64,000 nucleotides of DNA from Thermoanaerobaculia bacterium (GTDB lineage: Bacteria > Acidobacteriota > Thermoanaerobaculia > Multivoradales > UBA5704), in contig JBBSBW010000006.1 in assembly GCA_038250865.1 (NCBI GenBank), positions 26,424-90,423 on the forward strand, written 5' to 3'. Each line of letters begins with the position of its first letter. Positions within the stretch are counted from its first letter, which is position 1. Below the pieces are notes generated by a model that saw only the letters and a list, made by a program, of their open reading frames with translations, did not search any database and had not been told where the DNA came from. The position numbers were made by a program, and so were the translations under genes. Shown here one piece after another: positions 1 to 64,000 of the stretch.

Positions 1-572
1 GTCAGCGCCTGGCCGTCGCGATCCCGGGCGATCGTCCGCATCCACCCCATGCCGAGCGTCTGGCCCCAGAAGGCGAGCGGGATCACGGTGTAGAGAAAAG
101 AAAACGACGCCAGAAACAACCCGAAGGGTGCGGCGTGGGAGAGCGCCGGATGGATGCCCAGCGCCCGGACGCCGATCAGCGCCACGACCAGCACCGCGGC
201 GTGGACCACCAGGTCCGCGGCCCCGGCAATCCAGCGCTCCCTTCCCGAGGGGAAGACCGAGGAGACCGACGCCGTAAGCGGCTCCTCTTCCTCGTCCTCT
301 TCGGGTGAAAAGCCAGCCGCTCGCGGCGACGGGACCGCCCGGGGGTAGCTCTGCGCCTCGGAGGGAGTTTCGAACGGCAAGAGGTCGCTCGCAGCCGGCC
401 GGGGTGCTCTGCCGGAGGATCCGGTCGAAGCTGCTCCCGCGGCGCGCGGCTTTGGTGGCGGTTGCGGTTGCAGTTCCAGCTCAGGCTCCTCCTCGTCGGG
501 CAGGCCGAGAGGAAGGTCGAAGAGGACAGGCTCGTCCGGCGGAAGTCTAGAGCCTCGACCGGAGCGCGCCAT
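1..572 (-). CDS. RDD family membrane protein (partial; C-terminus lies beyond the window start)
   Basis: Reverse-strand translation from ATG (complement of 570-572) gives MARSGRGSRLPPDEP..., an acidic Pro-rich linker and then hydrophobic segments ending ...GQTLGMGWMRTIARDRDGQAL, typical of the RDD domain. It is not in the ORF track because it is cut by the window edge. Its start overlaps the upstream TPR gene stop (TGATG). Confidence 0.5.
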   Translation of the reverse strand, partial: MARSGRGSRLPPDEPVLFDLPLGLPDEEEPELELQPQPPPKPRAAGAASTGSSGRAPRPAASDLLPFETPSEAQSYPRAVPSPRAAGFSPEEDEEEEPLTASVSSVFPSGRERWIAGAADLVVHAAVLVVALIGVRALGIHPALSHAAPFGLFLASFSFLYTVIPLAFWGQTLGMGWMRTIARDRDGQAL

Positions 573-2617
573 CAGCGGAACCTGAGGTATTTGACGTAAA
601 TTTTGTACAGCAGGTCGATATCGCGGGCCTGGTAGGTCTGGGCGAACTGGAGGTTGCGATCGAGTTCCGCGTCGCCGTGGGTCAGCTCGCCGGCCTCGCG
701 AAATTGTTCGACCGCTTTGACGGGATTCGACCGCTGCAGCTCGCGAATCCCTAAGTTGTAGTAGCTGTCGACCAGCAGTCGATCGGCATCTGGGCCGGGT
801 GAATTCTTGCGCAGCTGCCAGAGCTGCGGCAGGACAATGTCCCACTCGTGGTCCCGAAACAGTTGGAGCTGCGAGGCGATCGGCACCAGCTGGCGCCTGG
901 CGTCCTCGAACAACTCGGCGTCCGTGCCTTCGAGCGCGGCGATGTCCGCTGCCTGTTTGAAGCGCTCGGCGGCCAGCAGATAGGCCCGCGAGGTATACGC
1001 CTCTCGCGCGGCGCCAAGCGCTTGGTCGCGGACGGCAGCCTGCTCGGGGCTGGGACCCGCCGGCTCGGCCGGTACCGTGGGCGCCTCCCAGGTCTTGATC
1101 AACTCGCGCGCCTTGGCGTACAGCGGATCGCTCGGAGGAATCCGTTTCAACTGAGCGACCGCGATGGCCGTGTTGCCCTGTTCCTGGAGCTTCTTCGCCC
1201 GGGCGATCGAGTCGGCGGACGACGATTGGACCGGCCCTTCGCTGTCCGAATTCGGGAACCAGCTGTCCCAGTTCTGAAACAGCAGCCAACCCGCGACCAG
1301 CGCCAGAACCAACACTCCGGCCCCGACCAGCATGAAGGTCCGCTTCGCTTTGGCGGGAGCGGCCGCCGGGGTGGCCGTCGCCGCGACGACTTTCTCTTTT
1401 CGTTCCCTACGCGGCTGGGCCAAGGCGCCTTCGGGCGGCACGAGGATCTCTTCCTTGAGATCGGCGGTGGCCGGGCTGTCGTAGCCGGAAGGGAGCGGCT
1501 CAAGCATCTCGCCGCTTCGAAGCGCGGGGCTTGCCGCCGGAGCCTGTCCGGCGTCCAGCAACTGCAACTGCTCGCGCGCCGCAAGGTGCGTCGGCTGAAG
1601 CTCCAGCACCCGCTCGAATGCCTTGCGCGCCGCGCCGAGATTGCCCGCCTCGGCCGCCGAGAGGCCGTCGTGGAAGATCTCCTCGACCTGGCGTTCGCTT
1701 TCGGCCTTGAGCCGGCGAGCCCGCTCGATCCGCCGCGCGGCTTCGTCGTGGTCGATGTCGATCAGGAAGATCCGCGACCAGGAGTCGATCGCCGCCTGCG
1801 GGTCGCCCCGCTCGAATGCGGCATCGCCCTCGGCGAGTAGCTGGGCGATGCGGCGGTCGCTCTCGGAGGCATAGGTCTGCACCGTGGGTGCCGCCGGCTT
1901 CGCTTCGAGCGACGGCATGGCGACAGGAGGGGCGGCGGATTCCAGGTTGAAGAACGACGCTTCGTTGGCGTTCGCCCCTCCCCCCGAGGGCCGGGCCTGC
2001 ATCGAGCGGACGATCTCGCCGATTGCCGGATGGTCGGGGTCGAGCGAGCGAGCCTTGTCCAGGCTACGCTCCGCCTCGGCGGTCTGACCCACGGCGAGAG
2101 CCGCGCGGGCGGCGACCAGAAATTTCTCGACGTAGGGGGCCGATTCGAGCTTTTCCTGCGCGCTCATGGCGAGCTGGCCCAAGCTGGGGTCCTTGGCGAG
2201 CGCGGCGCTCTCTTGATGGGCGCGGGCGACTAGCTCGGCGTACCGGCGCTCGGCGAACAGCTGCTCCAGCTCGTCGCGCAGCCCCCCTTGGCCGTCGACG
2301 AGATCGGCGAGACCGCTCACCGCCTCGAATTCATCCAGATGAGGCAGGAAACCGAGGTCGTCTTCGGCGGCGGAGCCCGTGCCCCCCGGCATCAGGTCCG
2401 CGAGCGCCTCGTGCGAGAGGGCGCCGGAGCTGGCGTTGATTCGCTCCTGAAGGCGCCGCGCCGGTTCGAAATGCGAATCCATGCGCAGGACGAAATCGCA
2501 ACCGAGCAGGGCTTCCTGCCGGTTGCCGGCGATCGCCAGGTCGAGAGTCTGCTCAAACGTCGCGACGATTCGTTGCTGCACGTCGCTGCCGAGCGCTGGG
2601 TTGCCGGGATAGTTCAT
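572..2617 (-). CDS. Tetratricopeptide-repeat protein with a single central TM helix
   Basis: 681-aa ORF with repeated TPR-like helical motifs (AxxLG/AxxxY patterns) on both sides of the hydrophobic segment FMLVGAGVLVLALVAGWLLF. Antisense ORFs in this interval are treated as shadows. Confidence 0.6.
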   Translation of the reverse strand: MNYPGNPALGSDVQQRIVATFEQTLDLAIAGNRQEALLGCDFVLRMDSHFEPARRLQERINASSGALSHEALADLMPGGTGSAAEDDLGFLPHLDEFEAVSGLADLVDGQGGLRDELEQLFAERRYAELVARAHQESAALAKDPSLGQLAMSAQEKLESAPYVEKFLVAARAALAVGQTAEAERSLDKARSLDPDHPAIGEIVRSMQARPSGGGANANEASFFNLESAAPPVAMPSLEAKPAAPTVQTYASESDRRIAQLLAEGDAAFERGDPQAAIDSWSRIFLIDIDHDEAARRIERARRLKAESERQVEEIFHDGLSAAEAGNLGAARKAFERVLELQPTHLAAREQLQLLDAGQAPAASPALRSGEMLEPLPSGYDSPATADLKEEILVPPEGALAQPRRERKEKVVAATATPAAAPAKAKRTFMLVGAGVLVLALVAGWLLFQNWDSWFPNSDSEGPVQSSSADSIARAKKLQEQGNTAIAVAQLKRIPPSDPLYAKARELIKTWEAPTVPAEPAGPSPEQAAVRDQALGAAREAYTSRAYLLAAERFKQAADIAALEGTDAELFEDARRQLVPIASQLQLFRDHEWDIVLPQLWQLRKNSPGPDADRLLVDSYYNLGIRELQRSNPVKAVEQFREAGELTHGDAELDRNLQFAQTYQARDIDLLYKIYVKYLRFR

Positions 2618-2776
2618 CTCGTTGGCGGAGGCACCTTGTTGAGCCGCAGAATCGGAAGCCTGCGGCTATCGTACCAAAGCGGGAGGGGCGGGCCAAGGAG
2701 GGCGCCGAGCGGGCGGAACACCGTTGGGGAGGCAAACGAGTCTCGCGACCCGCCGGTGGCACTCTCGCGGGGGAAA

Positions 2777-2827
2777 TTGACAGCGAGTAAGGCGTCGAGG
2801 TAAATTTACCCCGGTGAGTAAATTTAC
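2777..2827 (+). promoter_or_regulatory. Putative sigma70-type promoter with two copies of the 10-bp perfect palindrome GTAAATTTAC
   Basis: TTGACA (2777-2782), 18-bp spacer, TAAATT (2801-2806). GTAAATTTAC at 2800-2809 and 2818-2827 is an AT-rich island in a GC-rich background, about 20-45 bp upstream of the ATPase gene start. Confidence 0.35.
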
Positions 2828-2845
2828 GACAAGGGCTAACGCGTC

Positions 2846-4075
2846 ATGAAAACGGCAACGCCAGCTACTCTCCCCTCCAACCCCTTCCGGCCGGGAGCCG
2901 GTCACATGCCACCCTACCTGGCGGGAAGAGAGTCGGAGCAGCATGAGTTCTCTCGACTCTTGGAGCAGTCGACGATCCTGACGAACCTGCTCTTGACCGG
3001 CTTGCGGGGCGTCGGTAAGACGGTGCTCCTTGAGACCTTCAAACCCATTGCCATCAAGGCAGGCTGGCTTTGGGTCGGAACCGACCTTTCCGAATCCACC
3101 ACCGTCAGCGAGGGCAGCTTGGCCACGCGGTTGCTGGCCGATCTCGCGGTGGTCACGTCGTCTTTGCCTGCCGACCTACCGGAGCTGAGGTCGATCGGCT
3201 TCGGCGGCGTTCCGTCCCACCTCGACTTCGGCGTCCTTTCCCAGATTTTTTCGGGAACTCCTGGCTTGGTTGCCGACAAACTGAAAGCCGTGCTCGAAGT
3301 CGTCTGGCGGCACGTTCAAAAGCAGGGTCGCAAGGGAGTGATCTTTGCCTATGACGAGGCACAGAATCTCTCCGACCACGCCACGAAGGAGCAGTTCCCT
3401 CTCTCCGTCATGCTTGACGTCTTTCAGTCGATTCAGCGTAAGGACGTGCCGTTCATGCTCGCCCTTACGGGCCTGCCGACACTCTTCCCCAAGCTCGTCG
3501 AAGCGCGCACCTATTCAGAACGCATGTTTCGCATCATTTTTCTCGATCGCCTGAGCCGCGCCGCGAGCCGCGAAGCGATCGAAAAGCCGCTCCAGGGTCG
3601 CTCTCTTCAGATCGGCGATTCGTCCGGCGAGACGATCGTCGAGGTTTCTGGAGGGTATCCCTACTTTCTTCAGTTTATCTGTCGAGAGTTTTTCGACGTC
3701 GTACTCCAACAGCTCAACGAAGGCCGCGAGGCGACCGTGCCCGTCGAGAGCATCCTGGGGAAGCTGGACTCCGATTTTTTCGCCGGGCGTTGGGCAAAGG
3801 CCACGGATCGACAGCGCGACCTGCTCGGCGTCGCCGCGACGCTCGAACATGCCGACTCTGAATTTACCGTTCAGGAGCTGGTGGAAGCGACCAAGGCGCG
3901 CTTGGACAAACCGTTCAGCAGTAGCCATGTCAATCAGATGCTCGCCTCGTTGTGCGAAGCAGGTCTGGTCTACAAGAATCGGCACGGGAAGTACTCTTTC
4001 GCGGTTCCTTTGCTCGGGCGTTTCATCGTCAGGCAGCAGCGCGCTCAGACATGGCGCGATCGGGAGCTGGTGTAA
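2846..4075 (+). CDS. AAA+ ATPase with winged-helix C-terminal region (archaeal-ATPase / ORC-Cdc6-like family)
   Basis: N-terminal NPFRPGAG...YLAGRESE motif, Walker A LTGLRGVGKT, Walker B-like VIFAYDEAQ, and a C-terminal helical region of about 150 aa. It is a stand-alone gene between the TPR and ABC genes. Confidence 0.65.
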   Translation: MKTATPATLPSNPFRPGAGHMPPYLAGRESEQHEFSRLLEQSTILTNLLLTGLRGVGKTVLLETFKPIAIKAGWLWVGTDLSESTTVSEGSLATRLLADLAVVTSSLPADLPELRSIGFGGVPSHLDFGVLSQIFSGTPGLVADKLKAVLEVVWRHVQKQGRKGVIFAYDEAQNLSDHATKEQFPLSVMLDVFQSIQRKDVPFMLALTGLPTLFPKLVEARTYSERMFRIIFLDRLSRAASREAIEKPLQGRSLQIGDSSGETIVEVSGGYPYFLQFICREFFDVVLQQLNEGREATVPVESILGKLDSDFFAGRWAKATDRQRDLLGVAATLEHADSEFTVQELVEATKARLDKPFSSSHVNQMLASLCEAGLVYKNRHGKYSFAVPLLGRFIVRQQRAQTWRDRELV

Positions 4076-4105
4076 CCCGATTCGGGCGGCGACGACCGAC
4101 CGCGA

Positions 4106-6055
4106 TCAAATCGCGACCTCTTGGGCGATCGACGGCAGCCCCGGCCGCCCCCAGGGGGCCTTCTCCTGGGCCTGGTACTGAAGGCGGTAAAGGCGGTGGT
4201 AGATGCCGCGGGCGGCGAGCAGCTCCTGATGGGTGCCCTGCTCGCGTAGCTCCCCTTTATGCAAGACCAGGATCTTGTCCGCCCGCTGGATCGTCGACAA
4301 GCGGTGGGCGATCACCAGGCTGGTCCGGCCGACCAACAGCCGTTCGAGCGCCGCCTGGATCAATTGTTCCGTCTCGGTGTCGATCGACGAAGTCGCCTCG
4401 TCGAGGATCAGGACCCGCGGGTCGAACGCGAGCGCCCGGGCGAAGGCCACCAGCTGCTTCTGACCGACCGAAAGACCGGCGCCGCGCTCCTGCACCAGCG
4501 TGTCGAAGCCTTCGGGAAGGCGCTCGATGAATTCGAGGGCGTGAACCTCACGGGCGGCCCAACGCAGCTGCGCCTCGTCGATCGACGGCTCGCCAAGGCG
4601 GATATTGCCGCCGATCGAGCCGGAAAACAGGAAGACGTCCTGCAGCACCAGGGCGATGCTCCGGCGCAGCTCGGAGAGATCCCAATCGCGAACGTCGATG
4701 CCGTCGACTTTGACCGCGCCTTGCTGGACGTCGTAGAAGCGGAGCAACAGGTTGGCAAGCGTGCTCTTTCCCGCCCCGGTGTGACCGACCACCGCGACCG
4801 TCTGGCCGGGCTCGACCCGGAACGACACGTCGCGCAGCACCGGCTCTCCCGGTTTATACGCGAACGTGACCTGCGCCAGCTCGATCGCACCGCGCGCCAC
4901 CGAGCCCTTCCGGTTCGGTCCAGGCGCCTCGCTCGCGTCGCCCGGTCGGTAGGCCGTCTCCGGACTGGTGATCGCGACATCCGTGTCGATCAGCTCGAAG
5001 ATCCGCTCCGAGGCGGCCATCGCCCCTTGGAGGATGTTGTACTTCTCGGCCAGGTCGGAGAGCGGCTGGTAGAACCGCTGGGCGTACTGGAAGAACGCCA
5101 CCAGCGCGCCGACCGAGGCAAAGCCGGCGGTCACCCGGCCGCCGCCGTACCAGAGCAGCAGGCCGAGACCGAGCGTGCTGACCAGCTCGACGCCGGGAAA
5201 GAACACCGCGTAGTAATAGATCGAACGGACGTTCGCCTCGCGGTGCTCGTCGTTGATGGTCGAGAACTCGTCATAGGCCTTGGCCTCGCGGCCGAAGAGC
5301 TGGACCACCGACATTCCGGTGATGTGCTCCTGAAGGAACGAGTTGATCTTTGCGATCTTCACCCGAACCTCGCGGAAGCTGCGCTGCACTTTGGAGCGAA
5401 ACCAGAACGTCAGGACGAACAGGAGCGGCACGATGGCGAACGCGATCAGCGCCAATCGCCAATCGAGCCAGAACAGGACGCAGACGATGCCGGCGAGAAC
5501 CATGACGTCCCCGAACGCGGCGACCAGGCCGGAGGCGAACAGCTCGTTGAGCGCATCGACGTCGGTGGTCACTCGGGTGACCAGGCGGCCGACCGGATTG
5601 GCGTCGAAATAGGAGATCGGCAGGCGCTGAAGCTGGCGGAAGATCTGTCCCCGCAGGTCGCGCATGATGTACTGCCCCATCACCTGCATCACCCGGCCCT
5701 GCCAATAAGTGCAAACGAAGGCGAGCACGATCGAGATCAGGAAGATCGCAGCGGTGGCGGCGATCCCTTGGAGCCGCGCCGCACCAGGCTCGATCCCATA
5801 AAAGTGGAGCATGTCGCCCGCGGCCACCGCGGCGGGCGAGATCCCGCCGGCCGCGCCGGGAGGCCGGATGAACAGGTCGATCGCGATCGAGGTGGCGAGC
5901 GGGCCGATCAGCTGGAGCAGAGAGCCGCCGAGGATCAGCGCCAACGCGGCGGCCGTCATGCCCCGATACGGCCGGACATAGCCAAGCAGCCGGCGCATCA
6001 GCCGGGAGTCGTACGACTTTTCGATCGCCTCTTCGGCGTGCGGATCGGCGGCCAT
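4106..6055 (-). CDS. ABC transporter permease/ATP-binding fusion (MsbA-like exporter)
   Basis: N-terminal 6-TM domain (SYDSRLMRRLLGYVRPYR...), Walker A GHTGAGKST, ABC signature LSVGQKQLVAFARAL, Walker B LILDEATSSID. Confidence 0.9.
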   Translation of the reverse strand: MAADPHAEEAIEKSYDSRLMRRLLGYVRPYRGMTAAALALILGGSLLQLIGPLATSIAIDLFIRPPGAAGGISPAAVAAGDMLHFYGIEPGAARLQGIAATAAIFLISIVLAFVCTYWQGRVMQVMGQYIMRDLRGQIFRQLQRLPISYFDANPVGRLVTRVTTDVDALNELFASGLVAAFGDVMVLAGIVCVLFWLDWRLALIAFAIVPLLFVLTFWFRSKVQRSFREVRVKIAKINSFLQEHITGMSVVQLFGREAKAYDEFSTINDEHREANVRSIYYYAVFFPGVELVSTLGLGLLLWYGGGRVTAGFASVGALVAFFQYAQRFYQPLSDLAEKYNILQGAMAASERIFELIDTDVAITSPETAYRPGDASEAPGPNRKGSVARGAIELAQVTFAYKPGEPVLRDVSFRVEPGQTVAVVGHTGAGKSTLANLLLRFYDVQQGAVKVDGIDVRDWDLSELRRSIALVLQDVFLFSGSIGGNIRLGEPSIDEAQLRWAAREVHALEFIERLPEGFDTLVQERGAGLSVGQKQLVAFARALAFDPRVLILDEATSSIDTETEQLIQAALERLLVGRTSLVIAHRLSTIQRADKILVLHKGELREQGTHQELLAARGIYHRLYRLQYQAQEKAPWGRPGLPSIAQEVAI

Positions 6056-6415
6056 CGACGGGGAAAGATACTAGAGGAAAGGCCCTGGCGAATCGGGCGC
6101 CAGAGAAAATCGGCTGAGCCACGGAGGGTTTTGACTTTTCGCGTACTCTTTAAGTTTCCTACCCGCCAAGCTGGGCGAGCCCCGCCCCAACGCACGTTGG
6201 ATCACCGACTGGGCTCGGTGTAGGGGTGCGCACGGCTTCATCGAGCAGGTGTGGAATCTGCGCGGCTGGAGCGGCAGTGCCGACTTGCCTCAATCCGTGA
6301 ACCTTTCGAACTCTTTCGATGAAGAACGTGGCGGCGGTTTTGCACAGGAGGGCTGGTGGGCAGGTTCAAACCTACCAGCCCACGCAACACTCACCCGTGA
6401 AAAAAGGAGCACTCG

Positions 6416-6892
6416 ATGAACACACTCTCGACCAGCCTCACGCTCGCCGCCGCGCTCGCCTTCGCCACCACCGGATTCGCGCAGGCGCCCGCTCCGCCCA
6501 TGCACCACCCCCAGGGAACCGCGATGAAAGACTCAAAAGAGGGCGGCATGATGGCGGAGTGTCAAGCTATGAAGGCCAAGCACCACGAGATGATGGAAAA
6601 GCAGATGGCCATGGACGCCACCCTGGACAAGCTCGTCGCGGCGATGAACACCGCCGCGGGCGACAAGAAGGCCGACGCGATGGAGAAGCCGATGGCTGCG
6701 GTCCTCAACGAAATGGTCGCCCAACGCAAAGCTATGCACTCCATGATGATGGAGATGGAACCCGAAATGATGGCTCACATGATGCGCCACATGGAGATGC
6801 AAGGTGAAAACGGTGGGATGAAAGGAATGTCCGACTGCCCGATGATGAAGATGGACGCTCCGGCAGAACCGTCGAAGCCCGGCATGCATTGA
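6416..6892 (+). CDS. Secreted Met/His-rich protein (putative periplasmic Cu/metal-binding protein)
   Basis: RBS AAAAGGAG upstream, signal peptide MNTLSTSLTLAAALAFATTGFAQA, and a mature part with roughly 25% Met plus multiple His (MxxM, MMxxM, HHEMMEKQM motifs). Confidence 0.6.
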   Translation: MNTLSTSLTLAAALAFATTGFAQAPAPPMHHPQGTAMKDSKEGGMMAECQAMKAKHHEMMEKQMAMDATLDKLVAAMNTAAGDKKADAMEKPMAAVLNEMVAQRKAMHSMMMEMEPEMMAHMMRHMEMQGENGGMKGMSDCPMMKMDAPAEPSKPGMH

Positions 6893-6945
6893 GGGTTTGC
6901 CGGGCGGACGGCTAACCGCGGCTGGCGCCGCTAGGGAGTCCGCAA

Positions 6946-7064
6946 TGATGCACGATGGAGGCTGGTTCGGAATGGGTGGGATGGGTTACTCCTTGTGGAT
7001 TCCCATCCTGGTTGCGGTGGTTGTGATCCTTGCCTGGAGGTTCGGCAGGGCGCGCCCGCGCTGA
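6946..7064 (+). CDS. Small membrane protein (39 aa), not in the ORF track
   Basis: GGGAG RBS 6 nt upstream of ATG. Encodes MMHDGGWFGMGGMGYSLWIPILVAVVVILAWRFGRARPR, a Gly/Met/Trp-rich N-terminus followed by one TM helix and a basic tail. It sits immediately downstream of the Met-rich protein. Confidence 0.4.
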
Positions 7065-7401
7065 GCCGTCGCGGACTCTTGATGCACACCCGGCCCCTGC
7101 GCGGAGTCGTCGTGGTGTTTCGGTTCGTGCGGCATTTCGTTCTCCTATCCGACAGGTTTGCGAGGATCACCGGCCATTCTTGCCGAGAATTAGGAGGAGC
7201 ACGTGCGGGATGCGTGCTTCGGCCTTCGTGGGCAGGACCAGGCATCGATTCGACGAGATCATCCGCAGTCTCGATCGTCCCGCCATAGGTAGGGCTGGTC
7301 GCGACGAACCGGGGGCCGAAGGGCCGACGGGGCATCATGCGAGAATAGATTATCAGATCGAGAGCCGGGGCGCCCACGGCCCGCCCGGGGACTTATACCC
7401 T

Positions 7402-7429
7402 TTGGTCGATCTTCTGAATGGTGTAGAAT
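7402..7429 (+). promoter_or_regulatory. Candidate sigma70 promoter for pilT
   Basis: TTGGTC-16 bp-TAGAAT about 50 bp upstream of the pilT start; RBS GAAGGAG at 7463-7469. Confidence 0.3.
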
Positions 7430-7478
7430 CTGGCAGCCTTAGTCCCTTAAGTCATTGCCTCGAAGGAGTTGCGCGCAT

Positions 7479-8603
7479 ATGCCGCCGGGTTTGACCCAAC
7501 TGCTCAAGTCCATGGTCGAGCAGGGAGGCTCCGACCTCCATGTGACGACGAACTCGCCGCCCCAGATCCGGGTGGACGGCGTGCTGCGGCCGCTCAACCT
7601 GCCGCCGATGACACCGACCGAGACCAAGCAGCTCGCCTACTCGATCCTCACCGACACCCAGAAGCACCGGCTGGAAGAGAACCTGGAGATCGACTTCTCT
7701 TTCGGAATCAAGGGCTTGGCCCGTTTCCGCGCGAACGTGTTCCACCAGCGCGGCGCGATCGCCGCCGCGTTTCGCCAGATCCCGTTCGAGATCAAGACCT
7801 TTCGCGATCTCGGCCTGCCGCCGGTGGTCGAGCAGCTGTGCGAAAAGCCGCGCGGCCTTCTGCTGGTCACCGGCCCGACCGGATCGGGCAAGACGACGAC
7901 GCTCGCCTCGATGCTCGACAAGGTCAACCGTGAGCGTCACGAGCACATCGTCACCATCGAGGACCCGGTCGAGTACCTGCACAGCCACAAAAAGTGCATC
8001 GTCAACCAGCGTGAGCTGCACGCCGACACCCATAGCTTTTCCAATGCCCTGCGCTCCGCCCTGCGCCAGGATCCCGACGTCGTGCTGATCGGCGAGATGC
8101 GCGACCTCGAAACGGTCGAGGCGGCGCTGCGCATCGCCGAGACCGGCCATTTGACGTTCGCCACCCTGCACACGAACTCTGCGGCGCAGACGATCAACCG
8201 GATCATCGACATGTTCCCGGCCCACCAGCAGGGCCAGATTCGGGTGCAGCTGTCGTTCGTTCTCGAAGGCATCTTGTGCCAGTCGCTGCTGCCGAAAGCT
8301 ACGGGCAAGGGGCGGGCGATGGCGATGGAGGTGCTGGTGCCCACCGCCGCCATCAGAAACCTGATCCGTGAAGACAAGATTCATCAGATCTACGGCATGA
8401 TGCAGGCGGGCCAGGCCAAGCACGGCATGCAGACGTTCAACCAGTCCTTGGCGGCTCTCTACTTCAAGCGGCTGATCAGCCTGCAGACCGCTCTCGCCCG
8501 TTCGTCCCATGCCGACGAGCTTCAAGAGATCATCAATCGCGGCCCGGCGGCGGTTGCCCTACCCACCACGCCGACCAGGGGCGAGGCGCAGCGCACTTCG
8601 TAG
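7479..8603 (+). CDS. pilT: Type IV pilus retraction ATPase PilT
   Basis: MPPGLTQLLKSMVEQGGSDLH N-terminus, Walker A GPTGSGKTT, and PilT/PilU-family Asp/His boxes. The start is chosen at the ATG following the GAAGGAG RBS. Confidence 0.9.
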   Translation: MPPGLTQLLKSMVEQGGSDLHVTTNSPPQIRVDGVLRPLNLPPMTPTETKQLAYSILTDTQKHRLEENLEIDFSFGIKGLARFRANVFHQRGAIAAAFRQIPFEIKTFRDLGLPPVVEQLCEKPRGLLLVTGPTGSGKTTTLASMLDKVNRERHEHIVTIEDPVEYLHSHKKCIVNQRELHADTHSFSNALRSALRQDPDVVLIGEMRDLETVEAALRIAETGHLTFATLHTNSAAQTINRIIDMFPAHQQGQIRVQLSFVLEGILCQSLLPKATGKGRAMAMEVLVPTAAIRNLIREDKIHQIYGMMQAGQAKHGMQTFNQSLAALYFKRLISLQTALARSSHADELQEIINRGPAAVALPTTPTRGEAQRTS

Positions 8604-8626
8604 CGCGGAGCCCGAGGAGTCAGTCG

Positions 8627-9832
<1,206 letters not shown>

Positions 9833-9923
9833 GCCAAAGGCCGACCGAAACGCGCCCGGACGGCTGCCAGCCGCCCGGGCGCTTCGGAGACCGCCGCCGT
9901 CTCTTCGAACCCGCCAGCCACCG

Positions 9924-11708
9924 ATGCCCGCTCTCGCCCGTCAACTCCGCTGGTACATCGCGATCCGCCTGGTGGCGGTCGGCAGCGTACTGCTGCTCTT
10001 TTTCCTGCTGCAACTGGTTGACACGCGGCAGCCGGCCGAGCTTTCCGAGCTGAGCACGCCGGCAGCGACGGCGGCGGTCGTCCATCCGCCGGTCGAACCG
10101 AGCCCCAACGTCCAGCCGCCGACACCGGCCGCCGACATCGGGTTTCCTTACGGCTTCCTGTATGTCATCGCGGCTCTCACCTTCGCCGCGACGCTCATCT
10201 ACCTGGCGCTCCTGCGTCTATTGCCCGGCTACTACCAGCTTCAGGCCTACATCCAATTTTTCGGCGACCTGCTGTTGATCACCGCGCTGGTCTATCAGTT
10301 CGGGGGTATTTCGAGCCCGTTCTCGATGCTCTACCTGATCGTCATCGCGGTCGCCGCGACGCTGCTGCGGCGGCGCGCCGGCCTCGCGGTCGCCACCGCC
10401 GCCTACGTGCTCTACGCGAGCTTGCTCCTGTCGCTCCATTCCCACTCGGTGCCGCTGCCGGCTTTCGCCGGAGACGAGGCGTCGACCTGGCGCCTGGCTT
10501 ACAACCTCGCGGTTCACCTGTTCGGCTTCTATGCCGTCGCGCTCCTCACCTCGTATCTCGCGCACAACATCGCCCGCGCCGAGCTGGAGCTGGAAGCGAA
10601 GAAGGAAGACCTGGCGGACCTCCAGGTGGTCCATCGCGACGTGATCGAGTCGATCAGCAGCGGCTTGGTCACCGCCGATCTGGACGGAGTGATCAAAAGC
10701 GTCAATCGGGCGGGCACCGAAATCCTCAGGAAAGGCGAAAGCGACCTGGTCGGCGCGCCGATCTGGAGTTCGGGATTGTTCTCCGCCGCCCGCTGGACCG
10801 AGCTGGCCGATGCGAGCGGCCAGAGCGGCAGAGTTCGTTCAGAGGTCGAGCTGACCTACGGCGGCACCGCGGGCTACGTCGGTTTTTCGATCTCGCACCT
10901 GGCCGATGCGGACGGCGTGCAGCGCGGCTATATCCTAATCTTCCAGGACCTCACCCGTTGGCGGCGCCTCCAGGAGGAGATGCAGGTCAAAGACCGGATG
11001 GCCGCGGTGGGCGAGCTGGCCGCCGGTTTGGCGCACGAGATCGGCAATCCGCTCGCGGCGATCTCGGGCTCGGTGCAGATGCTGTCGGCGAACCTGCCGA
11101 CCGAGTCCTCGCAGCGCCGCCTGCTCGACATCCTGCTCAAGGAGAGCCAGCGCCTCGATCGGACGATCAAGGGCTTCCTGCGCTTCGCCCGGCCGCGCGA
11201 GCTGTCGACCTCGGCGTTCGACATCGGGCATCTTCTGTCCGAGAATTTCGAGCTGCTCAGAAACAGCGGCGAGGTCTCCGAGCGCCATGCCTTAAGCCTC
11301 GACCTCGACCCGGCGAGCGTCACGCTGATGGCCGACGCCGACCAAGTGAGCCAGATCTTCTGGAACTTGGCGAGGAACGCTTTGCGCGCCATGCCCGAAG
11401 GGGGCGACCTACGCATCTCGGGCCGGTCGGGTCCCGAGGCCTATCGGCTGCGCTTCGCCGATACCGGCCGGGGCATGTCGCCCGAGCAGCGCGCGAATCT
11501 GTTCCATCCGTTCCGATCGTTTTTCGACGGCGGCACCGGGATCGGCATGGCGATCGTCTATCGGATCGTCCAGGAGCACGGCGGTCAGGTTTCGGTCGAA
11601 AGCCGCCTGGGCGAGGGGGCGACGATTACGGTCGAGCTGCCCCTTTCGCCCCCCATGCCGCCGCGACCGGCCACCGCGGAACTCGCCATCGTGGAGGCAG
11701 AACCATGA
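9924..11708 (+). CDS. pilS: Sensor histidine kinase (PilS-like) with membrane N-terminal domain, PAS, HisKA and HATPase domains
   Basis: Multiple TM helices, H-box LAHEIGNPLAAISGS, N/G1/G2 boxes (DTGRGM, GTGIGMAIV). Its stop overlaps the pilR start (ATGA). Confidence 0.8.
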   Translation: MPALARQLRWYIAIRLVAVGSVLLLFFLLQLVDTRQPAELSELSTPAATAAVVHPPVEPSPNVQPPTPAADIGFPYGFLYVIAALTFAATLIYLALLRLLPGYYQLQAYIQFFGDLLLITALVYQFGGISSPFSMLYLIVIAVAATLLRRRAGLAVATAAYVLYASLLLSLHSHSVPLPAFAGDEASTWRLAYNLAVHLFGFYAVALLTSYLAHNIARAELELEAKKEDLADLQVVHRDVIESISSGLVTADLDGVIKSVNRAGTEILRKGESDLVGAPIWSSGLFSAARWTELADASGQSGRVRSEVELTYGGTAGYVGFSISHLADADGVQRGYILIFQDLTRWRRLQEEMQVKDRMAAVGELAAGLAHEIGNPLAAISGSVQMLSANLPTESSQRRLLDILLKESQRLDRTIKGFLRFARPRELSTSAFDIGHLLSENFELLRNSGEVSERHALSLDLDPASVTLMADADQVSQIFWNLARNALRAMPEGGDLRISGRSGPEAYRLRFADTGRGMSPEQRANLFHPFRSFFDGGTGIGMAIVYRIVQEHGGQVSVESRLGEGATITVELPLSPPMPPRPATAELAIVEAEP

Positions 11709-13105
11709 GTTCGACCAGCGCACGTCTGTTGGTGGTGGACGACGAGCCGAGCATGCTCGACATGCTCACCCTGTTGTTCGCCGACGAGGGCTACGCGGTC
11801 GAGACCGCCCGCTCGACCGAAGAGGCCCGGCGGGTGCTCGCGCAAGGCGGGCTCGACCTGGTCCTCTGCGACATCATGATGCCGGACGGCAACGGCCTCG
11901 ATCTTTTGCGCGAGATCAAGACCTCGAACCCGGACGCCCCGGTCATCATGATGACCGCCTATACCTCCACCAAGTCGGCGATCGACGCGATGAAGCTCGG
12001 CGCCTACGACTACATCTCGAAACCGTTCGACGTCGACGAACTGAAGATCATCGTCCAGAAGGCGCTGGAGCGCGCCGAGCTGGTGGACGAAAACGTCTAC
12101 CTTCGAAAAGCGCTCGAACAGAAATACACCTTCAACAACATCATCGGGCGCAGTGCGCGCATGCAGGCGATTTTCTCGCTGATCGAGCGGATCGCGCGCA
12201 CCGCGTCGACCGTGCTGATCCAAGGGGAGAGCGGCACGGGCAAAGAGCTGATCGCCCGGGCGATCCAATACGCCAGCCCGCGCGCGGCGAATCGAATTCT
12301 GGCAATCAACTGCGGCGCGCTGCCGGAAAGCCTGCTCGAAAGCGAACTGTTCGGCCACGAGCGCGGGGCGTTTACCGGCGCGGTGCGCGAGAAGAAAGGC
12401 CTGTTCCAAGAGGCCAACAGGGGCACTCTCTTCCTCGACGAAATCGGCGAGATGTCGCTCACCATGCAGGTCAAGCTTCTACGCGCGCTCCAGGAACGGA
12501 AGATCCGCAAGGTCGGCGGCAACGCCGAGGAATCGGTCGACGTGCGGGTGATCGCGGCGACCAACCAGAACCTTGAGGAGCGGATCGCCAAAGGGGATTT
12601 CCGGGAGGACTTGTTCTATCGGATCAACGTCATCCCGATCCAACTTCCGCCGCTACGCCAGCGCCGGGAAGACATTCCCCTGCTGGTCGACTTCTTCCTC
12701 CACAAGTATTGCGAGGAGATGAACCTTTCGCCGCGCCAGATTTCGATCGACGCGATGCGCATGCTCGAAGGGTACGACTGGCCGGGCAACGTGCGGGAGC
12801 TGGAAAACATGATCGAGCGCACGCTCGCGCTCGCTCACTCCGAGATCATCACGACCAAGGACATGCCGGTGCAGCTTCTCACGCACCGCAAGAGCCTCGC
12901 CGAGATCGTCACCCTCCCCGAAGAGGGCCTCGACCTCGAGGCCTACCTCGAAGACATCCGCGCCCAGCTGATGGTCCAGGCGCTCGAACGGACCAGCGGC
13001 GTCCAAACCCAGGCCGCCGAGCTGCTCGGCATGAGCTTCCGCTCGTTCCGCTACTACGCGAAGAAAGCCGGCTTGAAAGGCGGCGCCGACGCGGACGACG
13101 AGTAG
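11705..13105 (+). CDS. pilR: Sigma-54-dependent response regulator (PilR/NtrC family)
   Basis: Receiver domain (LLVVDDEPSMLDML...CDIMMPDGNG), sigma54 AAA+ domain (GESGTGKELIARAI, GAFTGA, ESELFGHE), C-terminal Fis-type HTH. The track ORF at 10958 is an upstream read-through; the real start is the ATG at 11705. Confidence 0.9.
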   Translation: MSSTSARLLVVDDEPSMLDMLTLLFADEGYAVETARSTEEARRVLAQGGLDLVLCDIMMPDGNGLDLLREIKTSNPDAPVIMMTAYTSTKSAIDAMKLGAYDYISKPFDVDELKIIVQKALERAELVDENVYLRKALEQKYTFNNIIGRSARMQAIFSLIERIARTASTVLIQGESGTGKELIARAIQYASPRAANRILAINCGALPESLLESELFGHERGAFTGAVREKKGLFQEANRGTLFLDEIGEMSLTMQVKLLRALQERKIRKVGGNAEESVDVRVIAATNQNLEERIAKGDFREDLFYRINVIPIQLPPLRQRREDIPLLVDFFLHKYCEEMNLSPRQISIDAMRMLEGYDWPGNVRELENMIERTLALAHSEIITTKDMPVQLLTHRKSLAEIVTLPEEGLDLEAYLEDIRAQLMVQALERTSGVQTQAAELLGMSFRSFRYYAKKAGLKGGADADDE

Positions 13106-13111
13106 GGGCAG

Positions 13112-13143
13112 GGCATGCTGTCCGGCCTAGAGGACAGCATGCC
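13112..13143. terminator. Bidirectional stem-loop terminator between convergent pilR and the M16 peptidase
   Basis: Perfect 12-bp inverted repeat GGCATGCTGTCC...GGACAGCATGCC with an 8-nt loop. Confidence 0.45.
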
Positions 13144-13155
13144 TCGCCCTCGCCC

Positions 13156-14733
13156 CTATTTCTCGAACATCTGGTCCACAGGCACGATTTCGATCGCGGC
13201 GGGTTTGATCTTGGTGCGCTGGATCAGCTCGTCTTCGGCGAGCAGATCGGCCGAGACTTCCGTGCCGTATTTCTTGGGCACCGGCAGGTCGCGTTCGAGC
13301 GCCGCCTTGAGATCCGCCGCGTTGTTCGTCACCAGGACGATGCGTAGGTTGGCGGTTTGGAGGTATTTGCGGATCGCCCGGTTGACGTCGTCGACGGTGA
13401 TCTTCGCCAGCCGCTGCTCGATCTCGTCGATGAACGGCGACATGCCGTAGTAGCGGCTGTCGAGCGCGAAGCCCAACCGGTCGGAGAGCGTCTGGGTCCA
13501 GAGCTTCGTGTAGTTGGTGAGGAACGAGCGGGTGAGCTCGAAATCGGCCGGCGTCATGCCGTCCCGGATCAACTTGTCCAACTCATAGAGAGCGCCACGC
13601 AGAGCGAACTGCGCATCCCCGGCCTTGACCGGACGCACCCAGAGCGAAAAATACTGCTGGCGCCGGGGCGAACCCGGCGTCGGGGTGTTGGTAAACGGCG
13701 GAAACGGGTAGTACTCGACGTAGGCGTAATCGCCGTAGTTCAACCCCCGCTTTTCGCGCAGTTCCTCGTACAGCACGCCGTGGGAGGTGCGGTGCTCGCC
13801 CAAGAAGCTGGTGGCGACCAGCAGCGGGTAGTAGTCCGCGTCGGCTCGGGTGAGGGGGAGGGGAAAGCCGAAGTGGATGCCGACCGACTCGGTCGCCTTC
13901 TCGACCAGGGTGATGCGCCGGCCCGAAGGGAGTTGCGGAGCCGGCAGATCGCGGGCGACGGCAACCCCAAGCGGCAGCTTGGCGAGGCCGGTCTTCAACT
14001 GGGAAATCCAACCTTCGGGATACCCCCCGCCCACCCCAAGCAGGAGACGGCTGCGGGTGAAGCTCTCTCCGTAGAAACGCTTCACGTCGTCGAGCGTGAT
14101 GTTCTTCAAGCCCTGCACCGTACCCGCCTGAGCATGGGCGTACGGGTGGCCCGAAAAGATCGCGCCCTGCAGCGCTTCCAGGCCGAGCAGCTCGTCGTTG
14201 GCGGAGCGGAGCGAAGTCGTGAGGCTCGCCGATAGCTGATCCTTGTTGCGCTCGAAATCCGCCGCAGCAAATCCCGGTCGGGTCACCGCCTCGACCAGCA
14301 GGGCGGTGTACTCCGCGAGCTTGTCGCGATGCACCTGGCCGGTGATCGTCGTCACCTCGCGGTCGGTCGAGACGTCGACCGAGGCCGCCATCGGATAGAG
14401 CGCCTCGACCAAGTCGGCGTAACTCCGATCCGCCGTTCCCGCCTGGCCGATCATCAGCCCGGTGAGCGCCGCGAGCCCTTCTTTACCGGGTGGATCGTCC
14501 ATCGAGCCGACCCGGAACAGCAGGCGAACAGCGACCAGCGGCGAATTCGGGCTCGGCACGGCGATCGTCTCGATCTTCGGATCGACCGGCACGGCCTGCA
14601 CCGCCTTGGGAACCGGTTTGGCAACCGGCGGCTTCTTCTTCGAGGCGGCCTCAGCGGCCGAGCCGGCAAGCGCGAGGACGGCGAGGACGGCGAGGACGGC
14701 GAGGACACCCCAGGTGAGCTTGGTGGTCGTCAT
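13156..14733 (-). CDS. M16 family peptidase, non-catalytic (lacks HxxEH) partner subunit
   Basis: The start is reassigned to MTTTKLTWG with a GGAGG RBS. Signal peptide, M16 fold motifs (GxxHxxEH absent, LxxxxxR/Y present). Start lies 1 nt after the stop of the upstream catalytic M16. Confidence 0.75.
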   Translation of the reverse strand: MTTTKLTWGVLAVLAVLAVLALAGSAAEAASKKKPPVAKPVPKAVQAVPVDPKIETIAVPSPNSPLVAVRLLFRVGSMDDPPGKEGLAALTGLMIGQAGTADRSYADLVEALYPMAASVDVSTDREVTTITGQVHRDKLAEYTALLVEAVTRPGFAAADFERNKDQLSASLTTSLRSANDELLGLEALQGAIFSGHPYAHAQAGTVQGLKNITLDDVKRFYGESFTRSRLLLGVGGGYPEGWISQLKTGLAKLPLGVAVARDLPAPQLPSGRRITLVEKATESVGIHFGFPLPLTRADADYYPLLVATSFLGEHRTSHGVLYEELREKRGLNYGDYAYVEYYPFPPFTNTPTPGSPRRQQYFSLWVRPVKAGDAQFALRGALYELDKLIRDGMTPADFELTRSFLTNYTKLWTQTLSDRLGFALDSRYYGMSPFIDEIEQRLAKITVDDVNRAIRKYLQTANLRIVLVTNNAADLKAALERDLPVPKKYGTEVSADLLAEDELIQRTKIKPAAIEIVPVDQMFEK

Positions 14734-14735
14734 GT

Positions 14736-16145
<1,410 letters not shown>

Positions 16146-16223
16146 GATCGCGATCTCCTTTTCTGCAAACGCTCGGCGCTCGGGACTACCACCCGGAGCG
16201 CCACGTATCCTAATCTACGGGGA

Positions 16224-17618
16224 ATGAAGAGGTCTGTTCCCGTCGCCGCCCCTCTGGTTCTCCTCTTGCTGCTCACGGCGCTCTGCGCTCTCGTCGCCCT
16301 GCGGTCGAACCCTCGGCAGGCGACTTCCGCCGTCCCCCAGACTGCCCCCACCGCCCCGCCAACCGCCGGCGCCGCCTCTCGCGCGGAGAGTCTCGCCGCC
16401 CGGCGCACTCCGGTCGTCGCGGTGGTCGAAAAGGTCGCTCCGGCGGTGGTCAACATCTCGGCCGAGTCGATCGTCCGTGAGGTCGATCCGTTCTTCGGCC
16501 AGTTTTTCGGCTCGCGCAGCCGGCGCTCGCAATCGCTTGGCTCCGGATTCGTGATCGACTCGACCGGCATCGTGGTGACCAACGCCCACGTGGTCGAAGG
16601 GGCGTCGAAGATCGTCGTCACCCTGCTCGACGGCCGGGAGCTGGACGCCGACGTGCTCGGTTTCGACCACGACGCGGACCTCGCGGTACTCAACATCCGC
16701 AACGTCAAAGGGCTCCCCGCGGTGCCACTCGGCACCAGCGGCGATCTGATGATCGGCGAGAGCGTGGTCGCGATCGGCAACCCGTTCGGGCTCTCGAACT
16801 CGGTGACCGCGGGTGTTCTTTCGGCGCGCGGCCGGTCGGTTCCGTCGGAAACCGGCGAGCGAAATTTCACCGATTTCCTCCAGACCGACGCCTCGATCAA
16901 CCCGGGCAATTCCGGCGGTCCCCTGGTCAACATCCTGGGCGAGGTGATCGGTATCAACACCGCGATCGTTTCAGGGGCCAACAGCGTCGGTTTCGCGATT
17001 CCCGCCGACCGGGCGCGCCGGATCATCGACGATCTCCTCCGCTTCGGCGAGCTGCGGCCGCTCTGGACCGGACTGCGGCTGCTCACGGTGGATGCCGAGC
17101 TGGCCCGGCGCTACGACCTGGAAGCCTCCCGCGGCGCCCTGGTCTACAAGGTCTATCCCGGATCGCCCGCGGCCCAGGCCGGCCTCGCCGAAGGTGACCT
17201 GGTGACGGCGGCCGGAGGGCGACCGGTGGCAGCCCGCGAAGACGTGACCACCGAGCTCTATACGCTCCCCGCCGGGAGCGGCCTGGCCCTCGACCTGCGC
17301 CGCGCGGGCAAACCGATCAAGGCGACGCTCGCGCCGGCCGCTCCGCCGCGCGGCCTCGGCCTGCGCATCCTCGAAGATCAGATCGGCTTGTCGGTCGAGA
17401 CCGATCGCGGTTCGATCCTGGTTCAAAAGGTGGCCGGCAACAGCGCCGCGGAGCGCGCCGGCCTGCGCGCCGGGGACGGCATCCTCGGCGCCAACGGCCG
17501 GGAGCTCAAGGATCTCGACAACCTGGGCGAAGAGGTGCTCCGCGGCTTCGACCGGGGCGGGCTGCCGCTGGTGGTCCAGCGCGGCCGGTATTCGTACAAC
17601 CTGGAGTTCCCGTTCTAG
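16224..17618 (+). CDS. HtrA/DegP-family serine protease with two PDZ domains
   Basis: The start is reassigned to MKRSVPVAAPLVLL (signal/anchor). Trypsin-like motifs TNAHV, D...L, GNSGGPL; two PDZ-like regions in the C-terminal part. Confidence 0.85.
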   Translation: MKRSVPVAAPLVLLLLLTALCALVALRSNPRQATSAVPQTAPTAPPTAGAASRAESLAARRTPVVAVVEKVAPAVVNISAESIVREVDPFFGQFFGSRSRRSQSLGSGFVIDSTGIVVTNAHVVEGASKIVVTLLDGRELDADVLGFDHDADLAVLNIRNVKGLPAVPLGTSGDLMIGESVVAIGNPFGLSNSVTAGVLSARGRSVPSETGERNFTDFLQTDASINPGNSGGPLVNILGEVIGINTAIVSGANSVGFAIPADRARRIIDDLLRFGELRPLWTGLRLLTVDAELARRYDLEASRGALVYKVYPGSPAAQAGLAEGDLVTAAGGRPVAAREDVTTELYTLPAGSGLALDLRRAGKPIKATLAPAAPPRGLGLRILEDQIGLSVETDRGSILVQKVAGNSAAERAGLRAGDGILGANGRELKDLDNLGEEVLRGFDRGGLPLVVQRGRYSYNLEFPF

Positions 17619-17637
17619 CGCAGCGGCGGAGGGCTCG

Positions 17638-18690
17638 ATGATCAAGGGTCTAGGCCGCTGGACGCTGGGCGCGGGAGTGCTCCTGCTCGCCGCCGGCATT
17701 GGCTTCGGCCTGCTACGGGAAAGCCGGCTGCAAACCCAGTTTCAGGGAGGGGTCGGCCGGCTCCAGGCCGACGCGCAAGACCTCTGGTCGAAGCCGCTGT
17801 TCGACCTCGGGAGCTTACCCGTCTCGCCCGCCTTCTTGCTCAAGGCGGCGATCTTCCTGATCCTTCTGAACCTGTTCGCCCGCGCCAGCCGGAAGTTTCT
17901 CCAGAAGCGCATCCTCTCGCGCACTTCGATCGACGAGGGGCAGAAATACGCGATCTCCCGCGGCGTCGGTTACGCGGTGTTCCTGGGCGGGCTGTTCGTT
18001 GGTCTCCAAGCCGCGGGGATCGATCTTTCGAGCTTCGCGATCGTCGGCGGCGCGATCGGGTTCGGCATCGGTTTTGGTCTCCAGTCGTTGGCCAAGGATT
18101 TCGTCTCGGGCCTGATCCTGCTGATCGAGCGCGGAGTGAAGGTGGGAGACCGGATCGAAGTCTCGAACCTGCTCGGCGACGTCAAGCAGATCGGCGCGCG
18201 CACCACCCGAGTGCAAACCAACGACAACGTGGTGATTCTGGTGCCGAATTCGGAGCTGACCGCCCGGGTGACGAACTGGACCGCCCACGGCCGGCTCGCC
18301 CGCTTTTCGCTCGACATCGGGGTGGCCTATACGAGCGATCCCGAAGGGGTGCGGGACGCGCTGATCGAAGTGGCCCAGGCCAATGAAGGCGTGCTCAAGG
18401 AGCCGGCGCCGGACGTGATCTTCATCGGCTTCGGCGACAGCGCGCTCAATTTTCAGCTCAGAGTCTGGACTTCGCGCCACCTGCGCACCCCGCAGACGCT
18501 CAAAAGCGAGCTTTATTTCGCGATCTTCCGCCGCTTCCGCGAAGACGGGATCGAGATCCCCTTCCCGCAACACGAGGTGCGGGTGATCCAGCCGAACGGC
18601 GTCGCCTCGGTCCTCTCTCTCGCCTCGGGCGCCGCTCCTCCCCCGGCGGCGCAACCGCCTCTCTCGCCGCAACCCTCCGAGACCCCATGA
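17638..18690 (+). CDS. Mechanosensitive ion channel (MscS family)
   Basis: Three TM helices, then the conserved MscS beta-domain (GDRIEVSNLLGDVKQIGARTTRVQTNDNVVILVPNSEL). Confidence 0.85.
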   Translation: MIKGLGRWTLGAGVLLLAAGIGFGLLRESRLQTQFQGGVGRLQADAQDLWSKPLFDLGSLPVSPAFLLKAAIFLILLNLFARASRKFLQKRILSRTSIDEGQKYAISRGVGYAVFLGGLFVGLQAAGIDLSSFAIVGGAIGFGIGFGLQSLAKDFVSGLILLIERGVKVGDRIEVSNLLGDVKQIGARTTRVQTNDNVVILVPNSELTARVTNWTAHGRLARFSLDIGVAYTSDPEGVRDALIEVAQANEGVLKEPAPDVIFIGFGDSALNFQLRVWTSRHLRTPQTLKSELYFAIFRRFREDGIEIPFPQHEVRVIQPNGVASVLSLASGAAPPPAAQPPLSPQPSETP

Positions 18691-19298
18691 CCCACCGCAT
18701 CGCCCTGTTGGTCTCCGGCGCGTCCGGCATGCTGCTGCCGCGCCACGTGCTCGGCAGGCTCGCCGAACATCCAGGAATCGAGCGGATACACCTCGCGGTC
18801 TCCGCCGGAGCGAGCCAGGTGCTGCGCCACGAGCTGGGGCCGGAAAAAACGGGCGCGGCCGACCTGCTGGAGGCGGCCCATCTTCCCGAGGAGCTGCGGG
18901 CTAAAATCCGCATCCACCGCGACAACGAGCTCGACGCGCCGATCGCCTCCGGCTCCTATCGCCTGACCGGCGCGGTCGTCCTACCGTGCAGCGCGGGAAC
19001 CCTCGGCGCTCTAGCAACCGGTTCGGCCCGCACGCTGGTCCACCGCGCGGGAGCCGTGGCGCTTAAAGAACGCTGGCCGCTAATCCTCGGCTTCCGCGAA
19101 ACCCCCTACAGCCTGGTCCACCTCGAAAACATGCGCCGCCTGCTGATCGCGGGAGCGACGATCCTGCCGCCGGTCCCGGCGTTCTACATCGGAGGGGAGG
19201 ACCTGCCGCGCTTCCTCGACCATTACGCGCTGCGCATTCTCGACAAGCTCGGGATCGACGCCGAGGGCGCAGGGCTGCGCTGGGGAAGCGAGCCGTGA
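18687..19298 (+). CDS. ubiX: Flavin prenyltransferase UbiX
   Basis: Flavoprotein fold RIALLVSGASG...VLPCSAGTLGALA...ILPPVPAFY; ATGA overlap with the upstream gene. Confidence 0.8.
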   Translation: MTHRIALLVSGASGMLLPRHVLGRLAEHPGIERIHLAVSAGASQVLRHELGPEKTGAADLLEAAHLPEELRAKIRIHRDNELDAPIASGSYRLTGAVVLPCSAGTLGALATGSARTLVHRAGAVALKERWPLILGFRETPYSLVHLENMRRLLIAGATILPPVPAFYIGGEDLPRFLDHYALRILDKLGIDAEGAGLRWGSEP

Positions 19299-19434
19299 GG
19301 TAACCCGAGGTACACCCTTCGGCGCACGACCGGCACCCTGGATTGACCGGCGCGCCACCCTGCCGTCCCAGCCCCCTTCTACGCTGAATCGCGGTGCGCA
19401 TTCGGGCGCGCCGGTTCCCGTAGGAAGGATAACC

Positions 19435-21048
19435 ATGACATCGAAAACCCTTGTGACGAGGGCGGCTCTCGCGGTGGTTCTCGCCACAGTGGCGAGCGGC
19501 GCTTCCGCTCGCGACCTCAACAACGACGGCGTCGGTTCGGCCAATCAACGTTTCCCCGGTGTAACCCAGGCCACGCGGACGGCGCGTGGCTTTACGCTCG
19601 CCTTCCGGGCGCGGGGCATCGCGAAGGTCGAGAATCCCTCGGGCTTGATCACCCATTTCGGCTATCTGAGCGACGGTGCGACGCAGCCGGTCGAAGCGAC
19701 GAAGACGGAGCCCGACGAGAACACGTACCTCGTCCTCGACCACAACCCTGGCGGCCCGACCGCGGGGTTTGAATACGGCCGCCACTTCCTTTTCCAGGGG
19801 CACGAGAATGGCGGCGACCTTTCGTATGTCACGCGGATCAACTTGGACGTGGCCGATGCCGCGCACCGGATCACGCTGCTCACGCCGACCGGCGCCGACG
19901 GCAAAACCCACTTCAACCGGATCGACGGCTCGGTCTGGAATCCGTTCACCGGCACTCTCCTCTTCGCGCAGGAGAACGGCAACACCGGGGGCGTATTCGA
20001 GATCCCCGTCGAGTTCGGCACCTCGGAACCGCGGACGCTCTACGGCAGCCTCGGCCGCGGCGGCTATGAGGGAATCCACCCCGATGACCAGGGGCGAATC
20101 TACCTGGCCGAGGATGTTGGTGGCAGCAAGGTGCGCGTCGACCCGAACGACCCAACGAGCGTCTCAGCGGCTCGTGTTCCCAACTCTTACATCTATCGCT
20201 TCGTACCGGTCTCGCCAAGCGACCTCTCGGCCGGCAAGCTCCAGGCGCTCCAGGTGCTGATCGACGGCGTACCCGTCACCTACGTGCCGATCGACGCCAC
20301 GCACCCCAACGGCGACGCCTTCTCGACCAACCAGAAGAAAATCTACACGCCCGGACTTTCGTCCCCGGTCCGATGGGTGACGGTCCACGACACGGCGGTC
20401 GACGGCACCGCCGATTTCGACGCCAATGCGCTCGCGCGGGCGGCCGGCGCCACGCCGTTCAAGCGGCCGGAGAATGTAGCTTTCGTGCCGAACACGGGTT
20501 TCCACTCGTTCGTCTTCGCGCCGACCGGCGACACGGACGTGAATTCGGGCAACCGGGCGGCGCTCGCCGCGCGCGGCGCCTGGGGTGCGATCCTGCGCGT
20601 CGACCTCGACGGCGGCGGCGACACGGGGACGATCGAGACGCTCTACCTCGGCGATCCCGAGCACGCGGCGTTCGACAACCTGACGTTTGCGAGCGAAAAG
20701 ATCCTGCTGGTGGGCGAGGACCGAGGGGACGGCCTGCACAAGCAGCTCAACCGCCTCGACTCGGTCTGGGCGATCGACATCTCCGAGAGCGCCGCCGCGC
20801 CGGTTCGACTGCTGGCCCTTGGGCGCGATCCCTCGTCCACTCACGACGCGGCGCTGCTCGACGCGGCGACTCCCGGCTACCAGAACGATGGCGACAACGA
20901 GCCGACCGGTATTCTCGTTTCCGACGGCGACCCAAGCGTCGACGGCTTGCTGGGCCACCGGCCGCCGGTCAACGCCCGGTGGTTCTTCACTCAGCAGCAC
21001 GGCCGCAATTTCATCTACGAATTCCTAGGCGACCTGAACGTCCAGTAG
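19435..21048 (+). CDS. Secreted beta-propeller-like protein of unknown function (possibly PhoX/DUF839-like phosphatase)
   Basis: AGGAAGGA RBS and Sec signal peptide. Repeated hydrophobic-Asp/Gly-rich blade-like segments. The family assignment is from memory and needs a profile search. Confidence 0.5.
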   Translation: MTSKTLVTRAALAVVLATVASGASARDLNNDGVGSANQRFPGVTQATRTARGFTLAFRARGIAKVENPSGLITHFGYLSDGATQPVEATKTEPDENTYLVLDHNPGGPTAGFEYGRHFLFQGHENGGDLSYVTRINLDVADAAHRITLLTPTGADGKTHFNRIDGSVWNPFTGTLLFAQENGNTGGVFEIPVEFGTSEPRTLYGSLGRGGYEGIHPDDQGRIYLAEDVGGSKVRVDPNDPTSVSAARVPNSYIYRFVPVSPSDLSAGKLQALQVLIDGVPVTYVPIDATHPNGDAFSTNQKKIYTPGLSSPVRWVTVHDTAVDGTADFDANALARAAGATPFKRPENVAFVPNTGFHSFVFAPTGDTDVNSGNRAALAARGAWGAILRVDLDGGGDTGTIETLYLGDPEHAAFDNLTFASEKILLVGEDRGDGLHKQLNRLDSVWAIDISESAAAPVRLLALGRDPSSTHDAALLDAATPGYQNDGDNEPTGILVSDGDPSVDGLLGHRPPVNARWFFTQQHGRNFIYEFLGDLNVQ

Positions 21049-21191
21049 GCCCAAGGCTTCAACCCCCGAGGCCGGCGGCCTAGACACGGCTGCCGGACTC
21101 GAGGGGGTGCAAAGACCCTCCGCGATTCGCTTTCTCGATAAGCTCGACCCCGGCGCCGAAGACGAGACACCGCGCCCAGGGGAGCGAACCC

Positions 21192-22172
21192 ATGAAGATC
21201 GTCCTGCCGGGAGGCTCCGGCCAAGTGGGAACCCTGGTCGCGCGGGCGTTCTCCGCCAAGGGGCACGAAGTGGTGGTCTTCGGCCGAAACCCTGGAGCGC
21301 GCGGGAAATCGCCCGCCGCGCCCTGGCGCACGATCGCCTGGGACGGCCGCACGCTCGGCCCCTGGACCAAGGAGATCGATGGCGCGGATGTCGTGCTGAA
21401 TCTCGCGGGACGGAGCGTCGACTGCCGCTACACCGCGGAGAACCGCCGACGGATCGTGCTCTCGCGCGTCGATTCGACGAGGGCGGTCGGCGAAGCGATC
21501 GCCCTGGCGGAGCGGCCGCCCCGCGTCTGGCTGCAGATGAGCACGGCGACGATCTACGCCCACCGCTACGACGCACAGAACGACGAGGCGACCGGCATCC
21601 TCGGCGGCAACGAGCCCGGAGTCCCGGACACCTGGCGCTTCAGTATCGAGGTCGCCAAAGCCTGGGAAGCGACCCTCGCCGAGGCCAAAACGCCGCAAAC
21701 CCGCAAGGTCGCCCTCCGCTCCGCCATGGTGATGAGCCCCGATCGAGGAGGCATCTTCGATGTGCTTCTCGGCCTCGTCCGCCGCGGTCTCGGCGGAGCC
21801 TCAGGGGACGGCCGCCAGTACGTCTCCTGGATCCACGGCGACGATCTCCTCGCTGCGCTCCGCTTCCTCCTCGATCACGAGGAAATCGACGGAGCCGTCA
21901 ATCTCTCCTCGCCGAACCCGCTCCCCAATGCCGATTTCATGCGCGCCCTCCGCCAGGTCTGGGGAACCCGCATCGGCCTTCCCGCCAACCGCTGGATGTT
22001 GGAAATCGGAGCGCTCTTCCTGCGCACGGAAACCGAGCTGATTTTGAAGAGCCGGAGGGTGGTGCCAGGGAGACTGCTGGAGGCGGGGTTTGCGTTTCAG
22101 TTTCCGGAGTGGGCGACGGCGGCGGGAGACCTGTGCCAACACTGGCGCGAAGGCGGCGACGCGCGGCCCTGA
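21192..22172 (+). CDS. TIGR01777/YfcH-family NAD-dependent epimerase/dehydratase-like protein (SDR39U1) with DUF1731 C-terminus
   Basis: Rossmann motif MKIVLPGGSGQVGTLV, atypical SDR family length of about 300 aa. Confidence 0.75.
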   Translation: MKIVLPGGSGQVGTLVARAFSAKGHEVVVFGRNPGARGKSPAAPWRTIAWDGRTLGPWTKEIDGADVVLNLAGRSVDCRYTAENRRRIVLSRVDSTRAVGEAIALAERPPRVWLQMSTATIYAHRYDAQNDEATGILGGNEPGVPDTWRFSIEVAKAWEATLAEAKTPQTRKVALRSAMVMSPDRGGIFDVLLGLVRRGLGGASGDGRQYVSWIHGDDLLAALRFLLDHEEIDGAVNLSSPNPLPNADFMRALRQVWGTRIGLPANRWMLEIGALFLRTETELILKSRRVVPGRLLEAGFAFQFPEWATAAGDLCQHWREGGDARP

Positions 22173-22479
22173 ATCGATCCAACCCTGTCAGGCTAAGTCA
22201 TCCATCGGCGCGGGAACTTCTGGGTACGGATCGAGATCCTCGCCGAGGGAACCCATGGCGGCGAGAAAAGGTGCGGAAACCCCAGCGGAACGGTCCGGCA
22301 GAGATGCACGATGCGCCGCCGCAGGGCAACCGCCTGCTCGTCGGGGCCGGTCGCCCGCCGGTAGATCTCTCGCCACGCTTAGACCTCGCCCCGGTCGAGA
22401 ATCTGAGCCAGCACCTCGTCGCTAAGGAGGTTGGCGCCGTTCCGATTCCAGAGAGCTTGGGAGCGAGACAGATCGAAGC

Positions 22480-22893
22480 TCATGGCGCTGCCTCTTCGGA
22501 AGCAAGGAACGGTCCGGCCAGCGCCTTGGCTTTGATCCGCGCCATCTCGGCGAGCGTGGGGATCCGCAAACCCGCGACCTCCTCGGTTTCCAGCGGGCGG
22601 ACGCGGCGCAACTGGCGGATTCCGGTGAGAATGCCGTCGAGCCTTCCCAGAATGAGCACGGGACGGCGCACCCGCGCGGTTCGCCACCCGGCGACCTCCT
22701 CGAGGTCGCTGAGCACCTGGTCGAACCGGTCGCTCAGGTCGGCCACCACGTGATCGCCATCAACACTCACGCGGTGCCCGGGTTGAAGTGCCGCCGCCGT
22801 TCCTCCCACCAAGACGGCGTCCGGCACGATCGCCTGAAGATGGCGCTCGGCCGCAAGCAAGCGCTCCCAATCCGGGATCTCTTCATTTCTCAC
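22480..22893 (-). pseudogene. Truncated AbiEii-like nucleotidyltransferase fragment (possible TA-toxin remnant)
   Basis: The 137-aa ORF carries the N-terminal motif LVGGTAAAL...HRVSVDGDHVV, resembling the AbiEii GGTAL...R-S-DID core. Full-length AbiEii is about 250-300 aa. A 34-aa ORF (22379-22483) overlaps its stop by ATGA in another frame. No AbiEi partner is present. Confidence 0.3.
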
Positions 22894-23040
22894 GGTCTAA
22901 GAGTACCTCTGCGGCCCCCGAAAGACGACCCGGGGGTGCTTCCGGTCCAGCCTCTCCGTCGCGTAATCTACACGGCAGCCTGTTCATGGTGTCCTTCGCT
23001 TTCGTGGTCGGCACTGACCAAGCCGGCTCGTGCGAGGGTC

Positions 23041-23077
23041 CGAGGAAAAGAGGGTGGGGCCCGCGAAGCCCCACCCT
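23041..23077 (-). terminator. Rho-independent terminator for the 120-aa hypothetical gene
   Basis: Perfect 10-bp stem AGGGTGGGGC/GCCCCACCCT with a 7-nt loop, followed on the minus strand by CTTTTCC. Confidence 0.45.
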
Positions 23078-23187
23078 CGAACTTTCTACAGCTACCTCTT
23101 TTGATCTCGACTTGGATCGATGGGTGTGTCCTGCCTGCAGGCCGCGGGAGCTCCCTTTGGACGGTGCGCACGGCACACCCTGCGAGA

Positions 23188-23550
23188 TCAGTTTTCCGCC
23201 GTGGGCTTCGCCTCCTTCTTCTTACGGCCGCGCTTGGCCCGGTGCTCGGAGCGGATGTTGAAGCTTTCGAGAACCGGGTTGGCCCAACCGTATTGAGCGC
23301 GGGCGACCGCCGCGAGCTTCCGGAAGCCTTCGCTGGCCTCCTTGTTCTGCCGTCGGCGAAGGACCAACGCATCCGTCAGCTGGCCGCGGAGCATCTGACA
23401 GGTTTCCTGGGTGGTGCGGAGCGCGTCGACCCGGCGGCGGATTTCGGCGAGGTGAGCCTCGCCGCCCGGGATGCCGGGAATCGCCTCCTGGATGTTCTGG
23501 ATCGTCACGTCGCACTGGTTGATCTTGGCCCCGAACGTCGTGTCTTTCAT
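23188..23550 (-). CDS. Hypothetical protein (120 aa) with a strongly basic C-terminal tail
   Basis: AAGGAGG RBS 5 nt before ATG (MKDTTFGAKINQ...). Predicted helical, ending RAKRGRKKKEAKPTAEN. No family recognised. Confidence 0.5.
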   Translation of the reverse strand: MKDTTFGAKINQCDVTIQNIQEAIPGIPGGEAHLAEIRRRVDALRTTQETCQMLRGQLTDALVLRRRQNKEASEGFRKLAAVARAQYGWANPVLESFNIRSEHRAKRGRKKKEAKPTAEN

Positions 23551-23724
23551 ACTGCCTCCTTGTGAGAAAACGAACCGCGAAATGCGGCCCGGTGGTGCCG
23601 ATTGGACCCCGACAAACATCACGCTACAGACCCTAACGGACACACCCCTGAGAAAACGATAGGTCGGCGAAGATTCTTTTTCGCCCGTGGCGAAGAGGCT
23701 CAGAGAAGGGACGTGAAGCTTCGC

Positions 23725-24040
23725 GGAATTCGATTTTCCGGGAGAGAAATTCGATTTCGCGGACGAGAAAATCGATTTTCCGGACCGGGTGAACGATTTC
23801 GCCGGTGAGAAAATCGATTTTCCAGCCGGGAAAACTGATTTCGCGAGCCAGAAGAACGCTTTTGCGGGTGGGAAATTCGATTTCGCGGGTGAGAAAATCG
23901 ATTTCGCGAGCCGGATGAACGATTTCGCCGACCAGGAATTCGAATTTCTCGGCGGGAAAAACGAATTCGCCGACGAGAAAATTGAATTTCCGGGCCGGAT
24001 GAACGATTTCGCGGGTCGAAAAATCGATTTCGCCGACCGA
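23725..24040. repeat. Non-coding tandem array of 15 units of about 21 bp, each carrying the palindrome AAATCGATTT
   Basis: Units such as GAGAAAATCGATTTCGCGGAC repeat head-to-tail with 20-22 bp spacing. The reading frame is not conserved across units and no minus-strand ORF covers it. The plus-strand ORF 23789-24427 is a repeat artefact running antisense into marR. Confidence 0.85.
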
Positions 24041-24070
24041 ATGGACGGGGCGTCCGAAGCTCGGCGGCGG

Positions 24071-24484
24071 CTACGAGTCCCGCCCCAGTTCGGCCAAAAG
24101 CTCGGCCAGCTCCGGTCCGATGCGCCGCAACTCGGCGCGGTGCGCGGCGGCGAGGCTTGCCAGTGCGCTTCGCCCTTCGGTGGTGAGACGAACGCGGACT
24201 TGGCGGCGATCGTTGTCGGAGCGCACGCGTTCGACCAAATCCTTGGCGGCCAAGCGATCGACCAGACCTACGGCGCTGTGAGGGCGCACCGCGAGTTCGA
24301 TCGCGATCTCGCCGATCGTCATCGGCTCGTCCTGTACCCCCCTGAGCGCGAGGAGAGCCTGATGCTGCTGCGGCGTCAGGCCCGCGAGGCGCGCGGCCTC
24401 TTCGCTGAACCGGAGAAAACGCCGTAGAGAGGCGCGGAATCGCGCCAACATGCGGAACTGTCCGTCGCTCACCGGTTCGGGCAC
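24071..24484 (-). CDS. MarR family transcriptional regulator
   Basis: Winged-HTH MarR signature (LTPQQHQALLAL...MTIGEIAIELAVRPHSAVGLVDRLAAKDLVERVRSDNDRRQVRVRLTTEG). Confidence 0.85.
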   Translation of the reverse strand: MPEPVSDGQFRMLARFRASLRRFLRFSEEAARLAGLTPQQHQALLALRGVQDEPMTIGEIAIELAVRPHSAVGLVDRLAAKDLVERVRSDNDRRQVRVRLTTEGRSALASLAAAHRAELRRIGPELAELLAELGRDS

Positions 24485-24577
24485 GGCGACATTCTACTTC
24501 TCGCTTCTATCGTTCTACGATATATATTCCCTGCGCCGCGATTTTTCGTCCGCACCCTTTGGAGGTCACTTGAAGCG

Positions 24578-26407
24578 ATGACCGTTGACGATTCCGCCCG
24601 CCCAGGGCTTCACGCATCGCGCGACAGGCTGGCCGACTTCAGCACCGACCGCCGGGTTCTCGTGCTGGCCGGCCTGGCGGCGCTGATCGGGTTGCTCGCG
24701 GCCTTCGTCGCCTCCGCGTTGGTCTGGTTGATCGCCGTCATCACCAACCTCGCCTACTACCAGCGCTTTTCGTCGCACTTCACGTCGCCGGCAGGCAACA
24801 CTCTTGGCTATTGGGCCGTGCTCGTTCCCGTTGTCGGCGGCCTGGTGATCGGCTTCATGGCGCGCTACGGCTCGGAGAAGATTCGAGGCCATGGAATCCC
24901 CGAGGCCTTGGAAGCCATCCTCATCGGGCGCAGCCGGGTCGAGCCGAAGGTCGCGCTGCTCAAGCCGGTCTCGTCCGCGATCTCCATCGGCACCGGCGGG
25001 CCGTTCGGCGCCGAAGGCCCGATCATCATGACCGGGGGCGCCGTGGGCTCCCTGGTGGCACAGCTCTTTCACCTGTCGTCCGCGGAACGCAAGACCTTGC
25101 TGGTCGCAGGTGCCGCCGCGGGTATGGCCGCCATTTTCGCGACGCCGATGGCGGCGGTGTTGCTCGCGGTGGAGTTGCTGCTTTTCGAGTGGAAGCCGCG
25201 GAGCTTCATTCCGGTCGCCGTGGCCTCCGTCATCGCGGCGCTCGTCCGGGTGCCGCTCCTGGGCGCGGGACCGATCTTTCCCGTTCCCGCGCACGCCGCG
25301 CTGGGCGCCGAGGCGATCGGCTTCGCGGTTCTCGTCGGCCTCGCGGCGGGACTGGCATCGGGTCTGCTGACCGCGCTCGTCTATGCTTTCGAGGATCTTT
25401 TCGCCAAGCTCCCGCTGCACTGGATGTGGTGGCCGATCCTCGGGGGGCTCGCGGTCGGCATCGGCGGCTTGCTCGACCCGCGCGTATTGGGCGTGGGGTA
25501 CGACACCATCCAGGACCTCCTCGGCGGCCATCTCGTAGGCGGCTCGGCGGCGATGCTGCTGTTGCTCAAGGCGGTGGTCTGGTCCGTGGCTCTGGGCTCG
25601 GGCACGTCGGGAGGCGTGCTCGCGCCTCTGCTCATCATGGGCGGCGGCTTGGGCGCTCTCGAATCGTCGCTCCTGCCGGTGGGCGACGCCGGCCTTTGGG
25701 CCATGGTCAGCATGTCCGCGATGATGGGCGGAACGATGCGCTCGCCATTGACGGCGATTCTTTTCGCCGCCGAGCTGACCCACGACTGGAACGTCTTGCC
25801 GGCCCTGTTGGTGGGTTCGGTGGCCGCGCACGGCGTGACCGTCCTGCTGCTCCGTCGCTCGATTCTGACCGAGAAAATCGCCCGCCGCGGCCTTCACCTG
25901 GTGCGCGAATACAGCGTGGACCCTTTCGAAGTGCATCGCATCGGCGAGGTCATGGACAGGAACCTGGTCACGATTCCAGAATCGATGACCGTCGGAGAGC
26001 TGGCGGCGCAGATCGCCGCCGGCAATTCCGCGCTCGGGGACCGTCAGGGCATCCCGATCCTTGATGGGGAGGGGGCGTTGTCCGGAATCATCACGCGCAG
26101 CGATCTCATGCGGGCATTGGAGGACGACCAAGGAAGGGGCGCGAGCGTATTGGACGCCGGGACCCGAAACCTCATCGTCGCCTTTCCGGACGAACTCCTG
26201 CGAGACGCGGTCGGGCGGATGCTCGGAAACGACATCGGCCGGCTGCCAATCGTCGCTCGCGACGCCCCTCGGCGGCTGGTGGGTTATCTGGGCCGGGCCG
26301 GAATCATGCGGGCCCGCGTGCGCTTGCACGAGGAGGAAAACCTGCGCGAGCGCGGTCAGCGCGCGAGCGTCAGCTCCTTGACCGACACCCGTTTGGGCTC
26401 GGGGTAA
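24578..26407 (+). CDS. ClC-family chloride/anion channel or H+/anion exchanger with C-terminal CBS pair
   Basis: ClC selectivity-filter motifs GHGIPE and GTGGPFGAEGP, about 10-12 TM helices, two CBS domains at the C-terminus. Confidence 0.9.
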   Translation: MTVDDSARPGLHASRDRLADFSTDRRVLVLAGLAALIGLLAAFVASALVWLIAVITNLAYYQRFSSHFTSPAGNTLGYWAVLVPVVGGLVIGFMARYGSEKIRGHGIPEALEAILIGRSRVEPKVALLKPVSSAISIGTGGPFGAEGPIIMTGGAVGSLVAQLFHLSSAERKTLLVAGAAAGMAAIFATPMAAVLLAVELLLFEWKPRSFIPVAVASVIAALVRVPLLGAGPIFPVPAHAALGAEAIGFAVLVGLAAGLASGLLTALVYAFEDLFAKLPLHWMWWPILGGLAVGIGGLLDPRVLGVGYDTIQDLLGGHLVGGSAAMLLLLKAVVWSVALGSGTSGGVLAPLLIMGGGLGALESSLLPVGDAGLWAMVSMSAMMGGTMRSPLTAILFAAELTHDWNVLPALLVGSVAAHGVTVLLLRRSILTEKIARRGLHLVREYSVDPFEVHRIGEVMDRNLVTIPESMTVGELAAQIAAGNSALGDRQGIPILDGEGALSGIITRSDLMRALEDDQGRGASVLDAGTRNLIVAFPDELLRDAVGRMLGNDIGRLPIVARDAPRRLVGYLGRAGIMRARVRLHEEENLRERGQRASVSSLTDTRLGSG

Positions 26408-28806
26408 GGGACGGTTTCGCCGCGGATCGCGCTCCAGAGGATGCGGTTGAACAGGTCGTCGTCCGAGGCGTCCGGGATGTCCAGGTTGAGCCGGGCCGAG
26501 GCTTGCGCGGCGGGGCCGGCGGCGGGGTTCAGCTCGTCGAGCGGCACCGGGGGAACGAGGGGGTGGTAGGGGGTGAGGTCCGCCTCGGTGCCGAAGATCT
26601 CGCGCAGCGGCCGGCCGTAGTGGTCGAACTGCGAGAGGTTTCCGAGGTGGAGGATCTCCTCGATCGTCGCCAGTACGTCGGTCGTATTGACGAAACGGTG
26701 GCTGACCCCTCCCTTGTTGTAGGCCGAGATCGCGAGCATCACGCTGCGGTGGGAGTCGACGTGATCGGGTCCCGCCTGCGCGTCGTCTTCGAGCGCGAAG
26801 ATCACCGTGTTCTTCCAGAACGGGCTCGCCGAGAGCGCTTCGACGATCCGGCCGAGCGCGAGGTCGTTGTCCGCCATGTGGGCGCGCGGCGTCATCTGCC
26901 CCGGCCGGGCGCCCGAGGTGTGGTCGCTCGGCAGGTGGAGAATCTGGAGCGCCGGCATCTTGCCCGCCACGACGAAGCCGTTGAAGTCGCGCAGCCAGAC
27001 CGCCAGCCGTTTCTGATCGGGGATCGTCATGTCGAACGCCGGATAGTCGGGGCTGGTGTAGGGGCGCAAGGCCGCCTTGGTCGAGCGGTAGGTGACGGGG
27101 TTTGAATCCTTCACCGGCTCGGCGTACTCGCCGTAGACGCGCAGGCTCAGGTGTTTCGCGATCGCCAGGTTCCACAGGTAACCGCTCGCGGAATCCTCTT
27201 CGTCGCCGTCCTCTTCGCGGCCGGGGCGGCGGTCGGAATAGACCGAGGAAACCGTCTTTTCGGTGAAATCGGTGACGTAGGCGGCGGTCGACCAGGGGTG
27301 CCCCTGGGAGCTGACCTCGGCGTTGACGAAGAATCGGTCGAACAGGCCGAAGCGCTCGGCGAGCGCATGGTGGTTGGGCGAGACCTCGCGCGGGAAGAAC
27401 AGGAGCGAGGTATCGCCGTCGCCTTGGGGCAGATCGCCGAAGATCTGGTCGTAGGTGCGGTTTTCCTTGACGATGTAGATCACGTGCTCGAAGGGGGGAT
27501 AGGCGGCGGCCGAACGGGTGCGATCCCAGCCGTTCGCGCGGGTTACCCTTGCCGTGAGCGCGGGCAGGTCGCTTAGCGCCGCTTCGGGGATCACCGAGAG
27601 CGCGCCGTTCAACTGGCCGAGGGTGTAGTCGTGGGATCCCTTGATGAGTTTGTCCGGAGGCTGCTGCATACCGCGGTTCGGCCCGGTACCGCGCCCTTTG
27701 GCGTCGATCACTAGCAGGTCGCCGCGGTCGGCGAGCACCGCCGTCGGGTACCAGCCGACCGGAATCCGCCCGGCGAGCTTGTCCGTGTTGCCCTTGGCCT
27801 TCTTCGTCGCCGAGAGACCGGCGACCCCCGACGTGCGGGAAGACAGATCGAAAACGGCGACGGCGTTCGCGTCGGCCTCGGCGACGAACAGCCGTCGGCC
27901 GTCTTTTGAAAACGCGAGCGCATTGGGCGTCGAGCCCTCGTGCGGACCGGCCGGCGGCGGATCGAGGAGCGTCGCGATCACCTTTCGGCGCGCCGTATCG
28001 ACCACGGCCACCCGGTCGGTGCTCGCCGAGGCGACGAACAGGCGCGTGCCGCTCGGATTCAAGAGGAGGGCCGAGGGGTGGCGGCCGACGGCGACCGAAC
28101 CCGCGCTCCGAAGCTTGCCGTCTTTGCCCGGACGGAAGATCGCGACGCCGTCTCCCCCCCAGGCCGAAACGTAGACGGCACCGCTCGGCGCCACCGCGAC
28201 GGCGTAGGGGTAGAGCCCCGTGGCCGGCCGTTCGAGCACCTTGCCGGTCGCGGCATCGAGGACGGCGAGAGTATCCGAGAGGTTTTCGGCGACGTAGAGC
28301 CGGGCGCCGTCGGGTGAGATCGCGAGACCCGCGGCGTAGCGGGTGGCATCTTTCCCTTCGGCCTTCTCCGCCAGGACGAACGGCGGCAGCGCTTTCGCAC
28401 TTTGGCCGTCCCAGGCGTAGCGATAGACGACGTCCGCGTCGCCACCGGAGGTGTAGAGCGTCTTGCCATCCTTAGAAAACGCGAGACCGAGAAACGCCGC
28501 CGCCTGGGGAAGCGTCTGCAAGACAGCGCCGGAGCGGCGATCGACCACCTGGATGCCCTGCTCGCGCCAGCCGCTCGACAACACGATCAACCGCTCGCCG
28601 CCCGGGGCGAGGAGGGCGTTGATCGGCAGGTTGCCCAGATCGTACAGCTCGCCCGCCGGATCGAGCTGCGCCCCGGTGGGCAGGCGCGCGATGTCGGGTG
28701 GGTCGGGTGGGGTAATGGGCGGCGTCCCGTCAGCGACCGCCGGGGCAAACACTGCACCGAGGAAAAAGGCGAAAGCGAGCGGGCGGAGGTTGTCTCGGAT
28801 CGGCAT
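26356..28806 (-). CDS. Secreted fusion protein: N-terminal YncE/YVTN-type beta-propeller plus C-terminal phosphoesterase (PlcN/AcpA family)
   Basis: Signal peptide, repeated blade motifs (LYVxxxxxDxVAVxD, six or more), then the phosphoesterase-family motif YIVKENRTYDQIFGDL...HPWSTAAYVTDFTEK. The 3' end overlaps the convergent ClC gene by about 50 bp. Confidence 0.75.
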   Translation of the reverse strand: MPIRDNLRPLAFAFFLGAVFAPAVADGTPPITPPDPPDIARLPTGAQLDPAGELYDLGNLPINALLAPGGERLIVLSSGWREQGIQVVDRRSGAVLQTLPQAAAFLGLAFSKDGKTLYTSGGDADVVYRYAWDGQSAKALPPFVLAEKAEGKDATRYAAGLAISPDGARLYVAENLSDTLAVLDAATGKVLERPATGLYPYAVAVAPSGAVYVSAWGGDGVAIFRPGKDGKLRSAGSVAVGRHPSALLLNPSGTRLFVASASTDRVAVVDTARRKVIATLLDPPPAGPHEGSTPNALAFSKDGRRLFVAEADANAVAVFDLSSRTSGVAGLSATKKAKGNTDKLAGRIPVGWYPTAVLADRGDLLVIDAKGRGTGPNRGMQQPPDKLIKGSHDYTLGQLNGALSVIPEAALSDLPALTARVTRANGWDRTRSAAAYPPFEHVIYIVKENRTYDQIFGDLPQGDGDTSLLFFPREVSPNHHALAERFGLFDRFFVNAEVSSQGHPWSTAAYVTDFTEKTVSSVYSDRRPGREEDGDEEDSASGYLWNLAIAKHLSLRVYGEYAEPVKDSNPVTYRSTKAALRPYTSPDYPAFDMTIPDQKRLAVWLRDFNGFVVAGKMPALQILHLPSDHTSGARPGQMTPRAHMADNDLALGRIVEALSASPFWKNTVIFALEDDAQAGPDHVDSHRSVMLAISAYNKGGVSHRFVNTTDVLATIEEILHLGNLSQFDHYGRPLREIFGTEADLTPYHPLVPPVPLDELNPAAGPAAQASARLNLDIPDASDDDLFNRILWSAIRGETVPYPEPKRVSVKELTLAR

Positions 28807-28860
28807 CTCCCGAGATTGCCCAAGAACTCGCCGAGATGCAAGGGGTGATCCCGGGTCGGG

Positions 28861-29928
28861 TCACTCCCGCCGATCCGTGCGGCCCCACCGCCACCAGGAG
28901 TGGACCATGCCCAACGCCGTTGCGGACCATGCCAGCAACGCCACCGGCAAGGTGGCGCGAGCGAGACCGGCGAGCGGTGCCATGGGAAGCGCCGCGGCGA
29001 GCTGCCAGGTGGCGGCGGCGTACATACCCAGCGGGAAGACCATCGCCCAATATTGTGGGTCGTAGGTAAGTGCGTACCGGCGCCAGAGGTGCCGCCAGGC
29101 GCCGAGAAGCAATAAAAGCGGAATCCACCAAGTGCCCGTCGCCCAGAAGAAAAGGGTGAAACCCCGCAGAAACGGCGCGAGATCGGAGACCAGCGGCGAG
29201 CGGTGGGCAACGAGCAACAACGTCGCGCCGGCAAGGGTTGAGATCGCCACCGCTCCCATGTTGATCCAGTAGGGCGGCGTGAGGGCGGCGGTCTCCAACT
29301 CGAGAAACGTGAAGCGATAGAAGATCAGCGTGATGATCGACAGATAGAGCATGCAACCGATCAAAAAGAAGACCAACGCGCCAAAGAGCGTCGCCGCCGC
29401 CGGCCATCCGAACGGATCCACCAGGCCGGCGCCCAAAATCGCGACGGATTGCGTGGACACCGTGGCCAGGAGCCAGGCACCGTTGATGCCCTGGCCGAGC
29501 GTCGGTTTCTTTTGCCGCACGATGACGGCGAGAAAGAACGAGTACATCACCAGCGCCCACAGACCGATCCCAACCGCGAAGAAGAACTCGGCGGCGCCTC
29601 GCCAGGAAGCGACGCGCAGACACTGGCTGCCGAGGACGTTCGTCGCCGCCACCAGGGTGAAGTACCCCGAGCCTCGGGCGTGATCGCCTAGATCTTCGAG
29701 CATCCGCCGGGGAAACGCGATCAACCGAGCGAGCGTCAGCGCCAGGAGGACCGCGTAGAAGACGAGGTTTAACCCGAGCAGCGGCCGGGCGATTCCTGGA
29801 AAGCCGAGGAGTTGGCAGGCGATTGAGACGATGCCCGTCGCCATCACCAGGGCGAAGTAACCCGGGAAGAGATTGGCGAGCGCTTGGCCGGCGCGACCGT
29901 GCGGCGGCTGATTCCTGTGCCAACTCAC
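28861..29928 (-). CDS. TehA/Mae1/SLAC1-family (TDT) anion transporter
   Basis: 10-TM protein with N-terminal LANLFPGYFALVMATGIVSIA, characteristic of the tellurite-resistance/C4-dicarboxylate transporter family. Confidence 0.8.
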   Translation of the reverse strand: MSWHRNQPPHGRAGQALANLFPGYFALVMATGIVSIACQLLGFPGIARPLLGLNLVFYAVLLALTLARLIAFPRRMLEDLGDHARGSGYFTLVAATNVLGSQCLRVASWRGAAEFFFAVGIGLWALVMYSFFLAVIVRQKKPTLGQGINGAWLLATVSTQSVAILGAGLVDPFGWPAAATLFGALVFFLIGCMLYLSIITLIFYRFTFLELETAALTPPYWINMGAVAISTLAGATLLLVAHRSPLVSDLAPFLRGFTLFFWATGTWWIPLLLLLGAWRHLWRRYALTYDPQYWAMVFPLGMYAAATWQLAAALPMAPLAGLARATLPVALLAWSATALGMVHSWWRWGRTDRRE

Positions 29929-29949
29929 CGGTTCGACCCCGTGCCGCTC

Positions 29950-30177
29950 TCAGCGGTCGAGCTGGTAGACATAGCGAAGCAGGCCGAGGATGAGCAGTAA
30001 GCAGGCCGCGCTGGCGGCCGCCGCGGGGAGCGCCGCGGTGTGATCGCCGCCGAGATAGGCGTTCATCGTCGCGGTGAAAAGCCAGAGCTGCAGCACCACG
30101 ATCAACACCACGATCGCGATGATGCCTGAAAGGATCGGGGTCTTCTGCGCCCGCGTGAAGCGCCGTCGGCCGTTCAC
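29950..30177 (-). CDS. Small two-TM membrane protein (75 aa)
   Basis: GTG start overlapping the Rieske stop (GTGA); two hydrophobic helices; no family recognised. Confidence 0.5.
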   Translation of the reverse strand: MNGRRRFTRAQKTPILSGIIAIVVLIVVLQLWLFTATMNAYLGGDHTAALPAAAASAACLLLILGLLRYVYQLDR

Positions 30178-30719
30178 GAGGTTCGCTCCGTGACCCCGAC
30201 GGCAAAGATCCGGTCACCGCGCACCTTGAGCTCGACTTTCGGCAGCGGCCGGCGCGGCGGGCCGGAGATCGTCCGCCCCGTTGCGAGGTCGAAGTTTCCG
30301 TTGTGGCAGGGGCAGTGGAATCGACCTTGCGCCACTTGCGGGATGACCGGGCAGGAGAGGTGTGTGCATCGTTGATCGAACGCCACCACCTCCTGCTCGC
30401 TCAAGCGCACCAAAAGCTTCGGCTGGCCCGGACCTGGATAGTCGAACTGCAGCGTCCCCCCGACCGGCAGATCCGAGAGACGGGCCACCAAGAGTTCGCG
30501 CGAATCGGCGCTCCCTCCGAACCAGCTCTTGGCGAGAATCCAGGCCTGGCCGGCGACGAAGGCGAAGCTGGTGAGGGCGAGGAACTTGGTAAATTCGCGA
30601 CGCGCGACGTAGTGGTCCTCCGGAACATCAATAGGAAAGTCCCGCCGCCACTTCGGCTGTTCTTCCATCGGCCGGCCGTCCGGGGCGATCGTGAGCTCGT
30701 CGGGGTCGCTGCGGCTCAT
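30174..30719 (-). CDS. Rieske [2Fe-2S] protein with N-terminal membrane anchor
   Basis: The start is reassigned to MSRSDPDEL (ATGA overlap with the ferredoxin stop). TM segment [17 protein letters not shown]; Rieske boxes CTHLSCPV and CPCHNGNF. Confidence 0.85.
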
Positions 30720-31360
30720 GCGGAGCCCTCCTCGAAGTAATTCGCGAGCAAGGGATCGAGCGGCGGGGCGGTCGAGCCGCCCGGCTCTAACGGTGCCGTA
30801 ATCTGCAGCAGGTTCTCCGCGAACGACTTCGGCACGACCATTTTCACCTTGGTGGTCACCCGCTGGGCGCCGAAGCGGAACGTGTCGACCGGTTGCGAAT
30901 TGGGGCGCAGGCTCTCGAACTCTTCGCGGGTGCCGAAGTAGAGCGCTTGGCTCGGGCAGACCGAGGCGCACATCGGCTTCAAGCCTTGCGAAGTGCGGTC
31001 GTAGCACATGTCGCACTTCATCATCAGGTTGGCTTGGTCATGCATCTTCGGAACCCCGAACGGGCAGGCCAGCACGCAGTTGTTGCAGGCGATGCAGCGC
31101 GCTTTGCGGGCCGTCTGTACGACCCCGTCCTCGGTGCGCTTGATCGCGTCGGCCGGACAGACTTCGGCGCAGGTCGGCTGGTCGCAGTGCATGCAGATCA
31201 CCGGAACCGTCTGCGTTGAGCGCGAGCGGTCGATGAAGTCGAGCTGGATCATCGACAGCCCTTTGTGGGTGTCGCACTCCGAGCAGGCCTGGACGCAGGC
31301 GTTGCAGCCGATGCAGCGCGCCGGGTCGATGTAGAAGTTGTAGTCGGCGGGTACCGGCAT
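30716..31360 (-). CDS. Four-cluster [4Fe-4S] ferredoxin-type electron-transfer subunit (DmsB/FdhB/NrfC-like)
   Basis: Four CxxCxxCxxxCP-type motifs ([41 protein letters not shown]...CASVCP). Confidence 0.85.
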
Positions 31361-31400
31361 CAGGGCGAGACTCCTCGGACGGGGAAAGAGCGAGAGCGGT

Positions 31401-33635
31401 TCACGCGACAGCCTCGCGTATTTCTTCGGCGGTCGCCACGCGGAGTCGTACCGCGCAGGCCTTGAACTCCGGGATTTTCGAGATCGGATCCTGGGCGGAG
31501 ATCGTGAGACGGTTGACGCTCCGCTTGCCCGGCCAATGGTAGGGCACGAAAATCGTATCGGGCCGAATGGTCGCGACGACCCGCGCCTTGAGCGTCAGGC
31601 GGCCGCGCCGCGTCTCGGCCGTCGCCCACGCGCCATCGCCGATCGAGAGCTTCTCGGCGAGTCGAGGATGGACCTCAATGAACGGCTCGGGATCCATGTC
31701 GAGCAGCGGGCCGATCCGTCGCGTCTGGGTGCCTGACAAGAACTGGCCGACCAGGCGGCCGGTGGTGAGGATGATCGGAAACTCTGCGTCGATCTCCTCG
31801 GCGGGCGGCGCATAGGTTGCGACGTTGAATCGTGCCTTTCCGTCGGGAAAGTAGTACGGGCCCTTGCCCTGTGCGACGACGTTCCACGACTCCGGCTCAA
31901 AAAGGCGGGGCGTGCCGGCATGGTCCGCGCTCGGACAGGGCCAGAAGACCCCCTGCTGGCGGTCGATTTTTTCCCAGGTGATCCCCGAGTAATCGGCGAT
32001 ACCCCCTTTGGAGGCGACGCGGAGTTCCTCGAAGATGGCGCGCGGCCCGTCAAACGTGAACCCGTGCTCTCGATCGATCGCGCGGGCAAGATCCTGAATG
32101 ATCCGCCAGTCTTCGCGCGCCTCGCCCGGGCAGGCGATCGCCTTGTTGATCTTGATCACCCGTCCTTCGGTGGTCGTCACCGTACCCTCATCCTCCTCGT
32201 GAAGAGAGCCGGGAAGGACGATGTCGGCATATCGCGCCGTTTCGCTCAGGAAAAAGTCGATCGCCACGAAGAAGTCGAGCTTACCCAGCATCTCCCTGAC
32301 GAAGTCGCTGTCCGGCAGGGAGACGACGGGGTTGAAGCAGAGCGAGAGGAGCCCCTTGATCTCGCCGCGCTCGATGCGGCGAAAGATCTCGTAGGCATCG
32401 ACGCCGGGCTGTGGCATGTCTTCGACCGGCATACCCCAGACGCCGGCGATGTAGGAGCGGGCCTCCGGGTCGGCAAGCTTGCGTCCGCCCGGGAGTTGAT
32501 CGCACTTTTGACCGTGCTCGCGTCCTCCCTGCCCGTTGCCCTGGCCGGTGATCGTGGCGTAGCCGCAGAACTCCCTGCCGATCCGTCCCGAGGCCAGCAC
32601 CATGTTGATCGCGCCGAGCACGTTCTGCACACCGTGGCTCGAGTGCTCGATGCCGCGGGCATGCATCAGAAAACTGGTTTTCGCCGTTCCCCACCACTCC
32701 GCGGCCTGACGGATCGCCGACTCGGTGATGCCGGTGACCGAGGCGGTCCTTTCCGGCGTCCACTCGGCGACGTGACGGGCCAGCTCGTCGAAGCCGACGG
32801 TCTGATGCGCCACGAACTCGCGGTCGACCCAGCCGTTTTCGATCATCAGGTGCAAGATGCCATTGAAGAGAGCGACATCTCGGCCCGGCTTGATCGGGAG
32901 GAACAGGTCGCAGGTGCGAGCGATCGGCGTGAGGCGCGGATCGACAACGATCACTTTCGCACCGCGCTCGCGGGCCTGCCAGATGTAGTCCGTGGTGATC
33001 GGCGCGCATTCGGCGACGTTGGCCCCCGAGATCCAGATCAGCTCGGCGCCGAGGATGTCCGACCAGGGGTTCGCGGCACGGTCGACGCCGAACGCCTTGC
33101 TGTTCCCTGCGCCCGCCGACACCATGCAGAGACGCCCGTTGTAGTCGATGTTCGACGTGCCGAGCGCCATATGGGCGAACTTACCGACGAGATAGGCCTT
33201 CTCCGTGGTCAGGGAGGCGCCCGAGAGGACCGCCATGGCGTCGCGGCCGTAACGCTCCTGAATGCGCCGGATTTCGCCGGCCGTCCGTTCGATCGCCTGC
33301 CCGTACTCGATCGATCGGAAGCCGCCCGGCGATCTTTCGTCGCGTTCGTACGCGGTGAGCAGGCGATCGGGATGGGCGCCTTGCAGGTAGCGCTTGATCC
33401 CTTTCGGACAGAGCATGCCGCGATTGAACGGGAAGTCGTAACGCGGCTCGAAGCCGACGACCTCCTCATCCTTGACTTTGAGTCGGATGCCGCATTGCTG
33501 GCCGCAGAAGCAGCAGTGCGTATCGACGATCCTGTCGGGCACGACGCCGGTATCGAGGCGTGTGCCGCTCGAATAGGCCGCGTGCGGGCCGAACGGATCG
33601 TCGACCGGCGGATCTAAAGCGGTCAGCCTAGCCAT
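31401..33635 (-). CDS. Molybdopterin (Mo-bisPGD) oxidoreductase catalytic subunit, assimilatory-nitrate-reductase-like (NasA/NarB family), cytoplasmic
   Basis: The start is reassigned to MARLTALD. N-terminal 4Fe-4S motif CCFCGQQC...GMLCPKG, MopB core and C-terminal molybdopterin-binding barrel, no Tat signal. Confidence 0.8.
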
Positions 33636-34800
33636 GGAAGTTCTCCGCATCATCCGTGCCGAGCGGTCCTTCGCCGAGGCCGGGATTGACGTAGCTCGGT
33701 GCCGCCCCGGGCGCCACCAGCACACCACCGCGCACGCCGCTCCAGGCGAAACCCTGTGCGGTGGCCAGCAACGCCCGTCGGCATGGGGGGCAGACCCATT
33801 GATAGTGGCCGACAGATCCCGCGAGGGAGTAATCGAAGCCGAGACGTCGCTCGACCTCGATCAGGTCCTCGACATGCATCTTCGACGTAAAGCCGTGGCC
33901 ACAGCGGCGGCAGATCGCTGCTTCCTCGTCGCGGCCGACCTCTTTGTAGAAGCGCACCGCGAGTTGCGCCGGACGCTGGAAGATATGGAAGAACTTGCCG
34001 AACGGCAGCCAGAGAAAGGTGAAGATCACCGTCACCGCGTGGAGGATGGCCAGGAAGTCGTAGGCGTATCCGTGCATCCACGTATAGCTCGCGGTGAGCA
34101 TGAGGCCGGTCAGGCTGACCGCGAAAAGTAGGAACAGAGGGAGAAAATCCTCGATAAAACTCTGTAGCGCCGCCGCGCCCTCTTCACGCATCCGGCGGCG
34201 CATGGCGAGCATCACACCGGCGATCACCAGGAAGGATGCCCAGACCAGACCGTGAAAGATCAGAAAGCCGAAGAGTGACCCGCTGGGAAAGGTGAACACC
34301 GGCAAGCCGAGGGCGAAGACGCGGTAGGTTTCTGGGCTTCCCGGCACCGACTCGAACATGAACCAGCCGAAGACGAGGGGAAAGGTAATCGCGACGGCGA
34401 GCAGGCAGCCCCAGAGAATCAACAGGTGCGTGAGTCCGCGGAGCCGGCCGCGCGCCCAGATGAAGCGGTTGAGCGCGATGTCGGAAACGGCATGCAGGAG
34501 ACCGTGACCGAAGTTGCGCAGGCGCCGCTCGCCGGAGCCGCGGCGGAAGACGACCTGCCACCCTCGCCGCCAGTAAAGCGCGGTGGGGGGCCGCTCCAAC
34601 CACATCGCGTAGCGGTAGGTGATCCCGAAGGTCGCAAAGAGGATCGAGAAGGTATAGGCCACCAGCGCGGCGTCGAAATGCGCCAGATTCCTGGAGCCGC
34701 CGATGATGGCGGCTCCCACCAAGCCCGTGACCAAAAGCCCCCAGGCCCCGGCTCGGCGAGCCTCAGGGGCGATGCCCAATCGTCGGATCTGTTGGCTCAC
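33628..34800 (-). CDS. Polytopic membrane protein (NarI/cytochrome-b-like, His-rich TM helices) fused to a C-terminal rubredoxin-like CxxCG...WxCPxC domain
   Basis: GTG start after an AAGGAGGAGG RBS. About 8 TM helices with conserved His ([32 protein letters not shown]). C-terminus CRRCGHGF...(28 aa)...WVCPPC. Stop lies 4 nt from the MopB start. Confidence 0.6.
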
Positions 34801-34877
34801 TCGGTCCCCTCCTCCTTTCTCTCCGAAGACTCGAAGGGTTGCCGTCAGGGTGTGCGTGCAGGGCGCAAGCCGCGCGC

Positions 34878-35552
34878 TCAGGCAGCCGCAAGCCGGGGGA
34901 AGAGAACATTGTTCTCGAGATGAATGTGGTGATGCAGATCCGTTTCGAGCGCCTCCAATCCGTGCCAGAGCGCGCTCCAGGTGTTGCAGGCGCCGTCCGG
35001 AAGCCGGAAGTCGTCCGTCAGACCGCGAATCTCCACCAGCCGGTTTCCCACCTCGGTATGGTCGTCGCGGAATGCGGCGACGGCCGGGCCGGCTTCGGCG
35101 CCGCGTTCGAGGATCGGCGGGAAGAGTTCGGCCTCCTCGCGGTCCATGTGTTGCGCGAGGTCGGCTTGGAGCGCCAGGTACGCCGTCTGGAGCGCGGGCA
35201 GACGCACCGGCTCGCGCTCGCCATGGACCCGGGCGACCTTGCGAACCATCGCTTCGAGGCGCGGAAGCTCCTCGCGAAGAGGGGCGTGGTAGGCGCTCAG
35301 GATGTGCCGCACCAGATCGTCGGGGGAGGCCTCGTTCCAGTTCTCGGCGGGGGCAGAGGTGGCGGCGAGGGATTCGTGGATTTCGGCCACCAAAGCCTCT
35401 GGGGTGAAACCACGTCGCTCGCAAATCTCGGCCAGCGAGCGTCCCCCGCCGCAGCAGAAGTCAATGCCGTGCCGAGCGAAAACGCGGGTGGCGAGGGGAT
35501 GGCGGGCGGCGATTTCGCCGACCCGCGATTGGGGAGTGATGTCGAGGTCCAT
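34878..35552 (-). CDS. Repair-of-iron-centres di-iron protein (RIC/YtfE/ScdA family)
   Basis: ScdA_N motif GIDFCCGGG and C-terminal hemerythrin-like His/Glu ligands (HHxxE, HIHLEN). Confidence 0.8.
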
Positions 35553-35581
35553 AGGGATCAAGTTCCTTTCTCTCAGGTCCA

Positions 35582-36277
35582 TCAGGTCGATCGAATGGAT
35601 CGGCCGTTGGCCGCATGGTGCGCCCGGTCGCCCTGCGGTGAACTCGCGACGGCGTAGGTGCAAGAGGCATCGCCGTCCGGCATGAACTGAATGCGATCGA
35701 GCGGTCTTCCCAGCAGCTCTTCGGCGAGCTTCATCTCGGCGCGGCAGGGAAGATGGGTGACGGCGACCAACTCGCGCAGCGGGCAGTGGCAGAGACGAAG
35801 GCGGATCGGCTCCCCGCCCTTAAGTTCCGCTTCGGCGAGGTAGCCTTCCGTCGACAGCGAGCGCGCGATCTCGTTCAGACGCTCGCCCACCTCAAGTCCT
35901 TCCATGCGTTGCGCGAGGCGCTCTCTTTTGAGGTGGGTGCGCGCCGCGAAGAACTCCTCAAGAAGCTCCGGGTGCTCGCTTTGGAGAAGGTAGCGGGCAA
36001 GCTCGGCGAGCATTTCGCCCTCGCGGCGCGGAAAGAGCGCCTCACCCTGGGCGCTCAGCCGATAGACCACTTGCGGGCGACCGGGGCCCTGCCGACGCAC
36101 ACCGGCTCGTTCGATCAAGTGTTGAGCGGTGAGCGATTCGAGGTGGCTTCTCACCGTCTCGCGAGCCACCTCCATCCCGGTCTCGACCTCGGCCAGAGTG
36201 ACCTCGCCGCGCCGCTTCAAAAGCTCGAGCAGCGTCCGCTGGCTCGCGCCAAGCCCGGGTCCGTAGAGGTCGTCCAT
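35582..36277 (-). CDS. Winged-HTH transcriptional regulator with C-terminal Cys-rich (CHC...C...C) putative sensory domain
   Basis: wHTH (LLELLKRRGEVTLAEVETGMEVARETVRSHLESLT...GRPQVVYRLS), C-terminal LRLCHCPL...LPC...SCTY. It is the first gene of the Mo-enzyme operon. The start is ambiguous (36277 or 36343). Confidence 0.55.
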   Translation of the reverse strand: MDDLYGPGLGASQRTLLELLKRRGEVTLAEVETGMEVARETVRSHLESLTAQHLIERAGVRRQGPGRPQVVYRLSAQGEALFPRREGEMLAELARYLLQSEHPELLEEFFAARTHLKRERLAQRMEGLEVGERLNEIARSLSTEGYLAEAELKGGEPIRLRLCHCPLRELVAVTHLPCRAEMKLAEELLGRPLDRIQFMPDGDASCTYAVASSPQGDRAHHAANGRSIRST

Positions 36278-36444
36278 GGGGGCACCGTACTCTTCCGCCT
36301 CTCGGCTTGTCAAGGTTGTTGTGAGAAAAACCATGAAATCCATCGATCCAGGAGAGTCACGAAGCACAGTCGGCGAATTTCTAGGGGTCGGGTATGCTCC
36401 CCGGCCCGACGCCGGCATCGAGGCGCCCAGGAGCACGAGGTCCC

Positions 36445-38244
36445 ATGTTTCCCCACGAACGCATCCGCAACTTTTCGATCGTCGCCCACATCGACCACGG
36501 CAAGTCGACGCTCGCCGACCGGATTCTTGAGAAGACCGGTTCGGTCTCCTCGCGCGACATGGTGGCGCAGCTGCTCGACGACATGGATCTGGAGCGCGAG
36601 CGCGGGATCACCATCAAGGCTCGCGCGGTCCGGCTGTATTTCAAGGCCGCGGACGGCGAGACCTACCAGTTCAACCTGATCGACACCCCCGGCCACGTCG
36701 ATTTCGCCTATGAAGTCTCGCGCAGCCTTGCGGCCTGTGAGGGCGCGATTCTGGTGGTCGACGCCGTCCAGGGGGTCGAGGCGCAGACGCTCGCGAACGC
36801 CTATCTCGCGGTCGATGCGGAGCTGGCGATCGTCCCCGTGATCAACAAGATCGACCTGCCCGCCGCGGATCCGGAGCGGATCAAGGAGCAGATCGAAAAC
36901 GTCATCGGGATCGACGCCCACGACGCGGTGCTCGCCTCGGCCAAGGCGGGGATCGGCATCGAAGACGTGCTCGAACGGGTGGTTCGCGACATTCCGGCGC
37001 CCACGGGCAACCCCGACGGGCCGCTCAAAGCGCTGCTGTTCGACTCCTGGTACGACCCGTATCGCGGCGTCGCCTGCATGATCCGAGTGATCGACGGCAC
37101 GCTCAAGAAGGGCGAAAAGATCCAGCTGATGGCGAGCAAGCGGGTCTACGCGGTCGACGAGATGGGAATCTTCAGCCCGAAGGCGGCCGGCGTCACCTCG
37201 CTTTCGGTGGGCGAGGTCGGCTTCTTCTACGCCGGAATCAAAGATTTGATCCAGGCACAGATCGGCGACACCGTGACGCACTCCGAGCGCCCGACGGCCG
37301 AGGCTTTTCCCGGCTTTCAAGAGGTCAAGCCGGTGGTCTTCGCCGGCCTCTATCCGGTTTCGGCGGACGACTACGAGGGGTTGCGCGACGCGGTGGACAA
37401 GCTGCGTTTGAACGACGCCTCGTTCAGCTTCGAGCCGGAAAGCTCCGGCGCGCTCGGCTTCGGGTTCCGCTGCGGCTTTCTCGGTCTGCTGCACATGGAG
37501 ATCATCCAATCGCGCCTGGAGCGGGAGTTCGACCTCGACCTGATCACCAGCGCCCCGGGCGTGCGCTACCGCGCAAAAACCACCGATGGCAAAGAGTTCG
37601 AGGTAGACAGCCCGGCGAAGCTCCCCGATCCGAGCAAGCTCGACTACTTAGAAGAGCCCTACATCACGTCGACGATCGTCTCCCGCTCCGAGTACGTCGG
37701 GGCGATCCTCCAACTCGCCGAAGACCGCCGCGGCGAGCAGAAGAGCCTCCAGTACCTGTCCACCGACCGGGTGTTGATCCAATACGACTTCCCGCTCGCC
37801 GAGGTGATCCTCGATTTCTACGACCGCTTGAAGTCCTGCTCGCGCGGCTATGCGAGCTTCGACTACCAGTTGATCGGCTACCGGCGCAGCGACCTGGTGA
37901 AGCTCGACGTCCTGGTGAACGGCGAAGCCATCGACGCGCTCTCGCTGATCATCCACCGCGAGAAGGCCTATTCCCGCGGCCGAATGCTGATCGAGAAGAT
38001 GAAGGAGCTGATCCCCCGCCAAATGTTCGAGGTCGTCCTCCAGGCTGCCATCGGCTCCCGGGTCATCTCGCGGGAAACCGTGCGGGCGATCTCCAAAAAC
38101 GTCATCGCGAAATGCTACGGCGGCGACATCTCCCGCAAACGCAAGCTGATCGAGAAGCAGAAGGAAGGCAAGAAGCGCATGAAGCGGGTGGGGCGCGTGG
38201 ACATCCCGCAGGAGGCGTTTCTGGCGGTTTTGCGGATGGATTGA
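36445..38244 (+). CDS. lepA: Elongation factor 4 (LepA)
   Basis: [21 protein letters not shown]1 motif, [12 protein letters not shown], and the LepA-specific C-terminal domain. Confidence 0.95.
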
Positions 38245-38359
38245 TTGAGGGGCTCAGGTGGTCGAGTTGTCGCCTGGAGGTGACGGTTTCCGCCGTTTTG
38301 CGCTGGTTCACCTTGAAATCTGAACGGTGGTGTTATCGATTTTCAAGGTGTTTGCCTGG

Positions 38360-39427
<1,068 letters not shown>

Positions 39428-39585
39428 CGGCAGGGATTCTGCGCGCAAACCTGGCCCGAGGTCGAGCGGCGGGTTCCTACCCCGGCGGGTCTGCCGGTCT
39501 ACCCCAAAGGAGGGGGTGTCGGGAACGTCCGGGTTCTAGGCTTGAGCCGAGAGACCGATCTTTCGGATTTCCAGAGGACCCGCCC

Positions 39586-40026
39586 ATGACCCGCTCTCCG
39601 GTGGCCTTGATCGCTTCGCTCCTTTCGATCGTTGCGGTGCCCGTTCTGCTCGCAGCCGCGACTGTGCTCCCCGATGAAACGCAGGAACCGGCCTCGGTGC
39701 GCGTCGCGCGGGGAAAGGTGGCCTTCCGCATCTACTGCCGGAGCTGCCACGGTGCGGAAGCACGGGGGGATGGTCCGCTCGCTCAGGAGCTGAGGAGTAA
39801 GCCCGCCGACTTGACGCGCCTGCGGGCGAAGGACGGCACGTTCCCGCGTGAAGAGGTCGCCGGAAAAATCGACGGCCGCTTCAAGGTAGCCGCCCACGGT
39901 CCCACCGACATGCCGGTATGGGGTTATTCGTTCCTGGTCTCGGGCAGCGACGCGGCGCAAGACGAGGACGTGCGCAAGAAGATCGAGGACCTGGTCGCCT
40001 ATCTGGAGACGCTCCAGTCGAAGTAG
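39586..40026 (+). CDS. Class I c-type cytochrome (mono-haem, periplasmic)
   Basis: Signal peptide, CRSCHG haem-binding motif, distal Met candidate (TDMPVWG). Confidence 0.75.
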   Translation: MTRSPVALIASLLSIVAVPVLLAAATVLPDETQEPASVRVARGKVAFRIYCRSCHGAEARGDGPLAQELRSKPADLTRLRAKDGTFPREEVAGKIDGRFKVAAHGPTDMPVWGYSFLVSGSDAAQDEDVRKKIEDLVAYLETLQSK

Positions 40027-40079
40027 CCAGGAGTCCCGGTTAGGAGAACTCCCGCCCGGCCGGCTAAAATCGGCCGGTT

Positions 40080-41069
40080 ATGGCTCTGCCTGTCTATCTC
40101 GACAACATTCGGGTCGACCCTCCTCTGTGGCTCGCGCCGATGGCCGGGGTCACCGACCGCGATTTTCGACTGATCGTCCGGCGGATCGGCGGCGTGGGCG
40201 TTGTGTCGATGGAATTCGTCTCGTCCAAAGCGATCGTCAACGGCAATCCGCGGACGCGCGAGCTGATGTTTTTCAGCGAAGAGGAGCGTCCGCTCGCGAT
40301 CCAGATCTACGGCTCGGACGCCGCCACCATGCGCGAGGCGGCGCTGGTGGTCGAAGAGTTGGGAGCCGACGTCTGTGACATCAACATGGGCTGCCCGGCC
40401 AACAAGGTGCTCAAAGGGTGCGCCGGCGCGGCGCTGATGGGCGATCTGGCGCTGGCGGAAGACATCGTCTCTTCGGTGAAACGGGCGATCTCGATCCCGC
40501 TGACCGTCAAGTTCCGGCTAGGCCTCGACGATGCGCGGCGCAACTATCTCGACCTCGGCCGGATGTGCGAGGCCAACGGCGTCGCCGCGGTAGCGATGCA
40601 TGCCCGAACCGCGCGGCAGATGTTTTCCGGCGAGGCCGACTGGACTCACCTCGCGAAACTCAAAGAGACCTTGTCGATCCCGGTGATCGGCAACGGCGAC
40701 GTGAACGAACCGGAAGACGCCCTGCGGATGATGGCGGAGACCGGCTGCGACGGCGTGATGGTCGGGCGCGGCGCCACGCGCAATCCGTGGCTGTTTCGCC
40801 AGATCGCCGCAAAAATGACCGGCAGCCGGTTCCACGAGCCGTCGCTGGCGGAACGACGCGACCTGATCCTCGGACACTTCCGCATGGTGGCGGAGCGCGA
40901 GGGGGGCACCTGGGCGCTCCACAAGCTGCGCAAGTTCACCGGCTGGTACACCCACGGCCTGCCGAACGGGCGCAAGCTTCGCCAGGAAATCAACCAGCTG
41001 CCCGACGTACCCAGCTTCTTGGCCGCGGTCGAAGATTTCTTTGCCGAGATGTTCGAAATGGCGGCCTAA
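40080..41069 (+). CDS. dus: tRNA-dihydrouridine synthase (DusB-like)
   Basis: LAPMAGVTD, TIM-barrel FMN site motifs, catalytic Cys in INMGCPANKV. Confidence 0.9.
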   Translation: MALPVYLDNIRVDPPLWLAPMAGVTDRDFRLIVRRIGGVGVVSMEFVSSKAIVNGNPRTRELMFFSEEERPLAIQIYGSDAATMREAALVVEELGADVCDINMGCPANKVLKGCAGAALMGDLALAEDIVSSVKRAISIPLTVKFRLGLDDARRNYLDLGRMCEANGVAAVAMHARTARQMFSGEADWTHLAKLKETLSIPVIGNGDVNEPEDALRMMAETGCDGVMVGRGATRNPWLFRQIAAKMTGSRFHEPSLAERRDLILGHFRMVAEREGGTWALHKLRKFTGWYTHGLPNGRKLRQEINQLPDVPSFLAAVEDFFAEMFEMAA

Positions 41070-41070
41070 G

Positions 41071-41532
41071 TTGGCGGCGGACGACAACACGGTCGAGGTC
41101 GATCGGTCGGTCGAGCAGTCGTTCGCGCTCGTCGAACGGGCGGCCGAGGAGTGGGGCGCGGAGGTTCAGCTCGAAGCGGGAGTGGCGCGCGTCGTCTTGC
41201 CGGTTCGCGCGGGGCTCCGGCAGGGCCTGGTCGAAGCGGAGATCTCGGCGGAACCGCTCGAAACCGGCTCTCGCTTGACCCTCCGCGAGATCCGTTCGCA
41301 GTGGCGGGTCCAGACCTCGGCGGTGGTCGTGCTGCTGGTTTCGGCGGCCGGCGGCACCGTCGCCTTCCTCTGGCCGTTCTTTCCGGGCCTGATCCCGATG
41401 GCCCCCTTCGGGGCGGTTCTCGCGCTTTCGGGGTGGTTCCTGGTGATCTCGCGCCTGCGCACCTCCCGCCCGGCCGATTTCCTGCGCACCGTCGAGCTGC
41501 TCGCCGAAAAGGCTCCCCCGGCGTCGGAATGA
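41071..41532 (+). CDS. Hypothetical membrane protein
   Basis: ORF following dus; putative TTG start; two C-terminal TM helices. Start and function uncertain. Confidence 0.3.
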   Translation: MAADDNTVEVDRSVEQSFALVERAAEEWGAEVQLEAGVARVVLPVRAGLRQGLVEAEISAEPLETGSRLTLREIRSQWRVQTSAVVVLLVSAAGGTVAFLWPFFPGLIPMAPFGAVLALSGWFLVISRLRTSRPADFLRTVELLAEKAPPASE

Positions 41533-41654
41533 GCCGCAGAGGGGGTCGGGGAATCCGCGGGGCACGAGGTCTGTTATGGTGCGCGTCCGTCGTTGCCGTC
41601 TCGAACGCACGCGACAGGTTCTTTGCCAACGGAAGAAGCAGCAACTGTGAAACT

Positions 41655-41998
41655 GGGGGCGTACCGGTTTCGACGGGGAACAAAGCGGTGCGGGGGTTGC
41701 GTGTCGAGGTCGACTCGTAAAATCGATTTTTTAACTGCGAACGACAACTTCGCTCTCGCGGCCTAAACGGCTGTGACGTCAATAGGGGGGCTCTGACCCG
41801 CTGCACCCCTAAAGACGCCGACAATGCGGGTCAATGGGTCCGGAGGCCTCGCGACGGACCCAGATACTAGCGAGGATAACTGCCGCGCGCGGCGCCTTCA
41901 CTCGAAGCGCGGCGGTGAAAAAGAAGTGAGGGCTACGCACGTAGATGCCACCGCGACGCGTTTTCCGGACGTGGGTTCGACTCCCACCGCCTCCACCA
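41655..41998 (+). ncRNA. ssrA: tmRNA (SsrA), tag peptide ANDNFALAA
   Basis: 5' GGGGGCGUACCGGUUUCGACGGGG tRNA-like acceptor/D analogue, resume-codon ORF gcg aac gac aac ttc gct ctc gcg gcc taa (41737-41766), 3' T-arm GGGUUCGACUCCCACC and ...CUCCACCA. Confidence 0.9.
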
Positions 41999-42043
41999 TT
42001 CCTTCTTCTTCCGAAGGCTCCTGCCTAGAAGTCGAGTTTTGGC

Positions 42044-42232
42044 TCATTCATCGTCCGCCGACAAAGGCGCTTCAAGATCGACTTCGACGCCACCTACCAG
42101 CGAACGGACGCGCGCCAAGAGGTCCTCTCCCACGGCCTGCAGCCGTTCGGGGTGACTGTCGATATCGCGCGCCAAAAAGTCAAGAAACATGCCCGGCAGC
42201 GGGTCTTCTTTTTCCGAATCTTCGGCGCTCAT
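42044..42232 (-). CDS. Small acidic hypothetical protein (62 aa), translationally coupled to mtnA
   Basis: ATGA overlap with the mtnA stop. Sequence MSAEDSEKEDPLPGMFLDFLARDIDSHPERL...GVEVDLEAPLSADDE; no family recognised (weak antitoxin-like feel). Confidence 0.35.
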   Translation of the reverse strand: MSAEDSEKEDPLPGMFLDFLARDIDSHPERLQAVGEDLLARVRSLVGGVEVDLEAPLSADDE

Positions 42233-43290
42233 TCGATACCCCCGAACGCTCGCGCGATGCTCGCCTTGTACGGCGCTTCGAGAACCCCGGCGTCGGTGAC
42301 GATCGCTCGGATCAGCTCGGCGGGCGTCACGTCGAAGGCGAAGTTGATCGCGTCGGTGCCATCGGGGGCGATTTGGGTGCCGAAGACTTCGGTGACTTCA
42401 ATCGCCTTGCGCTGTTCGATCGGGATGCCCGAGCCGCCGGCCAACGTTCGGTCGATCGTCGAGAGGGGGGCTGCGACGTAGAAGGGCACGCCGTGGCGGG
42501 CGGCGAGTACCGCGAGCGGGTAGGTGCCGATCTTGTTCGCCGCATCGCCATTCGCTGCGATCCGGTCGGCGCCGACGATGACCCGCTCCACCAGGCCGAG
42601 CGATAGGAGCGTCGCGGCGCTCGAATCGGTCGCCAGGGTGTGGGGGATGCCCAGCCTTTTGAGTTCCCAGGTGGTGAGCCGCGCGCCCTGGAGCAGCGGT
42701 CGGGTCTCGTCGACCCAGACTTTCGAGACTTTTCCCTGCCGCCAGGCGGACTGGATCACGCCGAGCGCCGTGCCGTAACCGGCGGTCGCGAGCGAGCCGG
42801 TATTGCAATGGGTGAGCACCCGATCGCCGGAAGCGAAGAGGGTCGCGCCGAATTCGCCCATCCGAAGATTGGCGTCGATGTCGTCGCGGTGCATTTCCTC
42901 GGCCCAGGCCAGCGGATCCGCCGCCCGCTCGGCGGAGGGCCGGCCGGAACTCGCCGCGAAACGCGCGCGACCCCGGTCGAGCGCCCAACGCAGGTTGACC
43001 GCCGTCGGACGTGTCGCCCCGAGCAGCTCAAACGTGGACTCGAACCGCTGTTCGGATTCCCGCTCGTCGCGGGCCGGAGCCACCCCTAAGACCAAGCCGT
43101 AGGCTGCTGCCACGCCGATCGCGGGCGCGCCGCGAATCGCCAGGCGGTAGATCGCATCCGCCAACTGTTCCGGGCTTTCGCAACGAAGCCAGGTCTCCTC
43201 GCGGGGCAAGAGGGTTTGCTCGAGCAGCTCGAGCGCGCCGTCGTGCCACCTCAAGGGTGAGAAGATGTCTTCCCGATTCACGCCGCGCAT
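42229..43290 (-). CDS. mtnA: S-methyl-5-thioribose-1-phosphate isomerase (MtnA; eIF-2B alpha/beta/delta-like)
   Basis: The start is reassigned to MRGVNREDIFSPLRW. Conserved motifs RPTAVNL, GANR, C/D catalytic pair, and the Rossmann-like C-terminal half. Confidence 0.85.
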   Translation of the reverse strand: MRGVNREDIFSPLRWHDGALELLEQTLLPREETWLRCESPEQLADAIYRLAIRGAPAIGVAAAYGLVLGVAPARDERESEQRFESTFELLGATRPTAVNLRWALDRGRARFAASSGRPSAERAADPLAWAEEMHRDDIDANLRMGEFGATLFASGDRVLTHCNTGSLATAGYGTALGVIQSAWRQGKVSKVWVDETRPLLQGARLTTWELKRLGIPHTLATDSSAATLLSLGLVERVIVGADRIAANGDAANKIGTYPLAVLAARHGVPFYVAAPLSTIDRTLAGGSGIPIEQRKAIEVTEVFGTQIAPDGTDAINFAFDVTPAELIRAIVTDAGVLEAPYKASIARAFGGIE

Positions 43291-43455
43291 CTTAACCCCG
43301 GTGCGGAGGGCTTCGGTCCCTCTCTTCCGAGGTTCGATCGCCGAACTCTTTACTCGGAGCGAAAAGCGGCTGTTACAATGCGCCGCGATCCTTGGGGTGA
43401 GCGGCGACAAGAATTCGATCGAGCGGAGATCTGCTCCGCGAAAAAGGGGAAGCGC

Positions 43456-44622
43456 TTGAAAGGTGATCCTTCGAAGCTCGCGTTTGCAACCCGCGCGATT
43501 CACGCCGGGCAGTCTCCCGACCCGACGACCGGTGCGGTCACGGTGCCGATCTATCAGACTTCGACCTACTCCCAGGCGAGCCTCGGCGAGAACACCGGCT
43601 TCGAATACGCCCGCAGCCAGAACCCAACCCGCTTCGCGCTTGAAGACCTCGTGGCCTCCCTCGAAGGGGGCGTCAAGGGCCACGCCTTCGCTTCGGGCAT
43701 GGCGGCGATCTCCTGTTTGATGACGATCCTCAAGGCAGGCGACCACGTGGTGGTCTCCCAAAACGTCTACGGCGGGACGTTTCGCTACTTCACCCGAGTC
43801 CTCGAAAAATTCGGGCTGTCGTTCAGCTGGATCGACACGACGAGCCTCGAAGCGGTCGAGGCGGCGATGACGCCTTCGACCCGCATGGTGTACCTGGAGA
43901 CGCCGTCGAATCCGTTGATGGAAGTCACCGACATCGCGGCGGTCGCCGAGATCGCCCATGCTCACGGCGCGAAGGTGGCGGTCGACAACACGTTTCTGTC
44001 GCCTTACTTTCAACAGCCGCTCGCACTGGGTGCCGATTTCGTCGTCCATTCGACGACCAAGTTCTTGAACGGCCACAGCGATTCGATCAGCGGCGCGCTG
44101 GTCTCGAAGGCGGTGGAGGACGGCGAGTGGTTCACCCTGTCGCAGAAGTCCGCGGGCGGTATCCTCGCGCCCTTCGAGTGCTTCCTCGTGATGCGCGGAA
44201 TCAAGACGCTCGCGGTCCGGATGGAACGTCACGAGGCCAATACCCGGGCGATCGTCGATTTCCTGACCCGTCACCGCGCGGTTCGCGGAGTCCTCTTTCC
44301 GGGATTGCCGACCCATCCGGGTCATGAAATCCAGAAGCGCCAGGCGAGCGGTTTCGGCTCGATGATTTCGATCGAACTCGGTAGCTATGCGAATGCCAAG
44401 GCGATGCTCGATTCGATGCGCCTCTGGGCGCTCGCCGAAAGCTTGGGCGGGGTTGAGAGCCTGATCAGCCATCCGGCCTCCATGACCCATGCCTCGATCC
44501 CTCTGGAACGGCGCGACGCGCTCGGCATCACCGAGGGCCTGGTCCGCCTTTCGGTCGGAATCGAGGCGGTGGAAGATTTGCTCGCCGACCTGGAGCAGGG
44601 GCTCAACGCGGTCCCGGCCTAG
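43456..44622 (+). CDS. PLP-dependent trans-sulfuration enzyme (methionine gamma-lyase / cystathionine gamma-synthase family)
   Basis: Putative TTG start after an AAAGGGGAAG RBS. FATRAIHAGQ, the PLP-lysine region STTKFLNGHSD, and a C-terminal domain typical of the Cys/Met metabolism PLP family. Confidence 0.85.
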   Translation: MKGDPSKLAFATRAIHAGQSPDPTTGAVTVPIYQTSTYSQASLGENTGFEYARSQNPTRFALEDLVASLEGGVKGHAFASGMAAISCLMTILKAGDHVVVSQNVYGGTFRYFTRVLEKFGLSFSWIDTTSLEAVEAAMTPSTRMVYLETPSNPLMEVTDIAAVAEIAHAHGAKVAVDNTFLSPYFQQPLALGADFVVHSTTKFLNGHSDSISGALVSKAVEDGEWFTLSQKSAGGILAPFECFLVMRGIKTLAVRMERHEANTRAIVDFLTRHRAVRGVLFPGLPTHPGHEIQKRQASGFGSMISIELGSYANAKAMLDSMRLWALAESLGGVESLISHPASMTHASIPLERRDALGITEGLVRLSVGIEAVEDLLADLEQGLNAVPA

Positions 44623-44690
44623 AGCTGGAAGCGCGGGAGCCTGGCGGCCCCCGCGATCCATCATTGGATTCAGGCGTCGGGTTCGGGCGG

Positions 44691-45317
44691 CTATTTCCAC
44701 CGGCCGGTCGCGGCTTTGTAGGTGAGAACGCGCACCCTGCCGCTTCGACTGAGCACCCGAATCGCGGCAAGGCCCTTGTAGCCGTCGGTCAGGTAGAGCG
44801 AGCCGGGGGTGGCGCCTCCCAGGGGATCGAACGAGGCGAGATCGGAGCCGTTGAAGCGAACCGGATCGTCGAGCCGGCCGAGGCGATGGCTGGGATCTCC
44901 CGGATCGGTCGGCCGAATCCCGGGCGGAAAACCGAAGCGTAGGCCGAAACCGAGGCCGCCCAGGCGCCTCGGGCCGTCGATTTTCGGGTCGACGCCGGTG
45001 CGGATGTCGGCGCTGCGAACACCGTTTCCGTTGCCGTCGCGGTAGAGGGCGAAGGTCACCCCGCCTTTGGGATCGACGGCGAAGCGGACGGCGACATTGG
45101 CCGAGTGCCGAACCGCGAACGATTGTGCCAAGCGAAGGGCACCGACCAGCTCAGAGGCGGCCTGACGAAGGCGAAGGGCGCTCACTGCCCGGTGGAGCGG
45201 CGAAATCAACAGCGTTCCTAAAAGGACCAGGAGCGCGAAGACCACGAGAAGCTCGATCAGGGTAAAGCCTGTGGCAGATCGGGCAAGGCGTCTAAGAGGG
45301 AAGGCAGAGAGCTTCAT
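44691..45317 (-). CDS. Prepilin-type N-terminal cleavage/methylation domain protein (pseudopilin/minor pilin-like)
   Basis: AGGAG RBS; class III signal ...SATG|FTLIELLVVFALLVLLGTLLI. Confidence 0.75.
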   Translation of the reverse strand: MKLSAFPLRRLARSATGFTLIELLVVFALLVLLGTLLISPLHRAVSALRLRQAASELVGALRLAQSFAVRHSANVAVRFAVDPKGGVTFALYRDGNGNGVRSADIRTGVDPKIDGPRRLGGLGFGLRFGFPPGIRPTDPGDPSHRLGRLDDPVRFNGSDLASFDPLGGATPGSLYLTDGYKGLAAIRVLSRSGRVRVLTYKAATGRWK

Positions 45318-45378
45318 TGCGGCTCCTGGGGAAAGCCCGGGCCGGAGCGTTCGCCGCTCCGGCTCGGAAACCCCGACC

Positions 45379-45738
45379 TCAGCGGCTCGCGCCTTTTTCA
45401 GCGCGGGCACCTTTCACTTTTTCTTTGAGGGTGGTTTCGCCGCTGATCGCGAGGTAGGGCCGAAGAAGCGCGAAAGTCTTTTCGCCGACCCCTTTGACGA
45501 GCATCAGGTCCTCGACCTTCTTGAAGGCCCCGTTGGCCTTGCGGTGCTCGACGATTCGCTGGGCGACGGAGGGGCCGACCCGGGGAAGCAAGGCGAGCTG
45601 GGAGCCGTCGGCGGTGTTGATGTTGACCACCTTCGAGGCCGCGGGGGCGGCTGCGATCGCGGCCGGGGGAGAGAAAACGGCGAGGACGAGGGCGAGAAGG
45701 ACGAGAACGGCGGGGACGCGGTTGCGATTGAGTTTCAT
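45379..45738 (-). CDS. comEA: ComEA-family helix-hairpin-helix DNA-binding (competence) protein
   Basis: Signal/anchor followed by a tandem HhH motif (VNINTADGSQLALLPRVGPSVAQRIVEHR...KVEDLMLVKGVGEKT). Confidence 0.85.
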   Translation of the reverse strand: MKLNRNRVPAVLVLLALVLAVFSPPAAIAAAPAASKVVNINTADGSQLALLPRVGPSVAQRIVEHRKANGAFKKVEDLMLVKGVGEKTFALLRPYLAISGETTLKEKVKGARAEKGASR

Positions 45739-45773
45739 GGGCTGCTCCTTGGTTCATTTGGTTTTGATGTGGG

Positions 45774-45793
45774 TGGATGGATGGATGGATGGA
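45774..45793. repeat. (TGGA)5 tetranucleotide microsatellite in the comEA upstream region
   Basis: tggatggatggatggatgga, followed by TGGG, 36-55 bp upstream of the comEA start codon. Confidence 0.8.
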
Positions 45794-46195
45794 TGGGAAA
45801 ACGGGTGTTAGGGGGTGGGTTCGCTCGAGGGGGCGGTGGAAGCGCCCCTCTCGGCCCTTCGCTGGCGGTTTTTTGTCTCCCTTAAGCGGCTCGCTCCACC
45901 TCCCCTCCGGTTCAAGTTCGGGAGGGACGTAGATCAAAGCGGCTGCCAGCCCCTTTGGATGGACGCAAACACAGGCAAACAAACGGCTTGATGGTGTTTA
46001 CCCGGCGCGCCGGGAGGGCGTTGGCGTCCAGGGAGCTTGTCGGGCACGGGCAGGGATATGGCGCTCCCCGCCCGCGAAAAGGGGGGTGCAAAAGAACTTG
46101 ACGAGCGCACAATCTTTTGCGGGGGTCGGGCAGGAAGGAGCAGGAAGACCGGATCGGTAGCCGGAAAAGGGGTCTTTCGAGTAGATTAGGCCGCC

Positions 46196-46942
46196 ATGTC
46201 GAAGAGCCCGAAACTTGAGGAAGTGCTGCGCAGCCCGGCGGACAAAAATCCCCCGAAGTCCTTGTTCCGCGAATATGCCGAGGCGTTCGTGATCGCCGCG
46301 ATCTTTCTACGCTTCGCGAACACCTTCGTCGTCCAGACCTTCTACATTCCAAGCGGTTCGATGGAGAACACGCTGTTGGTCGGGGACCATCTGTTCGTCA
46401 ACCGGTTCATCTTCGGGCCGGATACGCCGGGCCTCGGCAAGCTCCTGCCCGGGCGGTTGATCCACCGCGGCGACATCGTCGTCTTCCGGTCGCCGCAGGA
46501 CCCGAAGCTCGACCTGGTCAAGCGCTGCATCGGCCTACCGGGCGACACGATCGACGTTCGGGACAAGCAGCTATACATCAACGACAAGAAGGTCGAGGAT
46601 GCGGGCTACGCGATCCACACGGACCCGAATCTCTACCAGGACCAGCCCTACTTCGACAGCGAAGGACGGATCCGCGACAACTTCGGACCCTTCACCGTGC
46701 CGGCGGGAAACTACTTCTGCATGGGCGACAATCGCGATCGCTCCTTCGACTCCCGATTCTGGGGCACGCTGCCCGCCCACATGGTCAAAGGGCGCGCGTC
46801 GACGATCTACTGGTCCTATGGCGGCGAGACCTCCGACGGTCATTGGCCCGGTTGGGGAGCCAAGCTGCGACAGATCGCGGATACCGCCATCGGATTTTTC
46901 GGTCGCACGCGCTGGAGCCGCACTTTCCTCACCCCCCGCTAG
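46196..46942 (+). CDS. lepB: Signal peptidase I (LepB) paralog 1
   Basis: S26 boxes: GSMENTL (Ser), ...KRCIGLPGD (Lys), GDNRDRSFDSRFWG. Confidence 0.9.
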   Translation: MSKSPKLEEVLRSPADKNPPKSLFREYAEAFVIAAIFLRFANTFVVQTFYIPSGSMENTLLVGDHLFVNRFIFGPDTPGLGKLLPGRLIHRGDIVVFRSPQDPKLDLVKRCIGLPGDTIDVRDKQLYINDKKVEDAGYAIHTDPNLYQDQPYFDSEGRIRDNFGPFTVPAGNYFCMGDNRDRSFDSRFWGTLPAHMVKGRASTIYWSYGGETSDGHWPGWGAKLRQIADTAIGFFGRTRWSRTFLTPR

Positions 46943-46954
46943 CGAGTTTCGGCG

Positions 46955-47647
46955 ATGGCCGCGAGAAGCACGGGGCGGGAGTATCTGGAGGCTTTGCTGG
47001 TCGCGTTCATCTTCGCGACTTTCGCCCGTACCTTCCTTTTTCAGGCCTTTGAGATTCCGACCGGCTCGATGGAGAAGAATCTCCTGGTCGGCGATCACAT
47101 CCTGGTCAACAAATTCATTTTCGGACCGGCGCACTTCGACTTCGAGAAGCACCTTTTGCCGCTCCGCCCGATCGAGCGAGGGGACGTGGTGGTCTTCCGC
47201 TACCCGAGAGATCCCTCTCAAGACTTCATCAAGCGATGTGTCGGGGTCGGCGGCGACTTGGTGGAGATCGTCCACCGCGAACTGGTGCTCAACGAGAAGC
47301 CGGTCCTCGACCACTCCTACACCTATCATTTCGGGGACGATCCGCGGTCCGATCCGGTCGGGCTGTACGAGGTGCGGCCGCGAGATAACTTCGGTCCCTT
47401 TAGGGTTCCGCCCGGCAACAGCTTTTGCTTGGGCGACAACCGGGATAACTCGCAAGACTCACGATACTGGGGACCGGTGCCCGACGAGCTGGTGAAAGGA
47501 CGGGCCTTGCTGATCTATTGGTCGGTGGCAGTCGACGACCCGGATCTCGGTGTGGCGCCGCGCGGTTGGCTCGACAGAAACCTGCGGTCGCTCGGACGCC
47601 TGGTTCGGGCAACCCGCTGGAACCGTTCCTTCGGATCGGTCCGTTGA
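46955..47647 (+). CDS. lepB: Signal peptidase I (LepB) paralog 2
   Basis: S26 boxes: GSMEKNL, KRCVGVGGD, GDNRDNSQDSRYWG. Tandem duplicate of the previous gene. Confidence 0.9.
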   Translation: MAARSTGREYLEALLVAFIFATFARTFLFQAFEIPTGSMEKNLLVGDHILVNKFIFGPAHFDFEKHLLPLRPIERGDVVVFRYPRDPSQDFIKRCVGVGGDLVEIVHRELVLNEKPVLDHSYTYHFGDDPRSDPVGLYEVRPRDNFGPFRVPPGNSFCLGDNRDNSQDSRYWGPVPDELVKGRALLIYWSVAVDDPDLGVAPRGWLDRNLRSLGRLVRATRWNRSFGSVR

Positions 47648-47757
47648 TCGATTCTGCGGTGCTGGCGAAAGGACGAGGGGCTGCTAGACTATGCTTCTTA
47701 CCAACAGAACGTGACCGGCGAGGCCGGGGATCGAACTTGGGGCTTTAGGAGGCTCGG

Positions 47758-48126
47758 ATGCGTCTACGAAGAGGCCAGCGAGGCGAAGGAAATCTAGGCT
47801 GCATCCTCTGGGCCGTGCTGTTGGCGGTTGTGGCGCTCATGGCCTGGAAAACGATTCCCGTGAAGCTCAACAGCTCGGAGATGTACGACTTCATGGAAGA
47901 GCAGGCGAAGTTTGCCGCCCAGACTCCAGACGAAGAGCTGAAGAAGCAAATTCTCATCAAAGCCCAACAGCTGGGAATCGCCTTGGACAAGGATCAAGTC
48001 ACGGTCGAGCGCATCGGTGATCGGATCCGGATGAAAGCCGACTACCAGATCCCGATCGAGTTCCCGTTTAAAACCTACGTGTGGAAATTCCACCACGAGG
48101 TCGATCGTCCCATCTTCATCTTCTAA
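47758..48126 (+). CDS. Hypothetical membrane-anchored protein (122 aa)
   Basis: N-terminal TM (LGCILWAVLLAVVALMAW) plus a soluble domain; no family recognised. Confidence 0.45.
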   Translation: MRLRRGQRGEGNLGCILWAVLLAVVALMAWKTIPVKLNSSEMYDFMEEQAKFAAQTPDEELKKQILIKAQQLGIALDKDQVTVERIGDRIRMKADYQIPIEFPFKTYVWKFHHEVDRPIFIF

Positions 48127-48127
48127 G

Positions 48128-49843
48128 TTGGGTGGACGACGGCGCGCGGCCCTGGTGCGCGCGCTCGGCACCTCTCTGCTGCCGGGGCTCCTGCTCGGCG
48201 GCCACGTCGCAGGGTTGTTGTTTTTCCTCAACCCGCGCGTCGCCTTCACTCCGTTCGGGGTCGGCCGGGCGATGCTTCTCTATGGCGCGCTGCTCGGCGC
48301 CTTGGGCTCCGCGCTTCAGTCGCCCTGGCTGTGGCGGCGACCGGAACGCTCGGCCCGCTGGTTGCCCTGGACGCTCACCCTGGCGCTTTTCCTCGGAGCG
48401 ATCCTAGATGCCGCTCATGCCTCGTTTTACGCTTACTTTTTGCCTCCGGGCATCAACGTCCGGCTGCTGAAGACGGCTCTTTGGCTCGCGCTCGGCGGGC
48501 TGATCGCGTTTTATACCGCCCTGCTCCATACGCTGGACAGGAGGGCGTACGGCTGGCGCAGCCGTTGCGCCTTGGGGCTGCTCGCTTTACTCTCGATCGT
48601 CGCGGCGGTCGAGCGCCGAGAGGCCTTCCGGCCGCCTCCCGAGGCGAACGCCCGTCCTCCAGCGATCGAGCGTTCGGAGCGGCACCATCTTTGGGTCGTC
48701 GGGATCGACAGCGCGACCCTCGACGCAATCTTACCGCTCGCCGGCCAGGGCCGGCTTCCGGCGTTCTCGGCGCTGCTTCGCGAAGGAGCCTATGGACGGC
48801 TCGAAACGCTCGGTCCCAACCGGCGGCCGGCGCTTTGGGCGACCCTCGCGACGGGAAAGTATCCCTGGAAGAGCGGCATCACCGGTGAAATCGATCACTC
48901 CGGCGGCTTCGCGGTCCCGGGATCCGAGCTGAACCTGCTGCCACGCGGAATCGGCTTTCGGCTTTGGGGCCTGCTCGGACCGGATCCCACCCCCGGCGAG
49001 GCACGGCGTAGAGCCCTGGGATTGTGGGAGATCTTTTCCCGCTTGGGACTCTCCTCCGCGTCGCTTTCGTGGCCTTCGACCTGGCCGCCGACGGGCAGCG
49101 GCGGTGCGGTGGTTTCGGAGCGTTTTTTTCGTTCGCCGAGAGGACTCTCCGAAGCGGTTCCGGCGGCTTTGGGCCGGCTCGCGAAGAGCCTTGAGGTGCG
49201 GCCCACGGATCTCGACCCGGAGACCCTCAAGATTCTTGGCCCGCGCCCCTCTGCAGGTTCCAGGGAGGCCCTGGCGGGAGATCTCTGGCGAGAGGAAGTC
49301 GCTCTGGCTCTCCCGCGGGAAAACTCAGGGGCTGCGCCGCCGAGTTTTTCCTTCGTCGTGCTCCCCGGCCTTGCGACGATCTCGGCGGAAAGCTTCGGCG
49401 GTTTTTATGCTGCTCAATTCGGCGGTGCCGCGAGCGCAGGAGCGCAGGGGGCGGGCCGTCGCCTCGCCGAGTATTACGAGCATCTCGATCGGTTCCTCGG
49501 CCGGTTGCTCGCGGATCGAGCCGGGACTTTGGTGGCGATCGTCTCGGCCCAGGGCGCCGCGCCGATCGGCTGGTGGGAGCGGGTAGAAGGGGGCGGCTCG
49601 CTCGGAGGGACCTTTGAAGGGGCGCCGGACGGGGTCTTCATTCTGGCGGGGCCGGGCATTCGCGCCGGGGCGCTGATCGCCGATCCCCGCCTGGTCGACG
49701 TGGCGCCGACGCTGCTTTACGCGCTCGGGCTCCCGGTGGCCCGCGATCTCGACGGGCGCGTGCTCACCGGAGCGTTTGAAGCTTCGTTTCTCGCCCGGCG
49801 GCCCCTGTCGTTTTTCCCCTCGTACGAGGCGCTTTCGCCCTAA
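48128..49843 (+). CDS. Membrane-anchored alkaline-phosphatase-superfamily protein (nucleotide pyrophosphatase/phosphodiesterase-like)
   Basis: Four N-terminal TM helices, then an AP-superfamily core (HLWVVGIDSATLD metal-binding start, ...GKYPWKSGITG, ...GGHG-like distal motifs). Confidence 0.6.
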   Translation: MGGRRRAALVRALGTSLLPGLLLGGHVAGLLFFLNPRVAFTPFGVGRAMLLYGALLGALGSALQSPWLWRRPERSARWLPWTLTLALFLGAILDAAHASFYAYFLPPGINVRLLKTALWLALGGLIAFYTALLHTLDRRAYGWRSRCALGLLALLSIVAAVERREAFRPPPEANARPPAIERSERHHLWVVGIDSATLDAILPLAGQGRLPAFSALLREGAYGRLETLGPNRRPALWATLATGKYPWKSGITGEIDHSGGFAVPGSELNLLPRGIGFRLWGLLGPDPTPGEARRRALGLWEIFSRLGLSSASLSWPSTWPPTGSGGAVVSERFFRSPRGLSEAVPAALGRLAKSLEVRPTDLDPETLKILGPRPSAGSREALAGDLWREEVALALPRENSGAAPPSFSFVVLPGLATISAESFGGFYAAQFGGAASAGAQGAGRRLAEYYEHLDRFLGRLLADRAGTLVAIVSAQGAAPIGWWERVEGGGSLGGTFEGAPDGVFILAGPGIRAGALIADPRLVDVAPTLLYALGLPVARDLDGRVLTGAFEASFLARRPLSFFPSYEALSP

Positions 49844-49887
49844 GCGCCGCCCGGCGCCCGGTGATTAGCACCCCCTAAGGATTCGGC

Positions 49888-50310
49888 TTATTCCGGCTTG
49901 GCCGGGCCGCCGGACTTGGCCGTTTCTCTGCGCTGGGCAGAAAGAGGAGTCCCCGACGCAGGTGCCGGCGGAGCCATGGCGCACCGGCCTTCGAACAGGG
50001 CGCCATCTTCGACGATCAGGGCGGGGGTTTCAAGGTCGGCAAACACTTTGCCGGTGGGGGTGATCTGAACCCGGCGTACCGCCCGGATCGTGCCCCGCAC
50101 CACGCCGGAAACGAAAACCTGGCCGACCTCGATCTCCCCTTCGACCTCCCCGCCTTCTCCGACTACCAGGTCTCCGCCCGAGCGGACGATTCCGGTGAGC
50201 TTGCCGTCGACTCGGAAGGTCGTTTCAAACCGGAGCTCGCCGTTGATGTGGCTTCCGGTATCGAGAAAACCGTTCAGGTCGCTCTGTTTCCCGTCGTTCT
50301 TGAAGATCAT
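49888..50310 (-). CDS. Bactofilin (CcmA-like polymer-forming cytoskeletal protein)
   Basis: Beta-helical repeat pattern (INGELRFETTFRVDGKLTGIVRSGGDLVVGEGGEVEGEIEVGQVFVSGVVRGTIRA) with Pro/Ala-rich tails. Confidence 0.8.
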   Translation of the reverse strand: MIFKNDGKQSDLNGFLDTGSHINGELRFETTFRVDGKLTGIVRSGGDLVVGEGGEVEGEIEVGQVFVSGVVRGTIRAVRRVQITPTGKVFADLETPALIVEDGALFEGRCAMAPPAPASGTPLSAQRRETAKSGGPAKPE

Positions 50311-51224
50311 GACTCCTCCGCGCGACCCATGAGGAGATCGTAGAGCCGAATCAGCTCCTCCTCAGAATGAAAGTGCACCTGCAGTTGGCCTCCCTTGCCC
50401 CGCCTGCGGATTTCGATGCGCGTTTGCAGCTTCCGGGTGAGGCTCTCCAGGGCGGCGGCCGTGTTGCCGTCGACCGGCGGTTTCACCCGCGACGTCGACG
50501 GCTGTCGCTCCTTCTCGGGTTCCGCGGTAATGCGTTCAAGATCGCGCGCCGAGAGATTCTCGGAGACGGCGCGTTCGGCCAGGGCGATCTGCGCCTCCTC
50601 CGATGCCAGGCCAAGTAGCGGCCTCGCCTGTCCGGCCGTGAGCGCTCCGCTCCGCATGAGATCGCGGACGTCTTCAGGTAACTTCAAGAGCCGTAAGGAG
50701 TTAGAGACCGAAGAGCGACTTTTTCCGACGCGCGCCGCGATCTCCTCATGCTGCAAGCCGAAACCCTGAAGGGCCAGCAGCGCTTCCGCCTCTTCGATCG
50801 GATTCAGGTCCGAGCGTTGGAGGTTTTCGACCAATGCCAGCTCCAGCAGGTGACGATCGCCGCTCACCTCCCGAATGACGACAGGAACTTCGGTGAGACC
50901 GGCGCGCCGGGCGGCCCGCCAGCGCCGTTCGCCGGCCACGATCAAAAACGTTCCTTCGCCCGTAGCTGCGACCACCAGAGGCTGGATGATCCCCTGGGTC
51001 CGAATCGAATCGGCAAGCTCTTCGAGCTTGTCGTCGTCGAAGCGAACGCGGGGCTGGAGACGATTGGGCTGGAGCAGATCGATCGGTAGCACCGTTGGAA
51101 GCGCCGGGACTCTGGCCGCGGCTTCGCTTGCTTCAGTCGGCGCCGGATCTCCGGCCTTTTCGGTTTTCTCCTGAATCAAGGCCCCCAACCCGCGGCCGAG
51201 GCCGCCTTTTTTGCGCACGCTCAC
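50307..51224 (-). CDS. parB: Chromosome partitioning protein ParB/Spo0J
   Basis: GLGRGLGALI box, ParB box II (GERRWRAA), HTH. Overlaps the bactofilin start (ATGA). Confidence 0.9.
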   Translation of the reverse strand: MSVRKKGGLGRGLGALIQEKTEKAGDPAPTEASEAAARVPALPTVLPIDLLQPNRLQPRVRFDDDKLEELADSIRTQGIIQPLVVAATGEGTFLIVAGERRWRAARRAGLTEVPVVIREVSGDRHLLELALVENLQRSDLNPIEEAEALLALQGFGLQHEEIAARVGKSRSSVSNSLRLLKLPEDVRDLMRSGALTAGQARPLLGLASEEAQIALAERAVSENLSARDLERITAEPEKERQPSTSRVKPPVDGNTAAALESLTRKLQTRIEIRRRGKGGQLQVHFHSEEELIRLYDLLMGRAEES

Positions 51225-51992
51225 TCAGATTCTCCGGAGAAATTCGCGGGCGAGGGCGAGGTAGGCGTCCGCGCCGCGCGACTTGATGTCGTATTGAAAG
51301 ATCGGCATGCCGTGGCTCGGCGCCTCGGCGAGTCGTACGTTGCGCGGCACCACGCTCTCGAACACCTTCCCTGCAAAGTGGCGACGAACCTCGTCCGCCA
51401 CGTCGCGCGAAAGGTTCATCCGATCGTCGAACATGGTGAGGACGATGCCCGCGATGTCGAGCCGCGGATTCAGGCCCTCGCGGATCCGCTCGACGGTCGC
51501 GACCAGTTCGCTGATGCCTTCCAGGGCGAAGTATTCGCATTGGAGAGGAACGAGCAGTCCGTCGGCCGCGGAGAGCGCCATGACGGTGAGATGGCCGAGC
51601 GACGGCGGGCAGTCGATCAGGATGAGGTCGTAGCGGTCGGAGACACCGGTGAGAATCTCCAGCAGGCGGTGCTCCCAGCCCGGCTCGCCCACCAGCTCCA
51701 CCTCGAGGCCGACGAGATCCCGCTGGGAAGGCGCCAGGTCGAGGTTGGGAAAACCCGAGGGGCGTATCACTTCGGAGAGCGGAGCCTCGCCGATCAGGGC
51801 GTGGTAAAGGTGAGGCGCAGCAGCGTCAGAGCCGACACCGCGCGAGGCGTTTCCTTGAGGGTCGCTGTCGACCAGAAGAACGCGCTTTTCGAGCGCGCCC
51901 AATGCCGCGCCGAGGTTGATCGCGGTGGTCGTCTTGCCTACGCCCCCTTTTTGATTTGCGATCGCGAGAATCCGCGCCTTGTTCGAGGCCAT
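51225..51992 (-). CDS. parA: Chromosome partitioning ATPase ParA/Soj
   Basis: Deviant Walker A KGGVGKTT and ParA-family motifs. Confidence 0.9.
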   Translation of the reverse strand: MASNKARILAIANQKGGVGKTTTAINLGAALGALEKRVLLVDSDPQGNASRGVGSDAAAPHLYHALIGEAPLSEVIRPSGFPNLDLAPSQRDLVGLEVELVGEPGWEHRLLEILTGVSDRYDLILIDCPPSLGHLTVMALSAADGLLVPLQCEYFALEGISELVATVERIREGLNPRLDIAGIVLTMFDDRMNLSRDVADEVRRHFAGKVFESVVPRNVRLAEAPSHGMPIFQYDIKSRGADAYLALAREFLRRI

Positions 51993-52038
51993 GTTTGGCG
52001 ACTTCTCCTGAGGGCCCCGAGCAGGGCTCGATTGACTT

Positions 52039-52686
52039 CTATCCGAACGATGTCGCGCGAACCAGCTCCACGATCCGTCGCCTTTCGCTGCCCGCTAGAG
52101 GAACTTGCCTTGCGATGACCAACCCCGCGGGGGGAGAAGGCGTTTCGGCGCCTACCCACATCAGAATTCTTCCTTTCGGGTCCAGTCGCCGGCCGAGGTC
52201 TGCGAGGAGGTCGGGAGAAAGCCTCAGTGCCCGAACGGTGATCAGAGCCGGCGATTCCGGAAAGGACACTGGCAAGGGAGCCGCGACTTTAACATCGAGA
52301 CATCGGAGCGGCAACGCCGCGCGACGCGCAGCCGCAAGAAGAAAGCTTGCCTTCTTCTCCCGCGCTTCGATGAGGACCGTTTGGAGGTTGCGCCGCGCCG
52401 CCGCGATCGGAAACCCGGGAAAGCCCGCGCCGGATCCCAGATCGACTGCCGTGCCGACATCCAGAGGAATCAACGGGAGCGCCGCCAGGGATTCGCCGTA
52501 GTGGCGGGCGAAAATCTCCGAGGACGTGCCGGGTCCGATTAGGGAGAGCGCACGGTTCCAGCGGCGAAGCTCCTCGTAGTGTGCGTGGAGCACGAGAACC
52601 GCCAGCTCCGGCAGCGGTTCCGGAGAAAGCGAAGAGAGCCGATCGGAGAATTCCGGAAGGGAGACTTGAGGAAGGTTGAACGCCAC
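52039..52686 (-). CDS. rsmG: 16S rRNA (guanine527-N7)-methyltransferase RsmG (GidB)
   Basis: SAM-binding DLGSGAGFPGFPIA and GidB family length. Confidence 0.85.
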   Translation of the reverse strand: MAFNLPQVSLPEFSDRLSSLSPEPLPELAVLVLHAHYEELRRWNRALSLIGPGTSSEIFARHYGESLAALPLIPLDVGTAVDLGSGAGFPGFPIAAARRNLQTVLIEAREKKASFLLAAARRAALPLRCLDVKVAAPLPVSFPESPALITVRALRLSPDLLADLGRRLDPKGRILMWVGAETPSPPAGLVIARQVPLAGSERRRIVELVRATSFG

Positions 52687-52729
52687 GCCTGATCGTAGGA
52701 CGAGGCCCGCCAGGAGGCAAGGACGGTAG

Positions 52730-52824
52730 GTTTCACGTGAAACATGAACGCCCGGCAGGTCGTCGAAATGCGCGCGACCCGTTTAAAAGGGCAAGAACCA
52801 CACGTTTCACGTGAAACATGAGCG
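52730..52824. repeat. Two direct copies of a 20-bp element GTTTCACGTGAAACATGARCG containing the 12-bp perfect palindrome TTTCACGTGAAA
   Basis: Copies at about 52730-52750 and 52804-52824, 74 bp apart, in the jag-rsmG intergenic region of the ori-proximal cluster. Confidence 0.8.
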
Positions 52825-52867
52825 TTGGGGGCCGCCGCGCAGACGGCCCCTACAATTCCCAAGCGGC

Positions 52868-53824
52868 CTAGAGGGGCCGGACTACTACGCGCTTGAAATA
52901 GCCGTCGCCTTCGCTCTCGGTCATCACCGTGGCGTCATCCGCGAGCGCCATGTGTACGGCGCGACGATCCGCGGGGTTCATCCGCTCGAGAATCTTCGGC
53001 GCTCCCCCCTGAAGCACCTCCGCAGCCACGCGCTGGGCCAGACTGCGCAGTTGCTCCTCGCGAATTTCGTGGAAGTTGTCGCAGTCCACCCGGCACGCGA
53101 CCGTCTCACCCGTGCGGTTGCGGATCAGCCGCGGCAACAGATGCTCAAGCGAATGGAGCAGCTCGCCAGAGTCCTTGAAGCAGATGTCCGCATCCGGCCC
53201 GGCGAGGTCGACGAGCAGCTCCCCGTCCCCTTGAAAGATCTTGGCCTCCAGTCGCGCGCCCGCGATCGCAAGAAGACGCGCAGCCTCCTCTTGCGCCGTC
53301 GTCGCGGCCAAGCCTTCCGCCGCCGGAAAGCGCTCCGAAATCTGGCGCGGCACCTCCAGCAGCGGCACCAGCTCGGTCGCCACCGATTCGATCTTCGGTC
53401 GCCGCGCATCCTCTTCGCGGCGGCGCCCGTCGCGCCCCCCCCGCTCGCCACCCCGGCCACCGCGATCATCCCGGCCGCCGCGGCCGTCGCGACCACCCCG
53501 ATCCTCGCGACCTCGCGGCCCGGGAGGTCGCACCTCGCTCCGCCCGCCCGCCGGGCGCTCTTCCCGCGGCCGGCCGCCAACCGGTGCGGGTCGGCTCGGC
53601 GCTGCGGCGAGGCCGGGCACCGGCTGTTGCGGCACTCCAGCCTCCCTTTCCGGGCGAGTCGTGTCGACCTCGATCAAGAATTTTCGCCCGCTTCGGGTCA
53701 TGCCAGTCTTCTCGACCTTCTGATACGCAACCCGATCCGGATCGATTCTAAAGTGGCTCGCGGCCTGCAGGACCGCCCGTTCAAGGCTGTCGGCCGAAAA
53801 GAACTTCCGCTTGTCTTCGCTCAT
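52868..53824 (-). CDS. jag: Jag/KhpB RNA-binding protein (Jag_N, KH and R3H domains) with an expanded Arg/Gly-rich linker
   Basis: The start is reassigned to MSEDKRKFF (ATGA overlap with the yidC stop). C-terminal KH/R3H region (...NPADRRAVHMALADDATVMTESEGDGYFKRVVVRP). Roughly 60-aa RG/RD-rich low-complexity insert. Confidence 0.8.
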   Translation of the reverse strand: MSEDKRKFFSADSLERAVLQAASHFRIDPDRVAYQKVEKTGMTRSGRKFLIEVDTTRPEREAGVPQQPVPGLAAAPSRPAPVGGRPREERPAGGRSEVRPPGPRGREDRGGRDGRGGRDDRGGRGGERGGRDGRRREEDARRPKIESVATELVPLLEVPRQISERFPAAEGLAATTAQEEAARLLAIAGARLEAKIFQGDGELLVDLAGPDADICFKDSGELLHSLEHLLPRLIRNRTGETVACRVDCDNFHEIREEQLRSLAQRVAAEVLQGGAPKILERMNPADRRAVHMALADDATVMTESEGDGYFKRVVVRPL

Positions 53825-55545
53825 TTCGCTTTTGCCGGGAGAGTGCTGCCGGCCGGCGTGGTCGGCAGAATCCATCGGTTGTAAACCGCCTGCTGGGCAA
53901 TCGTCAAGACGTTGTTGGTCAGCCAGTAGAGGACCAGGCCGCTCGGAAAGCCGAGAAACAGGAACGTCATCACCACCGGCATCAACTGAAACAGCCGGCG
54001 TTGCATGGGGTCGCCGACGCTCGGGGTCATCCGCACCTGCAGGAATTGGGTCGCCCCCATCACCAACGGCAGGATGTAGAACGAATCCTTGGCCGACAGG
54101 TCGTGAATCCAGAAAATCCAGGGGGCGTTGCGCAGCTCGACCGCCGAATACAGCACGCTGTAGAAGGCGAAGAACACGGGCATCTGAAGGATCATCGGCA
54201 GGCAGCCGCCGGTCGGCTGAACCCCCTCCGCCTTATAGATCGCCATCATCTCTTCGTTCATCTTGCGCTGCATCTCGAGGTTCGGCCGGCCGTTCTTGTC
54301 GCGCAGCTTCGGCCGGTACCGCTCGCGCAGGGCCTGCAGCTTCGGATTCAGCTGCTGCATCTTGCGCATCGATTTCGTCGAGCTATGGGTGAGCGGCAAA
54401 AGCACGATCTTGATCAACGTCGTCAGCAGGATGATCGCCCAGCCATAGTTGGGCACCACGTGGTCGTAAATCCAATGGAGTGCCGAGAGCAGCGGCTGCG
54501 CGAGAAACGAGAACATTCCCAAACGGAGCGCTTTGCCGAGATCGTGAGGAAGAGACGCCAACTGCTTCCGCTCCTTGGAACCCCAATAGGAGCCGAGCTT
54601 CATGTGGTCGCCCGAGGGATAAAGGAAAATCCAGAAGTCCCTCTTGAGCTTCTTCTGATCGCCGGTCAATTCCGCCGGCACCGGCGTCGCCGCCAGGCCG
54701 TCCGGCCCGGGGGTCAGCAGAACGGGCTGGAAGACCGCCTTTTGAAAGCCTTCAAAGGGGACGACCGCGGCGAGGAAGTAGGTGTCGTCGAGGGCGACCC
54801 AGCCGAGCCCTGAAGCGGAGACCTCTTTGACGTCTTTCACCTTCTGGGGGTCCAACACCTCCACCGATCCCCCGGAGAGATACAGGCCCTCGCGTCGTTC
54901 GAAGCGGCTGCCCAGCTCGTCGCCCGTAAGGTTCCGCATTCCCGGTCCTACGGCCACCGCCCACCCTTGCAGCCCTTCGACTTCGACATCGAAGTCGAAC
55001 AGGCCGTCGGGTCGAAAGCTGAACGCTTTCCGCGCCCACACCTTGCCGTCGCCGTATTCGAACGTCACACCCTTGCCGTCCGGCGATCGCTCGCTATGAA
55101 ACAGTGCATTCCCAAGCGGGATCGCCTGCCCGGAGGCATCGACGATCGCAAAAGGATAGGGGCCGCTCTTGCGGCTACGCACCAGCTCCAGGGGCTTGCC
55201 CGTCGGATCGACCTGCTTCTTGAGAGCGTAGGAACGAATCTCCCCGCCGCGATTGCTGAGCTCGACCCGGGCGTCCTTCGTCTCGATCACCACGGACTCG
55301 GCAGCCGCGGCCTGAACCGCTACGTGAACCGGCGCCGGTGCCACAACCGCGGCGGCACCCGGCTCGGGCGCCCCGGCCGCTTGAGGAACAGGCGCGCCGG
55401 TAGCCGGTCGAGCAGGCTCGGTGATGGCCGGGATGGCCGACGTCGGGCGGGCGGGAACCGGCGTTTCGGCCGGAAAGAAGTAATGCCAAAGGACTAGAAA
55501 GCCGAACGACAACGCGGCGGCAACGATCAGGCGGCGGGTATCCAA
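53821..55545 (-). CDS. yidC: Membrane protein insertase YidC
   Basis: N-terminal TM, large periplasmic domain, five C-terminal TM helices with conserved YidC motifs (LYWLTNNVLTIAQQ). Confidence 0.9.
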   Translation of the reverse strand: MDTRRLIVAAALSFGFLVLWHYFFPAETPVPARPTSAIPAITEPARPATGAPVPQAAGAPEPGAAAVVAPAPVHVAVQAAAAESVVIETKDARVELSNRGGEIRSYALKKQVDPTGKPLELVRSRKSGPYPFAIVDASGQAIPLGNALFHSERSPDGKGVTFEYGDGKVWARKAFSFRPDGLFDFDVEVEGLQGWAVAVGPGMRNLTGDELGSRFERREGLYLSGGSVEVLDPQKVKDVKEVSASGLGWVALDDTYFLAAVVPFEGFQKAVFQPVLLTPGPDGLAATPVPAELTGDQKKLKRDFWIFLYPSGDHMKLGSYWGSKERKQLASLPHDLGKALRLGMFSFLAQPLLSALHWIYDHVVPNYGWAIILLTTLIKIVLLPLTHSSTKSMRKMQQLNPKLQALRERYRPKLRDKNGRPNLEMQRKMNEEMMAIYKAEGVQPTGGCLPMILQMPVFFAFYSVLYSAVELRNAPWIFWIHDLSAKDSFYILPLVMGATQFLQVRMTPSVGDPMQRRLFQLMPVVMTFLFLGFPSGLVLYWLTNNVLTIAQQAVYNRWILPTTPAGSTLPAKAK

Positions 55546-55566
55546 GGAGAGCCTCTTGCGCTTTAG

Positions 55567-55773
55567 TTAGGGCAGATCGATGCCGCCCGGATGAAACGGT
55601 TGACACCGCATCAGTCGCCCGCCCGCGAGCCAGGCGCCGCGCGCCAGCCCATGCTCCAGAATGGCGAGCTGGGCGTACTCCGAGCAGGTCGGCGTAAAAC
55701 GGCACGAACGCGGCAGAAACGGCGAGATCCGTCGCTTGTAGAACCTCAGCGCGGCGACCGCCAGACGCTTCAC
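55567..55773 (-). CDS. yidD: Membrane protein insertion efficiency factor YidD
   Basis: [33 protein letters not shown] signature. Confidence 0.9.
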
Positions 55774-56192
55774 CGGGACCCTCCGCGCGGCATCGCGCCG
55801 CGCCAGAGACGGATCAAATCCTCGACGAAATTCCGAGGATCTGCCTTGGCGGCTTCCGGTTTCAGATGTACCACGAGATCCAAGGGGGGAAGTCCGCCGC
55901 GTTCCGTCCAGCGGCGATACGTCTCTCGAATCCGCCTCTTGAGGCGATGTCGGACCACCGAGTTACCCACCTTGCGGCTGGCGGTTACCCCCAGCCGTGG
56001 CCGACCTTCGGTGTTCGGGGCGAAGTATAAAATCGATAAAGAGCCGGTCCGTCGACGTCCAGTTCGGTAGCAGCGCAGGAAATCAGCTCTCCGCCTCAAA
56101 CGATCCTCGCTCCGAAATCCCTCGCTTCGAGAGGCCCCGTGAGCAGAATTGGGAGGGGAAAAGGACCGAGGCGGATCCTGTGCTTCCGACAT
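55770..56192 (-). CDS. rnpA: Ribonuclease P protein component RnpA
   Basis: The start is reassigned to MSEAQDPP (TGATG overlap with the rpmH stop). RNR-motif region [12 protein letters not shown]; GTGA overlap with the yidD start. Confidence 0.8.
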
Positions 56193-56326
56193 CAGACGGC
56201 TAGGCGGTGACGACCCTTCCGGCGACGACGTCCGATGACCGCACGGCCGTTCCGGGTACGCATCCGAACCAGAAATCCGTGAGTCCGCTTGCGCCGCCGG
56301 TTGTTGGGCTGAAACGTCCGCTTCAC
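56192..56326 (-). CDS. rpmH: 50S ribosomal protein L34
   Basis: GTG start. Encodes [44 protein letters not shown], not in the ORF track (<60 aa). Confidence 0.85.
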
Positions 56327-56505
56327 GTTGCACCTTTTTCCTTGACAGTTTTTTTGACTTCGGCCGCCCGTCGTCGACGGACACTATCGGCACCCCTGCA
56401 GGCGCCGAGCCGGGCAGGGGCGTAAAACTAGACGAGAAAACAATCTCCGTCAAGAGCGGCTCGACCCAACCACGGTTGAACCCGTTCTTGTCGAGAGCGA
56501 AGGAA

Positions 56506-56595
56506 TGGCGGAGAGGGTGGGATTCGAACCCACGGACCGATTTCCCGGTCAACGGTTTTCGAGACCGTCCCATTCGACCGCTCTGGCACCTCTCC
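56506..56595 (-). tRNA. tRNA-Ser (anticodon CGA)
   Basis: Cloverleaf: acceptor GGAGAGG, anticodon loop CUCGAAA, long variable arm, T-arm GGTTCGAATCC, encoded CCA. Confidence 0.85.
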
Positions 56596-56607
56596 AGTTA
56601 CTACTTT

Positions 56608-56698
56608 TGGCGGTGAGGGTGGGATTCGAACCCACGGTAGAGTTGCCCCTACACACGCTTTCCAAGCGTGCTCCTTAAGCCACTCGGACACCTCACCC
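56608..56698 (-). tRNA. tRNA-Ser (anticodon GGA)
   Basis: Acceptor GGGTGAGG, anticodon loop UUGGAAA, long variable arm, T-arm GGTTCGAATCC, encoded CCA. Confidence 0.85.
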
Positions 56699-56715
56699 AC
56701 GGCTTTTAAAGAACC

Positions 56716-57150
56716 TTACTTGCTCCGCAGCCGGGCGAAGAATTGACGGAGAACGTCCCCGCATTCCTCTTCCAGCACGCCGTCCACCACTTCGAGGCGA
56801 TGGTTCAAGCGAACATCCGCAACCAGATTGCCTAGACTACCGCAGTAACCGGCTTTCGGGTCCGAAGCACCAAAAACCAGACGCTCGACGCGGCTCGCGA
56901 CCAGAGCCCCCGCGCACATCGCGCAGGGTTCGAGGGTGACGTAAAGGGTGCATCCCGTCAGCCGCCACCCCCCGACCTGCTTGCCCGCCTCGCGAATCGC
57001 CAGGATCTCAGCGTGGCCCAAAGGGTCGCCGTCGATCTCCCGTCGATTGTAGCCACGCCCCACCACCTCGCCGCCGCGGACGATCACCGCGCCGATCGGC
57101 ACTTCGCCGAGCGCTTCGGCCCGGCGGGCCTCCTCAAGCGCCAGCTCCAT
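56716..57150 (-). CDS. tadA: tRNA-specific adenosine deaminase TadA
   Basis: HAEILAIREAG...TLEPCAMCAGA zinc-binding CDA motifs. The start is placed at MELALEEARRA; the long upstream read-through in the ORF track is treated as non-coding. Confidence 0.8.
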   Translation of the reverse strand: MELALEEARRAEALGEVPIGAVIVRGGEVVGRGYNRREIDGDPLGHAEILAIREAGKQVGGWRLTGCTLYVTLEPCAMCAGALVASRVERLVFGASDPKAGYCGSLGNLVADVRLNHRLEVVDGVLEEECGDVLRQFFARLRSK

Positions 57151-57318
57151 CCAAGCCTTGTCCACTTCGGAGAACAAAAGAGCCTCCACAACCGGCTGAC
57201 GAGCGGGGGATGATAGATGAAGTCCCGCGCCAGGTAAACCTTGCGCGTGGACGGTCCGGTTCCAGACGAGAGCAGAAGCGGTCTCGCCGAGAACGGCGGT
57301 GAGCCGACCCGGGCCAGC

Positions 57319-57531
57319 GGTGGTCCCGATCAGAACAGTAGTGGTTCCGACCCGAACACTGGTGATCTGGACCAAAACCGGGGTGGTCTCGACCAAACCA
57401 GAGGCGATCCCGACTGGAACAGGGGTGAGCTGGACCTAAACAGTGGTGGTCCCGACCGGAACAGGGGTGAGCTGGACCAGGCCCGTGGTGGTCCCGGCCA
57501 GATCAGCGGCGGGCTGGACCCGACCGCTTTG
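57319..57531. repeat. About 10 tandem units of a 21-bp repeat (consensus GGTGGTCCCGACCGGAACAGG), each with a short interrupted palindrome GGTC-nn-GACC
   Basis: Direct reading of head-to-tail units. Unit length is exactly 21, so the frame is preserved through the XRE gene's C-terminus and through the antisense ORF 57241-57726. Confidence 0.8.
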
Positions 57532-58136
57532 CCACTTGGAGGCCCAACTCGGCGAGAGCGAGTGCTTCGTCCGGATCGCTCAGCGCCAACTCTCTCGCTT
57601 TCTTCGGCCAGCCGTTCGACCAACGCAGGGCTCCAAAACGGTGGGGAGTACTCGGCCAGCATCAGGCGCTGGTCTCTGGGGAGGTCGGAGAGTCGGCGCC
57701 ATAGCTCTTCGGCGTCGGTCCGTTGATCCTCGGCCGAGCGGGCGCGGGGCTGTAAGGCCATGGCGACCCGGAGGAGCGCACCTTCAACGATCTTCCGGAC
57801 GCGGTCGCCGGTCACCGAGGAACAGGCGGAGTCCAACGGGCTGATTCCGTTGGCCGCCGGCCGCCGGATCGATTCGGCCGCTTCGACCACCGCCTTTACG
57901 GTCGTCCCTAACGCGGCGGCCATTCGGTCGAGGGTGCCGGGTCGAGGGATCTTGTCGCCCGTTTCGTAGGCCGAGATCTGCGTCCGGTGCATCTTCACGG
58001 CTCGGCCAAACTCCTCCTGCGTCATTCCCTGGGACGCCCGGAGCATCAACACCAACGTCGCCTCGGTGACGGCCTCGCCCTGGAGCGTTAAAACCGTCGA
58101 ATCGGGCTGTATCTTGCCTTTCGGGTAGCGTGACAT
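57330..58136 (-). CDS. XRE-family HTH transcriptional regulator with a C-terminal tail of 7-residue tandem repeats
   Basis: Cro/C1-type HTH (MTQEEFGRAVKMHRTQISAYETGDKIPRPGTLDRMAAALG). The last 65 aa or so, SSPLFRS GPPLFRS SSPLFQS GSPLVWS RPPRFWS RSPVFGS, are encoded by 21-bp DNA tandem repeats. Confidence 0.55.
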   Translation of the reverse strand: MSRYPKGKIQPDSTVLTLQGEAVTEATLVLMLRASQGMTQEEFGRAVKMHRTQISAYETGDKIPRPGTLDRMAAALGTTVKAVVEAAESIRRPAANGISPLDSACSSVTGDRVRKIVEGALLRVAMALQPRARSAEDQRTDAEELWRRLSDLPRDQRLMLAEYSPPFWSPALVERLAEESERVGAERSGRSTRSRRVGPPSGKAVGSSPPLIWPGPPRAWSSSPLFRSGPPLFRSSSPLFQSGSPLVWSRPPRFWSRSPVFGSEPLLF

Positions 58137-58226
58137 AGCCTTTCACCCGTTTAAACGGGAATTCCTTTCCGCGACACTCCGGTCGCCGGATCTTCCGGTG
58201 CGCCGAAATCCCCAAGGAGGATTACC

Positions 58227-58550
58227 GTGAAACCGCCTCTCCGCCGTCTCGCCGTCTCTATAGCACTCGCCTTCGCGCTCCAGCTGACCCTTCCCCCGGC
58301 GGCGGTCAGCGCACCGAAAGATGTGGGCCTTCGGTTTGGTGATTGGCTCGGATTCCTGTCTCGCCTCTGGGCTCCGGAAGGGTGCAGCATCGATCCGGGT
58401 GGGCGATGCACTGTTGAGCCCAAGCAGGTCGTGCAGAACAATGGTTGCAGCTTCGATCCCCATGGCGGTTGCCGCGAAAGCGACGCGACCACCCCGGCCC
58501 CCCGGGACAATGGCTGCATCTTCGACCCAGGCGGCCTCTGCGCGAACTGA
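58227..58550 (+). CDS. Small secreted protein with three Cys-pair repeats NGC(S/I)(I/F)DP(G/H)GxC
   Basis: Strong RBS AAGGAGG 6 nt before the GTG start; signal peptide MKPPLRRLAVSIALAFALQLTLPPAAVSA. Three repeats (GCSIDPGGRC, GCSFDPHGGC, GCIFDPGGLC). Divergent from the XRE regulator with a 90-bp intergenic gap. Confidence 0.55.
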   Translation: MKPPLRRLAVSIALAFALQLTLPPAAVSAPKDVGLRFGDWLGFLSRLWAPEGCSIDPGGRCTVEPKQVVQNNGCSFDPHGGCRESDATTPAPRDNGCIFDPGGLCAN

Positions 58551-59270
58551 CAATCGAAAGCCCACGATAGAGATCCACGCAGCTGGTGCCCGTATGCCAC
58601 CGGCTGCGTCAGCCATTCGACCCACCCACGGAGGCAGCCATTAAGTTCCCGCGCGGGGCGCCCACGGCAATCAAGGCGCGTTGCGCCTCGCGGGCCAGCT
58701 CGACGGTCGCCTTTTCCCGCTCGGCGGCCTCCAGGAACAGGCGAACCGCCGCCAACTCCTCGCGCTCGATTCTCACCGCTCGGAAGACCGCGGCGGTCTG
58801 GCGTGCCGGGCTCTTGGTCTCTCGAAGCCGCCCGGCCGATAGGTAAACCATGGCCAGATCAAGCGCTGCGAGTGCCGCGTCGTACGCAATCTTTCGCGCG
58901 GCGAAGTCCCGCCAGACCTGATCGAGTGCTGCGGCGGCCCGCTCGCCTTGCCCGGTTACCGCCGTAGCCTTACCTTCCGCCGAGCACGTCCCGTATCAAC
59001 TTGTACGCGGCGTTCGTCGAGTGCGAAAACGTCTGCTTCGGCGTCGGTGCCATGTTTGGCCTCGTGGGTGATTTCATAGAGCAGGGCGTTACGAACCCTC
59101 CGAACGTGACAACAAGCGATGACGGCGAGTGCCCTTCCGGGCGCTTTTTTCGGGTACCCACCCCTCGCGGTGATTTAAAAAGACAACCGGTAGCTTGGCG
59201 CGACCTTCGGAGGTTTGCAAGAGCTGGCGGCGCGAGGGGCTCTAGCCTTTCACCATGGAGGGCCCGGCAC

Positions 59271-59691
59271 AGTGAACGAGAAAATCGAAAAGCACCTGGT
59301 GCGGATCGAAAAAGCCCGTCGGCGATCCGGGCCCTTGCGCGAGACGGTGATCTTGAGTCTCCGCGGAATTCCGCACATCCGCCGGATCATCGAATTCTTC
59401 CTCGAAGGGCTGAGGCGCGAAGCGCCGCCGCCCGATCCGCGGCAGCTCGGCGAATCGACCTACCGGGCGGAGGTGCGCGCGGCAGCGGCCGAGTTGCATC
59501 ACGTCCCAGATTTCTTGGCCGAATCGGCGCGCCGGTTGCTCGCCCGGGAAGGAGTTGAAGGGGCCGCGATCGATCCCGCCGACCGGCGGCTGTGCAAGTG
59601 GGTGGAGGAGCAGCGCCGCGAAGTACTGCGACTGGCCGTACGGTTCGAGCGGCGGGTGGGCCCGGCGCCGGAGGGCGGGGAAGAAGGCTGA
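59271..59691 (+). CDS. Hypothetical protein (about 140 aa)
   Basis: GTG start after GGAGGG. Helical, Arg/Glu-rich; no family recognised. Sits upstream of ffs and dnaX. Confidence 0.35.
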
Positions 59692-59841
59692 CCGGCGGCG
59701 ACCTACTCCGGGAAGCAGAAACAAAGTTCCCGAAAAAGTATCGGTTTCTCGCGCACCTATCGGTTAAAGTCTCCCACGCCGACACCACGCCTTTACAGCG
59801 TCCCGGCCGAGAACATAGGATCAACTCTCCCGGCAGGGACC

Positions 59842-59954
59842 GACGAAGGGTTCGGGTCCTGTGCATCGATCCTCACCGAACCTCGTCAGGCCCGGAAGGG
59901 AGCAGCGATAAGGTTGGGCGACCGAGTGCCGCAGATCAACCGGAACCCTTCGTC
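59842..59954 (+). ncRNA. ffs: Signal recognition particle RNA (small 4.5S type, ffs)
   Basis: Domain IV core GUCAGGCCCGGAAGGGAGCAGC. A terminal helix is formed by GACGAAGGGTTCGG (59842-59855) pairing with CGGAACCCTTCGTC (59941-59954). Canonical position immediately upstream of dnaX. Confidence 0.7.
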
Positions 59955-59992
59955 AATTTCTGCCTAGACCCGAGCCTCCAGACACTTAAGCC

Positions 59993-61642
59993 ATGGCCTA
60001 TCAGGTCCTCGCGCGCAAATGGCGACCCCAGGATTTTTCGAGTCTCGTCGGCCAGGAAGCCATCGTCACGGCGTTGCGCAATGCTCTGCGGGAGAAGCGC
60101 ATCGCCCAGGCCTACCTGTTCTCCGGAATTCGCGGCGTCGGTAAGACCACCGCCGCCCGGGTTCTCGCCAAGGCTCTCAACTGCGAGACGAACTTCGGCG
60201 GCGACCCGTGTAACGACTGCACGCCCTGCCGCGAGATCACCCGCGGGGGCGATCTCGACGTCATCGAAGTCGATGCCGCAACCTACTCCAAGGTGGAACA
60301 GGTCCGAGAACTGACCGAGAGCCTGCGCTACGGCCCGGCGCGCGACCGCTACAAGGTCGTGGTGCTGGACGAGATCCATCGTCTCTCGCGCCAAGCTTTC
60401 GATGCCCTGCTCAAGATCGTCGAGGAGCCGCCGCCGCATCTGGTCTTCATCTTTGCCACCACCGAAGCGGATGCGGTTCCGGTCACCATCCTTTCGCGCT
60501 GCCAAGAGTTTCGCTTTCGCCGCGTCCCGTCGCTCGAAGTCGCCGCCCTGCTGCGCAAGATCTGTACCGAGGAGGAGATCGTCGCCAGCGAAGCGGCGCT
60601 TCGTCTCGTCGCCCGGGCCGGCGAGGGGAGCGTCCGCGACGCCGTGGCGCTTCTCGACCAGCTGGCCACCTTCGGTAACCGGTCGATCTCCGACGACGAC
60701 GCAGTGCGCCTGCTCGGCGGTTTGGACACCGCCCTGTTCCATCGCCTGCTCCAAGCGATGTTGGCCGGGGACCGGCTCGCCATCCGCGAGGCCGCGCGGC
60801 GGATCGAGGACGAAGGGTGGGACGCGCGAAACGTCTTCAGCCAATTCCTTGCCTTCGGCCGAGACGCGCTTCACCTCGCCCTCGGCGGCTCTCCTTCCTC
60901 GATCGACCTGCCAGAGGAGGAGGCGCAGGCCCTGGCGAAACTCGCCGAGGCGGCCGGATACGAGAATCTGCTTCGCCTGCTTTCCCAGCTGCTCGCGAGC
61001 GAGCCGGTCGTTCGGCGTAGCGAGACCGGTGTTCTCGCCGTCGAGATCGCGTGGCTGCGGGCCGCGGAGCTGCCGAAACTTTTACGGGTCGAGGAGCTTC
61101 TCGCGGGCGGTGCATTGCCGACCGCCCCCCGAACGGCCCCCCCCGCCGGACCCTCGGCGTCGCGGGCCCCGACCCCAGCGCCGGGCCCGCCGATGGGCCC
61201 GCCGGGCGCGGCCTCGGTCGCCGGTCCTCCAGCACAGAAGCTCTCGGCTCCGGCTGCAATCCTGGAGAGCACCGCCCAGGGAACCCCGCTCGAGCGATTC
61301 CTCGACGAGGTTCGCAAGCGCAAGCCGCCGCTCGCGTCGCACCTCGACCGCGGCACTCTCGGAATCGAAGGCGACGTGCTGACGATCACCTACGATCCCG
61401 GCGATCTCCAACTCCGCGACGGCTTGAATCGCGGTAGCAATCCTCAGATACTGCAAGAGGCCATCGTCGCCATTTGGGGCGCCGAGGTCGTCTGGCGGGC
61501 GGTCCAAGGAGCGCCCGCTGTCGCGAGCCGACCGCCGAGCCAGACGCCAAAAGCCGATCCGCCGGCCCAGGTCGACAACCCCACCGTTCAAACTCTCCTC
61601 GAGCTCTTCGGCGGCCAGATCGAAGCGAACGAGGGAAGCTAG
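59993..61642 (+). CDS. dnaX: DNA polymerase III subunit gamma/tau
   Basis: AAA+ clamp-loader motifs (GIRGVGKTT, DEIH, SRC) and zinc module CNDCTPCREI. Confidence 0.9.
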   Translation: MAYQVLARKWRPQDFSSLVGQEAIVTALRNALREKRIAQAYLFSGIRGVGKTTAARVLAKALNCETNFGGDPCNDCTPCREITRGGDLDVIEVDAATYSKVEQVRELTESLRYGPARDRYKVVVLDEIHRLSRQAFDALLKIVEEPPPHLVFIFATTEADAVPVTILSRCQEFRFRRVPSLEVAALLRKICTEEEIVASEAALRLVARAGEGSVRDAVALLDQLATFGNRSISDDDAVRLLGGLDTALFHRLLQAMLAGDRLAIREAARRIEDEGWDARNVFSQFLAFGRDALHLALGGSPSSIDLPEEEAQALAKLAEAAGYENLLRLLSQLLASEPVVRRSETGVLAVEIAWLRAAELPKLLRVEELLAGGALPTAPRTAPPAGPSASRAPTPAPGPPMGPPGAASVAGPPAQKLSAPAAILESTAQGTPLERFLDEVRKRKPPLASHLDRGTLGIEGDVLTITYDPGDLQLRDGLNRGSNPQILQEAIVAIWGAEVVWRAVQGAPAVASRPPSQTPKADPPAQVDNPTVQTLLELFGGQIEANEGS

Positions 61643-61663
61643 ACACCAGGGAGGAGCTTCACG

Positions 61664-61960
61664 ATGAGCAGCATGCGTAATCTGATGAAACAAGCCCAGG
61701 AGATGCAGGAGCGCCTACAGCGCGAGCTCGGCGAAACGACGGTCGAGTCGAGCGTCGGGGGCGGGATGGTGACCGTGGTGATGAACGGCCACAAGCATCT
61801 CGTCTCGGCCAAGATCGACCCGGAAGTGCTCGATCCGGAAGATCCCTCCGTGCTCGAAGACCTGATCGTCGCCGCGGTCAACGAAGCCGGCCGCAAGATC
61901 GAAGAGACGATGCAGGCCAAGGTCGGGTCGATGGCTTCGAGCCTTCCCGGCTTGTTCTAG
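61664..61960 (+). CDS. ybaB: Nucleoid-associated protein YbaB/EbfC
   Basis: MSSMRNLMKQAQEMQERLQ...GGGMVTVVMNGHKHLVSAKIDP family signature. Confidence 0.9.
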   Translation: MSSMRNLMKQAQEMQERLQRELGETTVESSVGGGMVTVVMNGHKHLVSAKIDPEVLDPEDPSVLEDLIVAAVNEAGRKIEETMQAKVGSMASSLPGLF

Positions 61961-61981
61961 GCGCTCTATTTTCGGAGCCCG

Positions 61982-62566
61982 ATGTCCGATCCCCTCGCCC
62001 GCCTCGTCGGCGAGCTCTCTCGCCTTCCTTCGATCGGTCCGAAGACGGCGACCCGCTTGGCCCATCACCTCCTCAAGGTGTCAAAGCCGGAGGCGGAGGC
62101 GCTCGCCCGGGCGATCATTGAGGTCAAAGAGCGGCTCTTCCACTGTTCGTTGTGCAACGCGATTACGGCGGTCGAACCCTGCTCAATTTGCACCGACTCC
62201 GATCGCGACCGGGCGCGAATCTGCGTCGTCGAAGAGCCGTTCAACATCGCCCCGATGGAGCGAACCGGCGAATTTCGCGGTCTCTACCACGTGCTGCTCG
62301 GAGCGCTCTCGCCGCATCGCGGGATCGGTCCCGACCGGCTGTCGATCGCCGGCCTCCTCGACCGCCTCACCGGCATCGAAGAGGTGATCGTCGCGACCAA
62401 CCCAAACGTCGAAGGCGAGGCGACCGCGCTCTATCTCGCCCGTCTGCTCAAAGGGCGCGGCGTCCTGGTGACCCGCCTCGCCTTCGGCATGCCGATCGGC
62501 GGCGACATCGAATACACCGACCAGGTGACGCTGGCCCGCTCTCTCGCCGGCCGCCGAGCCCTATAA
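61982..62566 (+). CDS. recR: Recombination protein RecR
   Basis: HhH (LPSIGPKTATRLAHHL), C4 zinc finger CSLCNAITAVEPCSIC, Toprim domain. Confidence 0.9.
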   Translation: MSDPLARLVGELSRLPSIGPKTATRLAHHLLKVSKPEAEALARAIIEVKERLFHCSLCNAITAVEPCSICTDSDRDRARICVVEEPFNIAPMERTGEFRGLYHVLLGALSPHRGIGPDRLSIAGLLDRLTGIEEVIVATNPNVEGEATALYLARLLKGRGVLVTRLAFGMPIGGDIEYTDQVTLARSLAGRRAL

Positions 62567-62570
62567 GGCG

Positions 62571-63902
62571 ATGCCACCGGCCCAGGCCTCGCCGAGGCTC
62601 TCGCGGGGAGACCTGCCGCCGCGAATCGTCGAGCCGCCCCCCGGCCCCCGCTCACGCGAGCTTTCCGCTGGTCTCGATCGCTATCTCGCCCCCGGGATTT
62701 CGACCGTGGTCGGCAGCCAACCGTCTCTCGTCTGGGAAGAGGCGCTCGGAGCGAACGTTCTCGACGTCGACGGCAACCTCTTCGTCGACCTCACCGCCGG
62801 TTTCGGCGTCGCCTCGATCGGCCACCGCCGGCCCGAGGTCGTCGCTGCGGTCGCCGCCCAGGCGGCCCGTCTGGTCCATACCCTGGGCGATGTGGCGGCC
62901 CATCCCGCGCGCCTCGACCTCGCGCGCCGGCTCGCCGAGCAGGCGCCGGTCGGAAACGCCGGGGACGACCTCCAGGTGTTCTTTGCCGTCTCAGGCGCGG
63001 AGGCGGTCGAGATCGCGCTTAAAACCGCGCTCGCCGCGACTCAAAAGCCGGGCGTCGTCGCTTTCGATCCCGGCTACCACGGCCTCTCTCTAGGAGCGCT
63101 CGCCGTGACCTCGCGGCCGGCGTTCCGAGAGCCTTTCTCCCCTCATCTCCACGGCCATGTCGAGCGCTTCGCGTTCGGCGGGCCGCTCGGCGACCTGGCC
63201 TCCCGGCTCGAACAGCGCGACGTCGGCGCCGTGATCTTCGAGCCGATCGTCGGGCGTGAGGGCGTTTTGCTGCCGCCCCCCGGCTGGCTCGCGGCGCTCG
63301 CGGAACTCACCCGCCACGCCGGGGCGCTGCTGATCGCCGACGAAATCTTCACCGGTTTCGGCCGCACCGGCCATCGGTTCGCCGTCGAGGCCGAAGGAGT
63401 CCGACCCGACCTCCTCTGCTGCGGTAAGGCGCTCGGCGGCGGCCTGCCGATCGCCGCGGTGATCGGTCGGCGAGACCTCTTCGCCGTCTGGCACACCGGG
63501 GGTGAAGCCCTGCACACGGCGACTTTCGTCGCCCATCCTCTCGCTTGCGCCGCGGCCCTGGCGGCGCTTGAAGTCCTGGATTCCGAGCGCCTGCCGCAAC
63601 GGGCACTAGAGTTCGGGACCGCTCTTCTTCCCCGGCTCTCCTCCTGGCCGAAGCGCTTTTCCGCCGTCGTCGAGGTGCGGGGCCGCGGACTGCTCTGGGG
63701 GATCGAGCTGCGAACGCCGTATACCGCGAAGCGCTTGGTCGCCGGGGCGCTCGCACGCGGTGTCCTGCTTCTCGCCGGCGGACCGGAGGGCAACGTCGCG
63801 CAAATCGCCCCCCCGTTGACAATCGCTTCGGAACAACTTTCCGTGGCGTTCGATCTCCTCGAATCCGTCTTGGCGTCGGTCTCCGAGGAGCCAGAGCCTT
63901 GA
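62571..63902 (+). CDS. Class III (omega-) aminotransferase family PLP enzyme
   Basis: AT-III fold motifs including SGAEAVE and DEIFTGFGRTG; the PLP-lysine region CGKALGGG. Confidence 0.8.
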   Translation: MPPAQASPRLSRGDLPPRIVEPPPGPRSRELSAGLDRYLAPGISTVVGSQPSLVWEEALGANVLDVDGNLFVDLTAGFGVASIGHRRPEVVAAVAAQAARLVHTLGDVAAHPARLDLARRLAEQAPVGNAGDDLQVFFAVSGAEAVEIALKTALAATQKPGVVAFDPGYHGLSLGALAVTSRPAFREPFSPHLHGHVERFAFGGPLGDLASRLEQRDVGAVIFEPIVGREGVLLPPPGWLAALAELTRHAGALLIADEIFTGFGRTGHRFAVEAEGVRPDLLCCGKALGGGLPIAAVIGRRDLFAVWHTGGEALHTATFVAHPLACAAALAALEVLDSERLPQRALEFGTALLPRLSSWPKRFSAVVEVRGRGLLWGIELRTPYTAKRLVAGALARGVLLLAGGPEGNVAQIAPPLTIASEQLSVAFDLLESVLASVSEEPEP

Positions 63903-64000
63903 GCACCACTCCTCGGTTCAAGATCGCCTTCATCGGCACCCATGGGGTCGGCAAGACGACTCTCTGCTATGGGCTTGCCGCCCTGCTCAAAGCCCGCGAC
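63899..64000 (+). CDS. P-loop NTPase (partial, 5' end only)
   Basis: TTG start overlapping the aminotransferase stop (TTGA). Walker A GTHGVGKTT within the first 25 codons; truncated by the window end. Confidence 0.4.
   Translation, partial: MSTTPRFKIAFIGTHGVGKTTLCYGLAALLKARD

Follow-up and report, generated by a model that had tools for sequence, protein, structure and literature searches.

Two adjacent genes, referred to here as A and B, lie on the forward strand of the window, that is, the whole 64-kb stretch of DNA that was analysed. Both ORFs were recovered at the positions given in a first-pass annotation of this DNA, as was the GGGAG ribosome-binding site reported there for B, and together they form a conserved two-gene unit in Acidobacteria-type bacteria. 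The genes are separated by a gap of 52 nt. Coordinates of the genes and of the elements recognized in and around them are collected in Table 1.

Table 1. Features of the A-B locus, in window positions.
Feature	Position	Strand	Remarks
Putative sigma-54 (-24/-12) type promoter	6329..6344	+	TGGCGGCGGTTTTGCA; 72 nt upstream of the ATG of A
Shine-Dalgarno site of A	6404..6409	+	AAGGAG, read from sequence; 6 nt before the ATG
Gene A	6416..6892	+	158 aa; Met/His-rich, presumably exported, predicted helical hairpin; unnamed family
Signal-peptide-like N-terminus of A	6416..6484	+	residues 1-23, ending AQA
Shine-Dalgarno site of B	6934..6938	+	GGGAG, read from sequence; 6 nt before the ATG
Gene B	6945..7064	+	39 aa; predicted single-pass membrane micro-protein; MMHDGGWFGMGGMGYSLWIPILVAVVVILAWRFGRARPR
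N-tail of B	6945..6989	+	MMHDGGWFGMGGMGY
Predicted TM core of B	6990..7037	+	SLWIPILVAVVVILAW
Basic tail of B	7038..7061	+	RFGRARPR

Protein A contains 31 Met (19.6%), eight His and exactly two Cys, and its Met fraction rises to 22% when the 23-residue signal-like N-terminus is left out. The Met richness described earlier was thus confirmed, at a figure somewhat lower than the ∼25% given, and MxxM, MM, HxxM and MxxH motifs were found. The 220 window ORFs with 100 aa or more have a median Met content of 1.2% and a second-highest value of 6.5%, so that the Met content of A, three times that of any other ORF in the window, is not due to chance. N-termini of A family members are hydrophobic, end in G/A-AQ-A/T and are followed by a Pro-rich linker. 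Neither a twin arginine nor a lipobox Cys was found in the N-terminus of A, and export probably proceeds by the Sec route. An AGGAG upstream of A was kept in the upstream alignment with relatives.

At least 372 relatives of A were obtained in a word-indexed search, all of them annotated as 'hypothetical' or with a spurious 'Skp' label, and an exhaustive profile search yielded at least 1,466 representative clusters at E ≤ 1e-3 (563 at E ≤ 1e-10). Nearly all members are stand-alone proteins of 130-180 aa; longer members were considered as domain fusions, an idea that was rejected as they hold no extra Pfam domain. The genomes carrying A are mostly MAGs of Thermoanaerobaculia, Holophagales and other Acidobacteriota. 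Two or more paralogues were observed per single MAG (L001/L036, L024/L034 and L006/L027), sometimes 20 kb apart on one contig, and the 64-kb window has one A only.

Residues C49, H121, H125 and C141-P142 are invariant in the family. Exactly two Cys are present in 102 of 120 members, a CP[ML]M motif in 117 of 120, and 23 alignment columns consist for at least 80% of Met, His or Cys (121 sequences), with a conserved core reading M118-M119-x-H121-M122-M123-x-H125-M126. The window protein carries all marks of the family, namely the Cys of EC.AM and of CPMMK, the MMxHMMxH core and a predicted hairpin of ∼135 residues. Conservation in A is positional, not merely compositional.

An AlphaFold2 model of A predicts a helical hairpin made of residues 41-81 and 90-131, in which 57 residues have a pLDDT above 90. 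Along both predicted helices runs a 3-4-periodic, heptad-like stripe that is 59% Met/His/Cys, compared with 15% at the other helical positions. In helix 1, the stripe comprises M45, C49, M52, M59 and M66, then L70, L73 and M77; in helix 2, it comprises M93, then M111, M114, M118, H121, H125 and M128. We read this model as a hairpin with a leucine-zipped closed end and an open end lined by soft ligands, near which the CPMMK tail would lie.

The Pfam check proposed in the first-pass annotation for the Met-rich protein was carried out and, like the comparison with NCBIfam, gave no family match even at E ≤ 1, only sub-threshold coiled-coil noise. No PDB or Rfam match was obtained for A or B (Rfam was scanned over 5800-7700), nothing was found when the A profile was searched against PDB sequences, and Foldseek of the A model against PDB returned a best E of 1.6 (4kqt), with CnrXs only at rank 48. 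A had been likened to the Met-rich segments of CopA, PcoC and CueO; no relation to any named copper protein was detected, and this comparison was dropped. The Skp/OmpH label attached by JGI to several members was likewise rejected, PF03938 scoring 10-15 bits against a cut-off of 32.4.

B is short, and in one public annotation of this very contig it is lacking, an antisense 49-aa ORF being called instead, which might suggest a chance open frame in the GC-rich DNA downstream of A rather than a gene. Against this, position, strand and sequence of B are conserved over at least 34 genome and 25 metagenome loci, and many assemblies list it as a protein of 37-46 aa. A search for small-protein relatives, also proposed earlier, returned at least 149 proteins from public gene calls, all of 31-69 aa. 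Substitutions lean synonymous: median pN/pS against 12 relatives was 0.41 over all pairs, and comparison with the 11 more distant of these relatives gave a pS of 0.45-0.75 and a pN of 0.17-0.29. Starts are either coupled to an upstream gene or preceded by a Shine-Dalgarno-like motif 3-12 nt upstream (27 of 32 homologues). Purifying selection acts on B, the proposal that the micro-ORF is a gene was upheld, and a chance open frame, which we hold to be extremely improbable, is close to excluded. At L081 (981-1130, corresponding to window 6986-7135, - strand), the antisense 49-aa call accompanies the same A protein and B is missed, which shows how the B family escapes annotation.

An HMM built from B-like ORFs detected B in 34 of the 80 related loci and in the window, always on the strand of A and nearly always adjoining it. 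No Pfam or NCBIfam match to B was found, even at E ≤ 1. Over the family, the first 16 residues are 34% Gly, 21% Met and 10% Trp, and His occupies position 2 or 3 in 101 of 120 members. The hydropathy of B peaks at residues 16-31. K+R averages 0.1 in the first 16 residues vs 3.6 in the last 12, and a single-pass topology with the N-terminus outside and the C-terminus inside is therefore predicted. The window protein fits the unnamed family, which is marked by a length of 37-46 aa, an M(M)H-G-rich-W.GM tail, one predicted TM segment, a basic C-tail and a gene position beside A and/or YHS.

Two other readings of the B frame were considered and rejected. A start at the TTG of 6897, by which B would reach 55 aa, was discarded because homologues begin at the MMH methionine, behind the Shine-Dalgarno site. 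A SHOCT-type membrane protein, in which a C-terminal SHOCT domain presumably follows a similar Gly/Met-rich TM head, was set aside as no Pfam match was found and all 120 listed relatives have 31-69 aa and no extra domain. A second flavour of B was also observed, reading MHG..GMGMGWMNVWWIFG.VVV.GVLWLVFKSFG.R.PPGGS and ending in Pro-Pro-Gly (e.g., L057 6508-6642, L060 432-566 and L090 6001-6135); at L090, this type occurs without A or YHS. Pro-Pro-Gly is an EF-P-dependent stalling motif.

Gene content was compared over 80 A-centred genome loci, many of which come from related MAGs, so that locus counts do not represent independent events. The architectures observed were A-YHS-B (16/80), A-B (11/80), A-YHS (8/80), B-A (5/80), A alone (38/80) and contig end (2/80). 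B thus adjoins A at 32 of the 80 loci, and a YHS gene lies downstream of A at 24. The gene found between A and B in relatives encodes a YHS/TRASH domain protein (PF04945, E 3.9e-17), and in A-YHS-B loci its stop overlaps the start of B as ATGA. For B-centred metagenome loci, 21 of which had enough upstream DNA, A was directly upstream in 16 and A and/or YHS in 20. A YHS gene is absent from the whole window, where A and B are separated by the short gap only. A GC-rich hairpin, GGCGGGGCGTCTCGATxGAxxCCCCCGCC, was noticed directly after the stop of A and before YHS (L010 995-1040) and in the same place in L015, L016, L037, L047, L025 and L038; it is absent from the window and could be an attenuator or a processing site.

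Upstream of A, the divergent MsbA-like ABC exporter mentioned in the first-pass annotation was found at 4106-6055 (- strand), scoring below the MsbA equivalog cut-off. The exporter, an AAA ATPase and PilT were considered as conserved partners of A and rejected, all three being absent from 80 of 80 related loci; the exporter is therefore an accidental neighbour. A 409-aa AAA_16-type ATPase is encoded upstream of the exporter (2846-4075) and is not kept near A elsewhere; its C-terminus is weakly winged-helix-like, with a faint ArsR/SmtB match (E 0.036). A type IV pilus block occupies 7455-13105, with pilT (TIGR01420, 500 bits), pilC, a sensor histidine kinase and a sigma-54-dependent NtrC-type response regulator, in the known order pilT-pilC-pilS-pilR.

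TGGC-N7-TTGCA, the pattern of the putative promoter of A, has a single match in the 64-kb window when both strands are considered, with 0.38 expected. The form TGGCGGC-N4-TTGCA is invariant across the window, L001, L002 and L003 while the flanks diverge; L002 and L003 share only 62-63% protein identity (A upstream alignment). A looser sigma-54 motif was found upstream of A at 12 of 79 loci vs ∼3 expected, and no sigma-70-like site was found in a scan of 6000-7500. The 6329-6344 element probably functions as a promoter, judging from its sequence. RpoN-dependent transcription is expected in this organism given the sigma-54-dependent regulator of the adjacent pilus block. NtrC-type response regulators occur near A at 11 of 80 loci and histidine kinases at 14 of 80; in the window, no regulator or kinase gene lies directly next to A.

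Copper genes were searched for within 6 kb of A. P1B-type ATPases with CPC or HMA were found at 11 of 80 loci, a number reduced from the 19 obtained with the DKTGT motif alone by requiring CPC or HMA; TIGR01511, run on five of these enzymes, scored 580-600 bits in four (cut-off 397). CusA was found at five loci, CusB at four and a multicopper oxidase at four. The union of P1B-ATPase, Cus and multicopper oxidase genes covers 17 of 80 loci, or 34 of 80 with YHS counted, related MAGs being included in both figures. This copper neighbourhood is real: genes for copper P1B-ATPases, CusBA and multicopper oxidases are found next to relatives of A and B far more often than expected by chance. The order is cusB-cusA-A(-B) in L079 and L057, CopA-YHS-B in L051 and HMA-ATPase...A-YHS-B in L082. 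Although phylogenetic independence does not apply to these counts, gene order and orientation vary between loci, which argues for repeated association.

YHS domains are fused to neighbouring P1B-ATPases in L014, L042, L051, L075 and L078; one YHS domain has been proposed as a copper sensor (PMC4626032). In L108 (3828-6275), YHS, B and a CPH-motif P1B-ATPase with a His-rich N-terminus stand in one row without A, the start of B overlapping the stop of YHS; B can thus form part of a copB-like operon without A. In L082 (11048-11560), B is followed by the gene of a predicted 170-aa lipoprotein rich in Met and His, which has no Pfam match and is a candidate for another metal binder. The ATPase at L056 1713-4325 was rejected as a copper pump, being a plasma-membrane-type proton P-type ATPase (TIGR01647, 1052 bits). 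A putative proton-type enzyme also appears next to A in L008, L035, L038 and L041, where the grouping is based on DKTGT without CPC and on ORF clustering, the family model having been run on L056 only.

Over its full 64 kb, the window lacks genes for copper ATPases, Cus components, multicopper oxidases and YHS proteins, and about half of the related loci are without copper genes. Some of these carry A together with an NtrC-type (sigma-54) regulator, a hybrid kinase and small stress proteins of the CsbD, BON and Transgly_assoc types. A conserved 72-79-aa two-TM protein (…LALVYGSFTYTKKTHQTKIGPLEF…VPLWAGVGAIVVGGALL…) belonging to no Pfam family was observed beside A, YHS or B (L086 9727-9945, L087 9701-9919 and L108 3008-3247 on the - strand), accompanied by small stress proteins of these same types.

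The A-B unit is most likely an undescribed copper/silver-handling module, since it sits among copper-export genes in related genomes. The small metal-handling module proposed in the first-pass annotation finds support in comparative genomics (linkage of A and B, YHS and copper-pump neighbours); the window itself and roughly one-half of the related loci lack copper genes. In its specific form, which we consider somewhat favoured overall, A would be a helical hairpin that binds Cu(I)/Ag(I) in the periplasm and works together with B, a Met/His/Trp peptide tethered to the membrane. Both genes would form a two-gene operon, probably read from the sigma-54 promoter. Following export, A would fold in the periplasm into a long two-helix hairpin, with conserved Met, the two invariant His and an invariant Cys on the inner stripe of its open end and the second invariant Cys in the C-terminal CPMMK tail. 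This ladder of soft ligands most likely binds Cu(I) or Ag(I), and A would therefore act as a periplasmic buffer or chaperone, a role equal to that of SilE/PcoE or CusF elsewhere. B would be oriented with its Met/His/Trp/Gly N-tail in the periplasm and its basic tail on the cytoplasmic side. Its most likely task is to take up Cu(I), or pass it on, at the surface of the membrane together with A; in other genomes, B may also work with the cytoplasmic YHS/TRASH protein and a copper P1B-ATPase.

A more far-reaching version, which we think unlikely, makes A, YHS and B the three parts of an unrecognized trans-envelope Cu(I) relay. A P1B-ATPase would be supplied from the cytoplasm by the YHS/TRASH protein. 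As a dedicated subunit with a single membrane pass, B would accept Cu(I) on its Met/His/Trp tail where the metal leaves the pump on the periplasmic side. The A hairpin, possibly a multi-copper store once dimerized, would pass the metal on to CusBA or hold it. In genomes like that of the window, the A-B pair would act far from the pump, under sigma-54 control.

Several observations weigh against copper or silver handling: the 64-kb window without a copper gene, the 38 of 80 loci with A alone, the sigma-54 regulators and small stress proteins at some loci, and the lack of any sequence or fold relation to a known copper protein. A sigma-54 promoter is, moreover, unusual for copper systems and recalls zraP, and Met-rich surfaces may also bind unfolded clients or scavenge oxidants. 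A could instead be an envelope-stress protein resembling ZraP, CpxP or Spy that, under sigma-54 control, serves as a helical chaperone in the periplasm or modulates a two-component sensor. Unfolded clients would attach to the flexible Met surface of A, possibly depending on metal, with B as a small partner of the sensor in the membrane. This explanation, which we find doubtful, is consistent with the putative sigma-54-type promoter before A, the response regulators and kinases counted above, the predicted hairpin fold, the JGI label 'Skp family chaperone' on several members, and the joining of A or B with CsbD, BON, Transgly_assoc and other stress proteins in L084, L087 and L108; since ZraP itself binds zinc, it is also compatible with metal binding. 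However, hhalign of the A profile with E. coli ZraP gave a probability of 0.1%, no CpxP, LTXXQ or Metal_resist Pfam match was obtained at E ≤ 1, and OmpH and the best fold match (4kqt) gave only the values stated above. Moreover, the invariant His and Cys, the YHS gene and the copper-pump neighbours are left unexplained.

That A serves as a sacrificial methionine sink seems to us quite improbable. In that case, as for MrpX, its Met side chains would be oxidized by hypochlorite or other periplasmic oxidants and repaired by a methionine sulfoxide reductase of the periplasm. A is presumably exported and its Met content of ∼20% equals that of MrpX, a protein that is encoded with yedYZ (msrPQ), 44% charged, poorly conserved and thought to be unfolded (PMC4436054). 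A search by tblastn with E. coli queries found no MsrP or MsrQ homologue in 96 loci and the window, and Met, His and Cys of A are kept position by position in the 23 columns described above. Two defining features of such a sink are thus missing, and A is confidently predicted to fold.

Binding of copper or silver by periplasmic Met/His proteins is a known functional kind, so far represented by a few proteobacterial families only. The two families, the predicted hairpin with two invariant Cys and the A-(YHS)-B module with its conserved micro-protein appear to be undescribed, as no family model exists for either protein and literature searches for the A/B combination found no paper. Two unnamed families are defined here, one of them a 39-residue membrane protein often missed by gene callers. 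Both occur widely in Acidobacteriota, a phylum that is dominant in soil and has hardly been studied for its metal biology. The recurrence of A-YHS-B beside copper pumps offers a testable hypothesis, namely that of a small-protein partner of copper export, and an annotation handle for more than 1,000 'hypothetical' proteins.

Among the known systems close in kind to A is SilE/PcoE, a 'molecular sponge' for Ag(I)/Cu(I) that acts in the periplasm and belongs to the sil and pco plasmid systems; it is likewise small (∼140 aa), exported and equipped with helices bearing His/Met at i/i+3-4 spacing. The SilE helix motifs are MxxHxxxxxxHxxM and HxxMxxxHxxM (PMC5008109). Similar spacing in A (M118xxH121xxxH125xxM128 and H108xxM111) constitutes a functional resemblance only. 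Both proteins are encoded beside Cus/Sil-type RND pumps and P-type ATPases, in the case of A at related loci. In contrast, hhalign of the A profile (A1) with SilE, using a sequence 100% identical to annotated silE, gave a probability of 0.7%, and no Pfam/NCBIfam match was found at E ≤ 1. The Met content of A is far higher, two of its Cys are invariant, and a stable hairpin rather than disorder is predicted for it; A is also mostly confined to Acidobacteriota MAGs and has a dedicated micro-protein partner.

CusF, the periplasmic Cu(I)/Ag(I) chaperone of cusCFBA, uses His, two Met and a capping Trp as its ligand set. The B tail offers His, Met and Trp too, and A adjoins cusBA in L079 and L057; CusF is a small beta-barrel (Pfam CusF_Ec), whereas A is modelled as all-helical and B is a predicted membrane peptide, and no Pfam match was found. 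ZraP, a sigma-54-dependent periplasmic zinc-binding chaperone and modulator of ZraSR, may share with A a periplasmic, helical character (predicted for A), a sigma-54-type promoter (putative for A) and, at a subset of A loci, nearby NtrC-type two-component genes. It shows no homology to A and has no Met ladder, micro-protein partner or link to YHS, CopA or Cus. MrpX resembles A in being small, exported and ∼20% Met, but is unconserved, highly charged and found with msrPQ, whereas A is conserved and never near msrPQ in the loci searched.

Archaeal TRASH proteins of the CopM/CopT type and the YHS domains of copper ATPases have their counterpart in the stand-alone YHS/TRASH gene between A and B in relatives, a gene that the window lacks. 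To our knowledge, coupling of a YHS gene to a micro-protein gene by an ATGA overlap has had no earlier description. KdpF, sarcolipin/phospholamban and FXYD are small single-pass subunits of P-type ATPases; B, with 37-46 aa and a single predicted pass, resembles them in lying inside or beside P1B-ATPase operons, and differs in that B of the window is accompanied by A only. The ectodomain of the copper transporter Ctr1 carries an N-terminal X-X-His plus Met motifs, and the putatively exposed B tail, MMH...M..M, resembles it by comparison of features, homology not being expected.

Follow-up and report, generated by a model that had tools for sequence, protein, structure and literature searches.

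A phased 21-bp repeat array in the cassette of a small basic-tailed protein from Acidobacteriota, and its possible role as a multi-site binding platform

Described repeat-array systems and the present locus

In the ParR–parC system of plasmid R1, the omega system of pSM19035 and the ParG system, upstream repeat arrays are accompanied by a small (about 70–120 aa) basic protein, whose cooperative binding to the repeats doubles as autoregulation. The locus described here lies in a 64,000-nucleotide stretch of DNA (the window). It resembles these systems in that in-phase, contiguous direct repeats stand directly upstream of a gene for a small basic protein, in that cooperative autoregulation through putative binding is proposed, and in that paralogous modules would have orthogonal specificities. 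It differs from them in having no partner NTPase gene and in belonging to multi-copy modules on the chromosomes of Acidobacteriota. The protein is moreover predicted to form a long helical hairpin, not a ribbon–helix–helix (RHH), and the units are 20–21 bp long with dyad cores, as opposed to direct heptads or iterons of 7–11 bp.

Rep–iteron systems share with this locus units of ~17–22 bp that are contiguous and lie about two helical turns apart, and an adjacent gene for the cognate protein, a pairing that is proposed in the present case. However, no Rep fold, plasmid context, AT-rich unwinding element or DnaA boxes are seen here, and the 13–15 units compare with 3–7 in Rep–iteron systems. It is very improbable that the array consists of replication iterons, or is a partition centromere, that nucleates a Rep-like or ParR-like complex. 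Such a role would fit contiguous 20–21-bp direct repeats beside a small basic protein gene, and motifs that are orthogonal between paralogous modules would be like incompatibility groups, but the surroundings are chromosomal (tmRNA, SRP RNA and tRNAs lie close by), and none of the loci compared carries a Rep, ParA, ParM or TubZ partner gene. The protein also lacks a winged-helix or RHH signature, and searches of plasmid, phage and viral collections yielded no homolog.

Type III toxin–antitoxin loci (ToxIN, CptIN, TenpIN) present the same succession of promoter, tandem direct repeats, hairpin and protein gene on one strand, in variable and often defence-adjacent neighbourhoods. The protein here is nevertheless not ToxN/AbiQ-like, having no PADLOC or Pfam match and an all-helical model, and the 11–15 copies of 20–21 nt contrast with 2–6 copies of 34–45 nt. 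In addition, the hairpin here is conserved but has a terminator-like T-run in the window's clade only, and some members are array-less. Mycobacterial MIRU elements (PMC12548453) are similar in being tandem repeats between co-oriented genes, and their internal ORF, which yields no functional peptide and has a −4 nt overlap with the downstream start, has a counterpart in some of the relatives. Unlike them, the present array shows no dispersal or mobility inside the window, its ORF is broken in the window and the nearest relatives while the cores are still conserved, and the 20-bp arrays of the wider family cannot hold a frame.

By analogy, the protein may also be likened to H-NS and Lsr2, nucleoid proteins that autoregulate through curved, AT-rich DNA upstream of their genes: it too is small, its N-terminal helical part is oligomerisation-like, its basic C-terminal tail contains RGR, and AT-rich DNA lies upstream, although the cores here are sequence-specific dyads and not generic AT-rich DNA. 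An H-NS/Lsr2-like identity, suggested by the RGR tail, was rejected, as no sequence or fold similarity to H-NS, MvaT, Lsr2 or Rok was detected; the likeness is an analogy only.

The array, the cassette and the neighbouring marR gene

The array occupies positions 23725–24047 of the minus strand and consists of 15 contiguous units (23725–24039) and a degenerate distal remnant, as defined by TRF, register layout and per-position information. The original prediction of a fifteen-unit tandem array between a MarR gene and the 120-aa gene agrees with these coordinates, and the tandem-repeat search that it proposed returned rows that include 23731–24047 (score 308, period 126) and 23730–24030 (score 243, period 42, 0% indels). 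Unit length, which had been described as varying from 20 to 22 bp, is constant: TRF and the register layout place 15 of 15 units in an exact 21-bp register. In gene orientation a unit approximates to cCGCGAAATCGATTTTCtc and contains one CGAAWTCG-like core. This common core is directional and shorter than the perfect palindrome AAATCGATTT, which had been attributed to each unit and is found in its exact form in only four of the 15; register positions G8, T11 and T12 are invariant. A core form considered for mutation is CGAAATCG, changed to CGCCATCG.

Within the 64-kb window the array motif is confined to the array. The 17-mer GCGAAATCGATTTTCTC, allowing ≤3 mismatches, has eight matches in the window, all of them inside the array, where 0.35 would be expected, and the sole copy of AAATCGATTT outside it lies at 41720, inside tmRNA, as had been noticed before. 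The GC content of the array is 50%, against 65% for the chromosome, and no other stretch of the locus is as rich in AT; its A/T tracts are phased. The earlier view that it looks like a phased platform of many sites, repeated about every two helical turns, is upheld. So is the statement that it is no CRISPR, which was ruled out as the units are contiguous and no unique spacers separate the repeats. A genome pattern scan (GAARTCG three times at 21-bp spacing) found at least 120 unrelated 21-bp arrays in many phyla, and the 120-aa gene lay beside none of those listed; the matches listed did not include the source organism, and the scan is therefore silent on dispersal in the source genome. A literature search for 21-bp intergenic arrays found no papers.

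The array is followed on the same strand by the remaining parts of the cassette. The 120-aa gene is an ORF at 23188–23550, preceded by a Shine–Dalgarno sequence AAGGAGG (23555–23561) that was read from the sequence and is conserved in relatives. Just 5′ of this ribosome-binding site (RBS) is a conserved hairpin, CGGGCCGCATTTCGCGGTTCG (23571–23591), which gives a terminator-like match; its sequence is kept in the compared WIN-subfamily cassettes, and the window's clade alone has the T-run after it. Between the array and the 120-aa gene lies a promoter-like element, P2, AAAAAGAATCTTCGCCGACCTATCGTTTTCTC..GTGTCCGTTAGGGTCTGTAGCGTGATG (23617–23682), with a −10-like TAGGGT at 23635–23630. P2 is conserved in relatives, being kept in the window, in the related loci L001, L014 (two copies), L011, L015, L018 and L021, and is homologous to an element P1 (TCGACG-17 nt-TAGCGT in the minimal cassette L153). 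In L153, P1 is the sole conserved sequence between the terminator of the upstream gene and the hairpin. Scans with the sigma-70 consensus gave no matches anywhere; P2 is regarded as a putative promoter. Sequences at 23565–23588 and ~23651 that had been read as degenerate copies of the repeat are separate conserved elements, the former being the pre-RBS hairpin and the latter part of the promoter-like element. Downstream of the gene, a conserved 3′ region (23045–23187) ends in a strong intrinsic terminator (23078–23050), whose terminator-like hairpin has 13 pairs and is followed by TTTTCC. Homology between cassettes spans about −42 to +505 from the ATG of the 120-aa gene.

The 120-aa protein is modelled as a helical hairpin (helices 6–26 and 30–87) with an invariant basic C-terminus, ESFNIRSEHRAKRGRKKK (AF2, pLDDT 77.5). 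The AF2 monomer contains no strand, although a monomer model may miss a strand that depends on dimerisation. The predicted structure is a generic helical hairpin with no recognisable DNA- or RNA-binding fold, an observation that counts against the model of binding considered below. Searches of Pfam, NCBIfam, PDB, PADLOC and PHROGs gave no match, RHH and HTH families of Pfam included, and the homologs fall into 31 clusters, all unannotated, of which the named ones come from Thermoanaerobaculia/Acidobacteriota. By these searches the protein belongs to no known family.

On the other side of the array is the marR gene (24071–24484, minus strand; Pfam MarR_2, 7e-14), which is a neighbour and not part of the module. 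The array begins ~25–30 bp past the marR stop codon and is therefore at the 3′ end of marR and not at its promoter. No terminator-like site is found between 24071 and the array, so that read-through from marR may supply transcription of the array. MarR had been put forward as a binder of the array, and the adjacency of the two in the window, L001 and L014, together with the dyad-like cores of the units, would suit a set of MarR operators. This is scarcely credible, since the array is 3′ of marR and L004/L005, like all other clades, carry the same type of array away from any marR; marR is missing from most related cassettes. The gene is divergent from a ClC gene, and the expected site of an operator is the intergenic region between them (24485–24577), where an inverted-repeat search found nothing at the thresholds used. 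The 120-aa basic protein, the other binder that had been named, is the better candidate.

Coding potential, constraint and co-variation among relatives

Four of the six frames run through the array of the window with no stop, namely all three on the minus strand and one on the plus strand (open from 23717, with a listed ORF at 23789–24427). The claims that no frame is kept and that no minus-strand ORF covers the array were therefore wrong, and no ATG, GTG or TTG is found in the minus-strand frames. Gene callers place ORFs on the arrays of relatives as well, giving spurious products of 76, 89, 164, 184 and 188 aa. These open frames, their calling by annotation pipelines and the protein-like heptads of their translations (GEKIDFA / REIDFLT) could speak for a genuine repeat-protein coding sequence on one strand or the other, but such a reading is extremely unlikely. 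Substitutions in the upstream region are spread flatly over the codon positions (29/37/38, 46/51/49, 19/20/18 and 58/59/52), which excludes all six frames together; those of the 120-aa gene (12/5/33, 8/9/27 and 20/13/48) have a strong third-position bias. The GC3 value in the frame of the upstream ORF is 0.58–0.67 in seven long leaders, 0.78 in L024 and 0.65 in L151, both short, and 0.78–0.88 in real genes; in the array of the window it is ≤0.61 in any frame, giving no GC3 signature.

The frames are also unstable. Indels of 1–2 nt separate the upstream regions of close relatives, every sense frame through the array meets stops in L014 and L029, and the frame used varies between close relatives, that relative to the 120-aa gene differing among the window, L001 and L004. 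The plus-strand ORF of L001 ends within the array, that of the window goes on for 357 nt into marR, antisense to it, and Pfam gave no matches. Furthermore, relatives with a 20-bp period rule out an origin of the periodicity in codon frame and indicate a spacing of about two helical turns. From the flat codon-position substitutions, the missing GC3 signal and the 1–2-nt indels it is concluded that the array is, as judged from its sequence evolution, free of amino-acid constraint and not a coding repeat. The original prediction was thus right that the array is non-coding and wrong in its argument from lost frames and a missing ORF.

A different use of these frames, which is rated as distinctly improbable, would make the array a MIRU-like relic. 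In relatives a leaderless ORF would start at a conserved ATG after P1, read the repeats as xxEFxFx heptads and stop at the TGA of ATGA, so that ribosomes are handed on to the 120-aa gene; the ORF of the window would be dead and its array a decaying VNTR that no longer has a function. MIRU provides a precedent for coupling at −4 nt (PMC12548453), and an internal ORF ending in this overlap is present in L006, L009, L011, L015, L016, L020 and L024 and absent from the window, L013, L014, L018 and L029. An ATGAAC start (ATGATC in L004/L005) accompanies every P1 copy found (13 loci) and is lost in six of eight P2 copies. The frame from this start has no stops in 9 of 12 loci, 1.6–2.3 being expected for full-length leaders, although this test of openness is weak, as a periodic unit with no stop keeps frames open automatically. 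Differences in leader length are mostly multiples of 3, gene callers report the ORF as 188 and 184 aa, and the window, with no start codon, two stops past the array and the wrong frame, would fit a dead relic. However, the cores are strongly constrained in the lineage of the window, L001 and L014, where translation is impossible, the 20-bp arrays of L157 and L158 cannot keep frame, and amino-acid constraint is found nowhere.

Conservation among relatives, a further check suggested at the outset, links the array to the 120-aa gene. The two occur together in 20+ related loci with varied upstream neighbours (mraZ, NmrA, PIN, Vsr): the array adjoins mraZ in L004/L005 and a lactonase-like gene in L011, with no MarR in either case. 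The surroundings vary between loci and are in many cases defence-adjacent (Vsr/Dcm, PIN, methylases). Homologs with enough upstream sequence have an array or decayed array at about −480 to −100, except for L153, L151, L023 and L024, in which the gene of the 120-aa type is intact and no array is present. On the sequence comparisons, the array belongs to the cassette of the 120-aa gene and not to MarR.

Alignment of orthologous arrays in the window, L001 and L014 reveals whole-unit indels of 21 and 42 bp. In the same comparison the core positions AA.TC...TT have 6 substitutions in 162, against 91 in 405 (~22%) at the other unit positions, and third positions of flanking genes have 8–27%. The CGAATT core of the L011 clade has 0 substitutions in 204, against ~0.29 at linker positions. 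These alignments show that the core is under purifying constraint as nucleic acid, although gene conversion between units may account for part of the low substitution in the core. Spaced half-sites, CGAA-N6-TTCG, were rejected as a general feature, being found in one clade only.

More distant relatives retain arrays with other motifs. In L155 (38% protein identity) the period is 21 bp and the core GGAR..TTCC; in L158 (28%) it is 20 bp, with 13.1 units, a 90% match and a GGAAGTCACTTCC core; and in L157 (28%) it is 20 bp with a TCTCTG..CAGAGA core. Sequence comparison thus shows that the array motif changes with the protein subfamily and that the 20–21-bp period is conserved. In one metagenome-assembled genome (GCA_044226625.1), L013 is a cassette of the CGAATTCG type and L157 one of the TCTCTG type, two motifs that no single host factor would suit.

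A model of the cassette and its significance

The locus may be viewed as a self-contained cassette of promoter, long leader or upstream region, hairpin, Shine–Dalgarno sequence, 120-aa gene, 3′ region and terminator, in which the array would be a cis-acting nucleic-acid element. The proposal that this element is a phased multi-site platform bound by the cassette's own small basic helical protein, with an autoregulatory outcome, is given an even chance of being correct. Each 21-bp unit would offer one dyad-like CGAAWTCG core, with the next about two helical turns on, and the likeliest binder would be the cassette's own product, with its helical structure and invariant basic tail. Cooperative loading on 13–15 in-phase sites could then build an extended nucleoprotein complex that acts in feedback on the neighbouring promoter or 5′ hairpin, or buffers free protein, and gain or loss of whole units would tune this complex. 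The 120-aa protein as binder, double-stranded DNA rather than the sense transcript as target, and autoregulation as outcome are each inferred. In the window's clade the last core and the −10 of P2 are separated by 81 to 170 bp with no helical phasing, which argues against a rigid promoter-proximal geometry, and the array-less members (L153, L151, L023, L024) indicate that the protein does not need the array.

In most relatives the array is 3′ of the promoter-like P1, in what would be transcribed sequence, so that an RNA target fits at least as well as DNA. A sense transcript of the array, produced from P1 in relatives and through marR read-through in the window, might fold into one long imperfect hairpin or a succession of short ones, and this RNA would bind the 120-aa protein or control stability, translation or termination of the mRNA at the pre-RBS hairpin, with a logic like that of a type III toxin–antitoxin locus or a CsrB-like sponge. 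As a whole this alternative is judged unlikely. It draws on the position of the array 3′ of the promoter-like P1 on the gene's strand in L004, L006, L009, L011, L013, L015 and L029, and on the want of a terminator between marR and the array in the window. Leaders fold better than shuffled sequences (z −1.6 to −7.7), but the folding excess is the same on both strands. In decayed leaders there is a long dyad, 68% of whose pairs are Watson–Crick, against 23–32% when the register is slid; the dyad symmetry is real, though the RNAalifold covariation term for these leaders (5 sequences) is unfavourable. The sense strand of the window, L004 and L011 arrays has more G·U than A·C, an excess that is gone or reversed in L029, L155, L157 and L158 after correction for composition. 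Moreover, the T-run after the hairpin is not kept outside the window's clade, the array-less members rule out an obligatory antitoxin, the protein has no PADLOC match, ToxN-like or other, and Rfam returned nothing relevant at gathering or permissive thresholds.

With the array read as a platform for the cassette's own protein, these loci may represent a previously undescribed class of self-contained chromosomal module, known so far from Acidobacteriota (Thermoanaerobaculia) alone where the organism is named, a suggestion that we consider possible but doubtful. In such modules a small basic-tailed helical protein would polymerise on its own 11–15 dyad sites, 20–21 bp apart, specificities of paralogous modules within one genome would be orthogonal, and arrays would expand, homogenise, decay and vanish over short evolutionary distances.

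Two points concern annotation. Exact 21-bp arrays hold frames open and give rise to spurious ORF calls, and a regulator such as MarR next door is no evidence of a regulatory link. If the protein loads on its own array, it would constitute a new pair of cognate protein and repeat array, in a phylum for which, to our knowledge, there is almost no molecular genetics. If the proposal is true, several naturally orthogonal specificities (CGAAWTCG, GGAAGTCACTTCC, GGAR..TTCC and TCTCTG..CAGAGA) would be available. The birth, homogenisation and loss of arrays would also be traceable, as one family has minimal, short-leader, decayed and clean-array forms. The role of such a module could be nucleoid organisation, a centromere-like function that requires no NTPase, or a defence- or addiction-type function.

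The array and the cassette that contains it

The array consists of 15 units in an exact 21-bp register laid out from 23725 (23725-24039), over which TRF gives periods of 21, 42, 63 and 126 (23730-24047; 0% indels in the period-42 row). Its GC content is 50%, against 65% for the window, which is chromosomal and carries tmRNA, SRP RNA and two tRNA-Ser genes. The original prediction is partly confirmed: the tandem array exists, its units are constant in length rather than 20-22 bp, and the palindrome AAATCGATTT, said to lie in each of them, is present in only 4 of 15. Positions G8, T11 and T12 of the unit register are invariant. The sole other copy of AAATCGATTT in the window is found at 41720, inside the tmRNA (41655-41998) as had been noted.

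The neighbouring marR gene (24071-24484, minus strand) encodes a genuine MarR and is divergent from a ClC channel gene, which places the array at the 3' end of marR. The 120-aa gene (23188-23550, minus strand) belongs to a small, unannotated protein family whose organism-named members are from Thermoanaerobaculia/Acidobacteriota, and more than 20 loci encoding relatives were fetched for comparison. Among these the gene order lepA, ClC, MarR, array, 120-aa gene recurs only in L001 and L014. At L004/L005, where the protein is 89% identical, a window-type array lies downstream of mraZ with no MarR. The array as a MarR operator, with MarR as its partner, is therefore rejected. A short palindrome seen by eye in the marR-ClC divergent intergenic region, TATCGT-TCT-ACGATA (24508-24522), is a better candidate for a MarR operator than the array; it was not reported by the repeat tool at that tool's thresholds, and L014 has a similar TATCG-N5-CGATA.

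Loci at about 67% identity (L011, L015, L018 and L021) carry 11-12 copies of another 21-bp unit, CTCCCGAATTCCATTTCGGGA, and the units of L029 (56% identity) are GAAWTCGGTGAGCTGG. At about 60% identity (L006, L016, L009, L020 and L013) the arrays are decayed with a residual lag-21 periodicity. Cassettes are always homologous between about -42 and about +505, counted from the ATG, with unrelated sequence on either side, so the array is part of the 120-aa gene cassette. Genes of mobile or defence type adjoin several cassettes (the L009, L013, L005, L151/L152 and L153 neighbourhoods), including PIN/RHH toxin-antitoxin pairs, Vsr with a C5 DNA methylase, an N6/N4 methylase, DUF4062 with HATPase_c_4, and an IS1595-type zinc ribbon, which hints that the cassette is located in variable genome regions.

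Coding potential and constraint

A coding test was needed because the period is exactly 21 bp (7 codons) and frames stay open. The claim that no frame is kept does not hold: the array can be read without a stop in every minus-strand frame and in one frame of the plus strand, and a plus-strand ORF of 212 aa is listed at 23789..24427. In L006, L009, L011, L015, L016, L020 and L024 the leader, the stretch upstream of the 120-aa gene, contains a same-strand ORF that starts at a conserved ATGAAC (MNDAT...), translates the repeats as xxEFxFx and ends at a TGA within the ATGA of the 120-aa gene; JGI and Logan gene calls list it at 188 and 184 aa. In L004/L005 the conserved start leads into a different repeat frame (AKSIFSP) with a stop 12 nt before the gene. 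In L021/L022 (-519 to the gene) the leader ORF is in frame with the 120-aa gene with no stop between, so that a fusion of about 290 aa is predicted.

Substitutions in the leaders of related pairs are distributed evenly over codon positions (29/37/38, 46/51/49, 19/20/18 and 58/59/52), which excludes all six frames at once; the 120-aa gene gives 12/5/33, 8/9/27, 5/3/24 and 20/13/48 in related pairs. GC3 in the leader-ORF frame is 0.58-0.67 in seven long leaders, compared with 0.78-0.88 in real genes, and is 0.78 (L024) and 0.65 (L151) in short leaders. Codon-position GC reveals no coding-like frame in the window's array. Indels of 1-2 nt separate the leaders of close relatives, the repeats stand in different frames to the 120-aa gene in the window, L001 and L004, and stops interrupt all sense frames in L014 and L029. 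The start frame lacks stops in 9 of 12 loci, with 1.6-2.3 expected for full-length leaders, which is weak evidence since a stop-free periodic unit automatically keeps frames open. Hence the non-coding character originally proposed is upheld by codon positions, GC3 and indels, and not by the frame argument, as frames stay open. In our reading, amino-acid constraint on leader and array is absent everywhere. Translation may nevertheless pass through the leader in some relatives, in the manner reported for MIRU repeats (PMC12548453).

The arrays of the window, L001 and L014 are orthologous and collinear, whole-unit indels giving 15, 14 and 13 units. Their overall divergence of 16% is similar to that of flanking-gene third positions (8-27%). 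Of 162 comparisons at the core AA.TC...TT, 6 show a change; at the remaining unit positions the count is 91 of 405. The L011 clade gives the same result independently: CGAATT has no change in 204 comparisons, while linker positions change at a rate of about 0.29 and the third positions of genes at 5-21%. Arrays of all clades have in common a single CGAAWTCG-like 8-mer in each unit, on the strand of the 120-aa gene. These comparisons show that the array is constrained as nucleic acid. The constraint persists in the window's own lineage, although the array cannot be translated there: the leader ORF has no start, has two stops after the array and is in the wrong frame.

Distant relatives and cassette architecture

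An exhaustive profile search with the 120-aa family returned only 14 representative clusters, including distant small relatives of the same architecture that align without gaps over the first 100 residues. All three distant loci that could be inspected have their own upstream array. L155 (P0034, 38% identity to the window) has at least 13 units of 21 bp with GGAR..TTCC at -331 to -58, the contig ending at -352; L158 (P0037, 28%) has 13.1 units of 20 bp (90% match, no indels) with GGAAGT-C-ACTTCC at -437 to -175; and L157 (P0039, 28%) has about 11 units of 20 bp with TCTCTG..CAGAGA at -260 to -40. Two properties are conserved: the units recur every 20-21 bp, a spacing of about two helical turns that is not a multiple of three, and each has a dyad-like core that follows the general form GAA-Nx-TTC, its sequence varying with protein subfamily. 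Two array motifs share MAG GCA_044226625.1 (L013, CGAATTCG-type; L157, TCTCTG..CAGAGA-type), and two paralogs of the window's subfamily share GCA_040005235.1 (L001 and L151). In both MAGs the two cassettes lie in unrelated neighbourhoods. Period, subfamily-linked core and apparently orthogonal modules form the pattern expected of cognate protein/binding-site pairs.

The window has a second array (57315-57520) with an exact 21-bp period, no indels and an unrelated GC-rich unit (approximately GGTGGTCCCGACCGGAACAGG). It is flanked by an HTH_3 (XRE-type) gene and by a tadA-like deaminase gene that precedes two tRNA-Ser genes. The HTH_3 ORF (57330..58136, minus strand) would translate these repeats as a C-terminal tail. 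As with the main array, a regulator gene adjoins this one on its 5' side and the next same-strand gene follows on its 3' side. A scan of genome contigs gave at least 120 loci (L031-L150) with exact, indel-free 21-bp tandem arrays in many bacterial phyla; among the matches listed are L083 (36.9 copies), L038 (Myxococcota, 27 units), and L048, L082 and L118 with CGAAATCG-like units. Many of these may be non-coding and of similar kind.

A conserved promoter-like element of the cassettes consists of a -35-like sequence, 17-18 nt, TAG[G/C]GT, about 7 nt and GTGATGAAC. One copy (P1) precedes the leader in most relatives, and in the minimal cassette, L153, P1 (TCGACG-17-TAGCGT) alone separates the terminator of the upstream gene from the hairpin. 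A second copy (P2) lies between array and 120-aa gene in the window (-10-like sequence at 23635..23630, minus strand), L001, L014, L011, L015, L018 and L021. The ATG is retained in every P1 copy found (13 loci), compared with 2 of 8 P2 copies. Both are putative promoters. A hairpin just 5' of the SD (23591..23571, minus strand) is conserved in the cassettes compared from the window's subfamily, its T-run being limited to the window's clade. Architectures range over minimal (L153), short-leader (L151, L023, L024), long decayed leader, clean array and window types, the last with the array upstream of P2 and the marR 3' end in place of P1. Leaders fold better than shuffled sequences, whichever strand is taken (z -1.6 to -7.7), and decayed leaders form one long imperfect palindrome (68% Watson-Crick pairs, against 23-32% with the register slid). 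Beyond the stop of the 120-aa gene, about 140 nt (23045-23187; about +366 to +505) are 70-85% conserved across all paralogous cassettes and are closed by a strong terminator (23078..23050); this stretch could be a 3' UTR element or a small RNA.

The protein and the proposed function of the array

The model of the 120-aa protein (pLDDT 77.5) is a long helical hairpin formed by helices 6-26 and 30-87; the basic tail is invariant. Searches of Pfam, NCBIfam, PDB, PADLOC and PHROGs gave no match to the protein, and viral, plasmid and phage collections no homologs. Two giant proteins, P0032 (6436 aa; E value 1.7e-35) and P0033 (3763 aa; 4.5e-24), contain 42 and 25 tandem stretches matching family-profile residues 2-59, so the N-terminal helical module also exists as a highly iterated domain. 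The existence of array-less family members shows that the role of the protein extends beyond the array.

The best-supported reading makes the array a phased platform with many sites for the protein of its own cassette. The phased nucleoprotein platform first proposed survives in this form, with a different partner from MarR. The 120-aa protein would occupy the phased sites of its own array, and binding would probably exert feedback on the neighbouring promoter or the 5' hairpin; alternatively it may buffer free protein. The target would be DNA or RNA. The two-helical-turn period kept across unrelated motifs, the palindromic cores and the position of the window's array upstream of P2 favour DNA, and the sense orientation of the array within transcribed sequence in most relatives, together with the long dyads in decayed leaders, favours RNA. 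The array has no fixed phasing to P2, and a G·U versus A·C strand test was inconsistent.

Each system compared differs from the cassette in at least one defining feature. ParR-parC, omega and ParG-type autoregulatory repeat arrays and Rep-iteron pairs are closest in logic, but the cassette has no partner NTPase, Rep or plasmid context. Type III toxin-antitoxin loci are closest in layout, but the protein is not ToxN-like and some members have no array. MIRUs are closest to the coupled leader ORF of the relatives, but within the window the array is not dispersed, and 20-bp periods cannot preserve frame. A cognate small protein with a repeat array is a kind of arrangement already known; should binding and orthogonality be demonstrated, the cassettes could prove to be a new class.

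Follow-up and report, generated by a model that had tools for sequence, protein, structure and literature searches.

Gene organization of the locus

The stretch of DNA analysed here (the window) comprises 64,000 nucleotides of a Thermoanaerobaculia genome. Its relevant features are as follows, with coordinates counted from the first letter of the window.

24071..24484, minus strand: MarR-family regulator (Pfam MarR_2, 52 bits), divergent from the ClC gene; backbone
24578..26407, plus strand: ClC protein with C-terminal CBS pair, 609 aa (Pfam); backbone
26356..28806, minus strand: fusion of a YncE-like beta-propeller and a PF04185 phosphoesterase, 816 aa (Pfam, NCBIfam); backbone
28807..36393, no strand: island of ~7.6-7.7 kb between the fusion gene and lepA
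28861..29928, minus strand: TehA/SLAC1-family protein with 10 TM segments, 355 aa (PF03595, 154 bits)
29950..30177, minus strand: DUF6755 small protein, 75 aa (ORF; PF20540 on orthologs)
30174..30719, minus strand: Rieske [2Fe-2S] subunit, bc-type (Pfam Rieske, 48.9 bits)
30716..31360, minus strand: ferredoxin-type FeS subunit, DmsB/NrfC-like (Fer4_11, 84 bits)
31401..33635, minus strand: Mo-bisPGD catalytic subunit of the Nas/NarB/Nap-Fdh clade (Pfam; NCBIfam NasC, 762 bits)
33628..34803, minus strand: six-TM membrane subunit, here called Memb, 391 aa (weak PF02665, TcuB and QmoC matches)
34878..35585 (start approximate), minus strand: RIC/YtfE-type di-iron Fe-S repair protein (TIGR03652; ScdA_N and hemerythrin domains, Pfam)
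35582..36270 (start approximate), minus strand: SufR-like winged-helix regulator, first gene of the island (TIGR02702, HTH_DeoR)
36394..38244, plus strand: lepA (EF4; Pfam GTP_EFTU, LepA_C); backbone

An earlier note on this DNA had described the ClC with its CBS pair, the fusion and the TehA-type protein, and all three families were recovered above the Pfam curated cut-offs. It also placed TehA inside the Mo-enzyme operon, in agreement with the location of the gene on the same strand as that operon and with the 21-nt gap to its upstream neighbour. The fusion and ClC ORFs overlap convergently at their 3' ends by 52 nt (26356-26407), close to the ~50 bp given before, and an independent assembly shows the same arrangement of fusion, ClC and TehA. 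The 75-aa DUF6755 gene and the genes for the Rieske protein, the six-TM Memb, RIC and the regulator were absent from the earlier description.

In the closest relatives (Thermoanaerobaculia MAGs), the gene order is lepA, fusion, ClC and MarR, with lepA abutting the fusion gene, and TehA and the Mo genes are absent at this locus. Collinearity with these relatives in blastn covers 14122-28690 and 36391-46135 only. Because collinearity stops at 28690 and resumes at 36391, and because the relatives have lepA beside the fusion gene, the region at 28.7-36.4 kb is a 7.7-kb indel island without counterpart in the closest relatives. No flanking repeats or mobility genes were found at the island, whose genes all lie on the minus strand in the order SufR-like regulator, RIC, Memb, Mo, FeS, Rieske, DUF6755 and TehA. 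MarR, ClC-CBS, fusion and lepA are a conserved backbone with no evident link to the Mo enzyme. That the fusion gene follows TehA is due solely to the indel; the two genes share a strand and lie 54 nt apart, and no terminator-like site was found between them.

Proteins of the backbone

The fusion protein resembles AcpA/PlcN phosphoesterases and YncE beta-propellers, with scores of 50.4 for PF04185 (cut-off 23), 32.5 for PF21783 (27.1) and 57.8 for PF10282 (21.7). Lactonase, SGL and YNCE matches span approximately aa 76-330, the PF04185 Phosphoesterase domain spans aa 466-721, and the ENR metal-binding motif starts near aa 445. Unlike AcpA/PlcN and YncE, both domains are here fused in one putatively secreted protein, which is unrelated to the Mo module. 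By eye, its N-terminus (MPIRDNLRPLAFAFFLGAVFAPAVA followed by DG) resembles a Sec signal peptide, and secretion is probable. The fusion family is large and acidobacterial, with more than 6370 homologs under the NCBI name 'bifunctional YncE family protein/alkaline phosphatase family protein'; the top homologs listed mostly have 58-89% identity, and almost all are ~780-840 aa long with both domains. The fusion was found near the module in none of 160 module or TehA loci. Its conserved neighbourhood with ClC in relatives without the Mo operon had not been noticed before.

The ClC protein matched Voltage_CLC with 254 bits, followed by two CBS stretches (Pfam), and has an unusual selectivity filter with the motifs GHGIPE, GAEGP, VELLLFE and GGVLAP. 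Like ClC-ec1 of E. coli and Salmonella, it has the Voltage_CLC fold over ~400 residues and the gating glutamate, the residue that the earlier note had singled out for inspection; GAEGP aligns with GREGP of 1KPL. In contrast to ClC-ec1, Ser107 is replaced by His, Phe357 by Leu and Glu203 by Leu (1KPL alignment and motif comparison), Tyr445 is probably replaced by Leu (SILTEK; aligned by hand past the point where the HMMER alignment ends, and motif comparison), and a C-terminal CBS pair is present. Of the residues that characterise ClC-ec1-type exchangers, the central Ser and the internal proton Glu are absent in the 1KPL alignment, and the central Tyr is probably absent too. Scores lie under the ClcA and ClcB equivalog cut-offs, and the protein is without the Pro that we take to mark nitrate-selective plant CLCs (CLCa).

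ClC orthologs with 92% identity occur in relatives without the island, the MarR/ClC pair is kept in loci L001, L003, L005, L006 and L025, and ClC and MarR are ordinary backbone neighbours of the island. In five loci (the window, L005/L010, L006/L007, L025 and L061), a ClC of the same GHGIPE subfamily lies no more than ~3.5 kb from the module, with differing gene orders; in L025 (Ardenticatenaceae), the order is TehA, MarR, ClC and RIC.

Subunits of the island module

The Mo subunit has 744 aa counted from the ATG of 'MARL'. Among NCBIfam models, NasC scored highest (762 bits, versus 556 for Fdh-alpha and 239 for NapA), and the narG model gave 66 bits against a cut-off of 1084. The NasC score (761.8 on NF047855) is under the equivalog cut-off of 1100, but NasC is still the best family, with a full-length alignment. 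The best solved-structure relatives of the subunit are formate dehydrogenases. In the PDB alignment, GRLCMVSAG stands against arlCH or arlXH of Fdh, giving Cys-Met in place of C/U-H, and iTGQGNGQG stands against lRGQNNVQG, with T in place of the Fdh Arg. At least 90% of 51 homologs share the Cys-Met region. From the literature on FdhH and NapA, we take Cys-Met and the absent Arg to be diagnostic of nitrate reductases; with a predicted Cys Mo-ligand followed by Met, and the Fdh Arg absent, the subunit has the marks of the Nap/Nas clade. It carries an N-terminal 4Fe-4S motif, and a Tat motif is absent from all 51 of 51 homologs.

The FeS subunit (214 aa), a four-cluster ferredoxin, has four conserved Cys motifs, without signal peptide or TM segment, and scored 45 on the narH model (cut-off 524). 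The Rieske boxes are CTHLSCPV and CPCHNG, of bc-type with the extra disulfide Cys pair, and a Tat-like motif, [ST]RR[DE]F[ILV]KF, together with a moderately (weakly) hydrophobic segment is conserved in 60 homologs. The best NCBIfam matches of this subunit are AioB and the bc1/b6f Rieske proteins, with all curated subfamily models under cut-off. Boxes, Cys pair and twin-arginine anchor all point to a bc-type Rieske protein, which may be exported. The Tat-type motif and the disulfide-type bc boxes argue for a periplasmic Rieske domain, which is a poor fit with a purely cytoplasmic Mo/FeS arm. The DUF6755 protein, a small membrane protein, has two hydrophobic segments.

Memb scored 20.1 on PF02665, under the cut-off of 22.9, and its TcuB and QmoC matches are also sub-threshold. 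Five His of the membrane region are invariant (H42, H126, H184, H255 and H273), with H255 and H273 spaced 18 apart, and a C-terminal Cys4 domain is predicted to be cytoplasmic from K/R topology. At least 7610 homolog clusters were found, only one of them with a Pfam domain. The structural model of Memb has a pLDDT of 70, and among its fold matches M. smegmatis EtfD alone (probability 0.98, TMq 0.36, E 0.07) is plausible. We presume Memb to be a quinol-oxidising cytochrome b, distantly NarI/TcuB/QmoC-like and presumably of the di-haem b kind.

RIC scored 227.9 bits on TIGR03652, above the equivalog cut-off of 204.7. The regulator scored 57.7 bits on TIGR02702 SufR, below cut-off, and an ortholog with 79% identity lies upstream of the module in L005/L010.

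TehA protein

TehA matched PF03595 SLAC1 with 154.1 bits (cut-off 27.9), residues 20-342 aligning with profile positions 2-331 of 331, and scored 81.5 on the TIGR00816 subfamily model, under the cut-off of 237. Sequence searches of the PDB with TehA, including those with a profile, gave no match. The AlphaFold model has a pLDDT of 86.8 and a pTM of 0.89, and each of its top 24 Foldseek PDB matches is a structure of SLAC1, SLAH3 or H. influenzae TehA (probability 1.00, TM 0.6-0.8). The ten-helix SLAC1/TehA fold is thus confirmed for the predicted model. TehA shares PF03595 and this fold (TM 0.65-0.79) with plant SLAC1/SLAH and H. influenzae TehA; sequence identity to these is only 14-18%, and the protein is without regulatory N- or C-terminal tails. 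Plant SLAC1 members conduct nitrate and chloride, in keeping with the role proposed below, and yeast Ssu1 (sulfite) and Mae1 (malate) are members of the same superfamily. To our knowledge, no physiological substrate has been established for bacterial TehA proteins.

Distribution of the module and its probable link to nitrate

Data from TehA- and Memb-seeded surveys, in which nearly all loci are MAGs or metagenome contigs, showed that the module is found across phyla. The order Memb-Mo-FeS-Rieske-DUF6755-TehA was seen at every TehA-homolog locus inspected, with identities as low as 65% and Ca. Eisenbacteria among the hosts. The Memb-Mo-FeS-Rieske-DUF6755 core is present in 58 of 80 species-representative TehA-seeded loci, from Acidobacteriota, Chloroflexota, Myxococcota, Rhodothermales, Planctomycetota and Proteobacteria MAGs. 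Among assessable Memb-seeded loci, Mo, Rieske and DUF6755 are present in 31/31, and TehA follows DUF6755 in 21/31, being absent from approximately one-third of the modules. At least three of the other 10 loci have a NarK-family transporter in the slot after DUF6755, so that TehA or NarK occupies this terminal slot in at least 24/31 modules; ~6/31 have no adjacent transporter at all. The slot of L140 holds a NarK-family MFS protein that scores 346 bits against a cut-off of 311.7, and 491 bits on NarU; in L127 and L133 NarK is the best family with a score under cut-off.

In seven loci without the module, a TehA ortholog directly follows narGHJI. Curated models, run on one representative of each nar gene, scored 1558 for narG (cut-off 1084), 657 for narH (524), 60.5 for narJ (59.35) and 211 for narI (105.6), and no MFS gene was found among five scanned ORFs that flank the nar operon of L081. 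The narGHJI-linked TehAs share 60-70% identity with those of the module, among which they are interleaved. A TehA-DUF6755 fusion exists (P0213). TehA orthologs also stand alone in Firmicutes and Halomonas; the sole lone case fully scanned, in Geobacillus thermodenitrificans (L077), has a neighbourhood unrelated to nitrogen metabolism. Recurrent neighbours of TehA or the module are RIC homologs (15 loci), Crp/Fnr regulators (11), hemerythrin-like proteins (10), NarL-type regulators (7), MobA (6) and NnrS (one locus).

Discussion

We think it fairly probable that the locus joins two unrelated parts, a conserved backbone and a 7.7-kb island with a nitrate-reductase-like module in which TehA serves as conduit. 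Judged from its sequences, the module is probably a nitrate reductase of an undescribed type, bound to the membrane and linked to quinol. Memb would oxidise quinol, and the Nas/NarB-like Mo subunit would reduce nitrate at an active site that is most probably on the cytoplasmic side. Module synteny, adjacency to narGHJI and displacement by NarK-family genes suggest a role of this TehA subfamily in nitrate/nitrite transport, and we propose TehA as the nitrate/nitrite transporter or channel of the module, with the role that NarK has in classical nar operons. If TehA conducts anions passively, as SLAC1-type channels do, nitrate uptake against the inside-negative potential is hard to explain by a simple channel; nitrite efflux would be the simplest physical role for a channel-like TehA, and exchange is also possible. 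The nitrite formed would cause nitrosative stress, and RIC and a regulator of Fe-S type fit a need to sense it and to protect the cell from it.

In accordance with this proposal, the module resembles NarGHI in having a membrane-bound Mo-bisPGD enzyme, a multi-cluster FeS subunit and a Memb with weak NarI/TcuB/QmoC-like matches, and resembles NarGHI-NarK systems (E. coli, Paracoccus and Thermus type) in the transporter gene at the operon end, where TehA stands in the seven narGHJI loci. However, NarG has ~1200 aa and an Asp ligand, whereas the catalytic subunit of the module is Nas/NarB-like, with 744 aa and a Cys ligand; the FeS subunit has 214 aa against ~500 aa of NarH; Memb combines six TM segments with a Cys4 domain; and the Rieske and DUF6755 proteins are additional, with no NarJ. 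With NasC, NasA and NarB, the closest curated family, the module shares the Cys-Met dyad, the N-terminal 4Fe-4S motif and the lack of a signal peptide, and some Nas systems also have a Rieske-type partner (NasG in Paracoccus). Unlike Nas, it has membrane-bound partners in place of a soluble route via NAD(P)H or ferredoxin, and its neighbours are RIC, Fnr, NnrS and hemerythrin, not nirBD or nrtABC.

The earlier note had suggested a dedicated oxyanion import/export route, a model in which ClC, fusion and TehA would be one transport and processing unit serving the Mo enzyme. The three genes are physically adjacent, and with 54 nt between TehA and fusion, read-through transcription is possible in this genome. 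However, fusion, ClC and MarR adjoin lepA in relatives without TehA and Mo genes, and the fusion is absent from all 160 TehA/module loci and belongs to a family with its own distribution. This single unit is largely refuted by synteny, and we regard it as highly improbable. An oxyanion route for the Mo enzyme survives on the TehA side: TehA is a conserved terminal gene, exchanged with NarK and found after narGHJI, and its swap with NarK and linkage to narGHJI make a dedicated nitrate/nitrite route a good reading. The link with ClC is a minority feature. Likewise, conserved synteny of the channels with the Mo operon was borne out for TehA, whereas fusion and the ClC/MarR pair are kept in relatives without the module. 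A looser association, with GHGIPE-type ClC-CBS and MarR as an accessory that might exchange anions and protons for nitrite, nitrate or counter-ions, seems unlikely. By our estimate, a given gene would have a ClC within 20 kb in ~0.5-1% of cases; ~5% was observed, and the five loci with a same-filter ClC within ~3.5 kb differ in gene order. Yet three of these five come from one class and are not independent, over 90% of module loci lack a neighbouring ClC (present in 4/80 TehA-seeded and 1-2/31 Memb-seeded loci), and the pair also occurs without the module. The link between this ClC subfamily and the module is weak.

Two further alternatives concern the enzyme itself. Mo, FeS and Rieske subunits may be co-exported by Tat on the Rieske signal, as in AioAB, giving a periplasmic enzyme; Memb and Rieske would then oxidise quinol in the manner of a Rieske/cytochrome b pair, like that of haloarchaeal pNar-NarBC, and TehA would move nitrite or another anion without supplying a cytoplasmic active site. 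Haloarchaeal Nar is one precedent for Rieske/cytochrome b in a nitrate-reductase cluster. This arrangement, which we hold to be rather unlikely, is favoured by the Rieske motif and weakly hydrophobic h-region conserved in 60 homologs, by the bc-type boxes CTHLxC and CPCH and by AioB as best NCBIfam match. Rieske/cytochrome b has precedents in nitrate-reductase clusters such as the Caldithrix Nap cluster (PMC5317091), and the module resembles this cluster and haloarchaeal pNarGH-NarB(Rieske)-NarC(cyt b) in combining nitrate reductase, Rieske protein and b-type cytochrome, here presumed. In those systems, however, the catalytic NarG or NapA has its own Tat signal and cytochrome b is bc1-like, whereas the Mo (51/51) and FeS subunits of the module are without signal, and the only weak matches of Memb are to the NarI/TcuB/QmoC group. 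Moreover, the Cys4 domain and basic loops of Memb predict docking on the cytoplasmic side, a cytoplasmic location has been described for the Nas clade (PMC10100899), and a periplasmic enzyme would have no need for NarK or TehA, one of which nevertheless fills the terminal slot in most modules.

A Mo enzyme other than nitrate reductase (Fdh, or tellurite, selenate or chlorate reductase), with TehA handling tellurite, sulfite or dicarboxylates, would accord with the Fdh structures as best solved matches, with the family name TehA, which refers to tellurite resistance, with the kinship to Ssu1 and Mae1, and with SorAB-like genes downstream in one locus. It appears quite improbable, given that the subunit has Cys-Met where Fdh has Sec/Cys-His and is without the Fdh Arg, that no curated family scores higher than NasC, that TehA orthologs lie in narGHJI operons and swap with NarK-family genes, and that genes for NO and nitrite stress recur in the neighbourhood.

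If the proposal of an unrelated backbone and a nitrate-reductase-like island is true, the module would be a widespread, undescribed membrane-bound nitrate-reductase-like complex, in which TehA does the job of NarK.

Gene arrangement around the fusion gene

The earlier note had placed three genes in or beside a Mo-enzyme operon, namely a ClC channel gene, a secreted fusion of a YncE-like beta-propeller with a phosphoesterase (hereafter the fusion) and a TehA/SLAC1-type gene, and ORF listing with Pfam and NCBIfam scans confirmed their coordinates and families. Its estimate of an approximately 50 bp overlap between the 3' ends of fusion and ClC was also accurate, since the two convergent ORFs share 52 nt. 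Upstream of TehA, seven further genes are tightly packed on the same strand, including a small DUF6755 gene that had been overlooked.

Features of the region in window coordinates (gene calls from ORF listing and Pfam/NCBIfam scans)
24071-24484, minus strand: MarR gene
24578-26407, plus strand: ClC with two CBS domains (ORF, Pfam/NCBIfam)
26356-28806, minus strand: fusion, 816 aa (ORF, Pfam/NCBIfam)
28861-29928, minus strand: TehA, full-length PF03595 (SLAC1/TehA) match (ORF, Pfam)
29950-30177, minus strand: DUF6755 gene, 75 aa (ORF)
30174-30719, minus strand: Rieske protein
30716-31360, minus strand: ferredoxin-type protein with four Cys cluster motifs (FeS subunit)
31401-33635, minus strand: Mo-bisPGD subunit
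33628-34803, minus strand: membrane protein, 391 aa, outside any Pfam family
~34878-35585, minus strand: RIC/YtfE di-iron protein (TIGR03652 above cut-off)
~35582-36270, minus strand: SufR-like HTH regulator
36394-38244, plus strand: lepA, at the far border of the island
41655-41998, plus strand: tmRNA gene with tag peptide ANDNFALAA; ~5 kb lie between it and the island
56506-56697, minus strand: two adjacent tRNA-Ser genes
59850-59948, plus strand: SRP RNA

The N-terminal half of the fusion matches beta-propeller models (Lactonase, SGL, YNCE and YVTN repeats) and its C-terminal half carries a PF04185 phosphoesterase domain; by eye, its N-terminus looks like a Sec signal peptide. More than 6370 homologs were found, mostly in Acidobacteriota, under the NCBI name 'bifunctional YncE family protein/alkaline phosphatase family protein', and the protein is an ordinary member of this very large, named and uncharacterised family. 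A 537-aa ORF at 19435-21048 (plus strand), ~5 kb from the fusion, has a weak PhoX alkaline-phosphatase match (27.4 bits). The role of the fusion probably lies outside the module; speculatively, it may be phosphate scavenging, at which this PhoX-like gene might hint.

Two other features lie on the MarR side of the region. Directly past the 3' end of the MarR gene, at 23730-24047, a tandem array of ~14 copies of a 21-nt unit (consensus TCGATTTTCCGGGCGAGAAAA), also readable with periods of 42, 63 and 126 nt, occupies a stretch of lower GC content in a window of ~65% GC; judging by blastn matches in several registers, a relative's contig, probably L003, has a comparable array beside its MarR gene. 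The interval 22200-23700 aligns only in patches to the closest relatives, with weak coding signal and zero Pfam matches; besides the island described below, this is another place where the region varies.

An island between the fusion gene and lepA

In contigs of Thermoanaerobaculia MAGs whose fusion proteins are 87-89% identical, the gene order is Dus, RsgA, lepA, fusion, ClC-CBS and MarR, and both TehA and the Mo genes are absent. Blastn of the window against these contigs was collinear at 14122-28690 and 36391-46135, leaving 28.7-36.4 kb without counterpart. The block of regulator, RIC, Mo genes and TehA thus forms an indel island of 7.7 kb that separates the fusion gene from lepA, and fusion, ClC and MarR are backbone genes. 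The proposal of two channels flanking the fusion as a unit is contradicted by these relatives, which keep fusion, ClC and MarR beside lepA in the absence of TehA and the Mo genes; the layout in the window is mostly a coincidence of gene order. An independent public assembly has the arrangement of the window.

The island borders show no notable flanking direct or inverted repeats and no tRNA, its ORFs include no integrase or transposase, and GC content and composition do not shift across it. In the absence of such signs of mobility, gain in this genome and loss in the relatives are both possible. A search for Moco or other riboswitches found none. Between TehA and the fusion gene there is neither a sigma-70-like promoter nor an intrinsic terminator or terminator-like site, and hence read-through from TehA into the fusion is possible; any such read-through would be an accident of the junction. 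The fusion was found in none of the 160 loci of the two surveys below, and its position beside TehA is specific to this genome.

Conservation of the module across phyla

Contigs with TehA homologs of 85%, 76% and 65% identity, the last from Ca. Eisenbacteria, share a common order on one strand: membrane subunit (390 aa), Mo subunit (744-768 aa), Fer4_11 protein (~214 aa), Rieske protein (181 aa), DUF6755 (73-75 aa) and TehA. We refer to this set as the module. To survey it, the TehA protein was used as query with one genome per species, giving 80 loci, which were analysed by tblastn with the window's proteins and by clustering of all ORFs. The module lies directly upstream of TehA in 58 loci, from Thermoanaerobaculia, Pyrinomonadaceae/Blastocatellia, Vicinamibacterales, Anaerolineae and Ardenticatenaceae as well as Polyangiaceae, Sandaracinaceae, Rhodothermales, Planctomycetaceae and Proteobacteria MAGs. 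It is partial or downstream of TehA in two loci and cut by contig ends in four; narGHJI takes its place in seven, and TehA stands alone in nine (Firmicutes, Halomonas/Billgrantia). In one homolog (P0213), TehA and DUF6755 form a single protein.

Because a TehA-seeded sample is uninformative on modules that have no TehA, a second survey used an alignment of the membrane subunit as query against metagenome contigs. Mo subunit, Rieske protein and DUF6755 were present in all 31 loci with enough downstream sequence, and TehA followed DUF6755 in 21 of them. Synteny with the Mo operon, a check raised in the earlier note, is conserved for TehA (58/80 TehA-seeded loci) and a minority feature for ClC (4/80).

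A divergent form of the module occurs in Pyrinomonadaceae/Chloracidobacterium (L023, L024, L032, L035, L050, L054, L056, L058, L059, L065, L072, L083, L086), with identities of 41-45% for the membrane subunit, 52-54% for the Mo subunit and 36-41% for the Rieske protein, and DUF6755 barely or not detectable by tblastn. Its Rieske-TehA interval holds a 106-aa protein whose C-terminal half is hydrophobic, a hemerythrin-like protein and often also a 105-aa Cys/His-rich protein; a MobA gene lies nearby in some loci. Elsewhere, a 518-aa protein with Rieske, Rieske_2 and Pyr_redox_2 domains, resembling a NirD/ferredoxin-reductase fusion, adjoins the module in Ca. Eisenbacteria (L008, 11165-12721, minus strand), and SorAB-like genes (Oxidored_molyb/Mo-co_dimer plus cytochrome c) lie by it in a Thermoanaerobaculia contig (L006, 14328-16066, plus strand).

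The probable link to nitrate

In the seven module-less loci, four ORFs encoding narGHJI are followed directly by TehA. Representatives exceed the NCBIfam cut-offs for NarG (1558 against 1084), NarH (657 against 524), NarJ (60.5 against 59.35) and NarI (211 against 105.6). One such operon (L081) has the order sensor kinase, NarL-type regulator, cytochrome c, narGHJI, TehA and cytochrome c; five ORFs flanking it were scanned, and no MFS transporter is among them. Within the same phyla, Nar-linked and module-linked TehAs share 60-70% identity, and the window's TehA is no nearer than this to many module-linked ones; these comparable identities indicate one orthologous family. Conversely, in three TehA-less modules (L127, L133 and L140, the last with two genes) DUF6755 is followed by MFS proteins that match NarK best among the families, and one of the L140 genes is above the NarK cut-off and scores 491 bits on NarU. 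In a further TehA-less locus (L108), the module is followed by hemerythrin and NnrS proteins.

This reciprocal swap, with TehA after narGHJI in NarK's place and NarK after the module in TehA's, is the strongest argument, and it supports both a nitrate-reductase role of the enzyme and nitrate/nitrite transport by this TehA subfamily. Recurrent neighbours include RIC (15 loci), Crp/Fnr regulators (11), hemerythrin-like proteins (10), NarL-type regulators (7) and MobA (6), a company that points to dissimilatory nitrate/nitrite metabolism and nitrosative stress rather than assimilation. Comparison of these loci suggests that the module is a widespread, undescribed nitrate-reductase-like system with a SLAC1/TehA-family protein interchangeable with NarK. 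The dedicated oxyanion route of the earlier note is supported for TehA, as part of a conserved nitrate-linked module, and unlikely for ClC; ClC and fusion are ordinary backbone neighbours.

PDB sequence searches with TehA, as a single sequence or as a 22-sequence profile, gave no real match, and therefore a fold search was used. The AlphaFold model from 22 homologs (pLDDT 86.8, pTM 0.89) had plant SLAC1/SLAH3 and H. influenzae TehA as its top 24 structural matches (TM 0.6-0.8, probability 1.00). If TehA is a passive anion channel, it would be expected chiefly to let nitrite out; it may also import nitrate by exchange. The isolates among the TehA-seeded loci (Halomonas/Billgrantia, Paenibacillus, Geobacillus, Planococcus and Fontibacillus) all have TehA without the module. 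Stand-alone orthologs in the isolates L076 (Halomonas halodenitrificans DSM 735), L064 and L073 are 54-55% identical. In L076, genes for a COX1-family protein (possibly NorB-like), a Cu-ATPase and a RIC homolog are found close to TehA, and in Geobacillus thermodenitrificans the neighbours are sugar-metabolism genes; both neighbourhoods are uninformative.

The ClC gene

A check of the gating glutamate had been proposed for ClC; alignment to the Salmonella ClC structure shows that it is retained (GAEGP). The same alignment gives a central Ser to His change (GHGIPE), Phe357 to Leu and the internal proton Glu to Leu, and the central Tyr is probably Leu according to manual alignment past the end of the HMMER alignment. 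A ClC subfamily with the pattern GHGIPE ... SI[LM]TEK, in which the chloride-coordinating Ser is His and the central Tyr is Leu/Met, occurs in the window, L001, L003, L006, L010, L025 and L061; it is paired with a divergent MarR gene in every case looked at, and its substrate may be other than chloride.

ClCs with the same unusual filter recur near the module in differing gene orders (the window, L005/L010, L006/L007, L025 and L061; in L025, of Ardenticatenaceae, the order is TehA, MarR, ClC, RIC), and this nearness seems more than expected by chance. Yet it is a minority feature and comes partly from one class: ClC lies within the locus in four of the 80 TehA-seeded cases and in one or two membrane-subunit-seeded ones, both weak matches. 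Moreover, the ortholog in relatives that do not have the island is 92% identical. We regard a functional link of ClC to the module as unlikely.

Subunits and their topology

The best curated family of the Mo subunit is NasC, matched over its full length at 762 bits, below the equivalog cut-off of 1100; Fdh-alpha and NapA score 556 and 239. Its best relatives of solved structure are formate dehydrogenases, and it has GRLCM against their C/U-H and Thr against their catalytic Arg, residues on which assignment as a formate dehydrogenase was rejected and which we take to be the Nap/Nas pattern. The active-site motif is kept in at least 90% of 51 homologs. Some 37-46 residues precede the 4Fe-4S motif, and a Tat motif is found in none of the 51. 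The FeS subunit, with its four Cys cluster motifs, has neither a signal peptide nor a TM segment.

No Pfam family covers the membrane subunit, whose homologs form at least 7610 clusters at 90% identity. Public labels for it and its homologs P0241-P0360 are inconsistent: NCBI has 'MFS transporter', which looks like a misannotation, JGI has 'nitrate reductase gamma subunit', and others are hypothetical. Six TM segments are predicted, with both termini and a 65-residue basic loop on the cytoplasmic side by K/R counts; five His of the membrane region and a C-terminal Cys4 motif are invariant. Similarity to NarI, TcuB and QmoC is sub-threshold, the structure model is mediocre and its fold search gave no significant match; the subunit is possibly NarI-like. 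The Rieske subunit has bc-type boxes (CTHLSCPV / CPCHNG), an extra Cys pair and a conserved [ST]RR[DE]F[ILV]KF motif, after which comes a weakly hydrophobic segment; motif and segment make a textbook predicted Tat signal-anchor of the bc1 Rieske or AioB type.

The Mo/FeS arm thus looks cytoplasmic, in agreement with the apparent need for NarK or TehA, and the Rieske domain looks periplasmic. Two readings of this topology remain. The Rieske protein may join the membrane subunit in bc-like quinol oxidation at the outer face, or Mo, FeS and Rieske subunits may be co-exported in the manner of arsenite oxidase. Given the linkage to transporters, a cytoplasmic active site seems more probable than a periplasmic one.

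Comparison with known nitrate reductases

In the outline of its working the module is like NarGHI with NarK, although membership of the NarGHI family was rejected since its subunits do not pass the NarG, NarH and NarI models. The Nas-like catalytic subunit scores under the equivalog cut-off, and its partners are bound to the membrane. Rieske/cytochrome b partners of a nitrate reductase have a precedent in haloarchaeal pNar. Another is the Caldithrix Nap cluster (PMC5317091). The catalytic and cytochrome subunits of both differ from those of the module. A survey of the MopB superfamily pooled NasC, NasA and NarB as one family, treated as assimilatory (PMC10100899). In the open-access literature we found nothing relevant on DUF6755, on TehA with nar operons or nitrate reductase, on bacterial SLAC1 homologs in nitrate operons, or on this combination of subunits.

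Implications

A bioenergetic puzzle lies in the pairing of a signal-less Nas-like enzyme with a Rieske protein of Tat type and a presumed cytochrome b, possibly like NarI. One far-reaching solution, which we consider doubtful as a whole, is a widespread though undescribed membrane-bound nitrate reductase of a third kind. Its Nas-like catalytic subunit would be wired to the quinol pool via the possibly NarI-like cytochrome b and the Tat-exported bc-type Rieske protein, and this Rieske/cytochrome-b-like complex might split the two electrons of quinol, one crossing the membrane through b haems to cytoplasmic nitrate reduction and the other passing through the Rieske protein to periplasmic acceptors. 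Bacterial SLAC1/TehA-family proteins would then be physiological nitrate/nitrite conduits interchangeable with NarK, which would supply the long-unknown native function of bacterial TehA homologs and give an evolutionary root for the nitrate conductance of plant SLAC1/SLAH channels.

The main reading, of a nitrate-reductase module with TehA in NarK's place, would have consequences of its own if it holds. Bacterial TehA/SLAC1 homologs would gain a physiological role in nitrate/nitrite transport, which ties them functionally to the nitrate channels of plant guard cells and roots. Soils and sediments would hold an abundant nitrate-reducing complex, with carriers in Acidobacteriota, Chloroflexota, Myxococcota and other phyla and at least 7610 clusters of the membrane subunit alone. 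Present gene-centric surveys would overlook it by filing it as assimilatory Nas, 'MFS transporter' or 'hypothetical', and estimates of dissimilatory nitrate reducers would change.

Follow-up and report, generated by a model that had tools for sequence, protein, structure and literature searches.

The gene at positions 33628 to 34800 of the window (the whole 64,000-nucleotide stretch of DNA analysed) encodes a membrane protein, hereafter the target, that most likely anchors an uncharacterised, membrane-bound nitrate reductase and oxidises quinol for it. Taken as a whole, the data are best explained by a five-subunit enzyme made by the target and its adjoining cassette genes, a reading to which we give somewhat better than even credence. 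The first-pass annotation had placed molybdoenzyme, ferredoxin and Rieske genes beside the target; all three are there, and the target heads their operon. The genes of interest are the following:

24578..26407, plus strand: CLC-family anion channel or antiporter with CBS domains
28861..29928, minus strand: SLAC1/TehA-family anion channel or transporter, which lies 3' of the cassette at roughly half the loci
29950..30177, minus strand: small DUF6755 protein with two transmembrane (TM) helices, 75 residues (94.2 bits against a cut-off of 27)
30174..30722, minus strand: Rieske [2Fe-2S] subunit, 182 residues, with one TM anchor and the bc-type boxes CTHLSC and CPCH
30716..31360, minus strand: four-cluster ferredoxin (FeS) subunit (Fer4_11), with no signal peptide and no TM helix
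31401..33635, minus strand: Mo-bisPGD catalytic subunit, 744 residues, of the Nas/NarB clade, with no Tat signal
33628..34800, minus strand: the target, a cytochrome-b-type membrane anchor of NarI fold, 390 residues in translation
34878..35552, minus strand: di-iron RIC/ScdA/YtfE Fe-S cluster repair protein, directly upstream of the target on the same strand

The minus-strand translation of 33628..35424 is an open frame, in which the true start is the GTG at 34800, with the Shine-Dalgarno sequence AAGGAGGAGG immediately 5' of it; the stop codon is TAG (33630..33628). Every motif quoted in the first-pass annotation is present in this translation, so the underlying observation is real: FGHGLLHAV (residues 97-105), IFHGLVW (181-187), a 16-residue string (241-256), FFHIFQRP (270-277), CRRCGHGF (297-304) and a 10-residue string with the second Cys pair (335-344). 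The gap between the two Cys strings needs correction, from 28 to 30 residues, and 36 residues lie between C300 and C337. The target family comprises more than 7000 homologues, in 1190 clusters at 50% identity, and conservation was counted in an alignment of 79 orthologues from several phyla. All four Cys and four His are kept in 79/79 of them, which, together with the size of the family, places the motifs beyond chance. A characterised protein with the same domain combination was found in none of PDB, Pfam, NCBIfam and the searchable literature, in agreement with the earlier remark that no characterised subunit carries such a fusion.

The AF2 model of the target (pLDDT 88.5, pTM 0.81) gives the topology and structure prediction that the first-pass annotation had proposed as a check, and its helical bundle is superimposable on NarI. 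Six TM helices are predicted (residues ~12-35, 44-69, 119-143, 184-205, 215-241 and 247-267), with a beta-sheet on the outer face (residues 147-172) and the Cys4 tail in the cytoplasm. Both termini are cytoplasmic: Lys and Arg average 10.2 in loop 70-118 versus 1.2 in loop 144-175, and natural fusions of a 12-TM NarK to the 6-TM cytochrome b support the same topology. The NarI-like assignment is borne out by hhalign (93.7%, E 2e-7), which pairs H254 with NarI H187 and H272 with NarI H205, and a search of the target profile against PDB returned the same pairing; the Pfam NarI (PF02665) match, at 21.9 bits, falls under the gathering threshold of 22.9. Matches to the NCBIfam models TcuB, QmoC, TmcC and DsrM are all far under their cut-offs. 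These sub-threshold scores define the target as a remote member of the NarI superfamily, outside the curated family.

The same searches bear on the name 'MFS transporter' that NCBI gives to several homologues, which would make the target a non-redox transporter. We regard this as extremely improbable. Neither Pfam nor NCBIfam yields an MFS match to the target, so the transporter-family assignment that would have undone the first-pass reading did not appear; the fold is NarI-like; and MFS features (a PF07690 match or a 12-TM fold) are absent from the target and confined to fusion relatives. The name is most simply explained as an annotation transfer from NarK-cytochrome b fusions such as P0122, P0174 and P0198, and it is very probably an annotation error whatever the mechanism of the protein.

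Four histidines, each conserved in 79/79 orthologues, define the putative haem sites:

34426..34428, minus strand: His125 codon, in TM3 near the cytoplasmic face
34252..34254, minus strand: His183 codon (FHGLVW), at the outer end of TM4, the count referring to cassette orthologues
34039..34041, minus strand: His254 codon, in TM6, invariant in all alignments; aligned with NarI His187, a distal-haem ligand
33985..33987, minus strand: His272 codon (FFHIFQRP), aligned with NarI His205, a proximal-haem ligand

The first-pass annotation had described conserved His pairs in successive TM helices. Of the residues it quoted, H183, H254 and H272 are conserved and H99, H103 and H243 are not: 63/79 orthologues have Arg in place of H103, and 65/79 have Lys or Arg in place of H243. 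FGHGLLH is predicted to lie in a cytoplasmic helix outside the TM helices. The earlier list also left out H125 (LTHLLILWG), which is invariant in a second alignment (A3) as well. By helix order, His125 probably corresponds to the proximal-haem ligand His56 of NarI. In NarI, helix II carries His56 and His66 ten residues apart; ten positions past H125, 74/79 orthologues of the target have Ala and 5/79 have Gly, and the His66 equivalent is missing. His183, which extrapolation puts about 3 residues ahead of the hhalign block, close to residue 92 of NarI where helix III begins, is a candidate for the second distal-haem ligand or for a quinol-site residue. The distal haem is uncertain, because His183 is replaced by Asn in many remote paralogues, some of which also have no His at position 148. 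A further argument against two haems is that mycobacterial EtfD, the top structural match, holds a single haem (PMC13083937). We infer the number and ligation of the haems from sequence and an apo-model.

Like NarI (the gamma subunit of E. coli NarGHI, PDB 1Q16 chain C; PF02665), the target has a helix V His pair with 18-residue spacing in a PFxK/RxxHI motif (H254/H272 versus H187/H205), written more fully as PF(S/G)(R/K)xxH, a His towards the cytoplasmic end of the ligand helix before it (H125 versus H56) and a cytoplasmic C-terminus; NarI anchors, and the target would anchor, a four-cluster protein and a cytoplasm-facing Mo-bisPGD nitrate reductase. The target differs from NarI in an extra N-terminal TM helix, which gives six TM helices and an N-terminus inside, in an Arg-rich cytoplasmic insertion of 45 residues and an outer-face sheet of three strands, in lacking the His66 equivalent, for which His183 of TM4 may substitute, and in its C-terminal Cys4 domain. 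Its partner is a Cys-ligated Nas/NarB-type protein of 744 residues, whereas NarG is Asp-ligated and has 1246; the cassette adds Rieske and DUF6755 subunits and contains no NarJ gene. EtfD (PDB 9OJN) has five TM helices, one haem (His78/His241) and an adjacent menaquinone site, and reduces menaquinone with electrons from ETF (PMC13083937). Unlike the target, EtfD is fused to [4Fe-4S] and CCG domains and has no Cys4 domain, Rieske partner or Mo partner.

The cassette order is cytochrome b, Mo, FeS, Rieske, DUF6755. It is kept in essentially all of the 80 loci with a long enough contig, from at least 7 phyla, and 596 species or more carry the cassette, with Acidobacteriota, Chloroflexota, Gemmatimonadota, Planctomycetota and Myxococcota among the phyla. 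Its hosts are soil and water bacteria, hundreds of them. The start and stop codons of successive genes overlap: the ATG of the Mo gene overlaps the target stop codon (ATGGCTAG), and the GTG start of DUF6755 overlaps the Rieske stop codon. DUF6755, which has a conserved outer loop (TATMNAYLGG), lies directly 3' of the Rieske gene in 66/66 loci with a tblastn match and gains a context as a subunit of the cassette complex, whatever the mechanism. A 28%-identical paralogue retains a full partner set (cytochrome b, Mo, FeS, ParA, Rieske and small ORFs), and a 36%-identical one retains cytochrome b, Mo, FeS and Rieske up to the contig end. The cassette thus encodes together the Mo-bisPGD subunit, four-cluster protein and membrane anchor of the CISM architecture, the ferredoxin subunit being assigned 4 x [4Fe-4S] from its four Cys groups. 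It has apparently never been studied.

The nature of the Mo subunit and the genes around the cassette point to nitrate as substrate and to a cytoplasmic active site. First, NasC is the best NCBIfam model of the Mo subunit (762 bits), which falls in a common clade with NasC/NarB. Second, its Mo-ligand Cys is followed by Met, where all aligned formate dehydrogenases have Cys/Sec-His. Third, target homologues are fused to NarK-family proteins, as in P0122, P0174 and P0198, one cassette lies inside an nrtB-nrtC-nrtD-GAF-nirBD cluster (where the matches to nrtCD and nirB models exceed the cut-offs), and another lies in an nrfHA-moa context. Genes for RIC, NnrS, Rrf2, Crp/Fnr, SLAC1 and CLC recur near the cassette; the RIC protein of the window scores 227.9 bits for TIGR03652, over the cut-off of 204.7, and RIC is near the cassette in at least 13 loci. 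Reduction in the cytoplasm is implied by the NarK importer fusions, the context of NrtBCD and cytoplasmic NirBD, and the adjacency of RIC, and the absence of a Tat motif from the cassette Mo subunits points the same way. Another substrate, namely formate, chlorate, selenate or tellurite, with the TehA/SLAC1 neighbour serving oxyanion resistance, is in our judgement very unlikely. The NasC score lies under the equivalog cut-off of 1100, the closest solved relatives of the Mo subunit are FdhF-type formate dehydrogenases, and the SLAC1/TehA family includes tellurite-resistance proteins, all of which would suit such a substrate; against it stand the Met where every aligned formate dehydrogenase has His, and neighbours (NarK, nrtBCD-nirBD, nrfHA, RIC, NnrS, Rrf2) tied to nitrate, nitrite or NO.

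The Rieske subunit bears on the orientation of the complex. Its conserved 40-residue N-tail is followed by the twin-arginine motif RRxFxK and a hydrophobic anchor, and across 66 orthologues conservation reaches 95% or more at the RR motif and at the CTHL.C and CPCH boxes; its best PDB relatives are PetC3, the Thermus Rieske protein, PetC of b6f and AioB. The Tat anchor and bc1-type disulfide cysteines probably place it on the membrane face opposite the Cys4 tail. The first-pass annotation had electrons handed to the Rieske protein within the cytoplasmic chain of the Mo enzyme, which is unlikely given this placement. To our knowledge, an outer-face Rieske protein has no established role in any NarI-type anchor.

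The export signal of the Rieske protein could also be read as that of the whole enzyme, such that the Mo and ferredoxin subunits are exported on it, the cytochrome acts as a quinol dehydrogenase in a Nap-like periplasmic arrangement, and the Cys4 tail is regulatory or vestigial. The lack of a signal of their own on both Mo and FeS subunits is the pattern of hitch-hikers; AioA is exported by hitch-hiking with AioB, the closest Rieske relatives, AioB included, are periplasmic or lumenal, and the Mo subunit also resembles the monomeric Desulfovibrio NapA (310 bits). Hitch-hiking of Mo and FeS on the Rieske Tat signal would invert the orientation, and we counted this against the five-subunit explanation. 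We nevertheless hold export to be quite improbable. The NarK fusions, the NrtBCD and NirBD context and the RIC adjacency imply cytoplasmic nitrate reduction; the most conserved surfaces of the cytochrome are its Arg-rich loops and tail on the cytoplasmic side; and the Cys4 tail is similar to a docking module for an FdhF-type subunit. Known NarI-superfamily anchors (NarGHI, EtfD) dock their partners on the cytoplasmic face, and the high conservation of the 40-residue Rieske N-tail suggests that it is retained in the cytoplasm, bound to something.

The last region of the target is the tail:

33730..33921, minus strand: cytoplasmic Cys4 domain, residues 294-357 (AF2 domain model, pLDDT 87.7)

In the model, a C297-x2-C300 knuckle in a beta-hairpin is followed by a helix and by C337-P-x-C340, the second pair standing at the N-terminus of the long helix 338-357 in a treble-clef-like manner. 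The four Cys are each conserved in 79/79 orthologues, and H332, Y333 and R342 beside the motif are likewise invariant. The first-pass annotation had read the CRRCG and CPPCR knuckles as a rubredoxin-type tail; such knuckles also occur in zinc ribbons and treble clefs. We rejected the rubredoxin (PF00301) fold, since the predicted fold differs and rubredoxin is absent among the 50 listed Foldseek matches of the domain, the 60 listed PDB sequence matches at E≤1 and the Pfam matches of the target at E≤1.

[quoted passage not shown] HycF 116-162 is also the only listed PDB sequence match that spans both knuckles (hmmsearch E 2.7e-3), which gives modest support. Both proteins have a C-x2-C...C-x2-C quartet in a similar predicted fold, with 34 intervening residues in HycF and 36 in the target, a basic residue beside the first knuckle, and a molybdoenzyme of the FdhF/Nas clade alongside. 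The HycF module sits on a soluble 2x[4Fe-4S] NuoI-like protein and that of the target on a membrane cytochrome. By the account of the HycF depositors, the Cys4 site lies at the interface with the molybdoenzyme FdhF and holds a single ion, 17 Å from the nearest cluster and off the electron path; the ion was given a tentative assignment as iron and considered a possible redox centre (PMC9474812). Whereas the contact with the Mo subunit is shown in HycF, in the target it is suggested by gene adjacency and translational coupling.

Two remote paralogues, P0130 and P0137, have lost 3/4 Cys. P0137 still lies directly upstream of a Mo gene, and P0130 is still accompanied by FeS, Rieske and DUF6755 genes, with no Mo gene in the fetched locus. 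The HycF match, the off-path HycF ion and these losses together favour a metal site for docking or structure over a rubredoxin, with Zn or Fe as the presumed metal. It is unlikely, in our estimate, that the tail is instead a rubredoxin-like Fe(Cys)4 site acting as an obligatory one-electron relay from the proximal haem to the ferredoxin or Mo subunits. Such a relay would account for the invariance of the four Cys, H332, Y333 and R342 and for the position of the domain directly after the helix that bears the proximal-haem ligand H272, and the tentative iron of the homologous HycF site would suit it. It is opposed by the treble-clef-like fold, the want of rubredoxin among the listed matches, the distance of the HycF ion from its nearest cluster, and the persistence of partner genes beside P0130 and P0137. 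In NarGHI (PDB 1Q16), moreover, electrons pass from NarI haem bP to NarH with no Cys4-type relay.

The preferred reading, a five-subunit nitrate reductase anchored by the target, suggests the following electron path. His125 and His272 would hold haem b near the cytoplasmic face, like NarI His56/His205, and His254 (NarI His187), probably with His183, would hold a second haem near the outer face. Menaquinol would be oxidised at the outer face, probably with the help of two subunits packed on the cytochrome, namely the bc-type Rieske protein with its Tat anchor and DUF6755 with its two TM helices. The haem or haems would carry electrons across the membrane to the ferredoxin subunit, whose four [4Fe-4S] clusters would relay them to the Mo-bisPGD site of the Nas/NarB-type subunit; there, on the cytoplasmic side, nitrate would be reduced to nitrite. 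The Cys4 tail would bind one metal ion (Zn or Fe), and its main task would be structural or the docking of the Mo and FeS subunits in the cytoplasm, as with the Cys4 extension of HycF at FdhF, with no obligatory rubredoxin-like relay. The analysis itself shows the fold, the topology, the conservation, the cassette and its nitrate-linked surroundings; quinol as donor, the direction of electron flow, the kind of metal and the role of the Rieske protein are drawn from these comparisons and are to be read as presumptive.

A more far-reaching and more tentative proposal, which we find plausible but rather doubtful, is that the complex represents a third, unrecognised class of quinol-linked nitrate reductase beside Nar and Nap. 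Here the Rieske protein, the NarI-fold cytochrome b and DUF6755 would form a hybrid, Qo-like quinol-oxidation site at the outer face, a Rieske/cytochrome b module invented independently, with electrogenic transfer to a cytoplasmic Nas-type subunit. Like bc1 and b6f complexes, the cassette encodes a Tat-anchored disulfide Rieske protein (twin-arginine, with CTHxGC-like and CPCH boxes) together with a haem-b membrane protein and small TM subunits. Unlike them it has a NarI-fold cytochrome and no cytochrome c1 or f, and the bc-type cytochrome b family is absent among the Pfam matches of the target at E≤1. In haloarchaea a Rieske/cytochrome b pair (NarB/NarC) is likewise encoded with a nitrate reductase; theirs is a Tat-exported NarGH, whereas that of the target is Nas-type and cytoplasmic. 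Precedents for a Rieske partner of this Mo-enzyme clade are Paracoccus NasG and AioB. NasG, however, is soluble and NirD-like, without disulfide or anchor, the known Nas enzymes are soluble with NADH or ferredoxin as donors, and Aio is periplasmic and lacks a four-cluster protein and a cytochrome b.

If the five-subunit reading is true, several of the phyla that dominate soils and sediments reduce nitrate with an unstudied membrane complex that joins a NarI-type anchor, a Nas-type subunit, a bc-type Rieske protein and a HycF-like Cys4 module known only separately. The enzyme could then conserve energy by a redox loop, which soluble Nas enzymes cannot do, and the Rieske protein with a NarI-fold cytochrome would offer a new test case for the evolution of quinol-oxidation sites. 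Inventories of nitrogen-cycle genes, in which the Mo subunit now counts as assimilatory nasA and the anchor appears as 'MFS transporter', would need revision. Were the third-class proposal also true, many 'nasA' genes in soil and water metagenomes would encode a membrane-bound, energy-conserving enzyme, both assimilatory and dissimilatory.

Two anion carriers accompany the cassette in the window. The SLAC1/TehA protein, as an attachment to the cassette, probably carries nitrate or nitrite. The CLC gene may also be associated with it, with a CLC gene near the cassette in L001, L006, L023, L048 and L075.

The window has a G+C content of ~65% and many spurious ORFs, and its real genes were picked out by third-position GC. 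The gene under study encodes a NarI-fold, cytochrome-b-type membrane protein with a cytoplasmic four-cysteine (Cys4) tail, here called the target, and is the first gene of a tight minus-strand cassette. A ribosome-binding site, AAGGAGGAGG, lies just upstream of its GTG, and its stop codon is overlapped by the ATG of the molybdenum (Mo) subunit gene (ATGGCTAG). The genes of the cassette and its immediate neighbors are:

Likely start ATG at 35552, directly upstream of the target: RIC/ScdA iron-sulfur repair gene
34800 (GTG start) to 33630..33628 (TAG stop), minus strand: target, product of 390 residues
33635..31401, minus strand: Mo subunit, NasC being the best NCBIfam model
31360..30716, minus strand: four-cluster ferredoxin with four Cys groups
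30722..30174, minus strand: Rieske protein, overlapping the ferredoxin stop codon
30177..29950, minus strand: DUF6755 protein of 75 residues and two transmembrane (TM) helices, 94 bits against Pfam DUF6755, its GTG start overlapping the Rieske stop codon
29928..28861, minus strand: SLAC1/TehA-family carrier that follows the cassette

A CLC channel gene is also found near the cassette. Antisense to the Mo subunit gene runs a 565-residue ORF (31920–33617, plus strand) that is a typical spurious high-GC ORF and no gene. The first-pass annotation had described the target as a NarI-like, His-rich helical bundle with a rubredoxin-type tail. Its core observation stands, and every motif it quoted is present in the 390-residue product; it counted 28 residues between its two Cys strings, where the product has 30, and 36 residues separate the inner cysteines C300 and C337. 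The closest protein among the genome loci listed, with 98% identity, is encoded in a Thermoanaerobaculia (Acidobacteriota) MAG (L001).

Membership of the target in the NarI superfamily emerges from profile and structure comparisons. Curated-library matches in Pfam and NCBIfam are weak and every one belongs to this superfamily: 21.9 bits against Pfam Nitrate_red_gam, for which the cut-off is 22.9, and weak NCBIfam matches to the membrane parts of TcuB, QmoC, TmcC, and DsrM. The family profile of the target finds E. coli NarI in the PDB (E 2e-4), and profile comparison with NarI from the K-12 genome gives a probability of 93.7% (E 2e-7), aligning target residues 186–288 with NarI helices III–V. 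The structure model has six TM helices. TM2 and TM3 are linked by a pair of cytoplasmic helices, TM3 and TM4 by a three-stranded sheet (residues 147–172), and TM6 continues as a long helix into the small Cys4 domain. Both termini are placed in the cytoplasm by three lines of evidence. First, loop 70–118 carries a mean of 10.2 Lys and Arg residues versus 1.2 in loop 144–175. Second, a NarK-family MFS transporter is naturally fused to a target-type protein in three independent 50%-identity clusters. Third, the one fusion examined in detail, P0122, has 12 TM helices followed by the six of the cytochrome. The same fusions explain a misleading name: unfused homologues (P0014, P0020, P0034, P0107, and others) are called 'MFS transporter' by NCBI without having an MFS domain, a name that probably spread from the NarK-cytochrome b fusions (P0122, P0174, P0198), and some such homologues are called 'nitrate reductase gamma subunit' by JGI. 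A non-redox transporter family, the outcome the first-pass annotation had named as contrary to its reading of the TM region, does not appear: the matches are to the NarI superfamily, and the target protein has no MFS domain.

His conservation was scored in 37–49 diverse homologues and in 79 orthologues, which were taken from 80 genome loci. Both sets show no or almost no variation at H125, H254, and H272, and H183 is present in 79 of 79 orthologues and replaced by Asn in many remote paralogues. From the His list proposed earlier, H183, H254, and H272 are thus conserved in the 79 orthologues and H99, H103, and H243 are not; the FGHGLLH stretch, previously taken for a TM helix, lies in a cytoplasmic helix. 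In the alignments, H254 falls on NarI His187 and H272 on His205, with the 18-residue spacing kept, and H125 corresponds by helix order to NarI His56. On these grounds, H125 and H272 are predicted to ligate a proximal haem, an assignment well supported by homology. The equivalent of NarI His66 is missing: the 79 orthologues have Ala or Gly ten residues after H125. The obvious candidate partner for H254 is H183, which lies at the outer end of TM4, and a second haem is likely, though not established, in the orthologue group of the target. The mycobacterial protein EtfD (PDB 9OJN), the best structural match of the target, has a single haem (PMC13083937). Some remote paralogues with Asn at position 183 also lack a His at position 148. 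Residue 148 (window 34357–34359, minus strand), at the start of the outer β-sheet, is His in 60 of the 79 orthologues and Met in the target, both residues being able to ligate haem iron; the position can also be Ser, Tyr, Ala, or Phe.

The four tail cysteines (C297, C300, C337, and C340) are present in 79 of 79 orthologues. In both the full and the domain-only models, the first pair sits in a β-hairpin knuckle and the second at the N-terminus of a long helix, an arrangement that, as modeled, is treble-clef-like and not a rubredoxin fold. The rubredoxin identity proposed earlier was rejected on the basis of this domain-only AF2 model (pLDDT 87.7), which has no rubredoxin among its 50 listed Foldseek matches, and of the searches, with none among the PDB profile-search matches listed at E≤1 and none in Pfam at E≤1. 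C2H2 zinc-finger matches in the PDB profile search are summed weak repeats on the first knuckle only and were taken as not homologous. The only sequence match spanning both knuckles, among the PDB matches listed, is HycF of E. coli formate hydrogenlyase (PDB 7Z0S, chain F), which is also the best Foldseek match of the domain (probability 1.0, TMq 0.59). There, Cys117, Cys120, Cys155, and Cys158 bind one metal ion, tentatively iron. The ion lies in a basic patch that touches FdhF, and its distance of 17 Å to the nearest cluster speaks against participation in conduction (PMC9474812). Among proteins of solved structure, the Mo subunit encoded beside the target is closest to FdhF-type enzymes. 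In addition, two remote paralogues, P0130 and P0137, have lost three of the four tail cysteines; P0137 is directly followed by a Mo subunit gene, and P0130 has ferredoxin, Rieske, and DUF6755 genes around it, no Mo gene being found within its fetched locus. The missing rubredoxin match, the likeness to HycF, and the Cys loss in these two paralogues lead us to see in the tail a metal site that serves structure or docking. That it has a redox role is a minority possibility.

The partner subunits appear to occupy opposite sides of the membrane. The Mo subunit lacks a Tat motif in the window and in 66 of 69 orthologues. Its Mo-ligand Cys is followed by Met, in place of the Cys/Sec-His of formate dehydrogenases (His in all those aligned), and a formate dehydrogenase identity was rejected on this basis. 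Three proteins (P0200, P0231, and P0240) that resemble cytochrome b-Mo fusions were not used as proof of a common compartment; their sequences look artefactual, like gene calls that are frameshifted or that read through the stop-start overlap. Across 66 orthologues, the Rieske subunit has a highly conserved N-terminal tail of 40 residues (PDGRPxxEQPxWRxDFPIDWPxDxY) and, after it, an RRxFxK motif and an anchor of moderate hydrophobicity. Its cluster boxes, CTHL(S/G)C and CPCH, include two extra cysteines that form a disulfide in bc1 and b6f Rieske proteins, and PetC3, Thermus Rieske, b6f PetC, and AioB are its nearest relatives of solved structure. Together, the motif and anchor, the disulfide-type boxes, and these relatives point to a Rieske domain that is inserted by Tat and faces outward; the Cys4 tail and the Mo and ferredoxin subunits, which lack signals, would then lie on the other side of the membrane.

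Target relatives are encoded in at least 596 species (one genome scanned per species), and the best 80 of these loci were compared. They come from Acidobacteriota, Chloroflexota (among them a cultured Herpetosiphon strain), Gemmatimonadota, Planctomycetota, Myxococcota, Rhodothermales, and Verrucomicrobiota. Essentially all loci with enough contig sequence preserve the order cytochrome b, Mo, ferredoxin, Rieske. A DUF6755 homologue follows the Rieske gene in 66 of the 66 loci with a match, so that a domain of unknown function now has a context, as a probable subunit of the complex. A SLAC1-like gene follows the cassette in about half of the loci, and the recurrent neighbors are RIC, NnrS-DUF1858, Rrf2-type and Crp/Fnr-type regulators, Usp, cupin, and CLC. 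Directly downstream of the SLAC1-like gene in the window, an 816-residue protein (26356–28806, minus strand) combines a β-propeller (lactonase/SGL/YncE-like) with phosphoesterase-family domains; it does not recur in related loci and so is probably outside the cassette. A 28%-identical relative has the order cytochrome b, Mo, ferredoxin, ParA-like gene, Rieske, small ORFs. In L082, a cassette relative of 46% G+C, a ParA/Mrp-like (CbiA) ATPase gene lies between ferredoxin and Rieske (5497–6228, plus strand), and its product may be an Fe-S cluster carrier for assembly of the complex.

The contexts of the remote paralogues all concern nitrate, nitrite, or NO. A 36%-identical relative lies directly after nrtB, nrtC, nrtD, a GAF gene, and fused nirBD, with the nitrate ABC ATPase (nrtC/D) and NirB models exceeding their curated cut-offs, and another paralogue has nrfHA, cytochrome c maturation genes, two MFS genes, and moa/mob genes as neighbors. 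The nrfHA and moa/mob genes also adjoin the rearranged gene set noted at L084 (6728–7048, plus strand), the locus of the three-Cys-loss paralogue without a Mo subunit gene in its fetched locus, where the order is ferredoxin, Rieske, DUF6755, a CMD-domain protein, cytochrome b. The importers and the cytoplasmic NirBD imply cytoplasmic nitrate reduction. In a rival arrangement, the Mo and ferredoxin subunits would reach the periplasm by hitch-hiking on the Tat signal of the Rieske protein, like AioA with AioB; the transporter and NirBD contexts oppose it, as do the conserved cytoplasmic surfaces.

The best-supported reading is a NarGHI-like redox loop made of different parts. Quinol, presumably menaquinol in the carrier phyla, would be oxidised at the outer face, and electrons would cross the membrane via the haem or haems of the target and pass through the four-cluster protein to a Nas-type Mo site. 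The Cys4 domain and the Arg-rich cytoplasmic loops would provide the docking surface. Of this picture, the fold, the conservation, the topology, the gene cassette, and the genomic contexts were observed, and the number of haems, the donor, the direction of electron flow, the identity of the metal, and the contacts between subunits are inferred. Most naturally, Rieske, DUF6755, and the outer sheet would form part of the quinol-oxidation site, with the Rieske electron either returning to the b-haem chain or leaving to a periplasmic acceptor. The target is thus predicted to work like NarI, yet it lacks a His66 equivalent and scores below the Pfam threshold, failing two of the tests that define NarI, and it adds one TM helix, the outer sheet, and the Cys4 domain. 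Its complex shares the common architecture of complex iron-sulfur molybdoenzymes and joins a Nas-clade catalytic subunit, a NarI-type anchor, a bc-type Rieske protein, and DUF6755, a combination of which we found no description in the PDB, Pfam, NCBIfam, or the openly searchable literature. The earlier statement that no characterised subunit carries such a fusion likewise agrees with what these sources contain.

Upstream of the cassette, ~840 nt (35553–36393) separate the likely RIC start (ATG at 35552) from lepA (36394, plus strand), and this gap contains no ORF passing the codon-bias filter and no Rfam match. Sigma-70 promoter and terminator searches gave nothing informative. An FNR/Dnr search returned one two-mismatch site (35548–35561, half-site TTGAT, minus strand), of a kind frequent in the window, which lies too close to the RIC start for a class II site. 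Elsewhere, the window encodes a tmRNA (41655–41998, plus strand; 170.9 bits), a small SRP RNA (59850–59948, plus strand; 68.3 bits), and two adjacent tRNA genes (56509–56697, minus strand).
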